Sequence record: MZ501069 | DNA length: 51,777 nucleotides | Direction: 5' to 3' (one strand) | From: Escherichia phage FritzSarasin | In this document: piece by piece, positions 1 through 51,777 of the stretch | Numbering within the stretch: the first letter of the stretch is position 1 | Layout: the number at the start of each line of letters is the position of its first letter | Notes under the pieces: generated by a model | What the model was told of the DNA's origin: nothing | Database searches by the model: none | Seen by the model: only the letters and a program-made list of their open reading frames with translations | Program-made: the position numbers and the translations under genes

Positions 1-528
1 ATGGCTAAAAATGTTGAGCCTGCTGTAAAGGCATTAAATTTCAAAGAGTTATACAATAAAACTTATGGCGATATTGTCACGCTAAATAACCGCCACAAGT
101 ACACGCCGGAACAGGTTTTTGATATGGCGATCCGCTATTTCACTTGGGCCGAAGAGAATCACATCCAGGCGGCTGAAACTGCTTCCTTTCAGGGTGACGT
201 GTACGAGAGCAGAGTTTACAAGCCTCGCGTTTTCACGGTTAACGGATTCAGCTTGTATCTCGGCGTTACTGAGGCTGCTGTAAGCAAATGGCGTAAAGAG
301 CCTGGATTCTGCGATGTGATGGAGTTTGTTGATAAAGTAATTTACGAGCAAAAATTCCAGCTTGCGGCAAATAACATGATTAACGCTGGATTTATCGGTA
401 AAGAGATCGGAGTGGAGAAGCCAGCAACAGTGAGCGTTGAAGCGAGCGCGGCAGCTAATGCAAGCATTGACGCAGTAACTGCCGATGAGGTGAAAGAGGC
501 TGTGATTGATATTCTGGAGCAACTTTAA
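1..528 (+). CDS. putative terminase small subunit
   Basis: 175-aa ORF at window start; stop overlaps start of large terminase (TAATG at 526-530); its RBS lies at the window end (AGGAGG 51766-51771). Assigned by position only. Confidence 0.5.
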   Translation: MAKNVEPAVKALNFKELYNKTYGDIVTLNNRHKYTPEQVFDMAIRYFTWAEENHIQAAETASFQGDVYESRVYKPRVFTVNGFSLYLGVTEAAVSKWRKEPGFCDVMEFVDKVIYEQKFQLAANNMINAGFIGKEIGVEKPATVSVEASAAANASIDAVTADEVKEAVIDILEQL

Positions 529-2096
529 TGATCATATGGGAAGATTTGACGGCGGCGCAAAAGCGAGCCATTAAAGAAATCAGTGAGCATTCATTCGAAA
601 AGATGATCAGAATCTGGTTCCAATTATTGCAGGGGCAAAAATTCCAGAGCAACTGGCATTTTAGCTTATTGTGCAGTGAGGTAGAGAAGATCATCAATGG
701 AGAGTCGCAGAATGTGATTTTCAACATTACGCCAGGTAGCGGCAAGACTGAGATTTTCTCGATCCACATGTCACCCTACGCGTCATTGAAAAGCCGGAAA
801 GTGAGAAACCTTAACCTTTCGTTTAGTGATGGCCTTGTCCAGCAAAACAGCAACCGGATAAAGGAGATTATCGGTTCTCCTGAGTGGCAAGAGCTATGGC
901 CTGGAAAACTGGCAAAGGCGAGCGCTAAAGATCTGATAGTCACCGAAGGCGGCAAGGTTAAATTGCAGGTTAACTCACGTTCTATTGGCGGCCAGGTAAC
1001 AGGTTTGCGTGGCGGCTATATGGATGATGGTTTTACTGGTATGCTGGTTCTTGACGATCCAGACAAGCCGGATGATATGCTTTCTAAGGTCAAGCGCGAG
1101 GCTATTCACATGCGGTTAAAAAACACAGTGCGATCGCGTCGAATGAAAGACACCACGCCAATTGTTATGGTGCAACAGCGACTACACGTTAATGATTCCA
1201 CCTGGTTCATGCTTAATGGCGGGATGGGTGGTATTGAGTTTAAAGTCGTGAGCATTCCGGCGCTGGTTACGAAAGAATACCGCGAAACGCTTCCTGATTG
1301 GTTGAAGCCTGAATTTGATCGTGATGTGCTGTCAAGTAAGCCAGTGATGATAGATGGCGTCGCTCATTATTCATTTTGGCCTGCGAAGGAAAGCGCGGAT
1401 GAGTTGCTTGCATTGCGCAATGCAGATCCTTACACGTTCGCCAGCCAATACCAACAGCAACCAATCGCGCTTGGCGGGAACGTGTTTAAAACAGAGTGGT
1501 TCCAGTATTACGGCAGCGGCGAAAAGTGCGCACTACCAAAACCGGATCGCTTTGAATACACATTTATTACTGGAGATACCGCGCAGAAGGCCGGAGAGCT
1601 TAACGACTATTCGGTTTTTTGTTATTGGGGGATGTATAAGAATCGCGTTTACTTCATTGATGGCATTCGCGGAAAGTGGGAAGCGCCGGATCTTGAATTA
1701 AATTTTATTGCCTTCGTTAACCAGTGCTGGAAGCGCAATAAGGAGTGTGGCAGCTTGCGACGTATCCACATTGAGGATAAGGCCAGCGGCACGGGTTTGA
1801 TTCAGGGGGCCAAAAAGAAGATCCCGATTGATATAAATCCCGTTCAGCGAAGCAATGACAAGGTAACGCGAGCAATGGACGCCGCGCCAGTGATGAGGGC
1901 CGGACGTGTGGCACTGCCAGAAAATCACCCCATGCTGCCTGAGATACTGGCAGAGGTTGCAGCATTCACTTTTGATGATTCTCATCCCCATGATGATATT
2001 GTCGATAATATAGTTGATGCTGTTAACGTCGAAATGAATTTGGCAGATGATCCGGTAGCAAGAATGAAAAAGCTGGCAGGTCTACGCAATAAATAG
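528..2096 (+). CDS. terminase large subunit
   Basis: 522 aa; Walker A-like GSGKT near N-terminus; size and position ahead of portal typical of TerL. Confidence 0.85.
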   Translation: MIIWEDLTAAQKRAIKEISEHSFEKMIRIWFQLLQGQKFQSNWHFSLLCSEVEKIINGESQNVIFNITPGSGKTEIFSIHMSPYASLKSRKVRNLNLSFSDGLVQQNSNRIKEIIGSPEWQELWPGKLAKASAKDLIVTEGGKVKLQVNSRSIGGQVTGLRGGYMDDGFTGMLVLDDPDKPDDMLSKVKREAIHMRLKNTVRSRRMKDTTPIVMVQQRLHVNDSTWFMLNGGMGGIEFKVVSIPALVTKEYRETLPDWLKPEFDRDVLSSKPVMIDGVAHYSFWPAKESADELLALRNADPYTFASQYQQQPIALGGNVFKTEWFQYYGSGEKCALPKPDRFEYTFITGDTAQKAGELNDYSVFCYWGMYKNRVYFIDGIRGKWEAPDLELNFIAFVNQCWKRNKECGSLRRIHIEDKASGTGLIQGAKKKIPIDINPVQRSNDKVTRAMDAAPVMRAGRVALPENHPMLPEILAEVAAFTFDDSHPHDDIVDNIVDAVNVEMNLADDPVARMKKLAGLRNK

Positions 2097-2112
2097 CACT
2101 AATTGCTAAAAA
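2092..2112 (+). promoter_or_regulatory. conserved promoter-module motif, variant copy (rightward)
   Basis: AATAGCACTAATTGCTAAAAA; followed by TATATAAT and a hairpin; portal ATG 75 nt downstream. Confidence 0.5.
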
Positions 2113-2125
2113 GTTATATAATCAA

Positions 2126-2150
2126 GGCTGGATTTTTCCAGCCTTTTTTA
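2126..2150 (+). terminator. rho-independent terminator-like hairpin
   Basis: GGCTGG-ATTTTT-CCAGCC followed by TTTTTTATT. Confidence 0.55.
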
Positions 2151-2166
2151 TTATGGAGATTTGACT

Positions 2167-3459
2167 ATGAGCGAAAAAACAAGGCTAGTTAAGGCCGATG
2201 GATACAACGAGATTTTCAAGGGTAGCAAGGGTAATGGGCGTGTGGAGTTGCCTTTCTTTATGCAAGGGTTCGAATACACCACGCACGCTGATTTTTACAT
2301 TCGCGACGGCCTAGCAAAAAGAATCATCGACGTTGTTCCAGAGGAAATGGTAACGCCTGGATTTAATATTGATGGCGTGGAAGATGAGGAAAGTTTCAGA
2401 TCTTTGTGGGATGAGAAGCGACTAAACGATAAAATCATTGATGCGCTTTGCTGGTCGCGTCTTTTTGGTGGCGCTGCAATCGTGGCAATCGTTCAGGATG
2501 GCAGGGCATTAAAGTCACCTGTAGCGCCTGGTGCAATCCTTGAAGATGTTCGCGTTTACGATCGCTTTCAGGTTCGCGTAGAAAAGCGCGAAACTAATCC
2601 ACGTAAGGTAAGATATGGCGAGCCGTTAATTTACACCATTTCACCTGGTGCGGACTTGCCAGAATATCAGGTTCACTATTCGCGAGTCTGTATTATCGAC
2701 GGTGAGCGGCTACCAAATCAGCGACGTCAATCAAATGATGGTTGGGGTGAGTCAATCCTGAATAAGCGATTGGTTGAGGCTATTTGTGATTACAACTACT
2801 GCGAAAACTTAGCAACTCAATTGTTGCGACGTAAGCAACAGGCGGTATGGAAGGCTAAAGGTCTTGCTGATCTTTGTGATGATGATGATGGTGTTAGCGC
2901 CGCACGTTTGCGCCTTGCTCAAGTTGATGATGAGGGTGGAGTAGGCCGTGCGATCGGCATTGATGCGGAAGATGAGGAATATGATGTTTTAAACTCTGAT
3001 ATTTCCGGCGTCGATTCATTCCTGGAAAAGAAGATGGATCGCATTGTATCTCTTTCCGGCATCCATGAAATCATCCTCAAAAACAAGAACGTTGGCGGTG
3101 TTAGTGCGAGCCAAAACACGGCGCTTGAAACCTTCTACAAGCTGATCGATAGAAAGAGAAAGGAGGAATACAAACCAATCCTTGAATTTCTGATCCCATT
3201 CCTGATTCAAGAGGAAGAATGGAGTATTCAGTTTGCGCCGTTAAGCGTTCCCAGCGAAAAGGACCAGGCCGAGATCTTGAACAAGAACATTGATTCTTTG
3301 AGCAAGGCTATTGACGGTCAATTCATGGATACAGAGGAGGCGCGCGACACATTGCGAGCCATTGCGCCTAACGTTAAACTAAAAGACGGCAATAACATTA
3401 AATTACCTGAGCAGGACGTAGAGCCGGAGCCAGGAACAACCGAGGGTAGCAATCAATGA
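2167..3459 (+). CDS. portal protein
   Basis: About 430 aa directly after TerL; GGAG RBS 8 nt upstream of ATG 2167 (track ORF starts at TTG 2161); acidic C-terminus. Confidence 0.7.
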   Translation: MSEKTRLVKADGYNEIFKGSKGNGRVELPFFMQGFEYTTHADFYIRDGLAKRIIDVVPEEMVTPGFNIDGVEDEESFRSLWDEKRLNDKIIDALCWSRLFGGAAIVAIVQDGRALKSPVAPGAILEDVRVYDRFQVRVEKRETNPRKVRYGEPLIYTISPGADLPEYQVHYSRVCIIDGERLPNQRRQSNDGWGESILNKRLVEAICDYNYCENLATQLLRRKQQAVWKAKGLADLCDDDDGVSAARLRLAQVDDEGGVGRAIGIDAEDEEYDVLNSDISGVDSFLEKKMDRIVSLSGIHEIILKNKNVGGVSASQNTALETFYKLIDRKRKEEYKPILEFLIPFLIQEEEWSIQFAPLSVPSEKDQAEILNKNIDSLSKAIDGQFMDTEEARDTLRAIAPNVKLKDGNNIKLPEQDVEPEPGTTEGSNQ

Positions 3460-4211
3460 TAGTGAAAGGCGTCGTTAAACAATGGCGCTTTCCTGAAGCA
3501 AGCGAGCGGCAATTGCGCCGCTCAATTCAGGAGGCGATAAGGGATCTTGTTGTGCTGATGCGCAGCAAAACAAAGGGGATGAAATTTGACGCGGACACCG
3601 AAGAAATCAACGCCGCAGAGGATGAGATTAGTAGCTTCGCGTTAAAGCTAATAGCTGGCATCGCCGCATCACTTCCGGCTATCGGCCTTGCTGTTTATAA
3701 ATTCAACGCAAAGCAATTTATTAACGTAGCGAAATCAACGGGAGGTAAGTCAAATTCAGCCGTTATCATCCTTATGGCTATTGGGGCCAATGCGAATGAG
3801 AGTTGGTATAGGACGCTATACGGTCAATGGCATGACATGACGATCGCATCTCTTCAAAAACTATTTGGAAACATCGTGTCTGACTGGTCAACCAATATTA
3901 GATCGGCAAACTTTCGCGGAATGAGAGATAGTCAGGTTAATGAATTGGCTGGTAAGAGATTTGCAGTGTATAGCTCTTGGGGTAAGACAAGGGCTGAAAA
4001 TATCATAGGCGCTTGGAATAGTAGACTCATGCGCCAGCGTCTTTATGATGCAAAAGTAACTCATTATTTTTGGCATGGTATGCTTGATGACAGAGAACGA
4101 TTGCAGCATGTACAATGGGAAGGTAAGCGCATTGCGCTAGATTCTGAACATGATTTTCCTGGTGAGCCTTTCGGTTGTCGTTGTTGGGCCATACCAGATT
4201 GGAACAGTTAA
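3456..4211 (+). CDS. head morphogenesis protein (Mu F / SPP1 gp7-like)
   Basis: 251 aa overlapping portal stop; C-terminal HYFWHGMLDDRER...CRCW motif block typical of F-like minor head proteins. Confidence 0.7.
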   Translation: MIVKGVVKQWRFPEASERQLRRSIQEAIRDLVVLMRSKTKGMKFDADTEEINAAEDEISSFALKLIAGIAASLPAIGLAVYKFNAKQFINVAKSTGGKSNSAVIILMAIGANANESWYRTLYGQWHDMTIASLQKLFGNIVSDWSTNIRSANFRGMRDSQVNELAGKRFAVYSSWGKTRAENIIGAWNSRLMRQRLYDAKVTHYFWHGMLDDRERLQHVQWEGKRIALDSEHDFPGEPFGCRCWAIPDWNS

Positions 4212-4221
4212 GAGGTGTTAA

Positions 4222-5337
4222 ATGAAGGCAAAACAAAGATTTGATAGCGCCAAAGTAAAGGCGCACTTTGATGATAACGGGTTTTTAGTTGATCGCCCTA
4301 TCGTGGCGCGAATTGGTTTACAAGTCTATCAGACTCCTTTCGGTGAGCGCAGAGAATTTCGTCCGGCGTCCGAAGTATTCAAGGCCGACTCACTCGCCAC
4401 CTTCGCAGGGAAGCCAGTCACGGTTGGTCACGTTACGGTAACTCCAGAAAACGCCGAAAAGGTTGTGGTTGGTTCTTGTGCTGGCGCTGGTGTGCCGAAC
4501 GGGATCGGCGTAGAGGTTCCGTTAAGCATTTACTCAAAACGAGCAATCGAAAGCGCGAAGAAGCGAGACACGGCTGAAATTTCAGTTGGTTACACATCGG
4601 TTGATATTGATAAACCAGGCTGGGGAAATAATAAAACTGGTGAGTACGTTTTCGATGAGGATGTTAGCGAAGACTGGAAACCTGACTCTCCTGATTGGGT
4701 TAAGTTTGATGCAATCCAGACTGAAATCAAGGTAAACCACATCGCTTTAGTTTTCCGAGGTCGAGCCGGTATTGCAAAATTAAACCTTGATAGCCAGCAA
4801 GATTTTCCGTATAGTGACGACGTTATTAACAACAAAGAGGATCAAATCATGACTGTAAAAATTAAACTGGATGGCGCTGTAGAATTTGATGTGCCGAAAG
4901 CAGTTGCGGATCACATTGAAACGCTTAAAGCTGATGCCAAAGCACAGAAAGAAAAGGCGGATGGCCTGGAAGCTGAGCGCGATGCGCTGCAAACCAAAGT
5001 AGATGGCATTCAGGATCAGATTGATGCCGCAGTCAAGAAGGCCAAAGAAGATGCCGAGCAATATGCTCAATTAGTGGCAGACGCCAAAGAGTTAGGCATC
5101 AAGTGCGACGGCCTGGATGCGAAAGCAATCAAGGTTGCATACATCAAAGAAGTTATGGGCAATGACGTTTCCGATAAAACTGATGCCTATATCGAAACAG
5201 CTTTCGACATCGCCAAAAACTCTGATAAAATGGCGGCGCAGCGTAAGAGCATTAAGGGTGACTCTTTCGCGAATGAAAAACAGGATGAAGCAGGTTCTAA
5301 GCTGAATCCTAACGCTCGTTTTGAGAAACTGAAATAA
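4222..5337 (+). CDS. putative scaffolding/prohead protein
   Basis: 371 aa; C-terminal half rich in K/E/A/D coiled-coil-like sequence; position between head morphogenesis and capsid genes. Confidence 0.45.
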   Translation: MKAKQRFDSAKVKAHFDDNGFLVDRPIVARIGLQVYQTPFGERREFRPASEVFKADSLATFAGKPVTVGHVTVTPENAEKVVVGSCAGAGVPNGIGVEVPLSIYSKRAIESAKKRDTAEISVGYTSVDIDKPGWGNNKTGEYVFDEDVSEDWKPDSPDWVKFDAIQTEIKVNHIALVFRGRAGIAKLNLDSQQDFPYSDDVINNKEDQIMTVKIKLDGAVEFDVPKAVADHIETLKADAKAQKEKADGLEAERDALQTKVDGIQDQIDAAVKKAKEDAEQYAQLVADAKELGIKCDGLDAKAIKVAYIKEVMGNDVSDKTDAYIETAFDIAKNSDKMAAQRKSIKGDSFANEKQDEAGSKLNPNARFEKLK

Positions 5338-5349
5338 GGAGTAATTAAA

Positions 5350-5859
5350 ATGGCTAAAATTGGAGCAAGTTATTTTGACACTATGGCGCGTGCGCTTCCT
5401 GGTCAGGTATCCGACACGTCAGCATATAACATCGACGGCGCTTGCGTTCTTGACAAGGAAGACGGCATCCCAATCCTGGTTGGCGTGGCTGTTAAGCTAA
5501 AAGGCGTTGACTCAATGGGTAATAAGCTGATCGACGCTATTTCTGGTGGTGGTGATGTTCCTTATGGCGTTGGCGTTCGTTCGCACTTTCAAACTACGGC
5601 TGATAATGGTCGAATGGTTTATGAGGCTGGCGGCGGAATCAACGTTATGACTGAGGGCCGTGTCTGGATGATTGGCGATGATTCCGATAAAAGCAAAAAG
5701 CCAGAATATCGTGAGCCTGTAAAAATTGATGAAAACTCTGGCAAGGTGAAAAGTGCTGGCGCTATCAATACAAACTGGGTTTACACTGGCGATAAAACCA
5801 CTTTTGGAACTGGCAATAATATGTTGACTTTGTTTGAAGTTCAGGTCTTCCCAAGCTAA
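5350..5859 (+). CDS. putative capsid structural/decoration protein (paralog A)
   Basis: 169 aa; shares YNIDG, AGVA and WxxTGD blocks with the next ORF. Confidence 0.5.
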   Translation: MAKIGASYFDTMARALPGQVSDTSAYNIDGACVLDKEDGIPILVGVAVKLKGVDSMGNKLIDAISGGGDVPYGVGVRSHFQTTADNGRMVYEAGGGINVMTEGRVWMIGDDSDKSKKPEYREPVKIDENSGKVKSAGAINTNWVYTGDKTTFGTGNNMLTLFEVQVFPS

Positions 5860-5864
5860 AATCA

Positions 5865-5890
5865 AGGCGCTCGCTTGAGCGCCTTTTTTA
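5865..5890 (+). terminator. rho-independent terminator-like hairpin
   Basis: AGGCGCTC-GCTT-GAGCGCCT followed by TTTTTTATT. Confidence 0.6.
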
Positions 5891-5909
5891 TTATGTAAGG
5901 AGAAATGAA

Positions 5910-6692
5910 ATGGCTAAAGATTATTCATCTGTTATGGGTCTTTCTTGCCCTGGTTGTTTGGTTGATTCTACTCGCTACAATATTGATGGTACTGGCGTTT
6001 GTGGTTCTGAATCGATCATTGCTGGTAAGGTTGTTTTCTTTAAGGAGAGAATCGACGGCTACAACATATTTGTTGACCACAAAGAGGGTGGTGCTGTGGT
6101 TGCGGGTGTTGCGCTAAGAAGCAACATAACAACGACAGTTAACGAGGAAGACGGGTATTCCGACTACAAGGAAGGAGACGCCATCAACATTTTGACAAGA
6201 GGTGTTGTATGGTGTGTAACTCAAACAATTGAATCTCCCCCTGAGCATGGGGATCTTGTTTATGTTAACAATGATGGTTTTGTAGCAAAGAGTGATGGCG
6301 ATGAAATCGTCGATGGCTGGATTTTTACTGGTGACTTCTACAAGTTTGATGAAACAATAAACATAGTCGGAGTCAGAATAACGCCGCTTTATCATAGAAA
6401 ATATCTTCTCACTGGTGCGATCATTGAGGCTGAAAATGGATACATAGAGGGAACAGAGACGATCAATAACGTTCAATTAAAGGTAACAGTTGTTCCAACT
6501 TGGGCTGATGACAAAACGGGTCAGTGGACAATTACAAATCCACAAGATCCAAGTGTTGCCAGTGTTAGCCGCACAGGTCTTGTTGTTCCTACTGGTGTAG
6601 GAGGTAGAGTTAACGTCAACTGGACTGCTAATGATGGTTCTGGAGTTGCTGACCAGTTTGATATTGTATTTACGAAAACCGCTGGCGAATAA
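5910..6692 (+). CDS. putative capsid decoration protein (paralog B) with Ig-like C-terminal extension
   Basis: 260 aa; N-terminal 150 aa paralogous to 5350-5859; C-terminal beta-rich region (VTVVPTWADD...VNVNWTANDG) resembles Ig-like domains. Confidence 0.5.
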   Translation: MAKDYSSVMGLSCPGCLVDSTRYNIDGTGVCGSESIIAGKVVFFKERIDGYNIFVDHKEGGAVVAGVALRSNITTTVNEEDGYSDYKEGDAINILTRGVVWCVTQTIESPPEHGDLVYVNNDGFVAKSDGDEIVDGWIFTGDFYKFDETINIVGVRITPLYHRKYLLTGAIIEAENGYIEGTETINNVQLKVTVVPTWADDKTGQWTITNPQDPSVASVSRTGLVVPTGVGGRVNVNWTANDGSGVADQFDIVFTKTAGE

Positions 6693-6717
6693 CTAATAGC
6701 ATAAAAAAACATTGCAC

Positions 6718-6736
6718 GTTTAACAAAAAGTGCTAT
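6718..6736 (-). promoter_or_regulatory. conserved motif copy, reverse orientation, upstream of capsid gene
   Basis: GTTTAACAAAAAGTGCTAT; pairs with partial AATAGCATAAAAAAAC at 6695-6710 as an inverted repeat. Confidence 0.45.
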
Positions 6737-6742
6737 CATCTA

Positions 6743-6769
6743 GGCCGTTACATTTAACGGCCTTTTTTA
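6743..6769 (+). terminator. rho-independent terminator-like hairpin
   Basis: GGCCGTTA-CATT-TAACGGCC followed by TTTTTTAT. Confidence 0.6.
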
Positions 6770-6782
6770 TGGAGGAAACAAA

Positions 6783-7754
6783 ATGGCTAAAAAATATGAT
6801 GAACTAGATGCTACGATTGTAGCGAATCATTTGCAGATTCAGGGTGTTAAGACCGACGCTTCTGATATGGGTATTTGGACCGCTCAAGAGCTACACAAGA
6901 TCCGCTCTACCGCATACGAGAAAGAGTATCCGGCAGGTTCCGCGCTTCGCGTATTCCCTGTAACAAACGAGCTTTCTGATACTGACAAGACTTTCGAATA
7001 TCAGACTTTTGATAAGGTTGGCTACGCGAAAATTATCGCCGACTACACCGATGATCTGCCGACTGTGGACGCGTTGATGACTTCTGAGTTTGGCAAAGTG
7101 TTCCGCCTGGGTAACGCTTATCTGATCTCCATTGATGAGATTAAAGCAGGTCAGCGAACTGGCAAGAGCCTGTCAACTCGCAAGGCTAACGCTGCGCAAA
7201 ATGCGCATGATCAGTTGATTAACTTCCTGGTGTTCAAAGGTTCCAAGCCTCATAAGATCGTTTCCGTTTTCGATCATCCTAACCTTACGAAAATTGCATC
7301 CAAAGGCTGGATGAGCAATGACGGCAATACCAAGTTCCCGCAGGTAGCAAGCGATGAACTGGAGGCCGCAATCGAAACGATCGAGGAAGTAACCAAAGGT
7401 CAGCACCGCGCGACCAATATCCTGATCCCGCCGTCCATGCGCAAAGTCCTGACGGTTCGAATGGAAAATACCACTGAAAGTTATCTGGAATACTTCCAGA
7501 AGCAAAACGGCGGTATCACTATCGACTCTATCGCAGAGCTTGAGGATATTGACGGCAAAGGTACGAAAGGTTGCTTGGTTTACGAAAAAGATCCAATGAA
7601 CATGAGCATTGAGATTCCAGAAGCGTTTAACATGCTTCCGGCGCAGCCAAAAGACCTACATTTCAAGGTTCCTTGCACTTCCAAGTGTACTGGCCTTACG
7701 ATTTATCGTCCGTTTACGATGGTGCTCATTACCGGCTTGAAAAAAGCTGAGTAA
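6783..7754 (+). CDS. major capsid protein
   Basis: 323 aa; strong RBS GGAGG; position and size typical of a siphovirus major capsid protein. Confidence 0.6.
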   Translation: MAKKYDELDATIVANHLQIQGVKTDASDMGIWTAQELHKIRSTAYEKEYPAGSALRVFPVTNELSDTDKTFEYQTFDKVGYAKIIADYTDDLPTVDALMTSEFGKVFRLGNAYLISIDEIKAGQRTGKSLSTRKANAAQNAHDQLINFLVFKGSKPHKIVSVFDHPNLTKIASKGWMSNDGNTKFPQVASDELEAAIETIEEVTKGQHRATNILIPPSMRKVLTVRMENTTESYLEYFQKQNGGITIDSIAELEDIDGKGTKGCLVYEKDPMNMSIEIPEAFNMLPAQPKDLHFKVPCTSKCTGLTIYRPFTMVLITGLKKAE

Positions 7755-7765
7755 TTAGATAACAT

Positions 7766-7794
7766 GGGGAGCCTTAAGGGTTCCCCTTTTTTTT
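7766..7794 (+). terminator. rho-independent terminator
   Basis: GGGGAGCCTTAAGGGTTCCCC followed by TTTTTTTT. Confidence 0.65.
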
Positions 7795-7812
7795 ATTTAT
7801 GGAGTGCATAAA

Positions 7813-8079
7813 ATGAGCAAAAATTTAAAACTTAAAGTAACTGGCGTTTGCATGATTATTATTGACGGTAAGCGTTATCATCCTGGTGATGAAATTGAAA
7901 TTGAATCTGAACGCATTAATGATTCCGCAATTGAATACCTGATCGCTCGCGGTGATGTGGAAGTTAAAGACAATTCCGAAATTAACGAGCAAATCAAGGC
8001 GAAAGCGGAGAAGAAGCGCAAAAAAGATCCTACCGAGGGCAAGAGCCGCAAAGAGCTAGAGGACGGCGGCGAATATTAA
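7813..8079 (+). CDS. hypothetical protein (head region)
   Basis: ATG 7813 with GGAG 8 nt upstream; 88 aa; K/E-rich C-terminus. Confidence 0.5.
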
Positions 8080-8125
8080 TAATTGGGGCGCTTATGCGCC
8101 CTTTGTCACATCTGGAGAAAACAAA

Positions 8126-8545
8126 ATGGTAGATGAATTTTACACAGACGCTGAAATCATGCAGCAAATCGTAAAGTTAGCGCCGCCAATGCAACAAGTT
8201 GATCCCGATTTAATTGTGGCATGGATTGAGCTTGCTAAAGAGTTTGTTTGCAAAAAGCGGTTTAAAAACTCATACCCGAAAGCGGTTGCGCTTTACACTC
8301 TTCACCTTATGACCTTAGACGGGGCAATGAAACAGGATGGTGAAAGCGTAGAAAGCTATTCCCGCCGCGTCGCCTCGTTCACTCTGACTGGTGAGTTTAG
8401 TCAGACGTTTGATCGAATCTCTTCCGATACAAGCGGAAAGCAGATCCGACAAACGCCGTGGGGCAAAATGTACGAAGTGTTAAACCGTAAGCACGGTGGC
8501 GGTTTTGGCCTTGTAACTGGATTGCGCCGGAGATGTTGCCGATGA
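8126..8545 (+). CDS. putative head-tail connector protein
   Basis: 139 aa with RBS; position between capsid and tail genes. Confidence 0.4.
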
Positions 8546-8913
8546 ACTACAATGAGATTGCAAGAATGGCTACGGCTGGGATTAACTTTTTCAGCGACGC
8601 TAACGGTATGTTTAAGTGCATCACGCAGCAGGGTGGAGTTGAGATTATCGGCGGAGAGGAAGTTACCAAGCCGGAGATTTCAGTGATGATAAAGGGGCTT
8701 GTTAGATCCCCTAGAACTAGAGAGGTTGACGGTGAAACAATCCGAGTAACCGACAAGTTGGGGATATTCACCAATGAAACTGAGATCAAAAATGGTTATC
8801 AGATTGAAATTGATGGCGAACGTTATGTTGTCGTTGAAGCAAGACCAGTCAGGCAGACTAACATCACGGCGGCTTATCGTCCGATATTAAGGAGGATTGC
8901 TGTGCATGGCTGA
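8533..8913 (+). CDS. putative head-tail adaptor protein
   Basis: 126 aa, overlaps previous gene; positional call. Confidence 0.4.
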
Positions 8914-9349
8914 TAACTATAAGATCAGGGAATTTCACGGTGATATAAGCAGGTGGATTGATTCAGTAAGCAGCGGCCTTGTTGATTGCGTTGAAATGTT
9001 CGCGACAAACGTCCACGAGGATCTTGTAAATCGCTCGCCAGTTGATACGGGCCGATATAAAGCCAACTGGCAGATAACAGCAAACAAGCCGCCGCTATAT
9101 GCGCTCAACCAATACGATCGCGATGGTAGTAAAACCATTGCAGAAGGCAAGCGAGCAATATATGCAATCATGCGTGGCGGTGGCGCGGTGCGGTCAATCT
9201 ATTTTTCAAACATGCTCATTTACGCCAACGCGCTTGAATACGGTCATTCAAAACAAGCGCCGTCCGGCGTACTTGGAATCGTGGCGGTAAAGCTGCGATC
9301 TTATATGGCTAAGGCAATAAAGGATTCGAGGGCAAAAAATGCACTATGA
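8906..9349 (+). CDS. putative tail completion protein
   Basis: ATG 8906 preceded by AGGAGG 8891-8896; 147 aa; positional call. Confidence 0.4.
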   Translation: MADNYKIREFHGDISRWIDSVSSGLVDCVEMFATNVHEDLVNRSPVDTGRYKANWQITANKPPLYALNQYDRDGSKTIAEGKRAIYAIMRGGGAVRSIYFSNMLIYANALEYGHSKQAPSGVLGIVAVKLRSYMAKAIKDSRAKNAL

Positions 9350-9740
9350 TTTAATGTTGGCGGCAAGAAAGGCGCTGGCGGCTGAATATGAATCACGATT
9401 TAAGATAGCATATGAAAACGTTGATTTTGTGCCGCCTGGAGATGGTTCTATGTGGTTAAAATTTGACTACATGGAAGCAGACACGGATCGCATATCTCTT
9501 GATAGAAAATGTGTTTCTTATATCGGTTTGGTTCAGGTTGGAATTGTCATTCCTCCTGGCGGCGGCACTGATAAAGCGCGTTTGCTGGCTAAAGAGATTG
9601 CGAGATTTTTCTATGATGGTAGAATGATTGAAACTGGCTATATTAGCGAGGGGGCAAACGTCCACACATTACTAAAAAGTGAAACAGGTTGGTTATTGCC
9701 GATCCGTTTCAGTGTTAGGCTTGATACAAAGGAGGAATAA
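9339..9740 (+). CDS. putative tail terminator protein
   Basis: 133 aa immediately upstream of the major tail gene; positional call. Confidence 0.4.
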   Translation: MHYDLMLAARKALAAEYESRFKIAYENVDFVPPGDGSMWLKFDYMEADTDRISLDRKCVSYIGLVQVGIVIPPGGGTDKARLLAKEIARFFYDGRMIETGYISEGANVHTLLKSETGWLLPIRFSVRLDTKEE

Positions 9741-9742
9741 TC

Positions 9743-10405
9743 ATGCACTTGCCTAATGGTTCTCAAATTTTCATCGGCGTTAATATGGGTGAGCCTATTA
9801 GCGCTACTCAAATCAGCAATGCTGATGATCCTGTTTTTACGACTGCAAACACTCAAAGCATCAAAAAAGGCGCTTATGTTCTTATTGAAACATCTTCTTG
9901 GGGTAAACTTGTTAGTCGCGTGCTTCGAGTTAAGGAAGTTTCAGATAATGCAAGTGTTACTCTTGAAGGTGTTAGCACTAAAGATACAAACGTATTTCCA
10001 GAAGGAGAGAACACAGCAACTTTCCGAGAGGTGAAATCTTGGGTAGAGATTCCTTGCGTACAGGATCTTGCGCAGGACGGCGGCGAACAACAGTATTACA
10101 CTTATCAGTGTTTGGCTGATGACCAGGAGCAGCAGTTACCGACCTATAAGAGCGCCGTTTCTCTTACCTACACTTTCGCGCATGAATATGATAACCCGAT
10201 TTATCCGATCTTGCGCGAGGCTGAGGAATCCGGCGACGTAACCGCTTTGCGTATGTACGTTCCGAAAGCTAAAGAGATGCGTTGCTGGGCTGGCGTATTG
10301 TCATTTAATGACATTCCGCAAACCACTATGAACGAAATGGAAACTGTTTCCCTTTCCGTATCTCTGAAAGGTCGATTTACGTTCTTATCTTCCGACATCA
10401 ATTAA
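9743..10405 (+). CDS. putative major tail protein
   Basis: 220 aa; strong RBS AAGGAGG; immediately before the G/G-T chaperone pair and tape measure, as in lambda-like tails. Confidence 0.55.
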   Translation: MHLPNGSQIFIGVNMGEPISATQISNADDPVFTTANTQSIKKGAYVLIETSSWGKLVSRVLRVKEVSDNASVTLEGVSTKDTNVFPEGENTATFREVKSWVEIPCVQDLAQDGGEQQYYTYQCLADDQEQQLPTYKSAVSLTYTFAHEYDNPIYPILREAEESGDVTALRMYVPKAKEMRCWAGVLSFNDIPQTTMNEMETVSLSVSLKGRFTFLSSDIN

Positions 10406-10410
10406 AACAA

Positions 10411-10431
10411 GGGGCGTTGCGCCCCTTTTTT
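10411..10431 (+). terminator. rho-independent terminator
   Basis: GGGGCG-TTG-CGCCCC followed by TTTTTT. Confidence 0.65.
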
Positions 10432-10471
10432 CATTCCTGTAAAATCAATCTATCAAATAAATCAATTCCAC

Positions 10472-10490
10472 TTTTAACAAAAAGTGCTAT
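10472..10490 (-). promoter_or_regulatory. conserved motif copy, reverse orientation, abutting RBS of chaperone gene
   Basis: TTTTAACAAAAAGTGCTAT directly followed by AAGGAG and ATG 10505. Confidence 0.45.
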
Positions 10491-10504
10491 AAGGAGATCT
10501 TGAG

Positions 10505-10822
10505 ATGGCAAAGATGAAACTAACGTTAGGCCCACTGCCTGATTTTAAGCTACCTGTTTCTTTTGTGCTTCCAAATGGTGATGAGCAAGTTATTGTTTTT
10601 ACCGTGCGCCACAAGAAGGCAAGCGAGATTCACGAACGATACACGGCAGAAAAGCCGATGAGCGACGTAGAAATGATCACCTTCCTTGCTTCCGGTTGGG
10701 ATCTGGAAGATGAATTTAACGAGGAAAACGTTGCTAAATTGCTGGATTATTACCCTTCTGCGTCATTATCGCTGACTGGTCATTATATGAAAGCACTTGC
10801 GGGGCAGCGGGTAAAAAACTAA
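10505..10822 (+). CDS. tail assembly chaperone (lambda G-like)
   Basis: 105 aa immediately upstream of tape measure; ends just after a slippery heptamer. Confidence 0.7.
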   Translation: MAKMKLTLGPLPDFKLPVSFVLPNGDEQVIVFTVRHKKASEIHERYTAEKPMSDVEMITFLASGWDLEDEFNEENVAKLLDYYPSASLSLTGHYMKALAGQRVKN

Positions 10823-11139
10823 AGCGGGCGGTTTACCTGTTTTACCTCAAGCCGCCAACTGACGCACAATTAGAGGCCGTCGGCCTATCCCGTTCAGACT
10901 ACGAAGGGGAGGAGCCGCCGGAGGTAATTTTTGATGAATCAATGTTTCAATCTTGGGATCTGTTTTGCGCTATGCAGACGCAATGGAGATCGACTAGCGG
11001 CAGTGTGTATGGGTTCGACTATAACGTTTTGCCTATGCTTTTTGACATTTACAAGATTGAGGATCGGGAGATGGCGCTAAATGATTTGCGCATCATGGAA
11101 CAAAAGGCGCTAGAAATGATTCATTCAAACAAAACATAA
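10505..11139 (+). CDS. tail assembly chaperone G-T fusion (via -1 frameshift)
   Basis: G frame to 10819, then -1 frame to stop at 11139; about 212 aa fusion; same arrangement as lambda G/GT. Confidence 0.55.
10813..10819 (+). other. programmed -1 ribosomal frameshift site (A AAA AAC)
   Basis: Heptamer A_AAA_AAC in the G frame, 3 nt before the G stop; the -1 frame is open with no stop from 10819 to 11139. Confidence 0.6.
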
Positions 11140-11159
11140 GCGCCGCAAGGCGCTTTTTT
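11139..11159 (+). terminator. terminator-like hairpin
   Basis: AGCGCCGCAAGGCGCT followed by TTTTTT. Confidence 0.5.
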
Positions 11160-11178
11160 AATATCTGGAGGTTTTAAA

Positions 11179-13860
11179 ATGGCTGAGAAATACGCTGGCC
11201 TAACGCTAGGCGTTGACGTGTCGCAGGTCAACAATGCTGTTAAATCATTGCAGCAATTCAAGAAGGCAAACGACGACGCAAAAAAAAGCGTTAATGAATT
11301 TGTTGATTCTGAGGTTGTGGCGCGACAGCAAGCTAAACAGTTTGCCGAAGAACTGGCGCGCCAGAAAGCAGAGTTTAAGAAAATCCAGGAGTCAATTGAT
11401 CCCACAGCGTCAAAGATGGATAAGCTGCGAAAAGCAGCGACACAGCTTGATGCGCTATGGAAAAAAGGCGTTGTTCCTGATGAGACTTTTTTTGAGCTTG
11501 GGGCAATTCTTGAGACACAGCAAAACAAGCTGATCGCAACCAAAAAGGCGATGACAGAGGAAGGCCGCGCGGCGCTTGAGGAATCAAAGAACAAGGCGCG
11601 TGCAGCGGAAGAGGCTAAAAAATTCATCCAGGCTTTGCGTGAGCAGGAAGAAGCAGCCGGAAAAAGCAAGTCTGAATTGCTGGAAATGAAAGCGGCACAG
11701 CTTGGAGTTAGCCAGGAGGCGGCGCCTTACATCGCAAGACTGAAAGAGCAGGAAAAGCAGATTCAAAAACTTGGGATTTCTACAGGCCAATACAATCAAG
11801 CAATGAAGCTATTGCCAATGCAGATCACAGACGTGGTGACTTCACTTGCTTCTGGTATGCCTGTTTGGCTGGTCGCAATCCAGCAGGGCGGACAGATTAA
11901 GGATTCTTTTGGTGGCGCATCCAATGCTTTAAAAGCGTTGCTATCTTTCCTGAATCCGGTAAACGTGGCTTTTGGCTTGCTTTCCGGCACGCTGGCAATT
12001 GCTGCATATAATGCCTACAAAACACAGACAGAGTTTGAGGCAATTAAAAAAACCGTTCAGGAAACAACTGGCTTGACTGGTGATTTTGCCGAAAAGATTG
12101 CTACAGGAATCCAGGAGCTTTCCGACAAGACGGGAGAAAGCGCAGAAGATCTGGCAAAGGCTTACATCACCACGAAAGACGGCGCGAGCGAGGCGATTAA
12201 AAAACTGGTTGACGTTGGCATGACTTATGATGATGCAAAAAAGAAAGTCAACGAGTACAAAGGCGCGTCTAGCTTTGTCAGCTTGAATAACGAAATTGCA
12301 AACCACAAAAACAAAGTCCTTGAGTTGGGCGACTCGTGGTATGAAGTTTTGAAAGCGAAGCGTGATTACGCTTCCCCGTCCGGCGGCCTGTTAGGTAAAG
12401 AGCTTGGCTATGTTAATCCTATGCTTAAGTTTGCACTTAACACTTATGAAGACATTGGAAAGGTCGTAAAAGATGCGAATAAGGACATGGCTGAACGAGC
12501 GGAGCGAATCGACAAAGAAAACCTTGCATTGAACAGAGTGAGAGCAGCGCAGGAGGCTTTAAACAAAGCCATTGAGGATCAGAAGGGTGTGGCGCGTTCG
12601 GCTGATGAAGAACTGAAAAAGCGTGCGGCTGAAAACGTGGAGTTCAGACGCAAAGAGCTTGAGGAGATCAAGAAGCAGGAGCAGAAAAAGAAAGAGGCTA
12701 AAGGCGGAATAGTTCGCGGACCAACTGAGCAGCTTGATAAAGAGTTGTACGTTTTAAAAGCGCAACTGGAAACGCTTAAAGAGCATCGCACTGTTAACGA
12801 TGTTATTTCTCGCCAGCGTAAATCTTTATGGAGCATCGAAAAGCAGATCGAGATCCTAGAGGATGCGCAGAGCAAGCGTAAATTGACCGGAGCGGAACAG
12901 GCGCTACTAAACGAGCAAAAAGCCGTTTTGGAAATGGCAAGGCAAAAGGCTGAATTAGGGGATCAGATTGTTTTGCAGGAGCGCAAAAACAAGCTGGAGC
13001 AAGATAGCATTAAGTTTATCCGTGAAACGCAGGCGGCTATTGATGTGCTTGGCCTTAAGCAACTTGGCTACACTGAAAAGCAGATCGAGCGTGAGCTAGA
13101 GTTACGCAAGCTGCGCACCGACTACGAGGCGCAAGGAGGAAGCGTTAGCGATGAAGTTTTTCAGCAAATGGGGGCGAAACTTAAGCAGTATTATCAGACA
13201 CAGGATGAGGTTCAAGGCAACTGGTTGGCAGGAGCAAAAAACGCATGGGAGCTATTCGCGGAAGATGCAAACAATGCCTATGGCAATGTTCAGCAGATCG
13301 CAAGCGAGGCGTTAAACGGCCTTACAAACCAATTAGCGAATTTTATCGCTACTGGCAAGGCAAACTTTAAAGACTTCTCGACGGCTATCATCAAAATGAT
13401 TATTCAGATGATCACGAAAATGGTTGTCTTTAATGCGTTATCTGGCCTGATGGGTGGTCAAACCTGGACGATGGGGAGCTTGCTTAAGAACATTGGCGGA
13501 TTTGCTGGCGGTGGATACACTGGCGACGGCGGGAAGTATGAGCCAGCCGGAATTGTCCATAAAGGTGAATTTGTCATGACGAAGGAGGCGACGCAGCGTA
13601 TCGGGGTAGGCAACTTGTACCGCATGATGCGAGGCTATGCTAACGGCGGCGTTGTTGGTAGTTCCGGCTATACTGGCGGTGGCGCTGTCACTGGTGGAGC
13701 ACCTCAATTTAACATTGGTGGGATTGATGTTAGCATCAATAACGGCAGCGATCCGAAGGGCATCGAAACTGGCGTTAAGATGATCTTTACTGATATGATT
13801 AAACGTTCCTGTATGCAGGGCGGAGAGGTTTACGAATTTGTTATGAGCAAGCGAGGTTGA
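11179..13860 (+). CDS. tail tape measure protein
   Basis: 893 aa; long coiled-coil-rich region, hydrophobic segments, glycine-rich C-terminus; position after G/G-T. Confidence 0.9.
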   Translation: MAEKYAGLTLGVDVSQVNNAVKSLQQFKKANDDAKKSVNEFVDSEVVARQQAKQFAEELARQKAEFKKIQESIDPTASKMDKLRKAATQLDALWKKGVVPDETFFELGAILETQQNKLIATKKAMTEEGRAALEESKNKARAAEEAKKFIQALREQEEAAGKSKSELLEMKAAQLGVSQEAAPYIARLKEQEKQIQKLGISTGQYNQAMKLLPMQITDVVTSLASGMPVWLVAIQQGGQIKDSFGGASNALKALLSFLNPVNVAFGLLSGTLAIAAYNAYKTQTEFEAIKKTVQETTGLTGDFAEKIATGIQELSDKTGESAEDLAKAYITTKDGASEAIKKLVDVGMTYDDAKKKVNEYKGASSFVSLNNEIANHKNKVLELGDSWYEVLKAKRDYASPSGGLLGKELGYVNPMLKFALNTYEDIGKVVKDANKDMAERAERIDKENLALNRVRAAQEALNKAIEDQKGVARSADEELKKRAAENVEFRRKELEEIKKQEQKKKEAKGGIVRGPTEQLDKELYVLKAQLETLKEHRTVNDVISRQRKSLWSIEKQIEILEDAQSKRKLTGAEQALLNEQKAVLEMARQKAELGDQIVLQERKNKLEQDSIKFIRETQAAIDVLGLKQLGYTEKQIERELELRKLRTDYEAQGGSVSDEVFQQMGAKLKQYYQTQDEVQGNWLAGAKNAWELFAEDANNAYGNVQQIASEALNGLTNQLANFIATGKANFKDFSTAIIKMIIQMITKMVVFNALSGLMGGQTWTMGSLLKNIGGFAGGGYTGDGGKYEPAGIVHKGEFVMTKEATQRIGVGNLYRMMRGYANGGVVGSSGYTGGGAVTGGAPQFNIGGIDVSINNGSDPKGIETGVKMIFTDMIKRSCMQGGEVYEFVMSKRG

Positions 13861-13862
13861 TA

Positions 13863-14213
13863 ATGAAGCTGGATCAGTTTAAGTGGTGTACGCAGGTTCA
13901 GAATGGCGGCGGGGCCATGACGTCATCGAATAACGATCGAGAGATTGCATTCGGTAACGGATACACACAGGTAGCATCTGGAGGTTTTAACACAATCCGG
14001 CGAGAGTTTAGCATTGTTTACGTTGGGCTTGACTACAGAGATGTTGTCAATTTCCTGAATGAGCACAGGCTAAAACCTTTCTTGTGGATCATGCCTGATG
14101 GAAGCCCTGGACTGTTCAGGGTGAAAAGCGGTAGCGTCGGCCTTACTCCACTGTCGCCAACCGTTCAGGAAGTAAAAGCCACTTTTACGGAGCAATTTAC
14201 ATCAATGCAGTAA
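13863..14213 (+). CDS. minor tail protein (lambda M-like)
   Basis: About 117 aa right after tape measure; order M-L-K-I-J. Confidence 0.75.
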   Translation: MKLDQFKWCTQVQNGGGAMTSSNNDREIAFGNGYTQVASGGFNTIRREFSIVYVGLDYRDVVNFLNEHRLKPFLWIMPDGSPGLFRVKSGSVGLTPLSPTVQEVKATFTEQFTSMQ

Positions 14214-14217
14214 TTTA

Positions 14218-14242
14218 AAGCCGCCTTTGTGCGGCTTTTTTA
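14218..14242 (+). terminator. terminator-like hairpin
   Basis: AAAGCCGC-CTTTGT-GCGGCTTT followed by TTTTATT. Confidence 0.5.
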
Positions 14243-14275
14243 TTGATGTTACAATGAGCAAAAAGGAGGTAGAAA

Positions 14276-15037
14276 ATGGCTAATAAAGAATCAGGTAGAG
14301 TTGAATTTGAGAACTGCCTACAAAGTTTGTACCCAGGAGAAATTATAACGCTTGTAGAGATTGACGGGACGAAGTTCGGGGCAAATATTTACCGATTTCA
14401 CAATGAGAACATCTCTTATACTGCCGAAGAATTAATGCAAGCGCAGCAAACCGGAATCTTGCCGCCGAAAGATATTATTTTCCGTGGTGAGGTTTACGGA
14501 GCGCGGCCTTTCGGTGTGAGCGGGATTAACTTCACAAGTAACGGCAGGGCAGATAAGCCTCAGCTTATAGTGTCAAACCTTGACAGCAGGGTTAGCTCCA
14601 TGATCAGAAATTACAATGGCATGATGCAAGCAAAGGTGACTTTCTGGATCACGGCAAGGGAATTTATCGGAGAAGACGGAGCAATCAAAGATGGCGCTTA
14701 CAGAAAATTGGTTTATTACATTGAGCGCCCAAGCCAGTACAATAGAGAGGTGGCGAAATTTGATCTGACATCGCCTTACGATATGGATGGATTAATGATC
14801 CCGCCTCGCATCACTCAAAGCGTTTGCTATTGGGCGCAAAGGGGGTGGTACAGGAGCGGAAAGGGTTGCTCTTATAACGGATCGGCAATGTTCGATAAAG
14901 ACAATAAGCCAGTAACAGATCCATCACAAGACTATTGCGCCGGAACTGTAACGGCTTGCAAATTGAGATTCGGTCAGCAAAACGAGTTGGATTTCGGCGG
15001 TTGCGCGGTGGCGTCACTGCTACGGAGGAATCAATAA
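14276..15037 (+). CDS. minor tail protein (lambda L-like)
   Basis: 253 aa; C-terminal cysteine cluster (C..C..C) as in the Fe-S-binding gpL family. Confidence 0.8.
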   Translation: MANKESGRVEFENCLQSLYPGEIITLVEIDGTKFGANIYRFHNENISYTAEELMQAQQTGILPPKDIIFRGEVYGARPFGVSGINFTSNGRADKPQLIVSNLDSRVSSMIRNYNGMMQAKVTFWITAREFIGEDGAIKDGAYRKLVYYIERPSQYNREVAKFDLTSPYDMDGLMIPPRITQSVCYWAQRGWYRSGKGCSYNGSAMFDKDNKPVTDPSQDYCAGTVTACKLRFGQQNELDFGGCAVASLLRRNQ

Positions 15038-15768
15038 TGATTAGTGCAAAAATTAAACTTGAAATAATGCAGCACGTTAAAGAGGAATACCCTAAAGAGG
15101 CTTGCGGCGTCATAACTCAAAAGTCACGGGTACAGAAATATCACCGCATAACCAACGTGCATGACGATCCAGAAAATCATTTTGAAATGGACGCCGTAGA
15201 ATACGCTGAATCGCTCGACAAAGGCGAATTAGTCGCGGTGGTGCATTCCCATTGCGGGGATGGTGCTAGTACGATACCGAGCGCGCACGACTCATGTATG
15301 TGCGATGAAATGGGTGTGTCGTGGATTATAGTGTCATGGCCCGAAGGTGATATGAGAATTGTCGAGCCGCAGGAGAGGCCGCTTATCGGTCGCCCGTGGT
15401 CGCTTGGGTCGTTCGATTGCTGGGGTCTTATCATGGCGTGGCATAAACAGCACGGAGTAGTATTGAATGACTTCCGAAAGCCTTACGAGTGGTGGAAGTC
15501 AGAATATGGTGAAAATCTTTACCAGGATAATTATTTAAAAGAGGGATTTATTGAAACTAACGAGCCTCCAAAACCTGGCGATATGGTGATTATGCAGCTA
15601 TCATCGCCAGTCTGGAATCATGCGGGGATTTATTTGGGTAACAACCAGCTATTACATCATGCGTTTGGAAAGTTATCTCGCATCGACTTGTATTCTGGAT
15701 GGTATCAGGAGCACACTGTAAAAATTTGCCGACATAAGGATCTGAAATATGACATTGAAAGTAATTAA
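15037..15768 (+). CDS. tail assembly protein (lambda K-like, MPN/JAB + NlpC/P60)
   Basis: ATG 15037 overlaps L stop (TAATG); JAB motif VVHSHCGDGASTIPSAHD; later Cys/His residues consistent with NlpC/P60. Confidence 0.8.
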   Translation: MISAKIKLEIMQHVKEEYPKEACGVITQKSRVQKYHRITNVHDDPENHFEMDAVEYAESLDKGELVAVVHSHCGDGASTIPSAHDSCMCDEMGVSWIIVSWPEGDMRIVEPQERPLIGRPWSLGSFDCWGLIMAWHKQHGVVLNDFRKPYEWWKSEYGENLYQDNYLKEGFIETNEPPKPGDMVIMQLSSPVWNHAGIYLGNNQLLHHAFGKLSRIDLYSGWYQEHTVKICRHKDLKYDIESN

Positions 15769-16348
15769 GTTATCTGGTTCCCTGGGTCGTAGATTTGGCG
15801 TCTTTCACAAAATGGCGGTTGACTCATACCCCGAGGCAATACGCGCGTTATCTTCCCAGGTTGAAGGGTTCAAAGACTACATGCAAAGCGAGGTTGGGTC
15901 GCGTATGCGTTACGCTGTTATTGTTGACGGCAAAGAGATTAGCCAGCATGACGAACGCACTTGGAAATGCGCGAAAGAGGTCAGGATAATTCCAATTCCC
16001 ACGGGGTCGAAGTCAGGAGGGCTGTTCCAATCCATACTTGGTGTTACCATCATGGCGGTGGCAGTGATTGCAAGTGGCGGCGTGGCGGCAATGATGGCTA
16101 GTTCGTTTGCGTCTTCTGCTTTCCTCATGGGTGGTGCTATCGCGCTTGGCGGTGTCATGCAAATGATCTCGCCGCAGCAGGGCGGAATGAAACTGCAAAG
16201 CCAATCAGCAGAAAACAGGCCTTCTTACGCTTTCGGCGGTGCAGTAAATACCACGGCGGCAGGTTATCCGGTTCCTTTGCCATATGGATATAGGACGGTA
16301 GGCGGCGCGATCTGGTCGGCTGGAAGCTACGCAGAAGATAAAGCATAA
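15749..16348 (+). CDS. tail assembly protein (lambda I-like)
   Basis: 199 aa; hydrophobic glycine/alanine-rich C-terminal region; between K and J. Confidence 0.7.
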   Translation: MTLKVIKLSGSLGRRFGVFHKMAVDSYPEAIRALSSQVEGFKDYMQSEVGSRMRYAVIVDGKEISQHDERTWKCAKEVRIIPIPTGSKSGGLFQSILGVTIMAVAVIASGGVAAMMASSFASSAFLMGGAIALGGVMQMISPQQGGMKLQSQSAENRPSYAFGGAVNTTAAGYPVPLPYGYRTVGGAIWSAGSYAEDKA

Positions 16349-16354
16349 AAAAAT

Positions 16355-16377
16355 ACCCGCCTTGCGCGGGTTTTTTT
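16355..16377 (+). terminator. rho-independent terminator
   Basis: ACCCGCC-TTG-CGCGGGT followed by TTTTTTT. Confidence 0.6.
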
Positions 16378-16426
16378 GTGCCTTTATAATGTGCAAACCA
16401 AGAAACAGCACAAAAGGTTAAAAGTC

Positions 16427-19400
16427 ATGGCTAAATATATGATAAGCGGCAGTAAGGGAGGCGGTCAAAAGCCCTACGTGCCAAAAGAGATGGAAGATAA
16501 CCTGATCTCGATAAACAAGATTAAAGTTTTGCTGGCTGTATCTGATGGCGAGTGCGATCCAGATTTTACGTTGCGCGATCTTTATCTTGATGATGTTCCG
16601 GTTATTGCCAGCGATGGCACTGTTAACTACGAGGGAGTTACGGCTGAATATAGACCAGGTACGCAGACGCAAGATTACATCCAGGGTTTTACTGACACAT
16701 CAAGTGAGGTTACAGTTGCCAGAGATATTACCGGAGACAATCCTTATGTTATTTCTGTTACAAATAAAAACCTATCTGCGGTAAGAATAAAGATCCTGAT
16801 GCCAGTAGGCATTAAGCAGGAGGATAACGGCGATCTTGTTGGCGTAAGGGTTGAGTATGCCGTAGATATGGCTGTTGATGGCGGTTCTTATAGCGAGGTT
16901 ATGAGAGATGTAATTGACGGCAAGACAAGATCAGGATACGACCGCAGCAGAAGGATTGATCTTCCTAAGTTTGATGAGCGCGTTTTAATCAGGGTTAAGC
17001 GACTTACCCCAGACAGCACATCTTCAAAGGTGACTGATAAAATCAAACTGCAAAGTTACGCTGAGGTTGTGGATGCAAAATTCCGTTATCCTCTGACTGG
17101 CCTTGTATTTGTAGAATTTGACAGCGAATTGTTTCCTACACAAATCCCTAACATTTCTATAAAAAAGAAATGGAAGATTATTAATGTGCCAAGCAACTAT
17201 GATCCAATATCAAGAGAATATCACGGGTCATGGGATGGGACTTTTAAAAAAGCGTGGTCAAATAATCCTGCATGGGTTCTTTATGATCTGGTGACGAATC
17301 AGCGTTATGGACTTGACCAGCGAGAGTTAGGAATACAGATCGACAAGTGGAGCTTATACGAGGCAGGCGTTTACTGTGATCAGAAAGTTCCAGACGGCAA
17401 GGGCGGTACAGAGCCTCGCTACCTATGCGATGTGGTGATCCAGAATCAGGTTGAGGCTTATCAGCTAATCCGTGACATTTGCTCAATCTTTCGCGGAATG
17501 AGCTTTTGGAATGGAGAGAGCTTATCAATCGTAATTGATAAACCGCGCGATCCATCATACGTGTTTACTAATGAAAACGTCATCAACGGTGATTTTCAGT
17601 ACACAGCAGCAAGCGAAAAAAGCATGTACACGCAATGTAATGTGACGTTTGACGACGAACAAAACATGTATCAGCAGGACGTAGAGGGGGTTTTTGATAC
17701 TGAGGCGGCATTACGATTTGGATACAATCCAACAAGCATTACAGCGATCGGGTGTACACGCAGGAGCGAAGCGAATCGTCGCGGTCGGTGGGTTTTGAAA
17801 ACAAACCTTAGAAGCACTACTGTAAACTTTGCTACCGGACTAGAGGGGATGATTCCATCCATAGGTGATGTGATTGCTATCGCTGATAATTTTCAGAGCA
17901 GCAATATAACGTTAAATCTTTCGGGCCGAGTAATGGAAGTTTCAGGCTTGCAAGTTTTCGTTCCGTTTAAAGTTGATGCGCGCCCTGGTGATTTTATTAT
18001 CATCAATAAGCCGGACGGCAAGCCAGTTAAGCGAACGATCTCAAAGGTGAGCGCAGACGGAAAAACCATTGAGTTAAATATTGGCTTTGGTTTTGATGTT
18101 AAGCCTGATACTGTTTTTGCGATTGACCGTACTGACCTTGCGTTGCAGCAATACGTTGTGACAACTATCAGCAAGGGTGATGACGAAAACGAGTTTACCT
18201 TTTCAATCACGGCTGTGGAGTACGATCCGAACAAATACGACGAGATTGATTATGGCGTAAACATTGATGACAGGCCAACTTCAATTGTTCAGCCTGACGT
18301 GATGGCAGCGCCGGAGAATGTTCAGATCTCATCTTATTCTCGCGTCGTGCAGGGTGTTAGCGTTGAAACTATGGTTGTTTCATGGGATAAGGTTCCTTAC
18401 GCATCGCTTTATGAAATGCAGTGGCGAAAAGGTGATGGTAACTGGCTGAATACGCCGCAGACCGCTAACAAAGAGATAGAGGTAGAAGGAATTTATTCAG
18501 GCAACTACCAAGTAAGGGTTAGATCTGTTTCTGCAAGTGGGAACACCTCCCCGTGGTCAAAGATTGTAACCGCCACCCTGACAGGTAAAGTTGGCGAGCC
18601 AGGAGCGCCGATTAATCTTACAGCTTCTGATAATGAAGTTTTTGGCATTCGTGTCAAATGGGGTATGCCGGAAGGATCAGGAGATACGGCTTACATTGAG
18701 CTTCACCAATCGCCAGATGGAACGGTGGAAAACTCAAGTTTGCTTACGCTGATCCCGTATCCTCAATATGAGTATTGGCATAGTACGTTACCAGCGGGGA
18801 AAGTTGTATGGTATAGAATCCGTAGCGTTGACAGAATAGGAAACGTTTCCGGCTGGACTGACTTTGTTCGTGGCATGGCGTCAGATGATGTTGAATCTGT
18901 TTTAGGCGACATTCTGGACAAGATTTTTGATACCGAAGCTGGTCAAGAAATCAAAGAGAACGCCATAGACAGTGCCAACAAAATCAAAGACCAAGCGCAA
19001 TCAATCATCCAGAACGCTTTGGCAAATGATTCTGATGTTAGAGTTATGAGAAAGGAGAATGGGAAACGGAAAGCTGAATTTAGGCAATCTATACAGATGA
19101 TTGCTGATGAAACAGAGGCAAGGGTAACAGCGTTAACGCAATTAAAAGCAGAATTTGATGAGGAGATAACTAGCGAAGTAACAAGACTTGATCAGGCGAT
19201 CGCAACAGAATCAGAAACGCGAGCAACAGCTATAGAGGAATTAAAATCACAGATTGGTGATGATATACAGGGGCAGTTAACGAGAGTTGAGGAAGCGATT
19301 GCAAGCGAAACAGAGGCGCGCGTTTCTGCCGATACTGCATTAACGGCAAAGTTTGGTGATCTTGAGTCGGCACTTACTGAAAAACTTGATTCATGGGCTG

Positions 19401-19852
19401 GCGTTGATTCCGTTGGTGCTCAATATTCAATGAAGCTGGGCCTAACCTATAACGGTCAGCAGTACAGCGCCGGAATGGTTATGCAGTTAACGCAATCACC
19501 GCAAGGATTAATATCACAGATTCTGTTTGACGCTAACAGATTCGCGATCATGACAAGTTCTAGCGGCGGGGCATATACGCTTCCTTTCGTGGTTGAGAAT
19601 AACCAGGTTTTCATCAATAGCTTACTTGTGAAAGATGGTTCAATAACTAATGCCATGATTGGAAACTTTATTCAGTCAAACAATTTTGTTCAAAATCAGC
19701 AAGGTTGGAGGCTTGATAAAAACGGAACATTTGAAAACTACGGATCAACTCCAGGAGAGGGAGCTACTAAATTCACCAACGAAGGATTGAAGGTAAAAGA
19801 TGCAAACGGAGTATTGAGGGTTGAAGTCGGAAGGATTACCGGAAGCTGGTAA
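16427..19852 (+). CDS. host specificity protein / central tail fibre (lambda J-like)
   Basis: About 1140 aa from ATG 16427 (track start 16376 lies inside the terminator); last gene of the tail module. Confidence 0.85.
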   Translation: MAKYMISGSKGGGQKPYVPKEMEDNLISINKIKVLLAVSDGECDPDFTLRDLYLDDVPVIASDGTVNYEGVTAEYRPGTQTQDYIQGFTDTSSEVTVARDITGDNPYVISVTNKNLSAVRIKILMPVGIKQEDNGDLVGVRVEYAVDMAVDGGSYSEVMRDVIDGKTRSGYDRSRRIDLPKFDERVLIRVKRLTPDSTSSKVTDKIKLQSYAEVVDAKFRYPLTGLVFVEFDSELFPTQIPNISIKKKWKIINVPSNYDPISREYHGSWDGTFKKAWSNNPAWVLYDLVTNQRYGLDQRELGIQIDKWSLYEAGVYCDQKVPDGKGGTEPRYLCDVVIQNQVEAYQLIRDICSIFRGMSFWNGESLSIVIDKPRDPSYVFTNENVINGDFQYTAASEKSMYTQCNVTFDDEQNMYQQDVEGVFDTEAALRFGYNPTSITAIGCTRRSEANRRGRWVLKTNLRSTTVNFATGLEGMIPSIGDVIAIADNFQSSNITLNLSGRVMEVSGLQVFVPFKVDARPGDFIIINKPDGKPVKRTISKVSADGKTIELNIGFGFDVKPDTVFAIDRTDLALQQYVVTTISKGDDENEFTFSITAVEYDPNKYDEIDYGVNIDDRPTSIVQPDVMAAPENVQISSYSRVVQGVSVETMVVSWDKVPYASLYEMQWRKGDGNWLNTPQTANKEIEVEGIYSGNYQVRVRSVSASGNTSPWSKIVTATLTGKVGEPGAPINLTASDNEVFGIRVKWGMPEGSGDTAYIELHQSPDGTVENSSLLTLIPYPQYEYWHSTLPAGKVVWYRIRSVDRIGNVSGWTDFVRGMASDDVESVLGDILDKIFDTEAGQEIKENAIDSANKIKDQAQSIIQNALANDSDVRVMRKENGKRKAEFRQSIQMIADETEARVTALTQLKAEFDEEITSEVTRLDQAIATESETRATAIEELKSQIGDDIQGQLTRVEEAIASETEARVSADTALTAKFGDLESALTEKLDSWAGVDSVGAQYSMKLGLTYNGQQYSAGMVMQLTQSPQGLISQILFDANRFAIMTSSSGGAYTLPFVVENNQVFINSLLVKDGSITNAMIGNFIQSNNFVQNQQGWRLDKNGTFENYGSTPGEGATKFTNEGLKVKDANGVLRVEVGRITGSW

Positions 19853-19875
19853 AAAAAAGGGGGCGTAGCCCCCTT
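19853..19875. terminator. bidirectional terminator
   Basis: AAAAAAAA-GGGGGCGTAGCCCCC-TTTAATT between convergent genes. Confidence 0.6.
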
Positions 19876-19880
19876 TAATT

Positions 19881-20507
19881 TTAATCATAGTGTGATGCAT
19901 TTATAACCAAAACAGATGAAGCGGTGTAAATACCAACAGGTCCAGGGGTTTGTGCAACCTGCCTAGAAAAAGAGTAGATCCCGTTACCATACGCGGCAGC
20001 TTGAGACTCAAAAATCATAAATCCACCTAAAGCCGGATTAGGTACAGAGTTTAACGCTGTTAGTGATGGCATTATTGCGCAAGGGTAGCCCAGGTTAACA
20101 TCAAACGCGATCCCGCTCACACCAACTTGCTTTGCATCAAGCGGCCTCATTTTTCCATGATAAACCATTTCACCATGAGCGTTATAAAACGCTATGCCGT
20201 GACTACCTGGAGGAGTCACCATGTTACTAAAAGCATAAACAATAACCTCCCCTTGATTATCAGATCTATCAATTCTTATTGCGTGCCTTCCACCATTGTT
20301 AAATTGCGTAAATGATATGTATGATTTAGCAGTCAATCTAACAAAGAAAAAACATACCCTATCAACAGGAATTGACGAAGTAAAAACGGTTCCGGTATTA
20401 GCAGATATTACGGCCCGATCAATTAGATTAACTGGAGTGAAATCTGGACTTAACCATAACGATCCGTCTGGTTTTTTTATGCTCATCCCGTACATTATCA
20501 CCCCCAA
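19881..20507 (-). CDS. hypothetical protein (cor-like operon, distal gene)
   Basis: 208 aa; start overlaps stop of upstream ORF by 10 nt. Confidence 0.55.
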   Translation of the reverse strand: MGVIMYGMSIKKPDGSLWLSPDFTPVNLIDRAVISANTGTVFTSSIPVDRVCFFFVRLTAKSYISFTQFNNGGRHAIRIDRSDNQGEVIVYAFSNMVTPPGSHGIAFYNAHGEMVYHGKMRPLDAKQVGVSGIAFDVNLGYPCAIMPSLTALNSVPNPALGGFMIFESQAAAYGNGIYSFSRQVAQTPGPVGIYTASSVLVINASHYD

Positions 20508-20776
20508 AAAGTATATATATATCTTGAATCAGATCCAGAAAGTCCACTCCATGTAACGGTGTCGCCACTTACTCCTAAGCTTGGTGCGCCAGGGTCGCCA
20601 CCGCGCCAGGAATTCATGCCAACATATATTGCTTTCAATGATTTACCTGGCGGCCTGTTTTGGTAAGTCTTGCTACCTGATGGCTGAGTGAATTTATCAA
20701 GAAAGAAAACAGGCGTTAAAAGTCCTGTAACTTCCCTCCCTCGATCGTCATATATTGCATAACCATATTGCGCCAT
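20498..20776 (-). CDS. hypothetical protein (cor-like operon, middle gene)
   Basis: 92 aa; start overlaps lipoprotein stop by 1 nt (TAATG). Confidence 0.5.
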   Translation of the reverse strand: MAQYGYAIYDDRGREVTGLLTPVFFLDKFTQPSGSKTYQNRPPGKSLKAIYVGMNSWRGGDPGAPSLGVSGDTVTWSGLSGSDSRYIYTFWG

Positions 20777-21051
20777 TAATTACACCTCAAATCAATAAAT
20801 TTACTTTCATTTTGCCAGCGGTTGATAAATTTAACTTCTTTATTGTCAACGCTCAACCTGTATTGCTTTTGGCTGAATCTGTTTTCGCGGACTGCATTAA
20901 TTTTGACCTCATGGAATCCGTTAACAGGGAATGTTTTAACGTTAAATTTTGCCGTGCAATCGATCTCTTTGAAGCCGCCAGTAGGCGACGCTGCGCATCC
21001 GGTCAGAGCGGCTACGGTGGCGATAACTGCGATTAATTTTTTCATCTTCAA
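20776..21051 (-). CDS. small lipoprotein, Cor-like superinfection-exclusion candidate
   Basis: 91 aa; signal peptide with lipobox LTGC; Cor-like by size, lipoprotein character and proximity to tail genes; homology not verified. Confidence 0.5.
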   Translation of the reverse strand: MKMKKLIAVIATVAALTGCAASPTGGFKEIDCTAKFNVKTFPVNGFHEVKINAVRENRFSQKQYRLSVDNKEVKFINRWQNESKFIDLRCN

Positions 21052-21100
21052 TACTCCTTAGTTGTCGTTGCCTGTAACTATACACGATCCGACAAGCGGC

Positions 21101-21120
21101 GTTTAGCAAAAAGTGCTACT
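21101..21120 (-). promoter_or_regulatory. conserved promoter-module motif, variant copy (leftward)
   Basis: Minus-strand reading AGTAGCACTTTTTGCTAAAC, about 21 nt, then TATAGT; lipoprotein ATG about 70 nt downstream. Confidence 0.5.
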
Positions 21121-21488
21121 TGTTATTTTTTGTTTTTCGGTGTTATCGAATTTAAGACGGCGTAAATTTAGCTCAAATTTTAGCCAACATGAGAGCGATA
21201 AACAATCAATAAAATAGATATATACATATAAAATCAATAGTTTATTTATTTATGTATGTATATTTGTTTTTTCTTGTTATCTGTGTTTCTTGTGGTTTTG
21301 GTTGTTTGTGGTGATTTTTCTTTCTGAGTATCTGTATGTGCCATCATTCATGTGTATGTATATAATCCGGCGTATCTGAGAGAACAAGGGAACAAGAAAA
21401 ATAACACATATTAATCATTGACTTACATTTCAAATTTGTTTTCTTGCAATCTAAGAACGTTTAGAAAACAGAAAAAACAAAACAACTA

Positions 21489-21516
21489 TTGACTAAATCA
21501 ACCAAATGGCTACAAT
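21489..21516 (+). promoter_or_regulatory. sigma70-type promoter (TTGACT-N16-TACAAT)
   Basis: Near-consensus -35 and -10 about 30 nt upstream of exonuclease ATG. Confidence 0.55.
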
Positions 21517-21546
21517 GCACACACAAAGCAACAAGGAGCATCAAAG

Positions 21547-22602
21547 ATGAGTGATTTTAACGCCTACACTAGCGAAGAAATGAGCAATGAGCTTTATCAT
21601 GATCCTAACGCGTGGACGGCTGAATACGTCAGCGGTTCCAGCTTGGCGGAGATTTACAGCACTTGCCCGGCGTACTGGAAGTACAAGCCTCGCCAGGAAA
21701 CTAAGGCACTTGTTTTCGGTACGCAGTCGCATACCAATTTTGAAAGCAATGAGTTATTCGAAAAAACATATCGCCGCGCACCGTCGCAGGATGATTTTAA
21801 AGATCTGATCACAAGTCAAACGGCGTTAGCCTCAAAGCTGAAATCTTTTGGCCTGAAAGGTACAACGGGTAAGCAATACCCAGAATTGCTGGAAATGCTG
21901 TACAAGTGCGGTGAGGATCTCAATGTATGGTGGCTTATCGAAATGATGGCAGAATGCCAGGCCGCAGCGGACGGCGTGCAGTTAATCGACGCGAAAGATT
22001 ATGATGCCTGTGTAGCGATGCGGCGCGTACTTGAGGCAATACCTGAGCATAATGCTTGCATGAATAGCCCAACCGCGCAGCGTGAAATGTCAATATTCGG
22101 GATCATCAATGGCGTAAAAGTTAAAGTGCGCCTTGATCACGTTGACGTAAACAAGGATGTAAAGGCCACAATCATTAACGGTTACGACGAAAAAGGCCGA
22201 CCGATTTATGAAGAAGTCATCTATCCAGAAGCTGTGATTATCACTGACTATAAAACAACGGTTAGCGCAAATCCGGTTGACTTCCAGCGCCTGGCTTACA
22301 ATCACGGCTATTATCTCAAAATGGCTTTGCAGCATGATTTATTTAAAAAGGCGTATCCAGACGAGGAAAGGCCAGTAATTGTGAGATTGCTTGCTCAAGA
22401 GAAGAAAGAGCCTTACTTGCCGCTCGCATTCCGCATGAACATTGAGCAATTGAAGATCGGGCGTATCCAGTACATGAGCGTGATCAACAAGTTCAACGTT
22501 TGCCAACAGTTAGATGAATGGCCTTCGTATGCAAACGGGCAGCCAGAAATTGATCTTGATACTCCTGATTGGGTGCGCGCTCAATTCAGGCAGTATCTAT
22601 GA
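21547..22602 (+). CDS. putative recombination exonuclease (PD-(D/E)XK type)
   Basis: 351 aa; block VIITDYKTT resembles the D...(D/E)xK nuclease core; first gene of an exo-Erf-SSB module. Confidence 0.5.
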   Translation: MSDFNAYTSEEMSNELYHDPNAWTAEYVSGSSLAEIYSTCPAYWKYKPRQETKALVFGTQSHTNFESNELFEKTYRRAPSQDDFKDLITSQTALASKLKSFGLKGTTGKQYPELLEMLYKCGEDLNVWWLIEMMAECQAAADGVQLIDAKDYDACVAMRRVLEAIPEHNACMNSPTAQREMSIFGIINGVKVKVRLDHVDVNKDVKATIINGYDEKGRPIYEEVIYPEAVIITDYKTTVSANPVDFQRLAYNHGYYLKMALQHDLFKKAYPDEERPVIVRLLAQEKKEPYLPLAFRMNIEQLKIGRIQYMSVINKFNVCQQLDEWPSYANGQPEIDLDTPDWVRAQFRQYL

Positions 22603-22677
22603 CAAACTAAACAAATAGCTAAACTTTTATAATGGTTGGTGATATAATTCGCCAACCAGATAACGGGAGAATGAGAG

Positions 22678-22935
22678 ATGACAGATAAAGACAATGCCAC
22701 ATTATTGCATTTAGAGCGATTCATTGATCGAGTAACCATTGCAATGAAAGAATTTATTAAGCCGATGAACATTAAAGAGTCGGAAGAAATGAAGACTTAC
22801 ATCAAGGACGTGGTTGCATCCATTGACAACGTTATCCTTGTTGCAACGATGAGCAAGGGAAACAAAGAGCGCGAGAGGTTGGTTGCTGAATCAACAGAAG
22901 AATTTATTAAAATGCTTGAAAGCGAGAAGGAATAA
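22678..22935 (+). CDS. hypothetical protein
   Basis: 85 aa with RBS GGGAGAATGAGAG upstream; between exonuclease and Erf. Confidence 0.5.
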   Translation: MTDKDNATLLHLERFIDRVTIAMKEFIKPMNIKESEEMKTYIKDVVASIDNVILVATMSKGNKERERLVAESTEEFIKMLESEKE

Positions 22936-23592
<657 letters not shown>

Positions 23593-23635
23593 TAAACGGG
23601 GCGCTTGCGCCCCTTTTGTCATAGGAGAAAACAAA

Positions 23636-24082
23636 ATGCACGTTATTACAGGTGAGATCCGAAAAGAGCCAAAAGTAAAGCAAATGCCTAACGGTAGCAC
23701 GCTATATGTTGTTGAGCTTTCCGAACGATATAAAGACCGTGAAGGCAATTGGCAGTATACAAACTATGTATTTTTCTTTAACGCGAAAACAGACGGCCTG
23801 AATGGTTGGTATGCTGAGGCGTTCCAGGTAGGCAAGGTTATTTCTGTTTCCTGCGATACCTTGCGAGTTGAAACGCGAGAATACAACGGAAAGATTTACA
23901 GCACCGTGCAGCCTGGCGGATTTGCAAACTTGCTATTTAGCCAGCGTGGGGAAAGCCAGCAACAATATCAGCAGCGCACTCAAGGTGGATGGGGGCAACC
24001 ACAACAGCAACAAATCCCTCAACAGCAACCACAGCAAAGCAATCAGCCGCCGATTGACTTTGATGACGATATACCTTTCTGA
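23636..24082 (+). CDS. ssb: single-stranded DNA-binding protein
   Basis: 148 aa; OB-fold-like N-terminus, Q/G/P-rich linker, acidic tail ending DFDDDIPF. Confidence 0.85.
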   Translation: MHVITGEIRKEPKVKQMPNGSTLYVVELSERYKDREGNWQYTNYVFFFNAKTDGLNGWYAEAFQVGKVISVSCDTLRVETREYNGKIYSTVQPGGFANLLFSQRGESQQQYQQRTQGGWGQPQQQQIPQQQPQQSNQPPIDFDDDIPF

Positions 24083-24083
24083 T

Positions 24084-24113
24084 AAAAAGCCCCGCACATG
24101 CGGGGCTTTTTTT
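24084..24113. terminator. bidirectional terminator
   Basis: AAAAA-GCCCCGCACATGCGGGGC-TTTTTTT between convergent SSB and tail-fibre genes. Confidence 0.65.
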
Positions 24114-26721
24114 AGTCTGTATCTGTTGGATTGTTGATTAATTTCGCTACCGCTTTTCTTAGATCATCTATCTCTTTCTCCATTTTCTCAATTTTCCCCC
24201 CCATGTAGACCATAGCGCAAGCCATATCTGTTAGCATAACATTGCTATCTAGCGCCAATGTGTCATCATTTCTGTCAGTTTCAATCTGACGATCAATGTA
24301 TTCCTCACCATTTTCATCAACTCCAATCACATCCTCAAATACCGGCGAGCCTGGAACTAGCTTTACATATTGTGGATCGATTTTTAACAGATCTTGAGCT
24401 ATCAGGCCAAAACGTTGAACATCAGATCCGTTATATTTAAACATAGCAGGCAACCATTGCATTACGCGATCGTAGCTTTCCTTTCCGTCTGTGTATTTAA
24501 TGTCGTGTTTCAAATCACGATCGGACGTTGGGTTTTTTGCGAAAATAAAAGCACCTCCGCCGAAACCTTGCTCCCATGTAGTAATGTCACCAGCATATGT
24601 AAAATGATAAGCACGATGAAAACGACCATCACCATTTAACTTTAGCGCTACATCAGGCCACGCGGCATTTCCGTTTGATACAACACCAAGCCCAACTCGC
24701 ATATGATAACCGCCAGTTGATAAAGAGCCACCAGAAACAACAGGACTCCAACCAGAGTCATTGTTTGTAACTGAGTTTGCGTAGTATGGCGCCCCCATGT
24801 GATCCCATTCAAGACCCCATGCGCCTTGTACACACTGACCATTAAAACCACGCTGCGCAGTCATGTATCCACCGTAATCATTGTGGAATCTAAACTCTTT
24901 GACGTCAGATCCTTGATTATTAACCAATACTTTTACATGGGCTATATCAGTAGAGCCGCCTCTTACAGCGCCAAATTGCCAGAATCCACCGTACCAGTTG
25001 CCTTGTAGCAAGTTTACCCATCCATAAGCTCCACCATCTCCTGATGCGTTTGTCAGGTAAATATCTTTATCACCTCCTTCGGCAGTTCCGCAGCCAACTC
25101 GCATTGCCTGTTTTGCAGTAATCCACCCGTTAGAGTAAAGCCCACCAGTTCCATTGATTTCAACATGATGTAGACCTGATAACTTTGAGTTTTCATCAAA
25201 TTGCAGGTATCCGTGCTTGTCTCCTTCATTGTTTGCTGTATGTATTGTTGTTTTCCATAATCCGCCTTGCTTTTCAGCGTATACCCGAGAATAACCCCGA
25301 GAAACACCATCATCACCCTTTGCGTGTAAATTCAAGATTCCACTAAGCTCAGCAGCTCCAGCATATTGATGAACAAGATCTAGATCGGAAAATCTTGGTG
25401 TTTGTCTCTCACCCAATCCAAGACCATCCCTAAACAAAAGAATATCGCGGATAACATAATCATTAATCGCATAGAATCCTGTGTTAGTTAAAACCATTGC
25501 CCTTACTTCTGTACATTCAGCGGCAGGATCTGTCGCACCAAACTTAAAAACTGTTGCGTTTTCAACAAAACCATCTGGCGCATAATCTGATGTTGGGACA
25601 ACAACATCAATATTGCTTTCACAGTGAATGCTAACAGGAAATGCGCCGCCTCGAATGTAAACTGCAAACGCCTTTTGTGTTGCTTTCGCTGGCATCAAAA
25701 TAGAATCAATAGTTCTTTCATCTTTCTGATAGATGGTGAAATTACCATAAACGCTATCAACGCCGTCAGACCATCCAGAAGTACGAGCATAGCCAGCAAA
25801 TGACGCTGAATTATAAGGATAATCACCAGTCCTATTACTAGTTGAGATCTGGAAGAAAACGCCTAATTGACTCATATCACCAACGTTCTTTTCTTGGAAG
25901 ATCACAGGGTAATATTTTGCATCTTCCGCACCCGCTGGAGCGTTTACAGTTCTTTCGTATTTCCAGCCCTGATAACCTACAACTGCTTGATGCGCTCTAT
26001 CAGCTTCCATTTCGGCGCGGTTTGCTTGCTGCAATGCGTTGGCTGAATGGTTAGCAGCCTGATCTCGCGCACTTTCTGCGCCTGTTTTAGCCTCAATCGC
26101 CTGATCTTTTAGCGACGATGTATCGCTTTTAATCTGATTCATTTCAACAACAGCTTGATCTTTAGTCTGGTTTACAGTCAGCACACCCTGATCTCGCGCC
26201 GAGTTAATTTCCGCTACCGCTGAATCTTTGATCTGTTGCGTTTGTTGCATGTAGCCTTTTGCTGATTCAGCATGATTAAAAGATTGACCAGCCCATGTTT
26301 GCGCGTTTTGTTCGCTTTGTGCTGCTGATGCCGCATTTCTCACTGTTTCATCACGTAAGTCAATCAGCTTTTGCAGATCAAAGTTCCTGAAAAATTCAAT
26401 TGCTTCCTCTATCTGCGTTTCCTTGCTTTGATAGTAGCGCAGCGTTTCAGCTACATCTTGCGCCAGACCGTCAACAGTGATCGAGTCATGCAGTAAAATG
26501 ATGTAATTGCTTCGCGCAATTTCAGATCCGCCAGTTGTGATGGCGCGGATTTGCGTATCACTAATAACCTCACTGATTACCGCCGCCTGAAAAGGGGCGT
26601 CAATAAAAAATATTGTCGCACCTGGGCGAATCAAGGTTAATTGCTCACGCCATTTTGTGTCGTAACCAGTTACATAACCTTGCGCGTCCATAGACGCTTG
26701 GCCTTGTCTGTAAATTGCCAT
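24112..26721 (-). CDS. tail fibre protein with C-terminal intramolecular chaperone (S74-like) domain
   Basis: 869 aa from ATG at 26721 (AGGAGG RBS); C-terminal block DLKHDIKYTD...RFGLIAQDL...LINNPTDTD resembles self-cleaving chaperone domains. Confidence 0.8.
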   Translation of the reverse strand: MAIYRQGQASMDAQGYVTGYDTKWREQLTLIRPGATIFFIDAPFQAAVISEVISDTQIRAITTGGSEIARSNYIILLHDSITVDGLAQDVAETLRYYQSKETQIEEAIEFFRNFDLQKLIDLRDETVRNAASAAQSEQNAQTWAGQSFNHAESAKGYMQQTQQIKDSAVAEINSARDQGVLTVNQTKDQAVVEMNQIKSDTSSLKDQAIEAKTGAESARDQAANHSANALQQANRAEMEADRAHQAVVGYQGWKYERTVNAPAGAEDAKYYPVIFQEKNVGDMSQLGVFFQISTSNRTGDYPYNSASFAGYARTSGWSDGVDSVYGNFTIYQKDERTIDSILMPAKATQKAFAVYIRGGAFPVSIHCESNIDVVVPTSDYAPDGFVENATVFKFGATDPAAECTEVRAMVLTNTGFYAINDYVIRDILLFRDGLGLGERQTPRFSDLDLVHQYAGAAELSGILNLHAKGDDGVSRGYSRVYAEKQGGLWKTTIHTANNEGDKHGYLQFDENSKLSGLHHVEINGTGGLYSNGWITAKQAMRVGCGTAEGGDKDIYLTNASGDGGAYGWVNLLQGNWYGGFWQFGAVRGGSTDIAHVKVLVNNQGSDVKEFRFHNDYGGYMTAQRGFNGQCVQGAWGLEWDHMGAPYYANSVTNNDSGWSPVVSGGSLSTGGYHMRVGLGVVSNGNAAWPDVALKLNGDGRFHRAYHFTYAGDITTWEQGFGGGAFIFAKNPTSDRDLKHDIKYTDGKESYDRVMQWLPAMFKYNGSDVQRFGLIAQDLLKIDPQYVKLVPGSPVFEDVIGVDENGEEYIDRQIETDRNDDTLALDSNVMLTDMACAMVYMGGKIEKMEKEIDDLRKAVAKLINNPTDTD

Positions 26722-26737
26722 TTGTAAAATCCTCCTA

Positions 26738-26755
26738 AATAGCACTTTTTGCTAA
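26738..26755 (+). promoter_or_regulatory. conserved motif copy abutting RBS of tail-fibre gene (reverse relative to gene)
   Basis: AATAGCACTTTTTGCTAA on the plus strand; on the minus strand it sits directly 5' of AGGAGG and the tail-fibre ATG. Confidence 0.45.
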
Positions 26756-26785
26756 TGACAATGCAGATAATAGCATTTTCAAATG

Positions 26786-26811
26786 CAAAAAAAAACCCCG
26801 CATAAGCGGGG
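26786..26811 (-). terminator. rho-independent terminator (minus strand)
   Basis: On the minus strand CCCCGCTTATGCGGGG followed by a T9 run, downstream of the primase gene. Confidence 0.65.
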
Positions 26812-26827
26812 TAATACTAGCGGAGTT

Positions 26828-27784
26828 TTATAGCAGTGATTCGGGCTTGTAGAGTTTTCTTTCTACGCCCTGTTTAAAATTATCGTTAACAGGCATCATT
26901 ATGTCAAGACCTCTTTCCTCTGCCGCGATTATCACATCACGATCATCCTTCCGGCAGACTACGCGCATTCTTCTTTCTCCTTTATATCTATGCGCAACCA
27001 TTTCAAGATTTGAAGGAGTAAAGCAAGCCCACACCTCTTGACCAGTTGATAAATGAACATGCTGGGAATCAACCCAATCAAGGCACAAATAGATCGTCTT
27101 ATCCGTGCTACCTGTTTTAACAACAGATCCGCGCGTGTAGTCGCGAGCTAAAAACCAATCCTTTCCATCCTCATCAATGAAAAGCACGTTACACATTTCA
27201 TCATCCAGCCCGTCATCATGCACCAGGTGACAAGGTAGCGCGTGAATGTATCGACCATCCTTGACGCCGCAATCATAATGACAATCTTCCGGCGGATATA
27301 TCCCCTCATAAACGCTTAAGGGTGTGCGATCGAATTTTAATGTTTTTGCCATCACTTTTTCGCAGCATTCATGACTTGCCTGTTTCCCGAACGAGTAGCC
27401 AGAAGAACGTGAAGCGCGCTTGTTTGCTCTGATCCTGTAATCTTGTGGCACTTTGCCGAGGAAGCGGCCCAAAATGTTGATGGCCTCGCTGTAAGGTTCG
27501 CCAGTTAATTTCATTAACCAACCGATCCCTGTGTCGTTACCGCATACGTTGCAGATCGCGCCGCCGTCGCCCTCTTCATTTAGCTTATCAGTCCATCTAA
27601 AACGATCCTTACCGCCGCAGTGTGGGCAAGGCTGATGCTTTTTGTTGAAAACATCGCTATGCAGTCCGCAAATGCTTTGTAGTGCTTCACGCCATAACCC
27701 CTTCATATATGGCAAAACATCTTCTTTCTGATAGGTCATAAAGTTTTCAGTATTCATAGCAACCTCAATAAAAAAGCCCAGCAA
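26828..27784 (-). CDS. putative DNA primase (zinc-ribbon type)
   Basis: 318 aa; CPHCGG...CNVCG zinc-ribbon motif near N-terminus; adjacent to helicase region. Confidence 0.55.
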   Translation of the reverse strand: MLGFFIEVAMNTENFMTYQKEDVLPYMKGLWREALQSICGLHSDVFNKKHQPCPHCGGKDRFRWTDKLNEEGDGGAICNVCGNDTGIGWLMKLTGEPYSEAINILGRFLGKVPQDYRIRANKRASRSSGYSFGKQASHECCEKVMAKTLKFDRTPLSVYEGIYPPEDCHYDCGVKDGRYIHALPCHLVHDDGLDDEMCNVLFIDEDGKDWFLARDYTRGSVVKTGSTDKTIYLCLDWVDSQHVHLSTGQEVWACFTPSNLEMVAHRYKGERRMRVVCRKDDRDVIIAAEERGLDIMMPVNDNFKQGVERKLYKPESLL

Positions 27785-27811
27785 ATATTATCATTTCGCT
27801 GGGCCTTATCA

Positions 27812-28288
27812 TTAGCTATTCGTGCTGTTATCACCTTTGTAGAATCGTCCGCCTGGTTCGTAGTCTGAATTTTTGACTACGCGCAACATTTCGTATTTGT
27901 CGCAACGGGTAGTAAGAGGCTTGCCGTTAGAATCAAACCGCAGATCTGGACGACAAAACGAGGCGCGGTATCCTTTGCATCCATTATATTTGTAGTCGTT
28001 ATGCACCTTTTGTGCTCCAGCGGCTGAAATCATACCACGCTTTCGCCATTGGTTAACAACTTGCTGAGATACGCGCAGACGTCGAGCCATAGCAGGAACG
28101 CCGCCGTAATACTCGATCAGAATGTCAAGGCGAGATTTCAGGCTTGCTTTTACCTCATCTCGCAGGATAAGAAATCCGGTTCGGTGTTTTCGTGGCTTTT
28201 TGTCTTTACCTCGTCGCGTTCCGTTGTTACCGTTAATAGTGCGCTTGTCGATCTCACCCGTAGATACTGCAATTCGTGCATCTTTCAT
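27812..28288 (-). CDS. putative HTH DNA-binding protein
   Basis: 158 aa; basic N-terminus and HTH-like segment RRLRVSQQVVNQWRKRGMIS; RBS GAGGTGA. Confidence 0.45.
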   Translation of the reverse strand: MKDARIAVSTGEIDKRTINGNNGTRRGKDKKPRKHRTGFLILRDEVKASLKSRLDILIEYYGGVPAMARRLRVSQQVVNQWRKRGMISAAGAQKVHNDYKYNGCKGYRASFCRPDLRFDSNGKPLTTRCDKYEMLRVVKNSDYEPGGRFYKGDNSTNS

Positions 28289-28299
28289 CTAGTCACCTC

Positions 28300-28319
28300 A
28301 TAGCATTTTTTGTTAAAAC
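28300..28319 (+). promoter_or_regulatory. conserved promoter-module motif copy (rightward)
   Basis: ATAGCATTTTTTGTTAAAAC, 22-nt spacer, TATTAT; helicase ATG 77 nt downstream. Confidence 0.55.
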
Positions 28320-28375
28320 AGTTTATTGTAATGAGTCTATTATATACTCCAAATGGCATTTTTTAAAGGTTTAAG

Positions 28376-30373
28376 ATGATTCCAAATATCGAAAAACAAA
28401 TATCAGCGTTAGGCGAGGCAGTAATAAAAAGCATCCAAGAGCGATTCACGGTTGGCAATATAGTGCCTTATCCTTATCAGTGCGTTGCGTATGCCGAGAT
28501 CGCAAAGCGCATGAAAAACTATGAGCATCCTTTCTTTGTTAAGGCTTCTGTGTCGGCTGGCAAAACATTGATGTTTGCGATGGTTGCTGCGCAATGCCGC
28601 AAAATGGGATTGAAAATGATGGTCCTTGCTCGCCAGGCTGAAATTGTTGATCAGGATTCGGAAGAGATCAGCAATCTTGGCGTGCCAAACTCAATCTATT
28701 GCGCCGGACTGAAAACAAAAAGCGCATACTTTCCGATCGTAGTCGGTTCTGAGGGCACTGTAGTAAACGGATTGTTTAAGTCGTTAGGTGATTATGTTCC
28801 GCACGTTATCGGTATTGATGAATGTCACCAGGTGGATTGGGAGGATCTCGCCGACGCGATAGAAAATAATGAATCTTACCAGCAGATGACCACTAAGAAG
28901 GATTTGCCTGTACTGATTGGAGAAGAACAGCAATTTGATTCCAATGGCGATCCAATGTTCGGAACAGGGCGCACACAGTACACCGTAATAATCATGGAAA
29001 TGATGCGCAGGTGTCGCGAGGCATACGGGCACGAATTGCGAATATTCGGTATGACTGGATCTGAGTTTCGCGGCGTGGTTCCAATACTGGTCGAAGATAA
29101 GAACAAAAAGGGATTCTGGCGTGAGCAGGTGACTAACATAGACACAAACTACTTAATCAAATTTGGTTCGGTAGTGCCAACAAATTTCGGCGACGTAGGC
29201 GACCTGGGGTATGACCTTTCAGAGTTCGAAGCCAGTAGCGAGGATGGCGTTTCAGACTTTGACGCTAAAACATTGCGCAAGATGGAAGAAAAAATCCATC
29301 AAGACGCAACAATGACACAGAAAATCATGGCTAAAGTCCATGAGATATGCAAAGACAGGAACGGAGTTTTAGTTACATGCGCAGGGGAAAGACATTGCAA
29401 GGAGGCCGCCGCCGCACTGCCGCAAGGCGTTGAATACAGGATCATAACTGGCAAAACTGGAGATAATCAGCGTAAAGAGTGGCTGAGGGAGGCATACGAG
29501 GGGAAAGTAAAATACATCTTCCAGGTACAGGCGCTTACCACTGGCGTTAACGTTCCGTTTTGGGATACTTCGGTAATACTGAGAAAGATAGGATCTCTAA
29601 CATTGCTTATCCAGCTTTTGGGGCGCGGTATGCGACTGCTTAAGCAATGGCACATTGAGCAGGGATTCAAGAAAAAAGACCATCTTGTATTGGATTTTGC
29701 CGGTACTATGGATGAGTTAGGGGATTTGTATTTCGATCCAATCCTTGAGCAAGCGCAATTCCAAAAGAGATTTACAAACGGGAAAGAGCCTAAGACTTGT
29801 CCGATATGTGGAACGCTAAACAGCTTTTACGCTCGCCGATGTATGCACGTAGACGATAACGGGAAGAGATGCGAGCATTTTTGGACTTACAGAATTTGCG
29901 AGGACCAGGTAGATCCGAGAACGAAAAAGATAATCAAGCGCGGTTGCGGAACAAAAAACGACGTAGTGGCGAGAGTTTGCCGTTGTTGCGATATTTCTCT
30001 TGTCGATCCTAACGAGAAGTTAAGCGGTAAGCACTACACCAAAAACGATTGGTGCAACGTTAAATCTTTCCGCGTTGATATGACGAAAAACCAGAAAGGA
30101 ATTGTTTTTTGCTATGAGCTTGAGGCCAACGGCGACACGTTCAAGGCATACGAAAGATTTTTCCCTGAGTCAGAAAGCAACATTTGCCGGACGATATGGA
30201 GAAAAATAGCATTGCAGCACATACCGGATCGCAAGATTGCTGGTATGGTGGCGAGCTATAGAAATGCGCGTAAAATAATGTCATACGCTCATCACATCAT
30301 GCCTCCTGTACGCGTAACGCATCGCAAAAACGGCAAAGGTGAGGATAACATTGCAAAACGGGAGTTTGTTTAA
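28376..30373 (+). CDS. SF2 DEAD/DEAH-box-like helicase
   Basis: 665 aa; Walker A ASVSAGKT, motif II IGIDECHQ (DExH); Cys-rich C-terminal region. Confidence 0.8.
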   Translation: MIPNIEKQISALGEAVIKSIQERFTVGNIVPYPYQCVAYAEIAKRMKNYEHPFFVKASVSAGKTLMFAMVAAQCRKMGLKMMVLARQAEIVDQDSEEISNLGVPNSIYCAGLKTKSAYFPIVVGSEGTVVNGLFKSLGDYVPHVIGIDECHQVDWEDLADAIENNESYQQMTTKKDLPVLIGEEQQFDSNGDPMFGTGRTQYTVIIMEMMRRCREAYGHELRIFGMTGSEFRGVVPILVEDKNKKGFWREQVTNIDTNYLIKFGSVVPTNFGDVGDLGYDLSEFEASSEDGVSDFDAKTLRKMEEKIHQDATMTQKIMAKVHEICKDRNGVLVTCAGERHCKEAAAALPQGVEYRIITGKTGDNQRKEWLREAYEGKVKYIFQVQALTTGVNVPFWDTSVILRKIGSLTLLIQLLGRGMRLLKQWHIEQGFKKKDHLVLDFAGTMDELGDLYFDPILEQAQFQKRFTNGKEPKTCPICGTLNSFYARRCMHVDDNGKRCEHFWTYRICEDQVDPRTKKIIKRGCGTKNDVVARVCRCCDISLVDPNEKLSGKHYTKNDWCNVKSFRVDMTKNQKGIVFCYELEANGDTFKAYERFFPESESNICRTIWRKIALQHIPDRKIAGMVASYRNARKIMSYAHHIMPPVRVTHRKNGKGEDNIAKREFV

Positions 30374-30792
30374 TGGCTATAACTGATAAAGGCGATTATC
30401 TTGAGTTTTACGAAAGGGATCCAACCGACACGAGAAGGGAAGTTAATCACCAGATAGATAGTTTTCAGTGGTTGACTTATGCTCATCCTTATTTGCTGGC
30501 GTGGCATACGGTAAACGAGAATGAGAAGTCTAAAGTAACGGCGATGATTGATCAGCAGTCCGGCTTGGTTAAGGGAGTAAGCGATTTCATCATCCTGATT
30601 GGTTTAAACGGAAAATACCCCTTTGCAGCGATTGAGATCAAACGAGTGAATAAATCAGGCAAGGGGAAAGCATCACCAGTCAGCGATGAACAAAAGGCTT
30701 TTTTGCGTCGCGTTCGCAGCTTAGGAGGATTCGCTGCGGTAGCCTACGGATTCAATCAGTTTAAGTTGGCTATTGAATACATGCTTAAATAG
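30373..30792 (+). CDS. VRR-NUC domain nuclease
   Basis: 139 aa; core GVSDFIILIGLNGKYPFAAIEIKR fits the D...E.K pattern; start overlaps helicase stop. Confidence 0.55.
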   Translation: MAITDKGDYLEFYERDPTDTRREVNHQIDSFQWLTYAHPYLLAWHTVNENEKSKVTAMIDQQSGLVKGVSDFIILIGLNGKYPFAAIEIKRVNKSGKGKASPVSDEQKAFLRRVRSLGGFAAVAYGFNQFKLAIEYMLK

Positions 30793-30808
30793 CACTTTTT
30801 GTTAAAAC
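30788..30808 (+). promoter_or_regulatory. conserved promoter-module motif copy (rightward)
   Basis: AATAGCACTTTTTGTTAAAAC, inverted repeat GGCGCGATGGATTGCGCC, CATAAT; contains stop TAG of the upstream gene; Dam ATG 85 nt downstream. Confidence 0.6.
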
Positions 30809-30872
30809 TGGCGCGATGGATTGCGCCATAATTCAATAACACGAGATGGCTTTTAATAGCGGAGAAATGAAA

Positions 30873-31598
30873 ATGGCTAAAGATATTTTAGATAAAGACA
30901 CCCATGACGCATTCGTTAGCTTTGAGCAGTTGGAGAGAGAAACGTTTATAGGGAATGCCCTTGCAACTGGAGGCCATTACCAGGCAGTAAAGCCAAATCA
31001 ATATTATAAGGTAAGCGGAAACCGATACGCTGGAAGCACTACGCCGGACGTTGTGCGCGATATGTGGAGTACGCCTCAAGAGATCGTGGAGTGGATGGAA
31101 TCAGAATTTGGTGAATACGATCTCGACGCGGCAGCAAGCCAGGAAAACGCAGTTTGCGAGAAGTTCTATAGCAAGGAGACAAACTGCTTAAAGCGTTGGT
31201 GGGGTAGCAACAAGCACGTATGGCTTAACCCGCCGTACAGCAACCCAACTCCATTTATCAAGAAAGCAATTGAGCAAATGGAGCACAACAACCAAATTGA
31301 TGTTTTGTTGCCAGCAGACAACTCTACAGCATGGTTTTATGAGGCGCAGAAAAACGCGGCTGAAATCATCTGGATCACTGGTGAGGTTTACGAAGAGGGT
31401 GGAGTAGAATACTCCCGCACCGGAAGAATCGCCTTTGTGTCTGGATTGACTGGCGAGCCTGTGCAGGGCAACAACAAGGGAAGCGTGATTTTTGTCATGC
31501 GCAAACTTAAAGAAGGCGAGGAGCAGAAAACGCGATACGTTAAGATCAGCGATATTTGCCCTTCTGTAACCGAACGTCGCGCACGCAAACGGAGCTAA
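30873..31598 (+). CDS. dam: DNA N6-adenine methyltransferase (Dam-like)
   Basis: About 241 aa from ATG 30873 (GGAG RBS); NPPY catalytic motif and DLDAAAS block. Confidence 0.75.
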   Translation: MAKDILDKDTHDAFVSFEQLERETFIGNALATGGHYQAVKPNQYYKVSGNRYAGSTTPDVVRDMWSTPQEIVEWMESEFGEYDLDAAASQENAVCEKFYSKETNCLKRWWGSNKHVWLNPPYSNPTPFIKKAIEQMEHNNQIDVLLPADNSTAWFYEAQKNAAEIIWITGEVYEEGGVEYSRTGRIAFVSGLTGEPVQGNNKGSVIFVMRKLKEGEEQKTRYVKISDICPSVTERRARKRS

Positions 31599-31602
31599 CA
31601 CG

Positions 31603-31860
31603 ATGGAAAAAGAGAGAAGCGTTTATTTAAATGAAACTGGCGAGTGGTTGTTATTTCGCGCTATGGTGTGCGATGCACTTGATAAAAACCCTAACGTGAA
31701 AAAGATGATTGATTGCGATCCGTGGGAATTTTCAAGCGCATTAGATATGAGCTTTGAGGAGACAAGAAAACTCCCGCTTGAAAAATGGCACGAACAAATC
31801 AGAAATGACATGCAAGAGTTTGTCGATTCGTGGAATTTTCAGCACGGAATGATCCACTAA
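31603..31860 (+). CDS. hypothetical protein
   Basis: 85 aa with GGAG RBS; stop TAA embedded in the next motif copy. Confidence 0.55.
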   Translation: MEKERSVYLNETGEWLLFRAMVCDALDKNPNVKKMIDCDPWEFSSALDMSFEETRKLPLEKWHEQIRNDMQEFVDSWNFQHGMIH

Positions 31861-31879
31861 TAGCACTTTTTGTTAAAAC
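31859..31879 (+). promoter_or_regulatory. conserved promoter-module motif copy (rightward)
   Basis: AATAGCACTTTTTGTTAAAAC, hairpin GCCCGGCCTAGTGTCGGGC, CATAAT; ATG 77 nt downstream. Confidence 0.6.
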
Positions 31880-31935
31880 GCCCGGCCTAGTGTCGGGCAT
31901 AATTATTTCAACGAAGCAAACATGAGGAAATAAAA

Positions 31936-32115
31936 ATGGTGGTATTCGATAAACGCGCTTTTAATCTTGCTCAAGAAGTAGCAAAAGGTTCAGTGGATGG
32001 CGGTTCAAAGGAAGGATTCCAGTTTGATTGGGAGATCGCAATGTTTTTACTGAAAGTTGCATACGGTCACGCACCAATTGAACAAGCGGAGGCATATTAT
32101 AAGCATGAAGGTTGA
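31936..32115 (+). CDS. hypothetical small protein (not in ORF track)
   Basis: 59-aa ORF with GAGGA RBS at the expected distance from the motif copy. Confidence 0.4.
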   Translation: MVVFDKRAFNLAQEVAKGSVDGGSKEGFQFDWEIAMFLLKVAYGHAPIEQAEAYYKHEG

Positions 32116-32347
32116 GCAAGGAAGAGATGCGGTATGGAATCACGCTAAAGAATGCGGTATTGCCGACGATATAAAGAAGATCGCGCAATACTTTGATATT
32201 GCAGATGTGAGCATAATTAGCGGCGACAAGATGACTTTCCTCAAGGAAAGGCCGCGAAAAATGGTAAGAGTTCCAGCAGTTCCAACAAAAATTGATTTCA
32301 AAGAGGCAATGGCTAAAATCCGAGAGCCTCGCAAATATTATAAATGA
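32105..32347 (+). CDS. hypothetical protein
   Basis: 80 aa from ATG 32105 (MKVEQGRD...); overlaps previous small ORF. Confidence 0.4.
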   Translation: MKVEQGRDAVWNHAKECGIADDIKKIAQYFDIADVSIISGDKMTFLKERPRKMVRVPAVPTKIDFKEAMAKIREPRKYYK

Positions 32348-32441
32348 GGATAGTTATCATGTGGCGCTTGTTTGTTCTACCGTTACCCGTTATCATCGCT
32401 GTTACAGTTATGTACCATATAGTGATGAGATAGGTAGCAGA

Positions 32442-33557
32442 ATGAAAAATGTAAAAATTACAGATGAGCAATTCAAGATCGAACGGGCGGCAGGTAAGAC
32501 ATATAAACAGATCGCTCAAGAGTACGGGATGAATGTGAGAAGCGTCGAGCGTCGCGCGGCGCGTCTTGCAAAGCAAGGACAGTTATCGACCATCGGAGCG
32601 CCTGGTTTTGGTGTTCATGGTGAGTCAGTAATGACTGACAAAGAAGGAAATATAATCCTCAAGTGGACCAAAACCAGCAAGGATAAAGAGCAATTAGAGG
32701 CACTGATGCGCGCAGCTATGGAGGCGTTTAGCGAGGAAGTGCCGCGATTAGATCCAGTTCCATTTCAGGAGCGTAATTATAATGAAACGCTTTCATTGTA
32801 TCCGATCTTTGACATGCACTTAGGAGCTATGGCCCATAAGCACGAATGCGGCGAAAATTGGGATACTGCGACGGCAGAGCGCGTTATGAATAACTTTATC
32901 GACTATGCTTTGATGTGCGCGCCGGACAGCGAAAAGGCTGTTATCCTGATTGGTGGCGATATGCTTCATAGCGATGGCCTGGAGGCTGTGACACCTGCAA
33001 GCGGTCACGTACTTGATCAAGATAGCCGATATGCAAAATTGGTTTACGTTGCAATCCGTGCAATGCGTCGCGCAATTAATAAAATGCTGTTAAAGCATAA
33101 ACATGTTGAGGTCCAGATCGTAGAGGGGAATCACGACCAATCAGGAATGATTTGGCTACGCGCAGCAATGGCGGCAGCATATGAGAACGAGCCGCGCGTT
33201 TACGTTGATGTTTCTCCTCGCGTTGTTCACCACACGCAATACGGAAAAACTTTCCTTGCGTACCATCACGGGCACACAGTGCGTAAACCGGAGGCTTTGC
33301 TAATGATGTGCGCGTCAGATTGGCGGGAGGACTTCGGAAACTCAAAAACGATGTATGCGCACGTAGGGCACTGGCATCACCAGACCGTGACAGAAACGTC
33401 GCTTGGCATCGTGGAGGTGCATAGCACCCTGGCGGCAAAAGACGCATACGCCGCGCGAGGTGGCTGGAGATCTCGACGCCGTGCGGCGGTTATCATTTAC
33501 GACAAAGAGCATGGAGAAGTCGGGCGATTTGTTCACTATCCAGAAATGATGAATTGA
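32442..33557 (+). CDS. calcineurin-like metallophosphoesterase with N-terminal HTH-like region
   Basis: 371 aa from ATG 32442; motifs DMHLG, GGDMLHSD, GNHD, HHGH, GHWHH match the metallophosphoesterase series (SbcD/Mre11-like); N-terminal KQIAQEYGMNVRSVERRAARL resembles an HTH. Confidence 0.6.
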   Translation: MKNVKITDEQFKIERAAGKTYKQIAQEYGMNVRSVERRAARLAKQGQLSTIGAPGFGVHGESVMTDKEGNIILKWTKTSKDKEQLEALMRAAMEAFSEEVPRLDPVPFQERNYNETLSLYPIFDMHLGAMAHKHECGENWDTATAERVMNNFIDYALMCAPDSEKAVILIGGDMLHSDGLEAVTPASGHVLDQDSRYAKLVYVAIRAMRRAINKMLLKHKHVEVQIVEGNHDQSGMIWLRAAMAAAYENEPRVYVDVSPRVVHHTQYGKTFLAYHHGHTVRKPEALLMMCASDWREDFGNSKTMYAHVGHWHHQTVTETSLGIVEVHSTLAAKDAYAARGGWRSRRRAAVIIYDKEHGEVGRFVHYPEMMN

Positions 33558-33604
33558 TGAATTTTTATTTAACTCAATGACAAATTAAATCAAAAACTTG
33601 CAAA

Positions 33605-33632
33605 GGGGCGGCGTTTGTCGCCTCTTTTTTTT
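33605..33632 (+). terminator. rho-independent terminator
   Basis: GGCGGCG-TTTGT-CGCCTC followed by TTTTTTTTG. Confidence 0.55.
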
Positions 33633-33704
33633 GTTTAAATTTTTATCATGTGCGTTTATTATGCGGTTAATATATTGACTTTTAATTAATATGGAGCATT
33701 AAAA

Positions 33705-33920
33705 ATGAAAGATTTTATTAACGCAGCTACCGCCGGATCTGGCGGTTCATCTATCGCAAGCGCCGCTACAGGTCAGTTAACCATTGCTATTGCCAGCTTT
33801 GTTTTAATGGCTGCATTCGGTGCGTGGGGCGCTTACCTTCGCTGGCGTGATAGTAAAAAATTCCACGAGGCGATCGAAAAAGGTGATATTCAAAAAGCTA
33901 TTGAAATCAGGGGCAAGTAA
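33705..33920 (+). CDS. putative holin
   Basis: 71 aa; one hydrophobic transmembrane stretch and charged C-terminus; directly precedes endolysin with overlapping TAATG. Confidence 0.6.
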
Positions 33921-34411
33921 TGAGCATCAAGAACAGGGTGGCGGCGGCGGCCTTTGGCGTTGCGGTTGCCTTGACTTCTCCACTTCTTGAAGAGATCGAA
34001 GGGGTAAGATACAAGCCATACAAAGATATTGCGGGAGTATGGACGGTTTGCGCAGGAATCACCGGACCCGATGTTATCCTGGGGAAAACGTACACTAAAA
34101 AAGAGTGTGATGATTTGTTGGCTAAGCATATCCAGGTTGCTAAAAAGGAAGTTGACAAGCAAGTTAAGGTTGACATTCCTGATAGTATGCGTGCAGCAAT
34201 GTACTCATTCACTTACAATGCAGGTGTGGGAGCTTTCAGAAATTCAACAATGCTGAAACTCATCAACCAGGGGAAATTAAAAGATGCTTGCGATCAGCTT
34301 TATCGTTGGACGTATTACCATAACCCCAAAACAGGAAAGCGCGAGAAGTCTAAAGGCTTACTTAACAGGCGCAAGGTCGAATACAAATATTGCACAATGG
34401 ATCTGAAATGA
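33920..34411 (+). CDS. endolysin (lysozyme-like, probable signal-anchor-release type)
   Basis: 163 aa; hydrophobic N-terminal segment [17 protein letters not shown] followed by a lysozyme-like catalytic region; lysis-cassette position. Confidence 0.8.
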
Positions 34412-34803
34412 TGAAGAAATTTTTACTTACACCAATCGCAATGGCGGTGATCTTGTCTGGATGTTCAAGCGTTACGCCACTGACCGGATTAATCGGCAGT
34501 AAGCCGGAAATCACAGCACAGGCTGGCGCGGAGAACGTGAGGCAGACAGTTGGCATTACAGCAAAGCAGGACGCCAGCACAAAACAGGAAACCACAATAA
34601 AGGAATCTGCGGTTGACAAGGTGGACACGTCCAGCAAGAAGGATTTCACAACATCAACCATTCAGGCCAATACCATCAAGGCAGACAAAATTCAGATCGT
34701 GCAGGGTAATAACGGCAGATGGTACGATCCAATAATCATATGCGTGGTTGTGTTAATTGTGCTGATTTGTCTTTACTGGAGAGAAAAGAAAAAGGAGGCT
34801 TAA
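34408..34803 (+). CDS. unimolecular spanin
   Basis: ATG 34408 overlaps endolysin stop; N-terminal lipoprotein signal with lipobox ILSGC and C-terminal transmembrane helix [16 protein letters not shown]. Confidence 0.75.
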
Positions 34804-34819
34804 TGCCTCCTTTATTTTT
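34794..34819. terminator. bidirectional terminator
   Basis: AAAAA-GGAGGCTTAATGCCTCC-TTTATTTTT between convergent spanin and leftward gene. Confidence 0.6.
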
Positions 34820-35042
34820 ATGCGTCGGGCCACATATGAGTTTCGTTTGTTGGCTTGTTCGATTCGTCATACTGCCTTACTTCAATGCTGCAAGTGTCGC
34901 CATACATTTCTGCAATCTTGCGCTCATTTTCAACAGCCGATTGCTCACTCCATCCAAAATCCCTGTCATAAATTGTCGGGATTTCAGCAGAAGATCCGTT
35001 GTCATGATTATATACGCGAACTACTAAAAACTTGCTGGACAT
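34818..35042 (-). CDS. hypothetical protein
   Basis: 74 aa; driven by the leftward motif module at 35103-35123. Confidence 0.55.
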   Translation of the reverse strand: MSSKFLVVRVYNHDNGSSAEIPTIYDRDFGWSEQSAVENERKIAEMYGDTCSIEVRQYDESNKPTNETHMWPDA

Positions 35043-35102
35043 AATTTTACCTTTTGGTTGTTTCGTTTCGATGAAACAAATATACCCGACACTAGGCCGG
35101 GC

Positions 35103-35123
35103 GTTTTAACAAAAAATGCTATT
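35103..35123 (-). promoter_or_regulatory. conserved promoter-module motif copy (leftward)
   Basis: Minus-strand reading AATAGCATTTTTTGTTAAAAC + GCCCGGCCTAGTGTCGGG + TATAT; nearly identical to the inverted copy at 31859. Confidence 0.6.
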
Positions 35124-35239
35124 CCATACGCTTTACCGTAACCAGTAATACACCATCATCATTGCATAAAACATGTTCAGTGGTGCTAAAAGCGCGCATA
35201 TCTGAATAAAGTATCGTAAGTAAAGCATGAATAAAATCC

Positions 35240-35635
35240 TCATGTGATATTGAATTTACGGCGCAGTGCTTCAAGATCTTGTCTATTAGCTTTTGCCTGG
35301 AACAATTCATCATCGCCCATCTCCCCTATTCTAGCCATATCCCTGATCCAGTCGTTGCGCATACCATCCAGGCTATACAATTCGAATCCGAAAGGCCGCT
35401 TTGACGATCCTTTGGACCAGTATTTACCGCAGACCCCATCTATATAGCCAGCCGTCATCATTCTTGCGCAAAATTCCTTAGATGCAAGGCTGGCGAACAT
35501 TCGCGGCGTAAGTCCGGCGGCCCGTGCGAGCCGCTCACATTCTCTATGATGATAGATAAATTTGGCTATGTGCTGCCTGTTAAACCAGTCGTATGACTCA
35601 CACCATTTATACAGATCAAGCAAAAACATAATCAT
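35240..35635 (-). CDS. hypothetical protein, coupled to upstream P-loop ATPase
   Basis: About 131 aa; start overlaps stop of the ATPase gene (ATGA); no recognisable motif. Confidence 0.5.
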   Translation of the reverse strand: MIMFLLDLYKWCESYDWFNRQHIAKFIYHHRECERLARAAGLTPRMFASLASKEFCARMMTAGYIDGVCGKYWSKGSSKRPFGFELYSLDGMRNDWIRDMARIGEMGDDELFQAKANRQDLEALRRKFNIT

Positions 35636-37212
35636 CCCAGCAGTATTGGATTGACAAAAATAACACCATTAATCACACAAACATAATTTCTTTCTTCCAG
35701 CATTGGCAGCAAGTGCCCTTCTATCCTCTTCATTACGCCAGCTTGACCAACGAAAGGTTTTACCTTTCTCGCTGATTCGTACAGGGCGCGAATATTCAGA
35801 ATCCCTTTATTAGCCTTGCCGTGTCTAGTGATCAATTCAATCAATTTGCCCATTTCAGCATCATCACCAGCATAACCAGAAGCATTGGCGGCGCTAATGT
35901 ATGTTTTGCTCAATTCCTGAAACATGATCAGCGCCTCTTGCATTGTTTCCACGTCGATCTCTTTCGACTTCTGCGGGTATCCAGCAGGATTAAACCAGTT
36001 GCGGATAACATGCAGGACGGAAGCAAGCCTGATCACCTGTTTATCCATTTTACCCAGCGCACCGCGTAACATTGTATGAGAATACTTTCCGCCGTCTGCA
36101 AGATGCGGTTCCATATCCTGGCGAGCAATGTTGAGCACTCGCATAGCTGAACGGCTTATTTTCAGCGATATATTTGATTCGCTCATGATGTTATGCACCA
36201 ATTGATAATATTGGGCCTTCAATTCAGGATCCACCGCCTCATAGGTAGAATCACCATTTTCATCAATGAATGAGCGACGGCCTAAGAATGATTCCTCACG
36301 GACCAACAAAAAGCGCTCACTCACACCGATACCGCGCGATCCAGCGTCCATGATTCCGCTTATCGTTTCATCCTGGGCTATAACGCTCATACATCCAAGT
36401 GCGCGAAAACTCATGTTATTGTCAGCATTAGCACGGGCAATTGATACGTGACCATTATCCCACGCCTTAAGCACTAGCTCGCTGTTAGTCTTCCTTTCGC
36501 TATTGGCATAGGTCAAGCCTAACAGGCTGTTAATACTTGTTGCTTCGTCAGATATTACGGCAAAGTTACCTTGCTTGTTGTTGATTTTCGCCAAGCCTTC
36601 TGGAGTGGTATCTGAAACAGGGAAAGTTATATCACACATCTTTTCCAGCTTCTCCTCCAGATCCTCTTTTTCCTGGTATAGAGATTCCATATCAGCGCCT
36701 GATCTTTCGCTTTTCATCTCCTTTGCAAGACCTGCCAACTTTGCCTGTATTTTCTTTCTTTCCTTGCGGCGTTGCTCGTTGATCTTCTCAACTTCCGCAA
36801 TCATCGGAGCAATAGCCATACTGTTGATCGCAGATTTACCAGTTGACGGCGGCTGGCTTGTAACTACGTAAAGCGCAGTCGGCTGATCGGTTCCGTGATA
36901 GTCAACTGTAAAGCGCCCAAGCATAGCGGCAGAAATGCAGCCGATAAAGTGCATGTAAGCCGATGATTCAGGGAATTGAACTGATCGCGCAATGCTGCGT
37001 GATAACTTGCCGACAACATCAATATCATTACCAAGAGAAATTACGGGGTAGCGATCGTGACCGCTATTTACATCCTTTACGTCGCCCCAAAAGCTGGACG
37101 ACTGGCGATAGCCGTTAGCCTGAATTGATACGCGAACTGGCGAAAGGTTCTGGCTTTCAGCCATAGCGATTATTTGCTGTGGAGTTAATTTGTTCGTTTC
37201 TAATGAAAACAT
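35632..37212 (-). CDS. P-loop NTPase of unknown function (DUF3987-like, unverified)
   Basis: 526 aa; Walker A-like PPSTGKS and Walker B-like AVISDEA; charged coiled-coil segment; long C-terminal domain with no recognisable motif. Confidence 0.6.
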   Translation of the reverse strand: MFSLETNKLTPQQIIAMAESQNLSPVRVSIQANGYRQSSSFWGDVKDVNSGHDRYPVISLGNDIDVVGKLSRSIARSVQFPESSAYMHFIGCISAAMLGRFTVDYHGTDQPTALYVVTSQPPSTGKSAINSMAIAPMIAEVEKINEQRRKERKKIQAKLAGLAKEMKSERSGADMESLYQEKEDLEEKLEKMCDITFPVSDTTPEGLAKINNKQGNFAVISDEATSINSLLGLTYANSERKTNSELVLKAWDNGHVSIARANADNNMSFRALGCMSVIAQDETISGIMDAGSRGIGVSERFLLVREESFLGRRSFIDENGDSTYEAVDPELKAQYYQLVHNIMSESNISLKISRSAMRVLNIARQDMEPHLADGGKYSHTMLRGALGKMDKQVIRLASVLHVIRNWFNPAGYPQKSKEIDVETMQEALIMFQELSKTYISAANASGYAGDDAEMGKLIELITRHGKANKGILNIRALYESARKVKPFVGQAGVMKRIEGHLLPMLEERNYVCVINGVIFVNPILLG

Positions 37213-37264
37213 TCGTTAGCTTCTCCTTTGTGGGCCGTAAATTTTAACGGCCCAATACTACCCC

Positions 37265-37285
37265 GTTTTGTCAAAAAGTGCTATT
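37265..37285 (-). promoter_or_regulatory. conserved promoter-module motif, variant with TTGACA (leftward)
   Basis: Minus-strand reading AATAGCACTTTTTGACAAAAC, 22 nt, TAAAAT inside hairpin GGGCCG...CGGCCC; ATPase ATG 74 nt downstream. Confidence 0.55.
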
Positions 37286-37502
37286 TGATCCGCTCTATTG
37301 CAACCAGAAGTCGATCAGGCTGGCGGTCGCTGTAGCATTCTCCTGTAATCCCATCCTTAAACGTAAAGTAAAGCGCCTTATGATATGAAAAACCAATCAG
37401 CCAACCTACCGCCGTTTTTTTGATGGGCCTGACTATATCGCCAGGCTTGAAAGTCTTTGTGGTAGAATTCGTTACTTTGTAACGGTTTTCACTGTTTATC
37501 AC
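37281..37502 (-). CDS. hypothetical small protein (KxGD motif)
   Basis: 73 aa; contains FKPGDIV motif. Confidence 0.5.
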   Translation of the reverse strand: MINSENRYKVTNSTTKTFKPGDIVRPIKKTAVGWLIGFSYHKALYFTFKDGITGECYSDRQPDRLLVAIERIK

Positions 37503-37885
37503 AGATATTTGCCCTCAAACAGATAACAGCCGCCAGCAGAGAATCCGACCTCTTCACGGTACAGGTTCCAGCGGTCGCCGCACTCATCAAAAACATAACC
37601 CGCAACGCTTCCAAGCGGTCGCCCTTTCTCGATCTGGTATCGCTTGCCCTGCTTAAAGTGCTTTTTGCACGGCATGTTATGATCTACAAACGTGCAAAGA
37701 ACGGTTTTTGTGTTAATGGCGCGGTAATCATCTCGGTTTGCTGGAATCCAGCGACTACCCTTAACAAGCGTCTTAACTTGGAACTCTTCCACCTCGATCA
37801 CATCATCACTTCCTGCAATCTTCTGATAAACCGTTTTAAAACGGCCTTTCATCAATACGTTGGTTTCATTACAGATAACATTCAT
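37499..37885 (-). CDS. hypothetical protein
   Basis: 128 aa; driven by motif module at 37939-37959. Confidence 0.55.
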   Translation of the reverse strand: MNVICNETNVLMKGRFKTVYQKIAGSDDVIEVEEFQVKTLVKGSRWIPANRDDYRAINTKTVLCTFVDHNMPCKKHFKQGKRYQIEKGRPLGSVAGYVFDECGDRWNLYREEVGFSAGGCYLFEGKYL

Positions 37886-37938
37886 GATCAGATCTCCTTT
37901 GTTTGTTCGATGTGATTATGCCAGGTTTTTACACCTGG

Positions 37939-37959
37939 CTTTTAACAAAAAGTGCTATT
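37939..37959 (-). promoter_or_regulatory. conserved promoter-module motif copy (leftward)
   Basis: Minus-strand reading AATAGCACTTTTTGTTAAAAG + hairpin CCAGGTGTAAAAACCTGG + CATAAT. Confidence 0.6.
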
Positions 37960-38662
37960 TTGAGTTTGACTCAAAGACGGCGCGAGCAAATCCGCGCGGA
38001 GTGAGGGAGCGGATCATCTTTGTGCGCGATGACTTACCGCCAGTTTTGGCCCAGCCTGGATTATCTTTGTCTTCCTCTTTCGGCAGGATTAAAGCGCGCG
38101 GAGGAATAACAAAGCCGTTGCCAGTCCAGAGGCACGTTTTCTTAAAATAGCGATCCCGTGCCGGAATAATATCAGGGAAGTCGGGATGTTTATCATCTTC
38201 CGGCAGATAGCCAGCGTAATCGCACGGATGGAACGTATAATCAGGCTTTCGCCATAACGTTGACAACTTGCCAACCGGATTTTCGATCATGTAAGGAACA
38301 CCGAAATAATCAGCTATATCAGCCGCGATTCTGCAAGTGTCGGCGGCCTCATCCTGGAACGATGGATTCTCAAGGCGTTTTTTGGCCCAATGGCGAGATC
38401 CGCTATTTGCAAGGTCGGTGCATGGTGGGAAGGCCATAATAAAATCAGGATTGCCCCACTCATTATTGATTGCCTTAACATAAAAAGCATCATCAATCCA
38501 GACGTTAACGTATTCGATATTCTCATGCTGTATGCGCACTGACTGGTAATCACCGTGATCGCCGCCGTCAGCATTAAAGCAAATGCACTTATAGCCATTA
38601 TCAGCCCAATCTTTAACAGCTTTACCAGATCCATCAAATAGGGAGAATATTAAACCTTTATA
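37955..38662 (-). CDS. compact DNA (cytosine-5)-methyltransferase-like protein
   Basis: About 236 aa from ATG 38662 (MYKGLIFSLFDGSGK); motif I FSLFDGSG, PC motif AFPPCTD, ENV-like MIENPVG; shorter than typical C5 methyltransferases. Confidence 0.55.
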   Translation of the reverse strand, partial: YKGLIFSLFDGSGKAVKDWADNGYKCICFNADGGDHGDYQSVRIQHENIEYVNVWIDDAFYVKAINNEWGNPDFIMAFPPCTDLANSGSRHWAKKRLENPSFQDEAADTCRIAADIADYFGVPYMIENPVGKLSTLWRKPDYTFHPCDYAGYLPEDDKHPDFPDIIPARDRYFKKTCLWTGNGFVIPPRALILPKEEDKDNPGWAKTGGKSSRTKMIRSLTPRGFARAVFESNSK

Positions 38663-38675
38663 CATCGTAATTACC

Positions 38676-38900
38676 TCAAAACGGAAAACAGCGCGCACAA
38701 CCATGATCGAAATCGCATCCACAATCATTAACAATCATAGTGGGATCTGCAAATATTGCGCTTGATTCAAGATCCATATCCATATCACCTAAAGCCTCAT
38801 CAAGAGTCTTAATTTTATATGCCACTTCAAGCGCCGCCTCTTTATTTAGTCCGGCATCTTCTGCCATTTGAAGGCGCTCAAAAAAACCGTCCTGACTCAT
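38676..38900 (-). CDS. hypothetical acidic protein with C-terminal cysteine cluster
   Basis: 74 aa; about 16 acidic versus 5 basic residues; ends CGCDFDHGCARCFPF. Confidence 0.5.
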   Translation of the reverse strand: MSQDGFFERLQMAEDAGLNKEAALEVAYKIKTLDEALGDMDMDLESSAIFADPTMIVNDCGCDFDHGCARCFPF

Positions 38901-39013
38901 CGCATAACTCCCTTAATAACAGCCAAGATAATAGCCAGGCCAGCAGCAGTAACCAAAAATCCAACCGCGCCAATAATCGAATAAAAAAAGAAATCAATAG
39001 CTTTATCTATCAT
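38897..39013 (-). CDS. putative small membrane peptide (not in ORF track)
   Basis: 38-aa hydrophobic ORF MIDKAIDFFFYSIIGAVGFLVTAAGLAIILAVIKGVMR with RBS GAGGTGA; stop overlaps next ATG. Confidence 0.3.
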   Translation of the reverse strand: MIDKAIDFFFYSIIGAVGFLVTAAGLAIILAVIKGVMR

Positions 39014-39055
39014 TTTTCACCTCATTTAAAAGGCGGCAAAACGCCGCCAGATTAA

Positions 39056-39283
39056 TTAAAGAGCGCGCCAACTTTGAATATAGAAAGCGTTTTCTTCCAG
39101 TAATTCTTTTACCTGATCTTTATTGTATTTGCGCACCTTACCGCCTGGATGGATACCAATAAGATAGCCGCCTTTGCCCTCGGTGATAGTGATTTGGCTA
39201 ATTCCGCAGGACTTATCAAGTTTTACAGCCACGCGGTGATGAGCGTCAATAGTTGCCATAATGTTTAAAACTTTTGCTTTCAT
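39056..39283 (-). CDS. hypothetical protein
   Basis: 75 aa ORF in leftward operon. Confidence 0.5.
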   Translation of the reverse strand: MKAKVLNIMATIDAHHRVAVKLDKSCGISQITITEGKGGYLIGIHPGGKVRKYNKDQVKELLEENAFYIQSWRAL

Positions 39284-39391
39284 TTAAATATCCTCAATTG
39301 AAATATGAATGACGTGGCGCTCTTTTTCCGTCGCCGCCGTAATGGTCATTTGCAACCGCCACCATCCAAGCGTTTTTGAAAATAAATAGCC

Positions 39392-39604
39392 TCATTTCTT
39401 ATTTTTCAGCTTAAATTTATGACCTGGAACACCAGCGCCAATATACCCATCGTTGTATTCCATTAAATAAAGGTGAAGACCATTATCTGAAATTAAATGA
39501 GGATCTTCTTTGATATTTCCCATTAGCGGGTATTCTTTTCCGCGCGTAAATTTCCAAATTGAGTTATAAGTTTCTACGCATTTAAGTTTTAATTGCTTTG
39601 CCAT
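39392..39604 (-). CDS. hypothetical small protein (FxRGxEY motif)
   Basis: 70 aa; contains WKFTRGKEY. Confidence 0.5.
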   Translation of the reverse strand: MAKQLKLKCVETYNSIWKFTRGKEYPLMGNIKEDPHLISDNGLHLYLMEYNDGYIGAGVPGHKFKLKNKK

Positions 39605-39885
39605 TATGCGATCCCAGTTACGTTAAAACTTACAGCCCTTGTTGCGCTAAATACATAAGCATCAACAGCGCCGCCAAATACACGAATTTTACCCTGGCCG
39701 TACTGCGCATTCATATTTCGCCAAACCGTTCTATTAGAGCAGAATGCGCTACCAGTCTTAATAAGCATATCCATCTCTTTTCTTAGATCGCGATAGTCAA
39801 GCCAGAATCTAAAGGCGCGCTGTTTAATTCGCGCCGCCTTGATTTTTTCTCTTGCGCTATTGAAATCATTCTTTTCGTATGCCAT
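39604..39885 (-). CDS. hypothetical protein
   Basis: 93 aa; start overlaps upstream stop. Confidence 0.5.
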   Translation of the reverse strand: MAYEKNDFNSAREKIKAARIKQRAFRFWLDYRDLRKEMDMLIKTGSAFCSNRTVWRNMNAQYGQGKIRVFGGAVDAYVFSATRAVSFNVTGIA

Positions 39886-40082
39886 TAAATGATCTCCATG
39901 TATGTTTCAAAGCCATTTAACTTGAACAGGCCGTTTTCACATTTGCGCACGTTCCAAGTTAGCCCTGAGTGGTACGCCTCCATATCATCAAGGTCAATGG
40001 TGATTTCAGCACCTTTCTTAAATAAACCTTTTTCGTGAGACTTGTCGCGCTTAACAACTTTAACATCAACCTGATTTTCCAT
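39885..40082 (-). CDS. hypothetical small protein (FKKGAE motif)
   Basis: 65 aa; internal repeat GLFKKGAE / GLFKLNGFE. Confidence 0.5.
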   Translation of the reverse strand: MENQVDVKVVKRDKSHEKGLFKKGAEITIDLDDMEAYHSGLTWNVRKCENGLFKLNGFETYMEII

Positions 40083-40137
40083 CTTTAAATCCTCGTTTGT
40101 TGTCGATGCGGTAAATATACCAACTTACCGCATACGA

Positions 40138-40158
40138 CTTTTAACAAAAAGTGCTTTT
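40138..40158 (-). promoter_or_regulatory. conserved promoter-module motif, variant copy (leftward)
   Basis: Minus-strand reading AAAAGCACTTTTTGTTAAAAG + hairpin GCGGTAAGTTGGTATATTTACCGC (TATATT in loop). Confidence 0.55.
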
Positions 40159-40565
40159 TATTCCGTGGTGTCGATAGTGATTGGCCGCAACTCCTGGAGC
40201 GTCACACGATGATCGCGAATAATTGATTCTTTATCTTTCAGGCCATTGTAGCAATTTTGCGCTCTCTCTTTAAATCGGCCTGCATAACAAAGGGTGGCCC
40301 GTCCATTCTCGCGATTCGTTGCAATTACGCGGTAAATAGGCCGTAATTCCTCTTCAAATACTGGTCGGAAAGCGTAACTTTCAAAGCCAGTGCCATAGAA
40401 TCGGTTATCATCGTCACGCGAGATGTAAAGAGGTTCGCGATAATCATCAAGAACATACTCATCGCCATATTTTTCATCGCGCAATACGGCGTATTCAGCG
40501 CCTTTTGTGAAAGTCCATGCGTGACTGGTGTTTTCGCCAATGAATTTAAGAGACTGCGATACCAT
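40158..40565 (-). CDS. hypothetical protein (FTKGAEY motif)
   Basis: 135 aa; contains WTFTKGAEY. Confidence 0.55.
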   Translation of the reverse strand: MVSQSLKFIGENTSHAWTFTKGAEYAVLRDEKYGDEYVLDDYREPLYISRDDDNRFYGTGFESYAFRPVFEEELRPIYRVIATNRENGRATLCYAGRFKERAQNCYNGLKDKESIIRDHRVTLQELRPITIDTTE

Positions 40566-40579
40566 TTTTTGATCTCCTG

Positions 40580-40807
40580 TTAGTAAGTGATTGAAGAAAT
40601 ATCATCAAAGCCCTGGAATTCCGCATTCCATACCAGGAAGTTTGAGAGATTCTCACAACGATACCAGCCGCCGCTCAATTCCATGTATGTAGCATAACCG
40701 CCAGGGATAGCCTTAACAGCGTAGCGCTTATGGTTGCGAGTGATGAAAATCGCAAAACGTTTGTCGTTTGTCTGGTCGATTGCTTTCTGGTTGGCGACTA
40801 CTGACAT
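40580..40807 (-). CDS. hypothetical protein
   Basis: 75 aa; driven by motif module at 40864-40885. Confidence 0.55.
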   Translation of the reverse strand: MSVVANQKAIDQTNDKRFAIFITRNHKRYAVKAIPGGYATYMELSGGWYRCENLSNFLVWNAEFQGFDDISSITY

Positions 40808-40863
40808 TTTGAAAATCCTCTGTTTCGTTTCGATGCGCTTACTATACCAATCAGCAGCGCATC

Positions 40864-40885
40864 GTTTTTAACAAAAAGTGCTATT
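40864..40885 (-). promoter_or_regulatory. conserved promoter-module motif copy (leftward)
   Basis: Minus-strand reading AATAGCACTTTTTGTTAAAAAC + hairpin GATGCGCT...AGCGCATC with TATAGT. Confidence 0.6.
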
Positions 40886-41148
40886 TAGTCCAGGAATTCG
40901 ATTTCACGCTCTCCAGTTAACGGATCCACAAGCCAGAATCCGAGCGCTTCGCCGTGAACACCGCCATAGAATCCAAGAGCCGTCAGATCTTCACCTTTAA
41001 CGAATACCAGGTTTCCGCTACGGCTTACGTGAGACACGTTAACGATAACCGGAAATGTGCGATCCTTAAATGCTGGCCGCAGGGCGTAACACCCGTTATT
41101 GAGCAAACGTGCTTTGCGCTTAACTGGAATAGGTGCATTAATTTTCAT
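40885..41148 (-). CDS. hypothetical protein (FVKGEDL motif)
   Basis: 87 aa. Confidence 0.55.
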   Translation of the reverse strand: MKINAPIPVKRKARLLNNGCYALRPAFKDRTFPVIVNVSHVSRSGNLVFVKGEDLTALGFYGGVHGEALGFWLVDPLTGEREIEFLD

Positions 41149-41160
41149 GGTTATTACTCC

Positions 41161-41586
41161 TTATCGTAAAGATTTAAAGACGTATAGTTTATTGCGGTAA
41201 CTATATATCCGCATTGTTATTTCTCGCAGTGCAATATATTCCTTCCTGTTTTCCGGCAGACTGGCGAGCAATAACAGGCAGTATTTATAAGCGCGGTCAA
41301 GATTCCTTTCCGTGCCCCTGCAATATCCCTTGTTGCGCCTAGAGCGGTACAGCCATAACAATTTCTTGAACATTTCAGATACGCCCATACAGATCACAGA
41401 CTTCGTTGATAAAACAGCGTTGAGACTCTTTATCCTGTTTCTCAAACATCGCACGGCACTCATAGCGGTGATTATGCACGATGACAACAACCATATTTCA
41501 GGCGCTGACGGGTGACGCGCGGAAGCGTCGCAGATTGAAACATCCATACCCATCTCATGTGCTTTCTTGATCACATCCAACATTTT
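41161..41586 (-). CDS. hypothetical protein
   Basis: About 141 aa from ATG 41586 (RBS AGGAG); unusual composition, coding status less certain. Confidence 0.4.
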   Translation of the reverse strand, partial: KMLDVIKKAHEMGMDVSICDASARHPSAPEIWLLSSCIITAMSAVRCLRNRIKSLNAVLSTKSVICMGVSEMFKKLLWLYRSRRNKGYCRGTERNLDRAYKYCLLLLASLPENRKEYIALREITMRIYSYRNKLYVFKSLR

Positions 41587-41837
41587 TTCTTCTCCTGCAA
41601 TAAGCAAACATCATTGATAAAATCAGCACGGCCCTTAATGTTGCTGATGTGGAACGTCTTTTCAGCGTACAGGCCATCACCTTCAATCACGATCATTACG
41701 CGAGTCGGTTTATTCACGGGCGCACACGAAAAGAGTGGTCGCGCCGGAAGAAATTTAGTAGCCACATCCAGGTTAGCCCTGGCGGCCCTGCAAAACGCCT
41801 CCGCCAGATCCAAATCATTTTCGGTAATCACCGCCAT
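41571..41837 (-). CDS. hypothetical protein
   Basis: 88 aa; start overlaps upstream stop. Confidence 0.45.
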   Translation of the reverse strand: MAVITENDLDLAEAFCRAARANLDVATKFLPARPLFSCAPVNKPTRVMIVIEGDGLYAEKTFHISNIKGRADFINDVCLLQEKKKCWM

Positions 41838-42109
41838 TACTTCTTGATCTCCTCACTGATAAATTTCAGCACCTGACGCAAGAAAACCTCGTTGTTGATG
41901 GTCGCTGGCAATTCTTCTTTCACTTCTTGCGGCAGATAGATATTGCCGTGCCAGGTCAAGCAATCGTAGTTGATACGATAAGAGCAAAGCCACTCGCAAT
42001 CGTTATCTGCTTCCCAAATGCAGAGTTGCAGAACATCGCCAAAATCTTCAACAGTCAGATCCAGACCGTGACGCTTAGCGAAGTTGAAAGTGGTTTTGCT
42101 GATGTTCAT
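41837..42109 (-). CDS. hypothetical protein
   Basis: 90 aa; first gene of leftward unit from the 42168 module. Confidence 0.55.
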   Translation of the reverse strand: MNISKTTFNFAKRHGLDLTVEDFGDVLQLCIWEADNDCEWLCSYRINYDCLTWHGNIYLPQEVKEELPATINNEVFLRQVLKFISEEIKK

Positions 42110-42167
42110 TGCTATCTCCTGAGCGGTTCGTTTCGATGTGTGTAATGTACCCGATCAGACGGCCTGA

Positions 42168-42188
42168 GTTTTAACAAAAAGTGCTATT
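42168..42188 (-). promoter_or_regulatory. conserved promoter-module motif copy (leftward)
   Basis: Minus-strand reading AATAGCACTTTTTGTTAAAAC, about 22 nt, TACATT; ATG about 80 nt downstream. Confidence 0.55.
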
Positions 42189-42742
42189 TGACGGTTAGCG
42201 CCAGGATTGTGATCGAAATAATCAAAAGTAATCATTCGTAATCAAATCAAGTCAAAATGATGATTGCCTTTGCAAATTTGATGAGAAAAGTAATCACGTT
42301 TAATCATTGGTTGCAGGGGAGATAGTGAAACCTTCCCCTCTTGCCTCACTTTTTTGCCTGGCTGTCAGTGGTTGTTGTCTTTTGTTCACCCCTGTTACCG
42401 ATTTCAGGCGGCGTGTTTCCGCGCGGTTTTCCGGTGTAGCGAAAACGGAAAAAACAAAGAAAATCCTTTATAATACATTGAAAATAAAGATTATTTATTT
42501 ATATATATCTATAATGTTTTCTTTTTGTTCTCACTGTTACAGTGCTTTTTGTTGGTTATGGTGTGGTTGTGTGTGGGCATATATGGATAGTTGCGCGCGC
42601 GGCGGATTGCATATGTATATATACTTTTTCCGGCGGATTGCGTTAACAGCGTGAACAGAAAAATAACAGCCGTGAAATCAATAACTTGCGCATGATTTTG
42701 TAGTTTTTTGATATTGGTAACGTTTTGAATACAACAAAAACA

Positions 42743-42770
42743 TTGACACGCACCAAATAGCTTTTATAAT
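42743..42770 (+). promoter_or_regulatory. consensus sigma70 promoter (TTGACA-N16-TATAAT)
   Basis: Perfect -35 and -10 hexamers about 30 nt upstream of ATG 42802. Confidence 0.65.
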
Positions 42771-42801
42771 GCGCCAACAGTCAACAACTGGAGGAAAGGA
42801 A

Positions 42802-43266
42802 ATGGAACAGAAGACCACTAAGGACTATTGCGATTGGCTTCGCGAGCTTGGTCGCCGCCTGGCTAGTGGCGATATTGAAGAGTATAAAATGTCACTAATT
42901 GACCTGGCCGGAATGTTAAGCGGTGACGACTGCTACAAGATCACGCGCAGTTCATCCTACAGCCGGACCATTATCAACCGCGTTCCAGAAGTAAGGGCCG
43001 CAGGTCGGGTAAGTATCAAGGTCGAGGAAACGGAAGATGATAAATTTTACGTTTTCCGCATGGTGCGCGAATCGAAAAGGAAAATCATCACACCCGAAGA
43101 ATTGCCAGCCATAAAGGCAAGGGCGATCAAAAAGTTTGCCGATCGCTTACTGGCAGCAATCCCGAACATCGTGGACCTGGAGGGTGATAAACTGGCTGGA
43201 GCTTGTGAGGGCGTAAGCCGCTACCAGGATATGATTCGCGAAATCATCAAAGAGGAGGAGCAATAA
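42802..43266 (+). CDS. hypothetical early protein
   Basis: 154 aa from ATG 42802 (RBS GGAGGAAAGG); track start 42769 lies inside the -10. Confidence 0.55.
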   Translation: MEQKTTKDYCDWLRELGRRLASGDIEEYKMSLIDLAGMLSGDDCYKITRSSSYSRTIINRVPEVRAAGRVSIKVEETEDDKFYVFRMVRESKRKIITPEELPAIKARAIKKFADRLLAAIPNIVDLEGDKLAGACEGVSRYQDMIREIIKEEEQ

Positions 43267-43526
43267 TGAAAAAGGCATTAATCGGCGTTTTGGCGGCAAT
43301 GACACTCCTGACCGGATGCGAAAAGGCATCAGAATCAACGGTTGTCGTAGGCGTGGAGTCAGATTTCAAAGTCGGTCGCCTGTTCACTGTTGACGGATGC
43401 ACAGCATACAGATTCTATGATAACGGTCGCGCGATCTATTACACCAATTGCAAAGGCGCAACGGATAGCACGTACAACAGCGGAAAGAACGTAATGCACC
43501 AGCAAGTCACAACAGATATTAAATAG
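43266..43526 (+). CDS. putative lipoprotein
   Basis: 86 aa; signal peptide with lipobox LLTGC; stop TAG embedded in the next motif copy. Confidence 0.6.
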   Translation: MKKALIGVLAAMTLLTGCEKASESTVVVGVESDFKVGRLFTVDGCTAYRFYDNGRAIYYTNCKGATDSTYNSGKNVMHQQVTTDIK

Positions 43527-43542
43527 CACTTTTTGTTAAAAC
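43522..43542 (+). promoter_or_regulatory. conserved promoter-module motif copy (rightward)
   Basis: AATAGCACTTTTTGTTAAAAC + hairpin GCCAGGCGCAAAGCCTGGC + CATAAT; ATG 77 nt downstream. Confidence 0.6.
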
Positions 43543-43598
43543 GCCAGGCGCAAAGCCTGGCATAATAGCCTCATCGAAACGAGATTGAGGAAACAAAA

Positions 43599-43784
43599 AT
43601 GGCACGTCGCATCACCAAAGACCTTAAAGTCCTGAACAAAGAAAACGTAGTTAAAATCCTAGTTATCTGGGGCTACAACGAAGAAACAGCAAAGCAGAAG
43701 GTAGAGGCGGGTTATGACCTGGCTGTAAAAGCAATGCCAAACGACGACGCCAAAGGCATTGCAAACTATGTAGCTTTCTTTTAA
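43599..43784 (+). CDS. hypothetical small protein
   Basis: 61 aa with RBS GAGG. Confidence 0.5.
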   Translation: MARRITKDLKVLNKENVVKILVIWGYNEETAKQKVEAGYDLAVKAMPNDDAKGIANYVAFF

Positions 43785-43799
43785 TTAGCAGGTGAATAA

Positions 43800-43985
43800 A
43801 TGAAAACGAAATTAGTCCATAAATCAGAAATCAAGATCGGCGATACTGTGATTCACAACGGAGAGCTTAGAACGGTTGGCAAAGAGTCAATAAGCCACGA
43901 TGAATTTATGGGGATCTTGTTGTTCGGTGACTCTTATCGTCTTGGTTACAAGATGGTTGAGCTTGTGGAAGAAGTGAAATTCTAA
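43800..43985 (+). CDS. hypothetical small protein
   Basis: 61 aa; stop TAA embedded in the next motif copy. Confidence 0.5.
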   Translation: MKTKLVHKSEIKIGDTVIHNGELRTVGKESISHDEFMGILLFGDSYRLGYKMVELVEEVKF

Positions 43986-44005
43986 ATAGCACTTTTTGTT
44001 AAAAC
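43985..44005 (+). promoter_or_regulatory. conserved promoter-module motif copy (rightward)
   Basis: AATAGCACTTTTTGTTAAAAC then CCAGGCATAAT. Confidence 0.55.
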
Positions 44006-44084
44006 TCAAAAACGATAACCAGGCATAATAAATCACATAGGGCGGCACGGCGTCGCCCAGTTAAACCAATCAGGAGAAAGCACC

Positions 44085-44978
44085 ATGTTAAAACTTGCTG
44101 ACATTAAATTCCCGATCACCTTCGAATCTCGTGGTGTTGGTCATTACGTTTTTACCGATGAGAAAACATGCCATAACGTTTGGTTGCACAGCGATAAGTT
44201 AAGCCCATCAACAATGGAGATTCAGCACTTTATTGATGCGCATAATCAGCACTACAACTCAATCCGTGACTACGGCTACGCAATGCCAGGCTACACATGC
44301 TTGCACTACAAGCCATATAAGGGCCAGGTGTTACCAGTGCGCTCACCGGAACGTGCAGAGATTCCGATGGTCCACATGAAAACCTGCGACTACAAAAAGC
44401 TGTGGTGCTTAAGTGTGGACAATATCAAGTATCCGATCACGTTCTACACGGTTGGTAATTCAACGATTCGCTTCACATCGCGCGACAATGGCGTTTATAG
44501 CGATGGTACGAAATCAGAGTTGAAAGTTGATTTCTTTGTCAACGGTCACAACAAATTCAATCCGCACAACGAAGAGGATAAAGTGTACTACGTGGAAGAC
44601 ATTACAAAACACTTGTTTGGAGAAACTCCATTCGGCGGCGGAAAGACGTCAATTCAAAAAATCATTGGCGAGGAGATCCACAAAGCGGCTGCCGAAATGA
44701 AAGCGCCTGGAGGCTGGCGTATTGATAAGAGCGCCTTTGCAAATCAAGAAATCGTAACGCAGGGCGCGATTGAAGATATGCCAGTTGCAGCCACGCTAAA
44801 AGGAGTCCGGCTTGATGATGGTGTGTGGTTTGAAGTAACGGCCACACCAAAGACGATCGAGATTCATGATGATGTTGTTATCCTCCTGCTTCACTACGGC
44901 GGCACTAAAAATCGGACTGTTGCAGGTGAGATCAGCATCAAGCGCGGAACGATGGTTAAGTGGAAGGTGAAGATTTGA
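44085..44978 (+). CDS. hypothetical protein with internal tandem repeat
   Basis: 297 aa; N-terminal repeats IKFPITFESRGVGHYVFTDEKT and IKYPITFYTVGNSTIRFTSRDNG. Confidence 0.6.
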   Translation: MLKLADIKFPITFESRGVGHYVFTDEKTCHNVWLHSDKLSPSTMEIQHFIDAHNQHYNSIRDYGYAMPGYTCLHYKPYKGQVLPVRSPERAEIPMVHMKTCDYKKLWCLSVDNIKYPITFYTVGNSTIRFTSRDNGVYSDGTKSELKVDFFVNGHNKFNPHNEEDKVYYVEDITKHLFGETPFGGGKTSIQKIIGEEIHKAAAEMKAPGGWRIDKSAFANQEIVTQGAIEDMPVAATLKGVRLDDGVWFEVTATPKTIEIHDDVVILLLHYGGTKNRTVAGEISIKRGTMVKWKVKI

Positions 44979-45054
44979 GTTTGTTCACTGCGGCGCACGT
45001 CGCCGCATGGATCGGATTGTTTGCCTACCTGTTTAGCTTTTATTGAGGTGAGAG

Positions 45055-45207
45055 ATGGCTACCTGGATTTTGCTGATTCTTATGATTGATGGCGGCGTTG
45101 ACCATATCGAAATGAATAGCCAGCAATCTTGCATTGAGGCACGAGAACAGATCAAGAACGACAACAGGTTTTATGCGTACACTCACACGCTATGTATTAA
45201 GAAATAG
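45055..45207 (+). CDS. putative small membrane peptide (not in ORF track)
   Basis: 50-aa ORF with RBS GAGGTGAGAG; hydrophobic N-terminus; stop TAG embedded in the next motif. Confidence 0.35.
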   Translation: MATWILLILMIDGGVDHIEMNSQQSCIEAREQIKNDNRFYAYTHTLCIKK

Positions 45208-45223
45208 CACTTTTTGTTAAAAC
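45203..45223 (+). promoter_or_regulatory. conserved promoter-module motif copy (rightward)
   Basis: AATAGCACTTTTTGTTAAAAC + GGGGCCAGG TATAAT GGCC; ATG 74 nt downstream. Confidence 0.6.
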
Positions 45224-45276
45224 TCAAATGTGGGGCCAGGTATAATGGCCTCACTTTCAACGAAGGAGATAAAACG

Positions 45277-45507
45277 ATGTACATTAAAAAGAAGATGAAA
45301 TGCGTTTCCGTTAACTATGCTTGCTCTGGTATGTTCAAGCCTGGCGAAATCTATACAGCGCAAAAACTGAAATCATCAACCGGATCTTTTTACGTGAGCA
45401 ATAGTAAGGGGCATCGCATGTTCCTGAACGGCGGCGAAGGCACTAAGGTTATGGCACACGCTATGGTAATGGCTGAATTTGAGGAAGTGAAAGATGAAAA
45501 CAAATAA
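45277..45507 (+). CDS. hypothetical small protein (FKPGEIY motif)
   Basis: 76 aa from ATG 45277 (RBS AAGGAG); track start 45214 lies inside the promoter module. Confidence 0.5.
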   Translation: MYIKKKMKCVSVNYACSGMFKPGEIYTAQKLKSSTGSFYVSNSKGHRMFLNGGEGTKVMAHAMVMAEFEEVKDENK

Positions 45508-45715
45508 TCGCGTCAAGCACAGGTTTACTGATAACCACGGCGACGCGATTGATGTATACAAGTTCGGCGATCGCGTGTTTATTGATGGCACGTTTGAAGG
45601 TGGGCGCAGGCCGGATTTTAGGTCGATACTTACCGTTGACCAAGTGCGCAAGCTGGCAGATAAGTTAAATGATCTGGCAGATGAAATAGAATACAAGCAA
45701 ATCCATTTTAATTGA
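45494..45715 (+). CDS. hypothetical small protein
   Basis: 73 aa; overlaps upstream gene. Confidence 0.5.
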   Translation: MKTNNRVKHRFTDNHGDAIDVYKFGDRVFIDGTFEGGRRPDFRSILTVDQVRKLADKLNDLADEIEYKQIHFN

Positions 45716-45726
45716 TAGGTTTGATA

Positions 45727-46269
45727 ATGAAAAAATACACTTTCGAACTGTGGGGCAAAAAGTACGAATTAATCACCAGCAAGCCGATTGTTATCGTTGA
45801 CCTGGACGGCACACTATCGGACGGATCGCATCGTTTGCATTTGCTGCCAACTGAAAACTTGCACCTTACGGAATCGTGGCGCGAGTTTAACAGGGCCGCC
45901 GCCGGAGATTCACCTATTAAAAGCACTATCGCGGTTATTAACGGTTTATGGGTGTCGGGATTTGCCATCGTCATCTTGACCGGACGCAGCGACGAGGTTC
46001 GCTATGAAACCTGCAAATGGTTGAATGAGAACGGCGTGAAGTTTGACGAAATCATCATGCGCCGCCAGGAGGACAACCGAAAGGATACGGTTATCAAAGA
46101 AGAAGCCTTGCGCGCTATTGGCCTGGACAACATTGTTTGCGCCTTTGACGATTCGCCGAACGTGGTTAAGCACTTCCGCAGCCTGGCAATCACAACCTAT
46201 CAGGTCACGGAATACGACAAGCCGCACGCTCACCTGCAATCTCACGGCGTGGAGGAGTTGCAGAAATGA
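45727..46269 (+). CDS. HAD-superfamily phosphatase (nucleotidase / polynucleotide 3-phosphatase-like)
   Basis: About 180 aa; HAD motif I IVIVDLDGTLSDG, motif II ILTGR, C-terminal FDDS. Confidence 0.6.
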   Translation: MKKYTFELWGKKYELITSKPIVIVDLDGTLSDGSHRLHLLPTENLHLTESWREFNRAAAGDSPIKSTIAVINGLWVSGFAIVILTGRSDEVRYETCKWLNENGVKFDEIIMRRQEDNRKDTVIKEEALRAIGLDNIVCAFDDSPNVVKHFRSLAITTYQVTEYDKPHAHLQSHGVEELQK

Positions 46270-46475
46270 TCCTGAATGTAGCATATGCTAACCCTCGCGG
46301 CTGCAATATATACGGCTTTAAGGTTGGCGCGATGGTCAACGCCAGGATAAACGAAAAAGGCGTATTAGTTGTCAAGTCCCCTAAAACTGGCATGGATATG
46401 CGCATCAAGGAGAACGGCGGAAGATTGTTTATCAGGTCAATATCTGGTCAAACGCTCGCAACGTTCACAAAATAG
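46266..46475 (+). CDS. hypothetical small protein
   Basis: 69 aa; stop TAG embedded in the next motif copy. Confidence 0.5.
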   Translation: MILNVAYANPRGCNIYGFKVGAMVNARINEKGVLVVKSPKTGMDMRIKENGGRLFIRSISGQTLATFTK

Positions 46476-46491
46476 CACTTTTTGCAAAAAC
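46471..46491 (+). promoter_or_regulatory. conserved promoter-module motif copy (rightward)
   Basis: AATAGCACTTTTTGCAAAAAC + hairpin GGGCTTGCGGTATAGTAAGCCC. Confidence 0.6.
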
Positions 46492-46546
46492 AGATTATCG
46501 GGCTTGCGGTATAGTAAGCCCATCGACAACGAAAGAGGAAGCGGCG

Positions 46547-46846
46547 ATGTTAGTACGCAATGCGATTTATAAATTCACAAACGAGATGGGGGTTCACCTT
46601 TACCACGTAAACCATCAAGGCAACACCTCAATCGCGATGTATCGCGACGCTCGCGGGAAGTGTAGGCCTTCTCTGCGTGGCAGAATTTCTCCTGCGTTCT
46701 TCATGTTTAGATGGTATGCAACAGAACAAAGCAACCATAACCATTGGAATAAAGTATTGATTGCAGGAGGCCGAATTGTTGCCAGTCACGTAGTCGATCC
46801 TTGCAAACTAACCAGTCGCCAGCTTCGCAAAATGGCGCGCAAATAG
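46547..46846 (+). CDS. hypothetical protein
   Basis: 99 aa; flanked by near-identical modules at 46471 and 46842. Confidence 0.5.
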   Translation: MLVRNAIYKFTNEMGVHLYHVNHQGNTSIAMYRDARGKCRPSLRGRISPAFFMFRWYATEQSNHNHWNKVLIAGGRIVASHVVDPCKLTSRQLRKMARK

Positions 46847-46861
46847 CACTTTTTGTTAAAA
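46842..46861 (+). promoter_or_regulatory. conserved promoter-module motif copy (rightward)
   Basis: AATAGCACTTTTTGTTAAAA + hairpin CGGCTTGCGGTATAGTAAGCCC. Confidence 0.6.
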
Positions 46862-46917
46862 TCAACTTTACGGCTTGCGGTATAGTAAGCCCATCAACAA
46901 CAAACGAGGATTAAATC

Positions 46918-47181
46918 ATGGCTAACAAGATCGAGTTTTTTAAAGCGGTAGACATTATCGACGGCGCGCCTAGCTTCTTTGCCATCCATTCTATTGACGG
47001 CAAGGATATTGGGTACAACGTTATCCGTCGAGATGGAATCTCAAAACTTAGTGATCTGGTAGGTCATGTTGTGGCAAACGGTAAATGTGCATGGCCCGAT
47101 TCACCGCGAGAGCCACGCCGCCGCGACATGGTAGAGCCTGTTCTGCTTTACACTCTGTTAGTAGAAGGAGAAAATAAATGA
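46918..47181 (+). CDS. hypothetical protein
   Basis: 87 aa with RBS GAGGA. Confidence 0.5.
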   Translation: MANKIEFFKAVDIIDGAPSFFAIHSIDGKDIGYNVIRRDGISKLSDLVGHVVANGKCAWPDSPREPRRRDMVEPVLLYTLLVEGENK

Positions 47182-47363
47182 TTTGGTTACTTGCTTTTTT
47201 GGTTGTTTTTCTTTACATTTCAGGCTTATTCACGTTCCGCGCGTTGGTGAAATATTCTGACACGACAGACAAGGACGATAAAATCGTTCTCGCTTTCTGG
47301 TTTGTTTGGGTGTGGTTAGCAATTTACGAGATCATCAGAGACAAACAGAAATTTGAGTGGTGA
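47178..47363 (+). CDS. putative small membrane protein
   Basis: 61 aa with two hydrophobic helices. Confidence 0.45.
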   Translation: MIWLLAFLVVFLYISGLFTFRALVKYSDTTDKDDKIVLAFWFVWVWLAIYEIIRDKQKFEW

Positions 47364-47423
47364 TTCTTGCTATGGCGCATTCATGCAGTGCGCCATGTTG
47401 AGAAAACCTAAAGGGGGGGGGGA

Positions 47424-47576
47424 ATGATGCGTAACTTTGAAAAAATCATTACCAAAAAGAAGCTTCGCGGGTACGATGAGCATGTGGAGCTTGTGAAAAA
47501 GCAACGCAAGAAGCGCAACGAAGACAAGAAGCGCGGGAAAAAATTTAATGCGATTTTTCGCTATGGAGGAAACTAA
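47424..47576 (+). CDS. putative small basic protein (not in ORF track)
   Basis: 50-aa K/R-rich ORF directly after a G10 homopolymer; stop abuts next ATG. Confidence 0.3.
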   Translation: MMRNFEKIITKKKLRGYDEHVELVKKQRKKRNEDKKRGKKFNAIFRYGGN

Positions 47577-47768
47577 ATGCAATTGCCACCATTTAACGAA
47601 AAAAGCGAAGAGATTGCCAAAACTGCATGTCACCTTCGAGAGCTTGCCGACATGATAGAGCGCGGTCAGGTTATGATTGTCAATATGACTATCAAAAGCG
47701 AGAATAGAAATTTCAAGGTTTTAAGCGAGACAACAGAAATTACCGTCTTGAAAGCAAGGGGAGAGTAA
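47577..47768 (+). CDS. hypothetical small protein
   Basis: 63 aa with RBS GGAGGA. Confidence 0.45.
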   Translation: MQLPPFNEKSEEIAKTACHLRELADMIERGQVMIVNMTIKSENRNFKVLSETTEITVLKARGE

Positions 47769-47770
47769 TC

Positions 47771-48361
47771 ATGAAACGAGACATTATCATCCTTAATGGG
47801 CCTCCAGGTTGCGGGAAGGACACTATTGCAGCTTACCTAACGGGCCATCGTTACCCAGCGGTTAAGGCATCGTTCAAGCAACCTATGTTCGACATTGCTT
47901 TTTCTATGCTTGGCCCGACTCGATACGATGAATTTATGGATCTGTACAACGACCGAGAGCAAAAAGAAAAGCCTCAAGTTATCTTAGGCGGCAAGTCACC
48001 TCGACAATTCATGATCTGGATTAGCGAGGATGTAATGAAGCCAGTTTTTGGGGATCACTATTTCGGGCGTCGAATGGTTGAAGAGATTCACGAGATGTAC
48101 CGAGATTTGGCGGTTGTGATCAGTGATGGCGGATTCCCCGAAGAAATCAAGCCGCTTGTTAAGGAAGGGCATGAAGTGCATATTTGCCGATTGCATCGCG
48201 ACGGCTTCACGTTTGCTGGCGATTCGAGAGACTACATTGACCTGAGCGGTTATCACTATCGAATCCATCACTATGACTTCCAATTGCAGGACGGCAAGCC
48301 GGAAATGGCTGTAAACGAGATCGTCAATACGGTCAAATGGAAGCACACACAGATTAAATAG
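47771..48361 (+). CDS. P-loop kinase, dNMP-kinase-like
   Basis: 196 aa; N-terminal P-loop ILNGPPGCGKDT; later VISDGG and HICRLHR blocks resemble phage dNMP kinases (from memory). Confidence 0.55.
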   Translation: MKRDIIILNGPPGCGKDTIAAYLTGHRYPAVKASFKQPMFDIAFSMLGPTRYDEFMDLYNDREQKEKPQVILGGKSPRQFMIWISEDVMKPVFGDHYFGRRMVEEIHEMYRDLAVVISDGGFPEEIKPLVKEGHEVHICRLHRDGFTFAGDSRDYIDLSGYHYRIHHYDFQLQDGKPEMAVNEIVNTVKWKHTQIK

Positions 48362-48376
48362 CACGAATTGCTAAAC
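48357..48376 (+). promoter_or_regulatory. conserved promoter-module motif, variant copy (rightward)
   Basis: AATAGCACGAATTGCTAAAC + hairpin GCGGGGTTATCTGCCCCGC + TATAAT; ATG 75 nt downstream. Confidence 0.55.
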
Positions 48377-48431
48377 GCGGGGTTATCTGCCCCGCTATAA
48401 TGCGCACATCAACAAGCAAGAGGAAATTACA

Positions 48432-48812
48432 ATGGTTAACATCCGAAAAATCCGCGTCGGCACTAAATTCTTAGTTACTTATGCAATTCCCGATAGCGGA
48501 ATGAAGAAGGGCCAGATTGTTAAGGTTGATAGCAAAAGGTTCGGAATCCCTGGTATCAATGGCTATCTAATCAATAAAGATCTTGGATTCGACGGCTTCG
48601 CTATCCGTGCGCTTGAGGGTATTGTTGCCACTCTTAAGCGAATCACTAATCATCGCGGTTGTCCAATCAAGACGATTAAAGCGCCAATAAATTACGGCAA
48701 ACTGGATAATCGTCGAATCCGCCGCCTGGCGCGTAACGCGTTAAAATTCCGTGGCGTAGGCGATGATTTCTACTATGGATACAAGAGGATTGCGCGCAAT
48801 GCTGGGAAATAA
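48432..48812 (+). CDS. hypothetical protein
   Basis: 126 aa; basic. Confidence 0.55.
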   Translation: MVNIRKIRVGTKFLVTYAIPDSGMKKGQIVKVDSKRFGIPGINGYLINKDLGFDGFAIRALEGIVATLKRITNHRGCPIKTIKAPINYGKLDNRRIRRLARNALKFRGVGDDFYYGYKRIARNAGK

Positions 48813-48911
48813 CAATAACGCAACGAATCCTAAGCCACCTTTTGATTTTCATTCCGCAATGATTGCGGTATTATCAATGCTACTTTTTCTTTATAGCATG
48901 AGGGCGCTACT

Positions 48912-49160
48912 ATGGTTTTTAACGCATTGAAACGACTGTTTAAGCCGGAATACCGGATCGTATTTTGCCGCGACTGTTCTACTTATCATGTGCAGCGACG
49001 CAGCTTAGGCGGCAATTGGCACTATGTTACAGACGACTTTTTCGGCATCATTGCCACTGAATTTAAGTATTACAGTGATGCTTATATGTACGTCAAGAAT
49101 CGCCACCGCTTACGCAAGTGTCGTTTTTCCGTGCTGATTCACGTTAATGATTGTTACTGA
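48912..49160 (+). CDS. hypothetical protein
   Basis: 82 aa ORF. Confidence 0.45.
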   Translation: MVFNALKRLFKPEYRIVFCRDCSTYHVQRRSLGGNWHYVTDDFFGIIATEFKYYSDAYMYVKNRHRLRKCRFSVLIHVNDCY

Positions 49161-49167
49161 GGTGAAA

Positions 49168-49350
49168 ATGAAAACTGGCATTATTATTCTTTTTCTGATC
49201 CTTTTCGGCAGCTATTTAACCATTAACTATGAGGGCATTATGGCCTTTTGGGGCAACTTGATGATGTTTACCGCTGGTTCGATTGCTGGCTACTCTGACG
49301 GGAAAAAGGATGGCGTTCGCAAGATGCTGATGGGGCTTAAACAAAAATAA
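49168..49350 (+). CDS. putative small membrane protein
   Basis: 60 aa from ATG 49168 (RBS GAGGTGAAA); two hydrophobic segments. Confidence 0.4.
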   Translation: MKTGIIILFLILFGSYLTINYEGIMAFWGNLMMFTAGSIAGYSDGKKDGVRKMLMGLKQK

Positions 49351-49361
49351 GGGGATCTGAA

Positions 49362-49652
49362 ATGGCAAACAAAACTTACCGCAAACTACTGGTTAACGCT
49401 TTTGAAAATATCGCGCAGTGTAACAAGTGGAACGACTCTAAACACTCGCCAATCACAATGAAGCGCGCCGGATTCAAAAATGCTCGTTCATGGGCGCGAG
49501 CTTTCGCAGCTTGCTATATGCCGGATGGTGGACTAGGAGCGATGAACGAGTTTTTGATCAACATGATAGAGGAAGCTGCGCGAGAGGATCGACCGCTGAC
49601 ACAGCGAGATTTTGATGATTTCGCGCGCGATGAGCTTTACTATCTGAGCTAA
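49362..49652 (+). CDS. hypothetical protein
   Basis: 96 aa; stop TAA embedded in the next motif copy. Confidence 0.5.
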   Translation: MANKTYRKLLVNAFENIAQCNKWNDSKHSPITMKRAGFKNARSWARAFAACYMPDGGLGAMNEFLINMIEEAAREDRPLTQRDFDDFARDELYYLS

Positions 49653-49671
49653 TAGCACTTTTTGTTAAAAC
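49651..49671 (+). promoter_or_regulatory. conserved promoter-module motif copy (rightward)
   Basis: AATAGCACTTTTTGTTAAAAC + hairpin GGGCATTTGGTAAAGTGCCC; ATG 77 nt downstream. Confidence 0.6.
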
Positions 49672-49727
49672 TTCCGCAAGGGCATTTGGTAAAGTGCCCT
49701 TATTGAAGCGAAACAGAGGAAAGCGCA

Positions 49728-49940
49728 ATGAAAATCAAAATCACCAAAATCGACACTATCAACGGCGACGGATCAATCACTCTTGAGCAATGCGGTTTGG
49801 TTGTTGGTGATGTGCTGGAAGTTGACGGACATTTCAGCGACGGATCTTATTGTGTTATTGCGCCGCGTAACAGCGAGTTTATCAAGGCTGGCGACAATAT
49901 TAGTGTTAACCATGACGAATGCGAGGTAGTAGAAGAATGA
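49728..49940 (+). CDS. hypothetical small protein
   Basis: 70 aa with RBS GAGGAAAG. Confidence 0.5.
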   Translation: MKIKITKIDTINGDGSITLEQCGLVVGDVLEVDGHFSDGSYCVIAPRNSEFIKAGDNISVNHDECEVVEE

Positions 49941-50200
49941 TCACGATTAACCTGTCAGAGCAGCAAGCGCGCATTATGTTGTCGGCCTTCGGTTGGCGAG
50001 ACAATGACGGTTTACAGGCCACAGTTAAAATTTATGAGCCAGTGGCGCGTGAAGTTTTCAGCCAGCTAGAACACGCATTTGATCCTGCTGGGACTGAGCA
50101 AGCGGAAACTGCCGCATGGTTCGGAGAGAACGGATACAGAGATCAGCAAGTCGAAAACTGGAAGCGCATAAACGAGACTATGGAGGAATCAGGTTTATGA
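49937..50200 (+). CDS. hypothetical protein
   Basis: 87 aa from ATG 49937 (RBS GAGGTAG); overlaps upstream stop. Confidence 0.5.
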   Translation: MITINLSEQQARIMLSAFGWRDNDGLQATVKIYEPVAREVFSQLEHAFDPAGTEQAETAAWFGENGYRDQQVENWKRINETMEESGL

Positions 50201-50511
50201 TTTACATTCACTACTACCAAATCGGAACTAACGAGAACAAAAAAGAGCATCGTTTCATCCACGATGATTTGGACAAGGCAAAGGCCCAGCAACAGGTTTT
50301 AGGCGGCGTCATTCAGGCTTTTGAGCCTGTAGAAGATATTGAGTACCGCGAGAATTTAAAAGATGTTGTTATTGATGAGATCTCTTGCTTGATTGATGAT
50401 ATGACAAATCACGGCCCTGGTTCCCCGTGGGAAGATGCAGGATCTGTAACGTGGGATAAGGCAAAAGTTAAGACGCTAAACAACTTTCGAGAGATTCTCG
50501 ACGGTTTTTAA
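50197..50511 (+). CDS. hypothetical protein
   Basis: 104 aa from ATG 50197 (RBS GGAGGA); overlaps upstream stop. Confidence 0.5.
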   Translation: MIYIHYYQIGTNENKKEHRFIHDDLDKAKAQQQVLGGVIQAFEPVEDIEYRENLKDVVIDEISCLIDDMTNHGPGSPWEDAGSVTWDKAKVKTLNNFREILDGF

Positions 50512-50581
50512 TTAAAAACGCATAGCCGTTAGAGCGCCTCAATCGCATTCTAACGAGCTATTTTTCTGGTAAGGTGATTTA

Positions 50582-50710
50582 ATGGATGAGTACAAACAAC
50601 CTTCGCAGTGGTGCAAAGAGAAGCAAGAAGAGGCACTGGAGCGCGGAGATGTGGAAGAAGCTATGAACTATTTCAAACTTGCGGAAGAATGGAAGGGGAG
50701 AGGATACTGA
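50582..50710 (+). CDS. putative micro-ORF (not in ORF track)
   Basis: 42-aa ORF with RBS AAGGTGA; stop overlaps next ATG. Confidence 0.3.
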   Translation: MDEYKQPSQWCKEKQEEALERGDVEEAMNYFKLAEEWKGRGY

Positions 50711-50940
50711 TGTTCGGCATGAATGAGGCGCAATTCAACGCAGCTAAACGCCAGGCTAAAAAGTGCGGCGAGGCGATGAAAGCGGATGTGGAAAAGCGCG
50801 GGAAGTATGTTGATGAAGTAATGAAGGGCATCATTGCAGAACACTACCAGCCAATCGCGCCAATGTTGACGATCACTCAATTCATTTGGCTATGTGGTTA
50901 CTTGCGTGGACGTTGGGGGAACGCTTTCGACAGGGAATGA
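50710..50940 (+). CDS. hypothetical protein
   Basis: 76 aa from ATG 50710 (RBS GGGGAGAGGA). Confidence 0.45.
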   Translation: MFGMNEAQFNAAKRQAKKCGEAMKADVEKRGKYVDEVMKGIIAEHYQPIAPMLTITQFIWLCGYLRGRWGNAFDRE

Positions 50941-51102
50941 TTGACAACTCTTTCCTGATTGGTTAGCATGGCGTCGTTTACATAAGAGCGGCTTAGTCCG
51001 AACGCGTGACGCGATAGTCACACAACAACGGCGATATGCAGGAGGTTTTTGCAACGCAAAATAATCCATAAGACGTATCGCCTTTTTTAATGGAGATCCA
51101 AA

Positions 51103-51336
51103 ATGATTAAATACAAATTAACAGTTTCTTTCCGTGATACCGTTATTCATCCTTTCTACAATAGCTTTGTTAACAGCTTTACGGTAGAGGCGACAGAGGA
51201 TCAGCTGGACGGTGACGAAACTTGCATTTCTATTGGAAATGTTGCCTACCCGATTCACAACATTACCAGCATTAAGCGTGAGGTTGTCGCTGATGAATTA
51301 CAAAGTGAAGATGACGATCCGGCGAATGGGGCGTAA
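51103..51336 (+). CDS. hypothetical protein
   Basis: 77 aa with RBS GGAGA. Confidence 0.45.
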   Translation: MIKYKLTVSFRDTVIHPFYNSFVNSFTVEATEDQLDGDETCISIGNVAYPIHNITSIKREVVADELQSEDDDPANGA

Positions 51337-51474
51337 TTGCCAATCATGCAAACAGGAATATGAATGCGTAGTTGATGCTCTTGATGAACTGGAAGCAGTA
51401 GCAAAAGCAAAAGAGCAATCGGGCGCTAATCCTGAAACACATCAATTTTCAATTAATCTTGTGAGGGCTTTACA

Positions 51475-51699
51475 ATGATCGCATTATCTTTCTGCATTGG
51501 TTTTATCATGGCTATCATTATCTTTTCCGTTGTCATGCGCTTTGTTTATAAGTTCGTGATTAATAAAGGTTGGTACGCTTCTGCCATCTGGAGCGAAAAA
51601 CAAAAGAAATGGCTTGTTCGTGGTCAATACCTGACAATCGGTAGCAAGATCCTAAATTCCATTCGAGCCAAAGATGGAAAAGTAAAATATACAGCTTAA
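51475..51699 (+). CDS. putative membrane protein
   Basis: 74 aa; N-terminal hydrophobic helix; followed by terminator. Confidence 0.45.
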   Translation: MIALSFCIGFIMAIIIFSVVMRFVYKFVINKGWYASAIWSEKQKKWLVRGQYLTIGSKILNSIRAKDGKVKYTA

Positions 51700-51704
51700 A
51701 AATT

Positions 51705-51728
51705 ACCCGCCGCACGGCGGGTTTTTTA
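51705..51728 (+). terminator. rho-independent terminator
   Basis: ACCCGCCGCACGGCGGGT followed by TTTTTTATT; then TGGTATAAT and AGGAGG feed the terminase gene at position 1. Confidence 0.65.
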
Positions 51729-51777
51729 TTGCCCGTTGTCTGGTATAATCAGGCATCTAACCAAAGGAGGATTAATA

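What the first reader, a model, noticed from the sequence alone, without database searches (positions are those of the whole stretch)
45727..48361. HAD phosphatase and dNMP-kinase-like P-loop kinase in the early region
A HAD-family phosphatase (DLDGTL motif, 45727-46269) and a P-loop kinase (GPPGCGKDT, 47771-48361) sit 1.5 kb apart among small early genes. Together they could recycle nucleotides, or act as a split polynucleotide kinase-phosphatase that repairs tRNA cut by host anticodon nucleases. The sequence alone does not separate these.
Basis: partly seen in the sequence, partly recalled or inferred. Interest (0 to 1): 0.45.

Follow-up and report, generated by a model that had tools for sequence, protein, structure and literature searches.

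The report
Phage dNMP kinase plus Pnkp-type phosphatase
Both genes are real, but they look like the two scattered halves of a widespread phage deoxynucleotide-salvage cassette (a tested type of dNMP kinase plus an untested phosphatase), not a split tRNA-repair enzyme.

Summary
The window is a T1-like coliphage (Drexlerviridae, Tempevirinae). Both ORFs exist as described.

**Kinase (47771-48361).** It is a phage dNMP kinase (DNK).
- It is 46% identical to Rao1 DNK, which was shown in vitro to phosphorylate dAMP, dGMP, dCMP and dTMP.
- It is 81% identical to the KarlJaspers DNK, which triggers the Kongming defence.
- It resembles the T4 Pnkp kinase domain only in the P-loop.

**HAD (45727-46269).** It is a standalone Pnkp-type phosphatase with all ten T4 Pnkp phosphatase residues conserved. 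It has no kinase domain, so the common "polynucleotide kinase" label is wrong.

**Linkage.**
- In 70 of 80 sampled viral contigs the order is HAD→kinase on one strand.
- The genes abut in several phage families and are fused in metagenomic proteins.
- A metallophosphoesterase "DNA repair exonuclease" usually precedes them; in this window it lies at 32442-33557.
- Where the kinase is absent, the HAD sits beside other free-nucleotide enzymes.
- The genome has no ligase and no tRNA genes.

**Verdict.** The nucleotide-recycling reading is supported and the split-PNKP tRNA-repair reading is not. The HAD's substrate (3'-phosphate or 5'-dNMP) is unresolved. This is mostly known biology, of modest interest.

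The parts
45727..46269 (+). Standalone Pnkp-type HAD phosphatase (180 aa). It has no kinase domain although relatives are labelled 'polynucleotide kinase'.
45799..45813 (+). HAD motif I, D25-L-D27-G-T29 (nucleophile and general acid/base Asp)
   Evidence: Aligns with T4 Pnkp D165-V-D167-G-T169 and is invariant in the family.
45817..45906 (+). Conserved insert after motif I (residues 31-60: SDGSHRLHLLPTENLHLTESWREFNRAAAG). It contains the essential Arg36 and sits at the cap position, so it probably determines substrate access.
   Evidence: Many invariant residues. Absent from T4 Pnkp, present in the fusion proteins. Aligns weakly with T5 Dmp. Low pLDDT at residues 40-58.
46266..47768 (+). Six small ORFs of unknown function lying between the two genes. 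They interrupt a pair that abuts in other phage families.
   Evidence: The same layout occurs in MikeNSara and KarlJaspers. The HAD-kinase gap ranges from 0 to 2159 nt across 70 loci.
47771..48361 (+). Phage deoxynucleoside monophosphate kinase (DNK, 196 aa)
47798..47824 (+). P-loop G10-PPGCGKD-T18, with Asp after the Lys (GKDT)
   Evidence: Invariant G15 K16 D17 T18. The same GKDT occurs in T4 gp1 and in T5, Rao1, VAC2 and XZ1 DNKs. T4 Pnkp has GKST.
32442..33557 (+). Metallophosphoesterase ('DNA repair exonuclease'), the third member of the cassette. Here it is separated from the other two by about 12 kb and sits just upstream of the lysis genes.
   Evidence: phrog_704 at 1e-148. Homologous to RP180, Webervirus, Rao1, megetsur and L099 cassette members. 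Motifs DMH, GGDM, GNHD, HHGH and GHWH are readable in the translation.
42743..42770 (+). Perfect-consensus sigma-70 promoter-like site (TTGACA-16-TATAAT) at the head of the + strand block that contains both genes
   Evidence: 12 of 12 matches. The total count of promoter-like sites in the region does not exceed the shuffles, so only this one site is notable. Function is not shown.

Best explanation
The two genes are dispersed members of a conserved phage cassette for handling deoxynucleotides released when DNA is broken down.

The usual cassette order is metallophosphoesterase nuclease, then Pnkp-type HAD phosphatase, then dNMP kinase.

The kinase converts 5'-dNMPs to dNDPs with ATP. Host Ndk then makes dNTPs for rapid phage replication. 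This step is shown for close homologues and inferred here.

The HAD uses the Asp25 nucleophile chemistry of the T4 Pnkp phosphatase to remove a phosphomonoester from a deoxynucleotide substrate. The most likely substrates are 3'-phosphates on DNA ends, 3'-dNMPs or 3',5'-bisphosphates. Its product would be a usable 5'-dNMP or an exonuclease-accessible 3'-OH end, which feeds the kinase. This step is inferred.

The pair does not repair tRNA.
For: **Kinase**
- It has the GKDT P-loop shared with T4 gp1.
- It is 46% identical (E 2e-57) to Rao1 DNK. That enzyme phosphorylates dAMP, dGMP, dCMP and dTMP in vitro, and its deletion lowers dATP.
- It is 81% identical to the KarlJaspers DNK and 43% to a Webervirus DNK. 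The KarlJaspers DNK and the DNK of the Webervirus phage VAC2 trigger Kongming.
- Paired and unpaired kinases share every family-invariant residue.

**HAD**
- It passes PF25109. Its best fold matches are the Pnkp1 and T4 Pnkp phosphatase domains.
- All ten catalytic or essential T4 residues are conserved.

**Linkage**
- 70 of 80 IMG/VR loci have HAD→kinase on the same strand.
- The genes have overlapping stop and start codons in Webervirus and Aerosvirus and abut in Kagunavirus.
- P0259 and P0265 are HAD::kinase fusions. P0259 was confirmed on a 60.8-kb phage contig next to the metallophosphoesterase.
- The metallophosphoesterase lies directly upstream in 26 loci.
- Rao1 itself has gp56 (metallophosphoesterase), gp57 (HAD), gp58 (DNK).

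**Context**
- Neighbours are exonuclease and endonuclease genes.
- Where the kinase is absent, the HAD is followed by a dATP/dGTP diphosphohydrolase-domain protein or overlaps nrdB.
- Unpaired kinases sit beside dUTPase, ThyX and RNR genes.
Against: - No member of this HAD subfamily has been assayed, so its substrate is a guess.
- T5 Dmp, a proven 5'-dNMP nucleotidase, shares the same catalytic motifs, including the +11 Arg. It even resembles the window HAD in the insert after motif I. Residue conservation therefore cannot establish 3' specificity.
- No source of 3'-phosphorylated deoxynucleotides during T1-like infection is known to me.
- Deleting dnk in Rao1 had no measurable fitness cost, so 'salvage' may not be the selected function.
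- The 80 sampled loci are phylogenetically clustered, so 70 of 80 overstates the number of independent observations.
- In this window the three genes are dispersed, so tight co-translation is not required.
Confidence: 0.6

Rival explanations
1. The HAD is a Dmp-like 5'-deoxyribonucleotidase rather than a 3'-phosphatase. It is tied to the kinase to control the dNMP pool or to sanitise it (for example by removing dIMP or dUMP). In doing so it blunts defences such as Kongming, which turn the phage kinase's products into an alarm signal.
For: - T5 and VPG01 Dmp share motif I, the +11 Arg, T-x-R, and the K and DD motifs with the window HAD. They also have an insert of similar length with an NLxL motif that T4 Pnkp lacks.
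- The Kongming authors report that Dmp homologues frequently co-exist with DNKs and that Dmps neutralise Kongming.
- In PVP-SE1 the kinase is followed by a different HAD (phrog_420) with a weak NT5C hit.
- A conserved cap-like insert suggests a small-molecule substrate.
Against: - The family profile scores T4 Pnkp at 31 bits but the Dmps at only 8-10 bits. The hhalign probability is 26% for T5 Dmp against 96% for T4 Pnkp.
- Rao1 carries this HAD (gp57) next to its DNK yet is sensitive to Kongming, and is rescued only by T5 Dmp supplied in trans. This argument is weakened because Bas26 also stays sensitive despite having a functional Dmp.
- Fusing a 5'-nucleotidase to a kinase for the same dNMP would make a futile cycle.
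Confidence: 0.2
2. DNA end-cleaning for repair or recombination. The HAD removes 3'-phosphates from broken phage DNA and works with the metallophosphoesterase 'DNA repair exonuclease', so that host polymerase and LigA can finish the job. The kinase is merely a neighbour in the replication and nucleotide module.
For: - The HAD core is most like the T4 Pnkp and Pnkp1 end-healing phosphatases.
- The metallophosphoesterase (phrog_704) is the most constant upstream partner.
- In some phages the kinase abuts an ATP-dependent DNA ligase.
Against: - This reading does not explain the strict HAD→kinase order, the overlapping or abutting reading frames, or the HAD::kinase fusion proteins.
- It does not explain the replacement of the kinase by a dNTP diphosphohydrolase-domain protein, or the coupling to nrdB.
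- This phage has no ligase.
Confidence: 0.12
3. One reading: the two proteins together form a split polynucleotide kinase-phosphatase that heals tRNA ends cut by host anticodon nucleases.
For: - The HAD belongs to the Pnkp phosphatase family, and its best structural matches come from RNA-repair enzymes.
- The kinase-phosphatase pairing and the fusions formally mimic the Pnkp domain content, in reversed order.
- Nobody has tested DNK-family kinases on 5'-OH polynucleotides.
Against: - The kinase family has demonstrated dNMP kinase activity.
- The genome has no RNA ligase, DNA ligase or tRNA gene.
- The neighbours are DNA nucleases and nucleotide enzymes, never RNA ligases, in the T1-like, Jersey-like and podophage loci I examined.
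- The T4-like phage FL37 keeps a second HAD_PNKP match elsewhere in its genome (presumably its full Pnkp) as well as this standalone HAD.
Confidence: 0.04

Closest known systems
Phage deoxynucleoside monophosphate kinases (DNK): Rao1 gp58 (R1DNK), KarlJaspers/Bas06 and Klebsiella VAC2 DNKs, and more distantly T4 gp1 and T5 Dnk
   Same: The window kinase shares the GKDT P-loop and all family-invariant residues with R1DNK, KarlJaspers and VAC2. Its fold is closest to T4 gp1, and both fall in PHROG 139.
   Different: Compared with T4 gp1 it lacks the ~40-residue insertion and the Arg of the 'DTR' motif (it has DGGF instead). It has its own invariant K36, K65, S85-E86, K90 and R153. Sequence similarity to gp1 is marginal (hhalign E 1.9e-5 over 73 columns). 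The window protein itself has not been assayed.
T4 polynucleotide kinase-phosphatase (PseT/Pnkp) and Capnocytophaga Pnkp1
   Same: The HAD domain has the same Pfam family, the same fold and the same ten catalytic or essential residues as the Pnkp 3'-phosphatase domain.
   Different: There is no fused Pnkp-type kinase domain. A conserved ~14-residue insert follows motif I. The partner kinase is a gp1-type dNMP kinase encoded downstream, so the order is reversed. There is no RNA ligase partner.
T5 Dmp (deoxyribonucleotide 5'-monophosphatase), an anti-Kongming factor
   Same: It is a phage HAD phosphatase with the same motif I, +11 Arg, T-x-R, and K and DD motifs, and an insert of similar length. 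It co-occurs with a phage DNK.
   Different: Similarity is only weak (8-10 bits; hhalign probability 26%) and Dmp has a long C-terminal extension. Rao1's copy of the window-type HAD does not protect it from Kongming.
The 'DNA repair exonuclease - PNK - dNMP kinase' arrangement noted in Drexlerviridae (KanT1 paper, PMC13164509)
   Same: These are the same three gene families. That paper also guesses that they extend the replication module to enhance nucleotide supply.
   Different: In this window the three genes are dispersed: the metallophosphoesterase is at 32.4 kb, the HAD at 45.7 kb and the kinase at 47.8 kb. In the passages I read, that paper did not report the cross-family conservation, the fusions, or the kinase-less variants found here.

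Membership tests
Phage dNMP kinase (DNK; PHROG 139; T4 gp1 / T5 Dnk / Rao1 DNK) | P-loop with Asp after the Lys (G-x-x-x-x-G-K-D-T) | tested here: met
   GPPGCGKDT. G15 K16 D17 T18 are invariant in the family. T4 gp1 has GVKRSGKDT. T5, Rao1, VAC2 and XZ1 DNKs all have GKDT.
Phage dNMP kinase (DNK; PHROG 139; T4 gp1 / T5 Dnk / Rao1 DNK) | Significant full-length similarity to an experimentally characterised member | tested here: met
   46% identity at E 2e-57 to R1DNK. 81% to the KarlJaspers DNK QXV82329.1. The family profile scores R1DNK at 235 bits.
Phage dNMP kinase (DNK; PHROG 139; T4 gp1 / T5 Dnk / Rao1 DNK) | Fold of T4 gp1 (1DEK) | tested here: met
Phage dNMP kinase (DNK; PHROG 139; T4 gp1 / T5 Dnk / Rao1 DNK) | ATP-dependent dNMP to dNDP activity | not testable with these tools
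   Shown for R1DNK in 10.1101/2024.12.20.629578. Inferred for the window protein.
T4-type polynucleotide 5'-kinase domain | Similarity beyond the P-loop, and a catalytic Asp-x-x-Arg (T4 D35/R38) after strand 2 | tested here: not met
Pnkp-type HAD phosphatase (Pfam PF25109 HAD_PNKP) | Score above the Pfam gathering threshold | tested here: met
   73.3 bits against a cut-off of 27.6, E 2.8e-20.
Pnkp-type HAD phosphatase (Pfam PF25109 HAD_PNKP) | Catalytic and essential residues of the T4 Pnkp phosphatase (D165, D167, T169, R176, S211, R213, D254, K258, D277, D278) | tested here: met
   They correspond to D25, D27, T29, R36, T85, R87, D120, K124, D141 and D142.
Pnkp-type HAD phosphatase (Pfam PF25109 HAD_PNKP) | 3'-phosphomonoesterase specificity | not testable with these tools
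   The same residues occur in the 5'-nucleotidase T5 Dmp, so sequence does not decide this.
Bifunctional Pnkp / RNA repair system (Pnkp + RNA ligase) | Kinase and phosphatase domains on one polypeptide, with an RNA ligase partner in the genome | tested here: not met
   The HAD is a standalone 180-aa protein. No ligase was found by tblastn or in the annotated relative. There are no tRNA genes.
T5 Dmp-type 5'-deoxyribonucleotidase | Significant similarity to T5 or VPG01 Dmp | tested here: inconclusive
   8-10 bits with the family profile. BLASTP gives 3.6e-4 to VPG01 Dmp. hhalign gives E 7e-4 at probability 26%, over motif I plus the insert only.

The most novel reading that the evidence does not exclude
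The conserved metallophosphoesterase - HAD - DNK cassette, with HAD and DNK fused in some phages, may be a dedicated and undescribed three-enzyme pathway. In this reading the Pnkp-type HAD is functionally coupled to the dNMP kinase in one of two ways. Either it converts 3'-phosphorylated breakdown products into 5'-dNMPs for the kinase, or it acts as a built-in safeguard that removes particular dNMPs so that the kinase does not set off nucleotide-sensing defences such as Kongming. In both versions, a protein annotated as 'polynucleotide kinase' in many phage records (the family as a whole was found in 2,862) would have a different and untested job.
Probability: 0.3. Interest if true: 0.55.

Novelty: new member of a known kind. 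Interest (0 to 1): 0.3.

Why it matters
Practical value:
- The HAD is mislabelled "polynucleotide kinase" or "5'-kinase/3'-phosphatase" in many phage genomes, although it has no kinase domain.
- The real kinase next to it is often labelled only "ATP-binding protein" or "hypothetical".

Biological value:
- The kinase family is now known to be the trigger of the Kongming defence. This phage is therefore predicted to be sensed by Kongming.
- The tightly linked, sometimes fused, and still unassayed HAD is an obvious candidate for modulating that liability or for feeding the kinase.

If the HAD turns out to be a plain 3'-phosphatase in salvage, this is routine phage nucleotide metabolism.

Tried and rejected
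- **Sequence searches of the kinase against PDB chains.** The single protein and the family profile gave only P-loop-level hits. The link to T4 gp1 needed the fold search and hhalign.
- **Pfam on the kinase.** Only generic AAA and P-loop hits, all below threshold.
- **A suspected N-terminal extension or frameshift in the HAD.** Relatives of 236-264 aa turned out to carry variable C-terminal tails instead.
- **The retron Eco2 paper.** It mentions PNK only as a laboratory reagent, and it reports no defence against the Drexlerviridae representatives tested.
- **Other long kinase-family proteins.** Their extensions are not HAD-like and have no Pfam match.
- **Megetsur's 'phosphodiesterase' after the HAD.** I suspected a divergent kinase or an RNA 2H-phosphoesterase. 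It is a dATP/dGTP diphosphohydrolase-domain protein.
- **Kongming sensitivity of T1-like BASEL phages.** I tried to read it from the supplement, but it exists only as a figure image.
- **Using Rao1's sensitivity to exclude a 5'-nucleotidase role.** I kept it only as weak evidence, because Bas26 is sensitive despite having a functional Dmp.
Full report
**What the window is**

A megablast of 45000-49000 finds 136 phage records. The best are 94-97% identical T1-like coliphages such as vB_Eco_Sip, MikeNSara, tonnikala and SECphi27. MikeNSara is classified as Drexlerviridae, Tempevirinae, Warwickvirus. Relatives annotate the two genes inconsistently. The HAD appears as "polynucleotide kinase", "3'-phosphatase, 5'-polynucleotide kinase" or "kinase-phosphatase". 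The kinase appears as "dNMP kinase", "ATP-binding protein", "P-loop NTPase" or "hypothetical protein".

**Observation check**

Both ORFs are present exactly as described.
- The HAD is at 45727-46269 (+) and encodes 180 aa with DLDGTL at residues 25-30.
- The kinase is at 47771-48361 (+) and encodes 196 aa with GPPGCGKDT at residues 10-18.
- The gap is 1,501 nt and holds six small ORFs. None has a known function in PHROGs.
- Both genes lie in a + strand block of small ORFs that starts just after a perfect-consensus sigma-70 promoter-like site at 42743-42770. This fits early transcription but does not prove it.

**The HAD protein**

- It passes Pfam PF25109 (HAD_PNKP, the phosphatase domain of polynucleotide kinase-phosphatase) at 73 bits against a cut-off of 27.6. 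It matches phrog_415 at 5e-65.
- A family profile hits only three distinct PDB sequences: Capnocytophaga Pnkp1 (4xrp, 4.5e-14), the isolated T4 Pnkp phosphatase domain (5uj0, 1.9e-7) and full-length T4 Pnkp (1ltq, 1.5e-6). In every case only the phosphatase domain aligns.
- Aligned with T4 Pnkp taken from the T4 genome, all ten catalytic or essential phosphatase residues are conserved. D165, D167, T169, R176, S211, R213, D254, K258, D277 and D278 correspond to D25, D27, T29, R36, T85, R87, D120, K124, D141 and D142.
- The protein has no kinase domain, so "polynucleotide kinase" is a misnomer carried over from the bifunctional T4 enzyme.
- It differs from T4 by a strongly conserved insert after motif I (HRLHLLPTENLHLTESWREFN). 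This is the position where HAD enzymes carry their cap.

**The kinase**

- Sequence searches against Pfam and the PDB find only the P-loop.
- The model is confident (pLDDT 93).
- T4 gp1, read from the T4 genome, has the same unusual P-loop with Asp after the Lys (GVKRSGKDT). T4 Pnkp has GSGKST.
- hhalign links the family to gp1 at E 1.9e-5 over the N-terminal 73 columns. T4 gp1 also falls in PHROG 139.
- The family profile aligns only residues 1-26 of the T4 Pnkp kinase domain. The position of T4's catalytic D35-x-x-R38 is occupied by an invariant S-F-K-x-P-M-F.

**Experimental anchor**

The Kongming study (bioRxiv 10.1101/2024.12.20.629578) showed that phage dNMP kinases trigger the KomABC defence.
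- Rao1 gp58 (R1DNK) phosphorylates dAMP, dGMP, dCMP and dTMP in vitro.
- Its K15A mutant no longer triggers Kongming toxicity.
- Deleting the gene lowers dATP but has no fitness cost in their conditions.
- The DNKs of KarlJaspers (Bas06), Klebsiella vB_KpnS-VAC2, T5 and Vibrio XZ1 also trigger the system.

The supplement gives the protein sequences.
- The window kinase is 46% identical to R1DNK (E 2e-57).
- It is 81% identical to the KarlJaspers protein, which is the very protein the authors tested (QXV82329.1).
- It is 43% identical to a Webervirus homologue.
- The family profile scores R1DNK at 235 bits and VAC2 at 224 bits. T5 DNK, XZ1 DNK and T4 gp1 score 9-20 bits.

The window kinase is therefore a member of a biochemically characterised dNMP kinase family. 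The family is large, with 4,398 representatives at 50% clustering and homologues in 1,459 phage records.

**The two genes are linked**

- In 80 IMG/VR loci fetched around kinase homologues, 70 carry the Pnkp-type HAD upstream on the same strand. The order is always HAD→kinase, with gaps of 0 to 2,159 nt.
- The genes have overlapping stop and start codons in Klebsiella Webervirus and in the Aeromonas podophage ZPAH7B, and they abut in Kagunavirus RP180.
- Two metagenomic proteins, P0259 (403 aa) and P0265 (461 aa), are HAD::kinase fusions of exactly these two subfamilies. P0259 is a real gene on a 60.8-kb phage-like contig.
- A third partner recurs: a metallophosphoesterase annotated "DNA repair exonuclease" (phrog_704).
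  - It lies directly upstream in RP180, Webervirus and Rao1 (gp56-gp57-gp58), and one small ORF upstream of the HAD in megetsur. ZPAH7B has a Pfam Metallophos protein in the same upstream position.
  - It also lies directly upstream in 26 of the 80 sampled loci.
  - It sits just downstream of the P0259 fusion.
- In this window the metallophosphoesterase is at about 32442-33557 and has intact metallophosphoesterase motifs. The cassette is therefore scattered here.
- The KanT1 paper (PMC13164509) already noted "PNK" and "dNMP kinase" after the DNA repair exonuclease in some Drexlerviridae, and guessed at nucleotide supply.

**What the context says**

- Around the cassette in podophages are an exonuclease and an endonuclease.
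- Where the HAD lacks the kinase, the next gene encodes a dATP/dGTP diphosphohydrolase-domain protein (PF18909, E about 1e-33) in megetsur and KP-Rio/2015.
- In the T4-like Krischvirus FL37, a standalone HAD overlaps the stop codon of nrdB. That genome has a second HAD_PNKP match elsewhere, presumably its full Pnkp.
- Unpaired kinases sit next to dUTPase and DNA ligase (EcoM1), ThyX and RNR (PVP-SE1), or an exonuclease (Kuravirus).
- In PVP-SE1 the kinase is followed by a different HAD-like protein (phrog_420, with a weak NT5C hit).
- Paired and unpaired kinases share every invariant residue, which argues for one activity across both contexts.
- The window has no tRNA genes. It has no detectable RNA or DNA ligase, and none is annotated in its close relative.

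Together this favours deoxynucleotide metabolism and argues against tRNA end-healing.

**What stays open**

The HAD's substrate is unknown. T5 Dmp, a proven 5'-dNMP nucleotidase and anti-Kongming factor, has the same motif I, the same Arg at +11, and T-x-R, K and DD motifs. It also has an insert of similar length. The conserved "Pnkp" residues therefore bind the scissile phosphate and do not specify 3' or 5'.

Quantitatively the window family is much closer to T4 Pnkp than to the Dmps.
- T4 Pnkp scores 31 bits. hhalign gives 96% probability and E 3e-9 over motifs II-IV.
- The Dmps score 8-10 bits. hhalign gives 26% probability and E 7e-4 over motif I plus the insert.

Rao1 carries this HAD beside its DNK and is still sensitive to Kongming unless T5 Dmp is supplied in trans. 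This mildly argues against an efficient 5'-dAMP nucleotidase. However, Bas26 is also sensitive despite having a functional Dmp, so the argument is weak.

**Best model**

My best model places the enzymes in the usual order of their genes: nuclease, then phosphatase, then kinase.
- The HAD removes 3'-phosphates from DNA ends, 3'-dNMPs or pdNp.
- This yields substrates that end up as 5'-dNMPs for the kinase.
- This step is inferred, not shown.

I rate the kinase assignment at about 0.9 and the overall model at 0.6.

**Verdict**

- The nucleotide-recycling interpretation is supported.
- The split-PNKP tRNA-repair interpretation is not supported.

Both genes belong to known families. One of those families has been experimentally characterised in near relatives. 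The arrangement has been partly noted in the literature. The remaining novelty is the unassayed HAD and its tight coupling to the kinase, which reaches fusion in some phages. Interest is modest.

Noticed in passing
Relatives of window 45727-46269: P0121-P0154, P0224: Many close HAD homologues are 206-264 aa because they carry variable C-terminal tails. One tail is Cys-rich (…IECEGEHCFSVVDGKCLRCG…). Another is a ~57-aa tail (…SIKITKRARFVGSKDSLVNASF…). The window copy stops at …HGVEELQK.
   Followed up: partly
Kinase homologues P0056, P0103, P0111, P0113, P0117 (alignment A1, columns 201-229): A subset of the kinase family ends in an acidic tail …(W)ADD-IPW. This resembles the C-terminal tip of bacterial SSB (…DDDIPF, from my own knowledge), which recruits replication and repair proteins. 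It may dock the kinase to a replisome partner. The window copy lacks this tail.
   Followed up: no
window 42743-42770 (+): A perfect sigma-70 consensus (TTGACA, 16 nt, TATAAT) lies immediately upstream of the first ORF of the rightward block of small genes (42769 onward). It is probably a strong early promoter.
   Followed up: no
window 32442-33557 (+): The metallophosphoesterase 'DNA repair exonuclease' has an N-terminal ~50-residue region with weak helix-turn-helix or sigma-70 region 4 hits. This is unexpected for an SbcD/Mre11-type nuclease.
   Followed up: no
L098 4012-4590 (megetsur) and L097 3983-4297 (KP-Rio/2015): In these podophages the slot after the HAD is filled by a PF18909 dATP/dGTP diphosphohydrolase N-terminal-domain protein instead of the kinase. 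The annotations there ('putative phosphodiestherase' as spelled in the record, 'hypothetical protein') miss this.
   Followed up: partly
L096 3498-3974 (Escherichia phage FL37, Krischvirus): A T4-like phage carries a standalone copy of this HAD subfamily (46.5% identical). It overlaps the stop codon of nrdB. The genome has a second HAD_PNKP match elsewhere, presumably its full Pnkp.
   Followed up: partly
GenBank MG0656xx 'Campylobacter phage' records (for example H24 and H141-H145): About 20 records named Campylobacter phage (host C. jejuni) carry T1-like coliphage sequence that is 83-99% identical to these genes. They are probably contaminating coliphages or mislabelled records.
   Followed up: no
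window 44085-44978 (+): A 297-aa ORF of unknown function (phrog_7116) matches its profile in two stretches. It shows an internal repeat (…IKFPITFESRGVGHYVF… and …IKYPITFYTVGNSTIRF…). It is conserved just upstream of the HAD in relatives, including KarlJaspers.
   Followed up: no
L043 9998-11523 and L005 2250-3624: In a ~44.5-kb podophage contig the kinase abuts an ATP-dependent DNA ligase (kinase→ligase). In Chaseviridae EcoM1 the order is ligase→kinase→dUTPase. This may be ordinary clustering of DNA-metabolism genes, but it is the one context that would suit a nick-healing role.
   Followed up: partly

What the first reader, a model, noticed from the sequence alone, without database searches (positions are those of the whole stretch)
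46471..46920. One gene bracketed by about 50-bp near-identical direct repeats
The modules at 46471-46530 and 46842-46900 share the motif and the same hairpin (CTTGCGGTATAGTAAGCCCATC) in direct orientation on either side of the 99-aa gene 46547-46846. Recombination between them would delete or duplicate exactly one gene, illustrating the cassette architecture.
Basis: seen in the sequence. Interest (0 to 1): 0.45.

Follow-up and report, generated by a model that had tools for sequence, protein, structure and literature searches.

The report
Promoter-like repeats bracketing a swappable phage gene
Two copies of a repeated promoter-plus-hairpin module of a T1-like coliphage flank one small gene of unknown function, and related phages lack exactly that gene with the join inside the repeat, so the modules act as recombination points for swapping accessory genes, as described before for T4-like phages.

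Summary
Positions 46470-46539 and 46841-46910 are 70-nt direct repeats, 83% identical and 371 nt apart, with a 24-nt perfect core. They bracket a 99-aa ORF.

They are 2 of 21 copies of a strand-following module in a T1-like (Drexlerviridae, Warwickvirus-like) genome. The module has four parts:
- a 20-nt box, AATAGCACTTTTTGTTAAAA, which usually holds the upstream gene's stop codon;
- a 19-nt spacer with a variable stem-loop;
- a -10-like hexamer;
- a conserved leader (CATCGAAAC...), then RBS and ATG 76 nt from the box start.

The box is the 21-nt repeat reported in phage TLS in 2024, whose function was left as an open question.

Phages JLBYU19, tuinn and brachmannus have the same upstream gene and one chimeric module (M1 5' half, M2 3' half). 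Exactly one 371-nt unit is missing, and the switch lies inside the 24-nt core. All four combinations of upstream gene and cassette presence exist. The cassette is 93% identical to a Hanrivervirus copy, while the flanks are 72-79%. No duplication variant was found.

The closest known analogue is the PeSL promoter/stem-loop cassette of T4-like phages. I file this as a new member of a known kind. Promoter activity and the recombination mechanism are inferred, not shown.

The parts
46266..46475 (+). Upstream 69-aa ORF. It overlaps the polynucleotide kinase stop codon, and its own TAG stop is bases 3-5 of the M1 box.
   Evidence: Annotated as a hypothetical or 'putative heat shock' protein in JLBYU19 and tuinn. 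No PHROG or Pfam hit.
46471..46490 (+). M1 20-nt box, AATAGCACTTTTTGCAAAAA. It matches the T1-like 21-nt repeat aaATAGCACnnnTTGnTAAAA.
   Evidence: The consensus is from PMC11447400.
46500..46521 (+). M1 stem-loop: an 8-bp stem that includes one G-U pair, with loop GGTATA. It encloses the -10-like hexamer.
   Evidence: -14.9 kcal/mol, z = -3.36.
46510..46515 (+). M1 -10-like hexamer TATAGT, exactly 19 nt after the box.
46501..46524 (+). 24-nt core GGCTTGCGGTATAGTAAGCCCATC, identical to 46872-46895. This is the interval in which the crossover of the cassette-less relatives maps.
46516..46546 (+). M1 leader (AAGCCCATCGACAACGAAAGAGGAAGCGGCG) with RBS AGAGGAA. The inferred transcription start is near the A of CATCGA.
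   Evidence: for the conserved leader CAtCgAAACgAAAc. The transcription start is an inference.
46547..46846 (+). The cargo: a 99-aa ORF of unknown function (phrog_8382). It is an accessory gene found in only 16 related phage records.
46842..46861 (+). M2 20-nt box, AATAGCACTTTTTGTTAAAA, a perfect match to the consensus. It contains the TAG stop of the 99-aa gene.
46872..46891 (+). M2 stem-loop: a 7-bp stem enclosing the -10-like hexamer.
   Evidence: -11.2 kcal/mol, z = -3.14. A compensatory change, GGCTT/AAGCC to GGCCT/AGGCC, is seen in tiwna and MikeNSara.
46881..46886 (+). M2 -10-like hexamer TATAGT, 19 nt after the box.
46887..46917 (+). M2 leader and RBS (AAGCCCATCAACAACAAACGAGGATTAAATC).
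46918..47181 (+). Downstream 87-aa ORF. In most Warwickvirus relatives it is the only occupant of this slot.
   Evidence: Not homologous to the 99-aa protein.
21547..24080 (+). Phage-encoded recombination genes: exonuclease VIII (21547-22602), Erf-like single-strand annealing protein (22939-23592) and SSB (23636-24080). They are the inferred machinery for short-homology exchange.
   Evidence: One search shows 94.7-98.6% DNA identity to the annotated MikeNSara genes listed. Their role at the modules is an inference.

Best explanation
The two repeats are neighbouring copies of the regulatory module that T1-like phages place in front of many transcription units.

Anatomy of the module:
- An invariant 20-nt box that also supplies the upstream gene's stop codon.
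- A 19-nt spacer carrying a stem-loop whose sequence varies between modules.
- A -10-like hexamer, with G at -14 in most of the 18 canonical modules.
- A conserved A/C-rich leader, then RBS and ATG 76 nt from the box start.

Inferred function: host RNA polymerase most likely starts about 7 nt after the hexamer. The stem-loop would form only in read-through RNA from the upstream gene, or in single-stranded DNA, where it could act as an attenuator or a 3'-end stabiliser.

Every module shares the box. M1 and M2 also share a 24-nt perfect core. The pair is therefore a substrate for homologous recombination, probably by the phage's own ExoVIII/Erf/SSB system or by copy-choice during replication. 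An exchange inside the core removes, inserts or transfers exactly one unit made of half a module, the 99-aa gene and half a module. It leaves one functional chimeric module, so the downstream gene keeps its promoter, leader and RBS.

Shown here: the anatomy, its statistics, and the natural variants with chimeric junctions.
Inferred: promoter activity, the role of the stem-loop, the enzymes involved and the direction of the event.
For: The family and its geometry:
- The window has 21 modules that follow the coding strand.
- A -10-like hexamer lies exactly 19 nt after the box in 16 of 21 modules, and at 18 nt in 2 more. No other offset has more than 3.
- The same holds for 481 of 563 unique modules from IMG/VR contigs.
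- The leader is conserved and the ATG is 76 nt from the box start. This matches the roughly 76 nt reported for phage TLS.
- The upstream ORF's stop codon lies in or against the box in 16 of 21 modules.
- Stem-loops have z below -2 in 16 of 21 modules, against 7% of control windows.
- The sense strand folds more stably than the antisense strand (Wilcoxon p = 0.005).

This pair and its variants:
- M1 and M2 are the most similar pair in the window (78% against a median of 30%). They rank 2nd of 400 adjacent pairs across all loci.
- Five relatives have a chimeric single module with one clean switch inside 46501-46524.
- The missing unit is 371-372 nt.
- All four combinations of upstream gene (69 aa or 63 aa) and cassette presence or absence exist.
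- The cassette 46469-46842 is 93.3% identical to Hanrivervirus damhaus, while the flanks are 79.3% and 71.9%.
- The MikeNSara allele has identical modules and gene ends around a centre that is only 35-80% identical.
- 8 of 38 distinct similarity breakpoints fall in the 6.2% of the region covered by modules (p = 0.002). Five of the seven modules have a breakpoint within 1 nt of the box start.

Machinery:
- ExoVIII, Erf and SSB genes are present.
- No integrase is annotated in close relatives.

Analogy: PeSLs of T4-like phages have the same layout and the same chimeric-module signature.
Against: - No transcription start, promoter activity or terminator activity has been measured, and I found no transcriptome of a T1-like phage.
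- The module lacks a canonical -35. TTGTTA lies 22 nt, and TTAAAA 18-19 nt, from the -10. A sigma-70 consensus scan flags only 1 of the 7 modules in 43000-51777.
- Covariation of the stems among orthologous modules is weak. Double changes kept the pair 10 times and broke it 9 times. Single changes kept it 60 times and broke it 129 times.
- A breakpoint at the box start is expected wherever a conserved element abuts variable genes, whatever the mechanism.
- 30 of 38 breakpoints lie outside modules.
- Adjacent modules are in general no more alike than distant ones (median 42% for both), so local exchange is not pervasive.
- The right end of the cassette in damhaus has no module. At least one step in the history was therefore not module-to-module homologous exchange.
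- No duplication variant was seen.
Confidence: 0.72

Rival explanations
1. Conserved promoters only. M1 and M2 are alike because both are versions of the promoter that belongs to the slot after the polynucleotide kinase gene. Selection on function keeps them similar. The presence or absence of the 99-aa gene arose by illegitimate recombination or old polymorphism, and the repeats played no mechanistic part.
For: - The same core precedes whichever gene sits in this slot across two genera.
- Most breakpoints are outside modules.
Against: - An illegitimate event would not be expected to leave a seamless chimeric module whose switch falls in the only 24-nt perfectly shared stretch, in five phages with two different upstream genes.
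- All four combinations exist.
- Identity jumps sharply at the box starts, 93% against 72-79%.
Confidence: 0.1
2. The outcome is the same but the mechanism differs. Deletion or insertion happens by replication slippage or template switching between the short direct repeats, helped by the hairpins. It does not need the phage Erf/ExoVIII annealing pathway.
For: - The perfect homology is short (24 nt), the repeats are only 371 nt apart, and each contains a hairpin. From general knowledge, this is the classic substrate for RecA-independent deletion between direct repeats.
Against: - Slippage within one genome cannot explain transfer of the cassette between genera, or reassortment with different upstream genes.
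- The genome encodes a dedicated annealing system.
Confidence: 0.1
3. The 20-nt box is not part of a promoter. It is an operator or 'stoperator' bound by a phage regulator, for example the Cro/YdaS-like protein at 27812-28288 (- strand). The module's main role is then repression or timing. This concerns what the module does and is compatible with its use as a recombination site.
For: - The box is far more conserved than RNA polymerase contacts usually are: 10 perfect 20-mers.
- The TLS authors raise stoperators and enhancer sites as options.
- A Cro-like HTH gene is a core gene of the family and sits next to a module.
Against: - The fixed 19-nt distance to a -10-like hexamer in about 85% of 563 modules points to a promoter element.
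- Complete modules occur in the T4-like Klebsiella phage KP15. The regulator was not seen in any roughly 175-kb phage among the sampled tblastn rows.
Confidence: 0.15
4. An integron-like system: the hairpins are attC-like sites cut and rejoined by a site-specific recombinase.
For: - The layout resembles gene cassettes, with a hairpin at each boundary.
Against: - No integrase or other site-specific recombinase is annotated in close relatives.
- Hairpin sequences differ between modules.
- The junction lies in a stretch of plain sequence identity.
Confidence: 0.02

Closest known systems
PeSLs (promoter-early stem-loops) of T4-like phages RB49/phi1, PST/T4 and nt-1/KVP40 (Arbiol et al. 2010, PMC2839356; Comeau et al. 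2014, PMC4122927)
   Same: - Repeated intergenic modules that begin at the upstream gene's stop codon.
- They contain promoter elements and a stem-loop placed between the promoter boxes or over the -10, and end at the SD and start codon.
- They flank ORFans.
- Close relatives differ by one ORFan, with a single chimeric module left behind.
(searches compared)
   Different: - The host genome is a roughly 51-kb T1-like siphovirus, not a T4-like myovirus.
- The sequence is unrelated: RB49 PeSLs are TTGACA-N17-TATAAT. Here there is an invariant 20-nt box, 19 nt, then a -10, with no canonical -35.
- The stems are not polyG/polyC.
- Promoter activity, terminator activity and mini-circles were shown experimentally for PeSLs and are untested here.
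The 21-nt intergenic direct repeat of phage TLS and other T1-like phages (PMC11447400, 2024)
   Same: - The same consensus, aaATAGCACnnnTTGnTAAAA.
- The same orientation with transcription.
- The same distance of about 76 nt to the start codon.
- A similar copy number (18-21).
(one search compared)
   Different: - That paper describes only the 21-mer and leaves its function as an open question (stoperator, enhancer or UP element).
- It does not report the fixed -10, the stem-loops, the conserved leader or a role in gene exchange.
Conserved boundary or linker sequences at mosaic junctions of lambdoid phages, and promoter-flanked 'morons' (general knowledge, not checked here)
   Same: Short conserved intergenic sequences act as preferred crossover points between otherwise unrelated genes. 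Accessory genes arrive with their own transcription signals.
   Different: Here the element is one highly repeated, sequence-defined module with rigid internal geometry, present about 20 times in each genome.

Membership tests
T1-like 21-nt intergenic repeat (TLS 'DR' elements) | Matches the consensus aaATAGCACnnnTTGnTAAAA. | tested here: met
   M2 has 0 mismatches and M1 has 2 against AATAGCACTTTTTGTTAAAA. The consensus is quoted.
T1-like 21-nt intergenic repeat (TLS 'DR' elements) | Intergenic, in the direction of transcription, about 76 nt upstream of a start codon, with about 18-21 copies per genome. | tested here: met
   From 46471 to 46547 is 76 nt, and from 46842 to 46918 is 76 nt. There are 21 strand-following copies.
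PeSL-type regulatory cassette | A repeated motif holding sigma-70-type promoter elements (-35, N17, -10). | tested here: inconclusive
   A -10-like hexamer lies at a fixed 19 nt from the box in 16 of 21 modules here and in 481 of 563 IMG/VR modules. There is no canonical -35 at 17 nt, and the sigma-70 scan flags only the module at 45203.
PeSL-type regulatory cassette | A stem-loop between the promoter boxes or overlapping the -10. | tested here: met
   16 of 21 modules have z below -2. Both positional classes are seen. M1 and M2 enclose the -10.
PeSL-type regulatory cassette | The module runs from the upstream gene's stop codon to the SD and start codon of the downstream gene. | tested here: met
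   The stop codon is in or at the box in 16 of 21 modules. The leader, RBS and ATG are shown.
PeSL-type regulatory cassette | Close relatives differ by an ORFan flanked by two modules, and the cassette-less genome has one chimeric module. | tested here: met
   JLBYU19, tuinn, brachmannus and L016.
PeSL-type regulatory cassette | Demonstrated promoter activity and terminator activity. | not testable with these tools
   This needs reporter assays or 5'/3' RNA end mapping. No published data were found.
PeSL-type regulatory cassette | Formation of excised mini-circles (module plus ORFan). | not testable with these tools
   This needs inverse PCR or read-level data from lysates.
PeSL-type regulatory cassette | Resident in the hyperplastic regions of T4-like myovirus genomes. 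| tested here: not met
   The window is a Drexlerviridae genome. The element therefore works like a PeSL but is not a member of the described T4-like sets. Two copies of the T1-type module do occur in the T4-like phage KP15.
Integron gene cassette / attC | An associated integrase and site-specific attC recombination sites. | tested here: not met
   No integrase appears in the annotation of a 96%-identical relative. The junction lies in simple sequence identity.
Intrinsic (Rho-independent) terminator | A GC-rich stem followed by a T-run. | tested here: not met
   The terminator scan finds nothing at 46500-46521 or 46872-46891. The stems are followed by ATCGAC and ATCAAC.
Known RNA family (Rfam) | A covariance-model match. 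| tested here: not met
   There is no match in 42000-51777 apart from two chance-level hits elsewhere.

The most novel reading that the evidence does not exclude
The T1-type module (box, 19 nt, -10, leader) is a self-sufficient portable promoter cassette read by host RNA polymerase through a non-canonical upstream contact. It moves between unrelated phage families: it occurs in Drexlerviridae siphoviruses and in the T4-like Slopekvirus phages KP15 and KP27, where two copies also bracket a single gene. It serves as the general exchange point for accessory genes. That would answer the open question about the T1 21-nt repeat and extend PeSL-type shuffling beyond T4-like phages.
Probability: 0.35. 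Interest if true: 0.65.

Novelty: new member of a known kind. Interest (0 to 1): 0.5.

Why it matters
T1-like phages (Drexlerviridae) are among the most commonly isolated coliphages and Klebsiella phages, and they are used in therapy collections. Their early regions are full of small genes of unknown function that differ between near-identical isolates. A 2024 paper on phage TLS explicitly lists the function of the family's 21-nt intergenic repeat as an open question.

The evidence here gives a concrete and testable answer in two parts. First, the repeat is the upstream element of a rigid promoter/stem-loop/leader module. Second, these modules are points at which single accessory genes are gained, lost and reassorted, as PeSLs do in T4-like phages.

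Practical uses follow:
- It predicts where engineered genes can be inserted with expression signals intact.
- It predicts which deletions will arise spontaneously in production stocks.
- It shows where to look for fast-evolving accessory genes, possibly host-interaction or anti-defence genes.

Tried and rejected
- **Sigma-54 promoter idea.** TAGCAC...TTGC resembles TGGCAC-N5-TTGC. I rejected it by eye: the GG is AG, the spacing is 1-2 nt too short, most copies read TTGTTA, and a -10 sits at a fixed distance.
- **Canonical sigma-70 promoter.** The consensus scan flags only one module. TTGTTA is 22 nt from the -10.
- **Intrinsic terminator.** There is no T-run after the M1 or M2 stems.
- **Known RNA family.** Rfam finds nothing.
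- **Function of the 99-aa cargo.**
  - PHROGs gives only an unknown-function family, and Pfam gives nothing above threshold.
  - The word-indexed search finds 4 clusters, all on roughly 51-kb contigs or short ones.
  - The exhaustive HMMER search finds 7 proteins. The two long ones look like repeat or low-complexity noise.
  - The AlphaFold model has pLDDT 68, and there is no Foldseek PDB match with E below 1.
  - The IMG/VR search with the protein found no confirmed relative.
- **Homology between the 99-aa and 87-aa proteins.** None.
- **Covariation of stems among orthologous modules.** Inconclusive.
- **Whether adjacent modules are generally more alike than distant ones.** Barely (p = 0.03, equal medians), so M1/M2 is an exception and not the rule.
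- **Literature on transcription starts or a recombination role of the repeat in T1-like phages.** Nothing found.
- **Whether the cargo of the KP15 module pair came from T1-like phages.** No; its homologues are in T4-like phages.
Full report
**What the window is.** A 4-kb stretch around the finding is 93-97% identical to many Escherichia phages of Drexlerviridae, Tempevirinae, genus Warwickvirus (Sip, MikeNSara, tonnikala, vB_EcoS-95, tuinn and others). The window is about one T1-like genome in length: terminase large subunit at 528-2096, ExoVIII/Erf/SSB at 21547-24080, and the early region of small ORFs from about 43000 to the end.

**Checking the observation.** The direct repeat is real. Positions 46470-46539 and 46841-46910 are 70 nt long, 83% identical and 371 nt apart. 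The ORF 46547-46846 (99 aa) lies between them.

The first 20 nt of each repeat belong to a family: AATAGCACTTTTTGTTAAAA has 20 matches at up to 3 mismatches, against 0.02 expected. The part after it, GGTATAGTAAGCCCATCAACAA, is found only at these two sites.

A looser pattern gives 21 true copies. Among them this pair is the most similar in the 50 nt after the box, at 78% against a median of 30%. Identity is not uniform. There is a perfect 24-nt core, GGCTTGCGGTATAGTAAGCCCATC (46501-46524 = 46872-46895). It is flanked by a diverged spacer on the 5' side and a diverged leader on the 3' side.

**Anatomy of the module.** All copies follow the coding strand. I aligned the 18 canonical copies on the -10-like hexamer. 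This gives aAATAGCACTTTTTGtTAAAAc, then 14 variable nt, then c.GG, then TATAaT, and then a leader with consensus CAtCgAAACgAAAc, an RBS and ATG.
- The hexamer lies exactly 19 nt after the box in 16 of 21 copies, and at 18 nt in two more. No other offset has more than three.
- In 563 unique modules from IMG/VR contigs carrying the box, 481 have the hexamer at 19 nt.
- The box start is 76 nt from the ATG in both M1 and M2.
- In 16 of 21 modules the upstream ORF ends in or against the box, and 11 of them use the box's own TAG.
- The 40 nt after the box fold into stem-loops far more often than chance: z below -2 in 16 of 21, against 7% of random genomic windows, with a mean MFE of -11.7 against -5.5 kcal/mol.
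- The stems have unrelated sequences and fall into two positional classes. One class sits inside the spacer and ends at the -10. The other encloses the -10, as M1 and M2 do.
- The sense strand folds more stably than the antisense strand (mean difference 2.3 kcal/mol, p = 0.005). This fits a role in RNA read through from upstream, or in the non-template strand.
- Covariation among orthologous modules is weak. One clear compensatory change exists in M2 of tiwna and MikeNSara, GGCTT/AAGCC to GGCCT/AGGCC.
- Three copies (2092, 6737, 26738) lack the canonical -10 geometry; 2092 and 26738, like the canonical copy at 10491, are followed by ordinary terminator-like hairpins.

**What is already known.** The 2024 re-annotation of phage TLS describes 18 intergenic copies of a 21-nt repeat, aaATAGCACnnnTTGnTAAAA. 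They lie in the direction of transcription, about 76 nt upstream of start codons. The paper notes similar repeats in T1, Rtp and Rogue1. It offers stoperators, enhancer sites or UP elements as possibilities, and lists the function as an open question (PMC11447400). So the box itself is known. That paper does not describe the fixed -10, the stem-loops, the leader or a role in gene exchange. I found no other paper that does.

The 99-aa gene is present in only 16 of the related phage records.

Megablast of 46266-47363 shows alignment ends stacked at query positions 205/206 and 573-577, which are the first bases of the two boxes.

Three phages from the USA, Denmark and Germany (JLBYU19, tuinn, brachmannus) match the whole query except one unit. 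Their span is 726-728 nt, against 1098 nt in the window. Their single module reads like M1 on the 5' side (GCAAAAACAGATTATCGGG) and like M2 on the 3' side (CATCAACAACAAACGAGGATTAAATCATG).

Site-by-site scoring shows that every informative site up to 46500 is M1-type and every one from 46525 onward is M2-type. This holds in these three phages and also in JLBYU01 and ityhuna, which have a different upstream gene. The switch therefore lies in the 24-nt identical core. Homologous exchange between the repeats predicts exactly this.

**Reassortment.** The interval between the polynucleotide kinase gene and the 61-aa membrane-protein gene exists in at least six arrangements (M = one module):
- pnk, M, 87 aa (Sip, tonijn).
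- pnk, 69 aa, M, 87 aa (JLBYU19, tuinn, brachmannus).
- pnk, 53 aa, M, 87 aa (JLBYU01, ityhuna).
- pnk, 69 aa, M1, 99 aa, M2, 87 aa (this window only).
- 63 aa, M1, 99 aa, M2, 87 aa (tiwna, atuna, MikeNSara, JLBYU26).
- pnk, M1, 99 aa, then the 61-aa gene directly (Hanrivervirus damhaus).

IMG/VR contig L016 has the 63-aa gene followed by one module and the 87-aa gene. It is the cassette-less counterpart of tiwna. All four combinations of upstream gene (69 or 63 aa) and cassette (present or absent) therefore exist. That requires recombination or repeated gain and loss at the module.

No database record has the window's own combination; the best coverage is 81%.

Against damhaus, the cassette 46469-46842 is 93.3% identical. 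The kinase gene to the left is 79.3% identical and the region to the right 71.9%. The cassette has therefore moved between genera more recently than its flanks diverged. Its limits are the two box starts.

Within modules there is finer mosaicism. One example is a block change, TTT to GAA, in the box of otherwise orthologous modules. Another is hybrid leaders such as CATCGACAACAAACGAGG.

The MikeNSara allele of the gene has modules and gene ends that are 95-100% identical, around a centre that is only 35-80% identical.

**How general it is.** Over 42000-51777, compared with 15 related loci, 8 of 38 distinct similarity breakpoints fall in modules, which cover 6.2% of the region (binomial p = 0.002). 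Five of the seven modules have a breakpoint within 1 nt of the box start.

There are two caveats. A conserved element next to variable genes will always end alignments at its edge. And 30 of the 38 breakpoints are elsewhere, mostly at module-less gene junctions such as 46254, 45492 and 47766.

Adjacent modules are not generally more alike than distant ones (medians both 42%). M1/M2 ranks second of 400 adjacent pairs. A second recurrent unit, about 424 nt long and bracketed by modules 72-78% alike, occurs in other T1-like contigs.

**Mechanism.** The window encodes exonuclease VIII, an Erf-like annealing protein and SSB. No integrase is annotated in relatives. From general knowledge, phage annealing systems work on homologies of a few tens of bases.

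I infer that annealing-based homologous recombination within the shared core and box, or copy-choice, excises, inserts or transfers the unit. The chimeric module left behind keeps the box, -10, leader and RBS, so the downstream gene stays expressed. Because the box supplies a stop codon, whatever ORF is joined upstream is terminated. The enzymes, the direction of the event and its frequency are not shown.

**What the module does.** The rigid distance from box to -10 and the conserved leader argue for a promoter. In most of the 18 canonical modules a G occupies -14, as in extended -10 promoters.

It is not a canonical sigma-70 promoter: TTGTTA is 22 nt, and TTAAAA 18-19 nt, from the -10.

Complete modules also occur in the T4-like Klebsiella phage KP15 (Slopekvirus). 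There two of them bracket the single gene KP15_13B and are annotated 'putative middle promoter; discovered using MEME'. The genes they flank have homologues only in T4-like phages.

The Cro/YdaS-like regulator of T1-like phages (27812-28288) is a core gene of Drexlerviridae. It was not seen in any roughly 175-kb phage among the sampled rows. This favours recognition by host polymerase over a family-specific factor, but it is only suggestive.

**The cargo.** The 99-aa protein belongs to a very small family confined to T1-like contigs. It has no informative domain, and its medium-confidence model has no structural neighbour. Its function is unknown. It is not related to the 87-aa protein that otherwise occupies the slot.

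**Comparison with known systems.** The closest system is the PeSL of T4-like phages. PeSLs are repeated modules that begin at the upstream stop codon, contain promoter boxes and a stem-loop between the boxes or over the -10, and end at the SD and ATG. They flank ORFans and leave a chimeric module when an ORFan is lost. Promoter activity, terminator activity and mini-circles have been shown experimentally for them.

The present element works like a PeSL on every feature I could test. It differs in its host family, in its sequence and in lacking a canonical -35. I therefore file it as a new member of a known kind and not as a member of the described PeSL sets.

**Verdict.** The underlying principle is already known from T4-like phages, and the 21-nt box is already described. 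New here, as far as the held literature shows, are three things: the full anatomy of the module, its link to single-gene gain, loss and reassortment in T1-like phages, and its presence in a T4-like lineage. Interest is moderate (0.5).

Noticed in passing
L135 (Klebsiella phage KP15, GU295964) 2557-2650 and 2911-2990; also KP27 and other Slopekvirus records: Complete T1-type modules (box, stem-loop, -10 at 19 nt, leader CATCGAAAC, RBS) occur in a 174-kb T4-like myovirus. Two of them bracket one 87-aa gene. They are annotated there as 'putative middle promoter'. The flanked genes have homologues only in T4-like phages, so the regulatory module and not the cargo is shared across families.
   Followed up: partly
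window 31859-31905 (+) and 35123-35077 (-): Two modules in inverted orientation share nearly the same variable part (cgcccggcctagtgtcggg, 74% over 50 nt). This is the second most similar pair in the genome. They face each other across about 3.3 kb and could be a substrate for inversion.
   Followed up: no
window 46547-46846 compared with L005 4505-4804 (MikeNSara), and P0002-P0004: Alleles of the 99-aa gene have invariant N-terminal (MLVRNA.YK) and C-terminal (VASHVVDP.KLTSRQLRKMARK) ends. Their centres are only about 60% identical at the protein level, and 35-80% identical at the DNA level, with sharp boundaries. This looks like allele replacement or diversifying selection inside a fixed frame.
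   Followed up: partly
window 2092-2150, 10491-10400 (-), 26738-26810: These three box copies are followed by strong terminator-like hairpins, with a T-run at 2092. 2092 and 26738 lack the canonical -10 at 19 nt, while 10491 has TAGATT there. The copy at 2092 overlaps the stop codon of the large terminase gene. The box is therefore also used in a different context in the late region.
   Followed up: no
L002 (tuinn) 1408-1428 and L006 (brachmannus) compared with window 46471-46490; window 48357-48376: Orthologous modules differ by a block change in the middle of the box, CACTTTTTG versus CACGAATTG. These correspond to the 'T' and 'G' subgroups described for TLS. The pattern suggests conversion between modules and not point mutation.
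   Followed up: no
window 27812-28288 (-), next to the module at 28299 (+): A 158-aa Cro/YdaS-like HTH protein, just below Pfam thresholds, lies divergent from a module. It is a core gene of about 850 Drexlerviridae records and a candidate box-binding regulator.
   Followed up: partly
phage database records named 'Campylobacter phage' (e.g. MG065641 A14a, MG065643 E6), 47-50 kb: About 20 records labelled as Campylobacter jejuni phages match this T1-like coliphage at 80-90% identity and carry the modules. The host assignment looks doubtful.
   Followed up: no
IMG/VR loci L126 1318-1741, L096, L133, L097, L041: Another recurrent single-gene unit of about 424 nt is bracketed by modules 72-78% alike in their variable parts, in other T1-like contigs. 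It is a second instance of the same layout.
   Followed up: no
window 43322-43984: The stretch holding the module at 43522 and its single small gene is replaced by about 210 nt in JLBYU01 (the flanking matches abut in JLBYU19, and ityhuna also lacks it). The right breakpoint falls exactly at the next box start (43984), but the left one is not in a module.
   Followed up: partly
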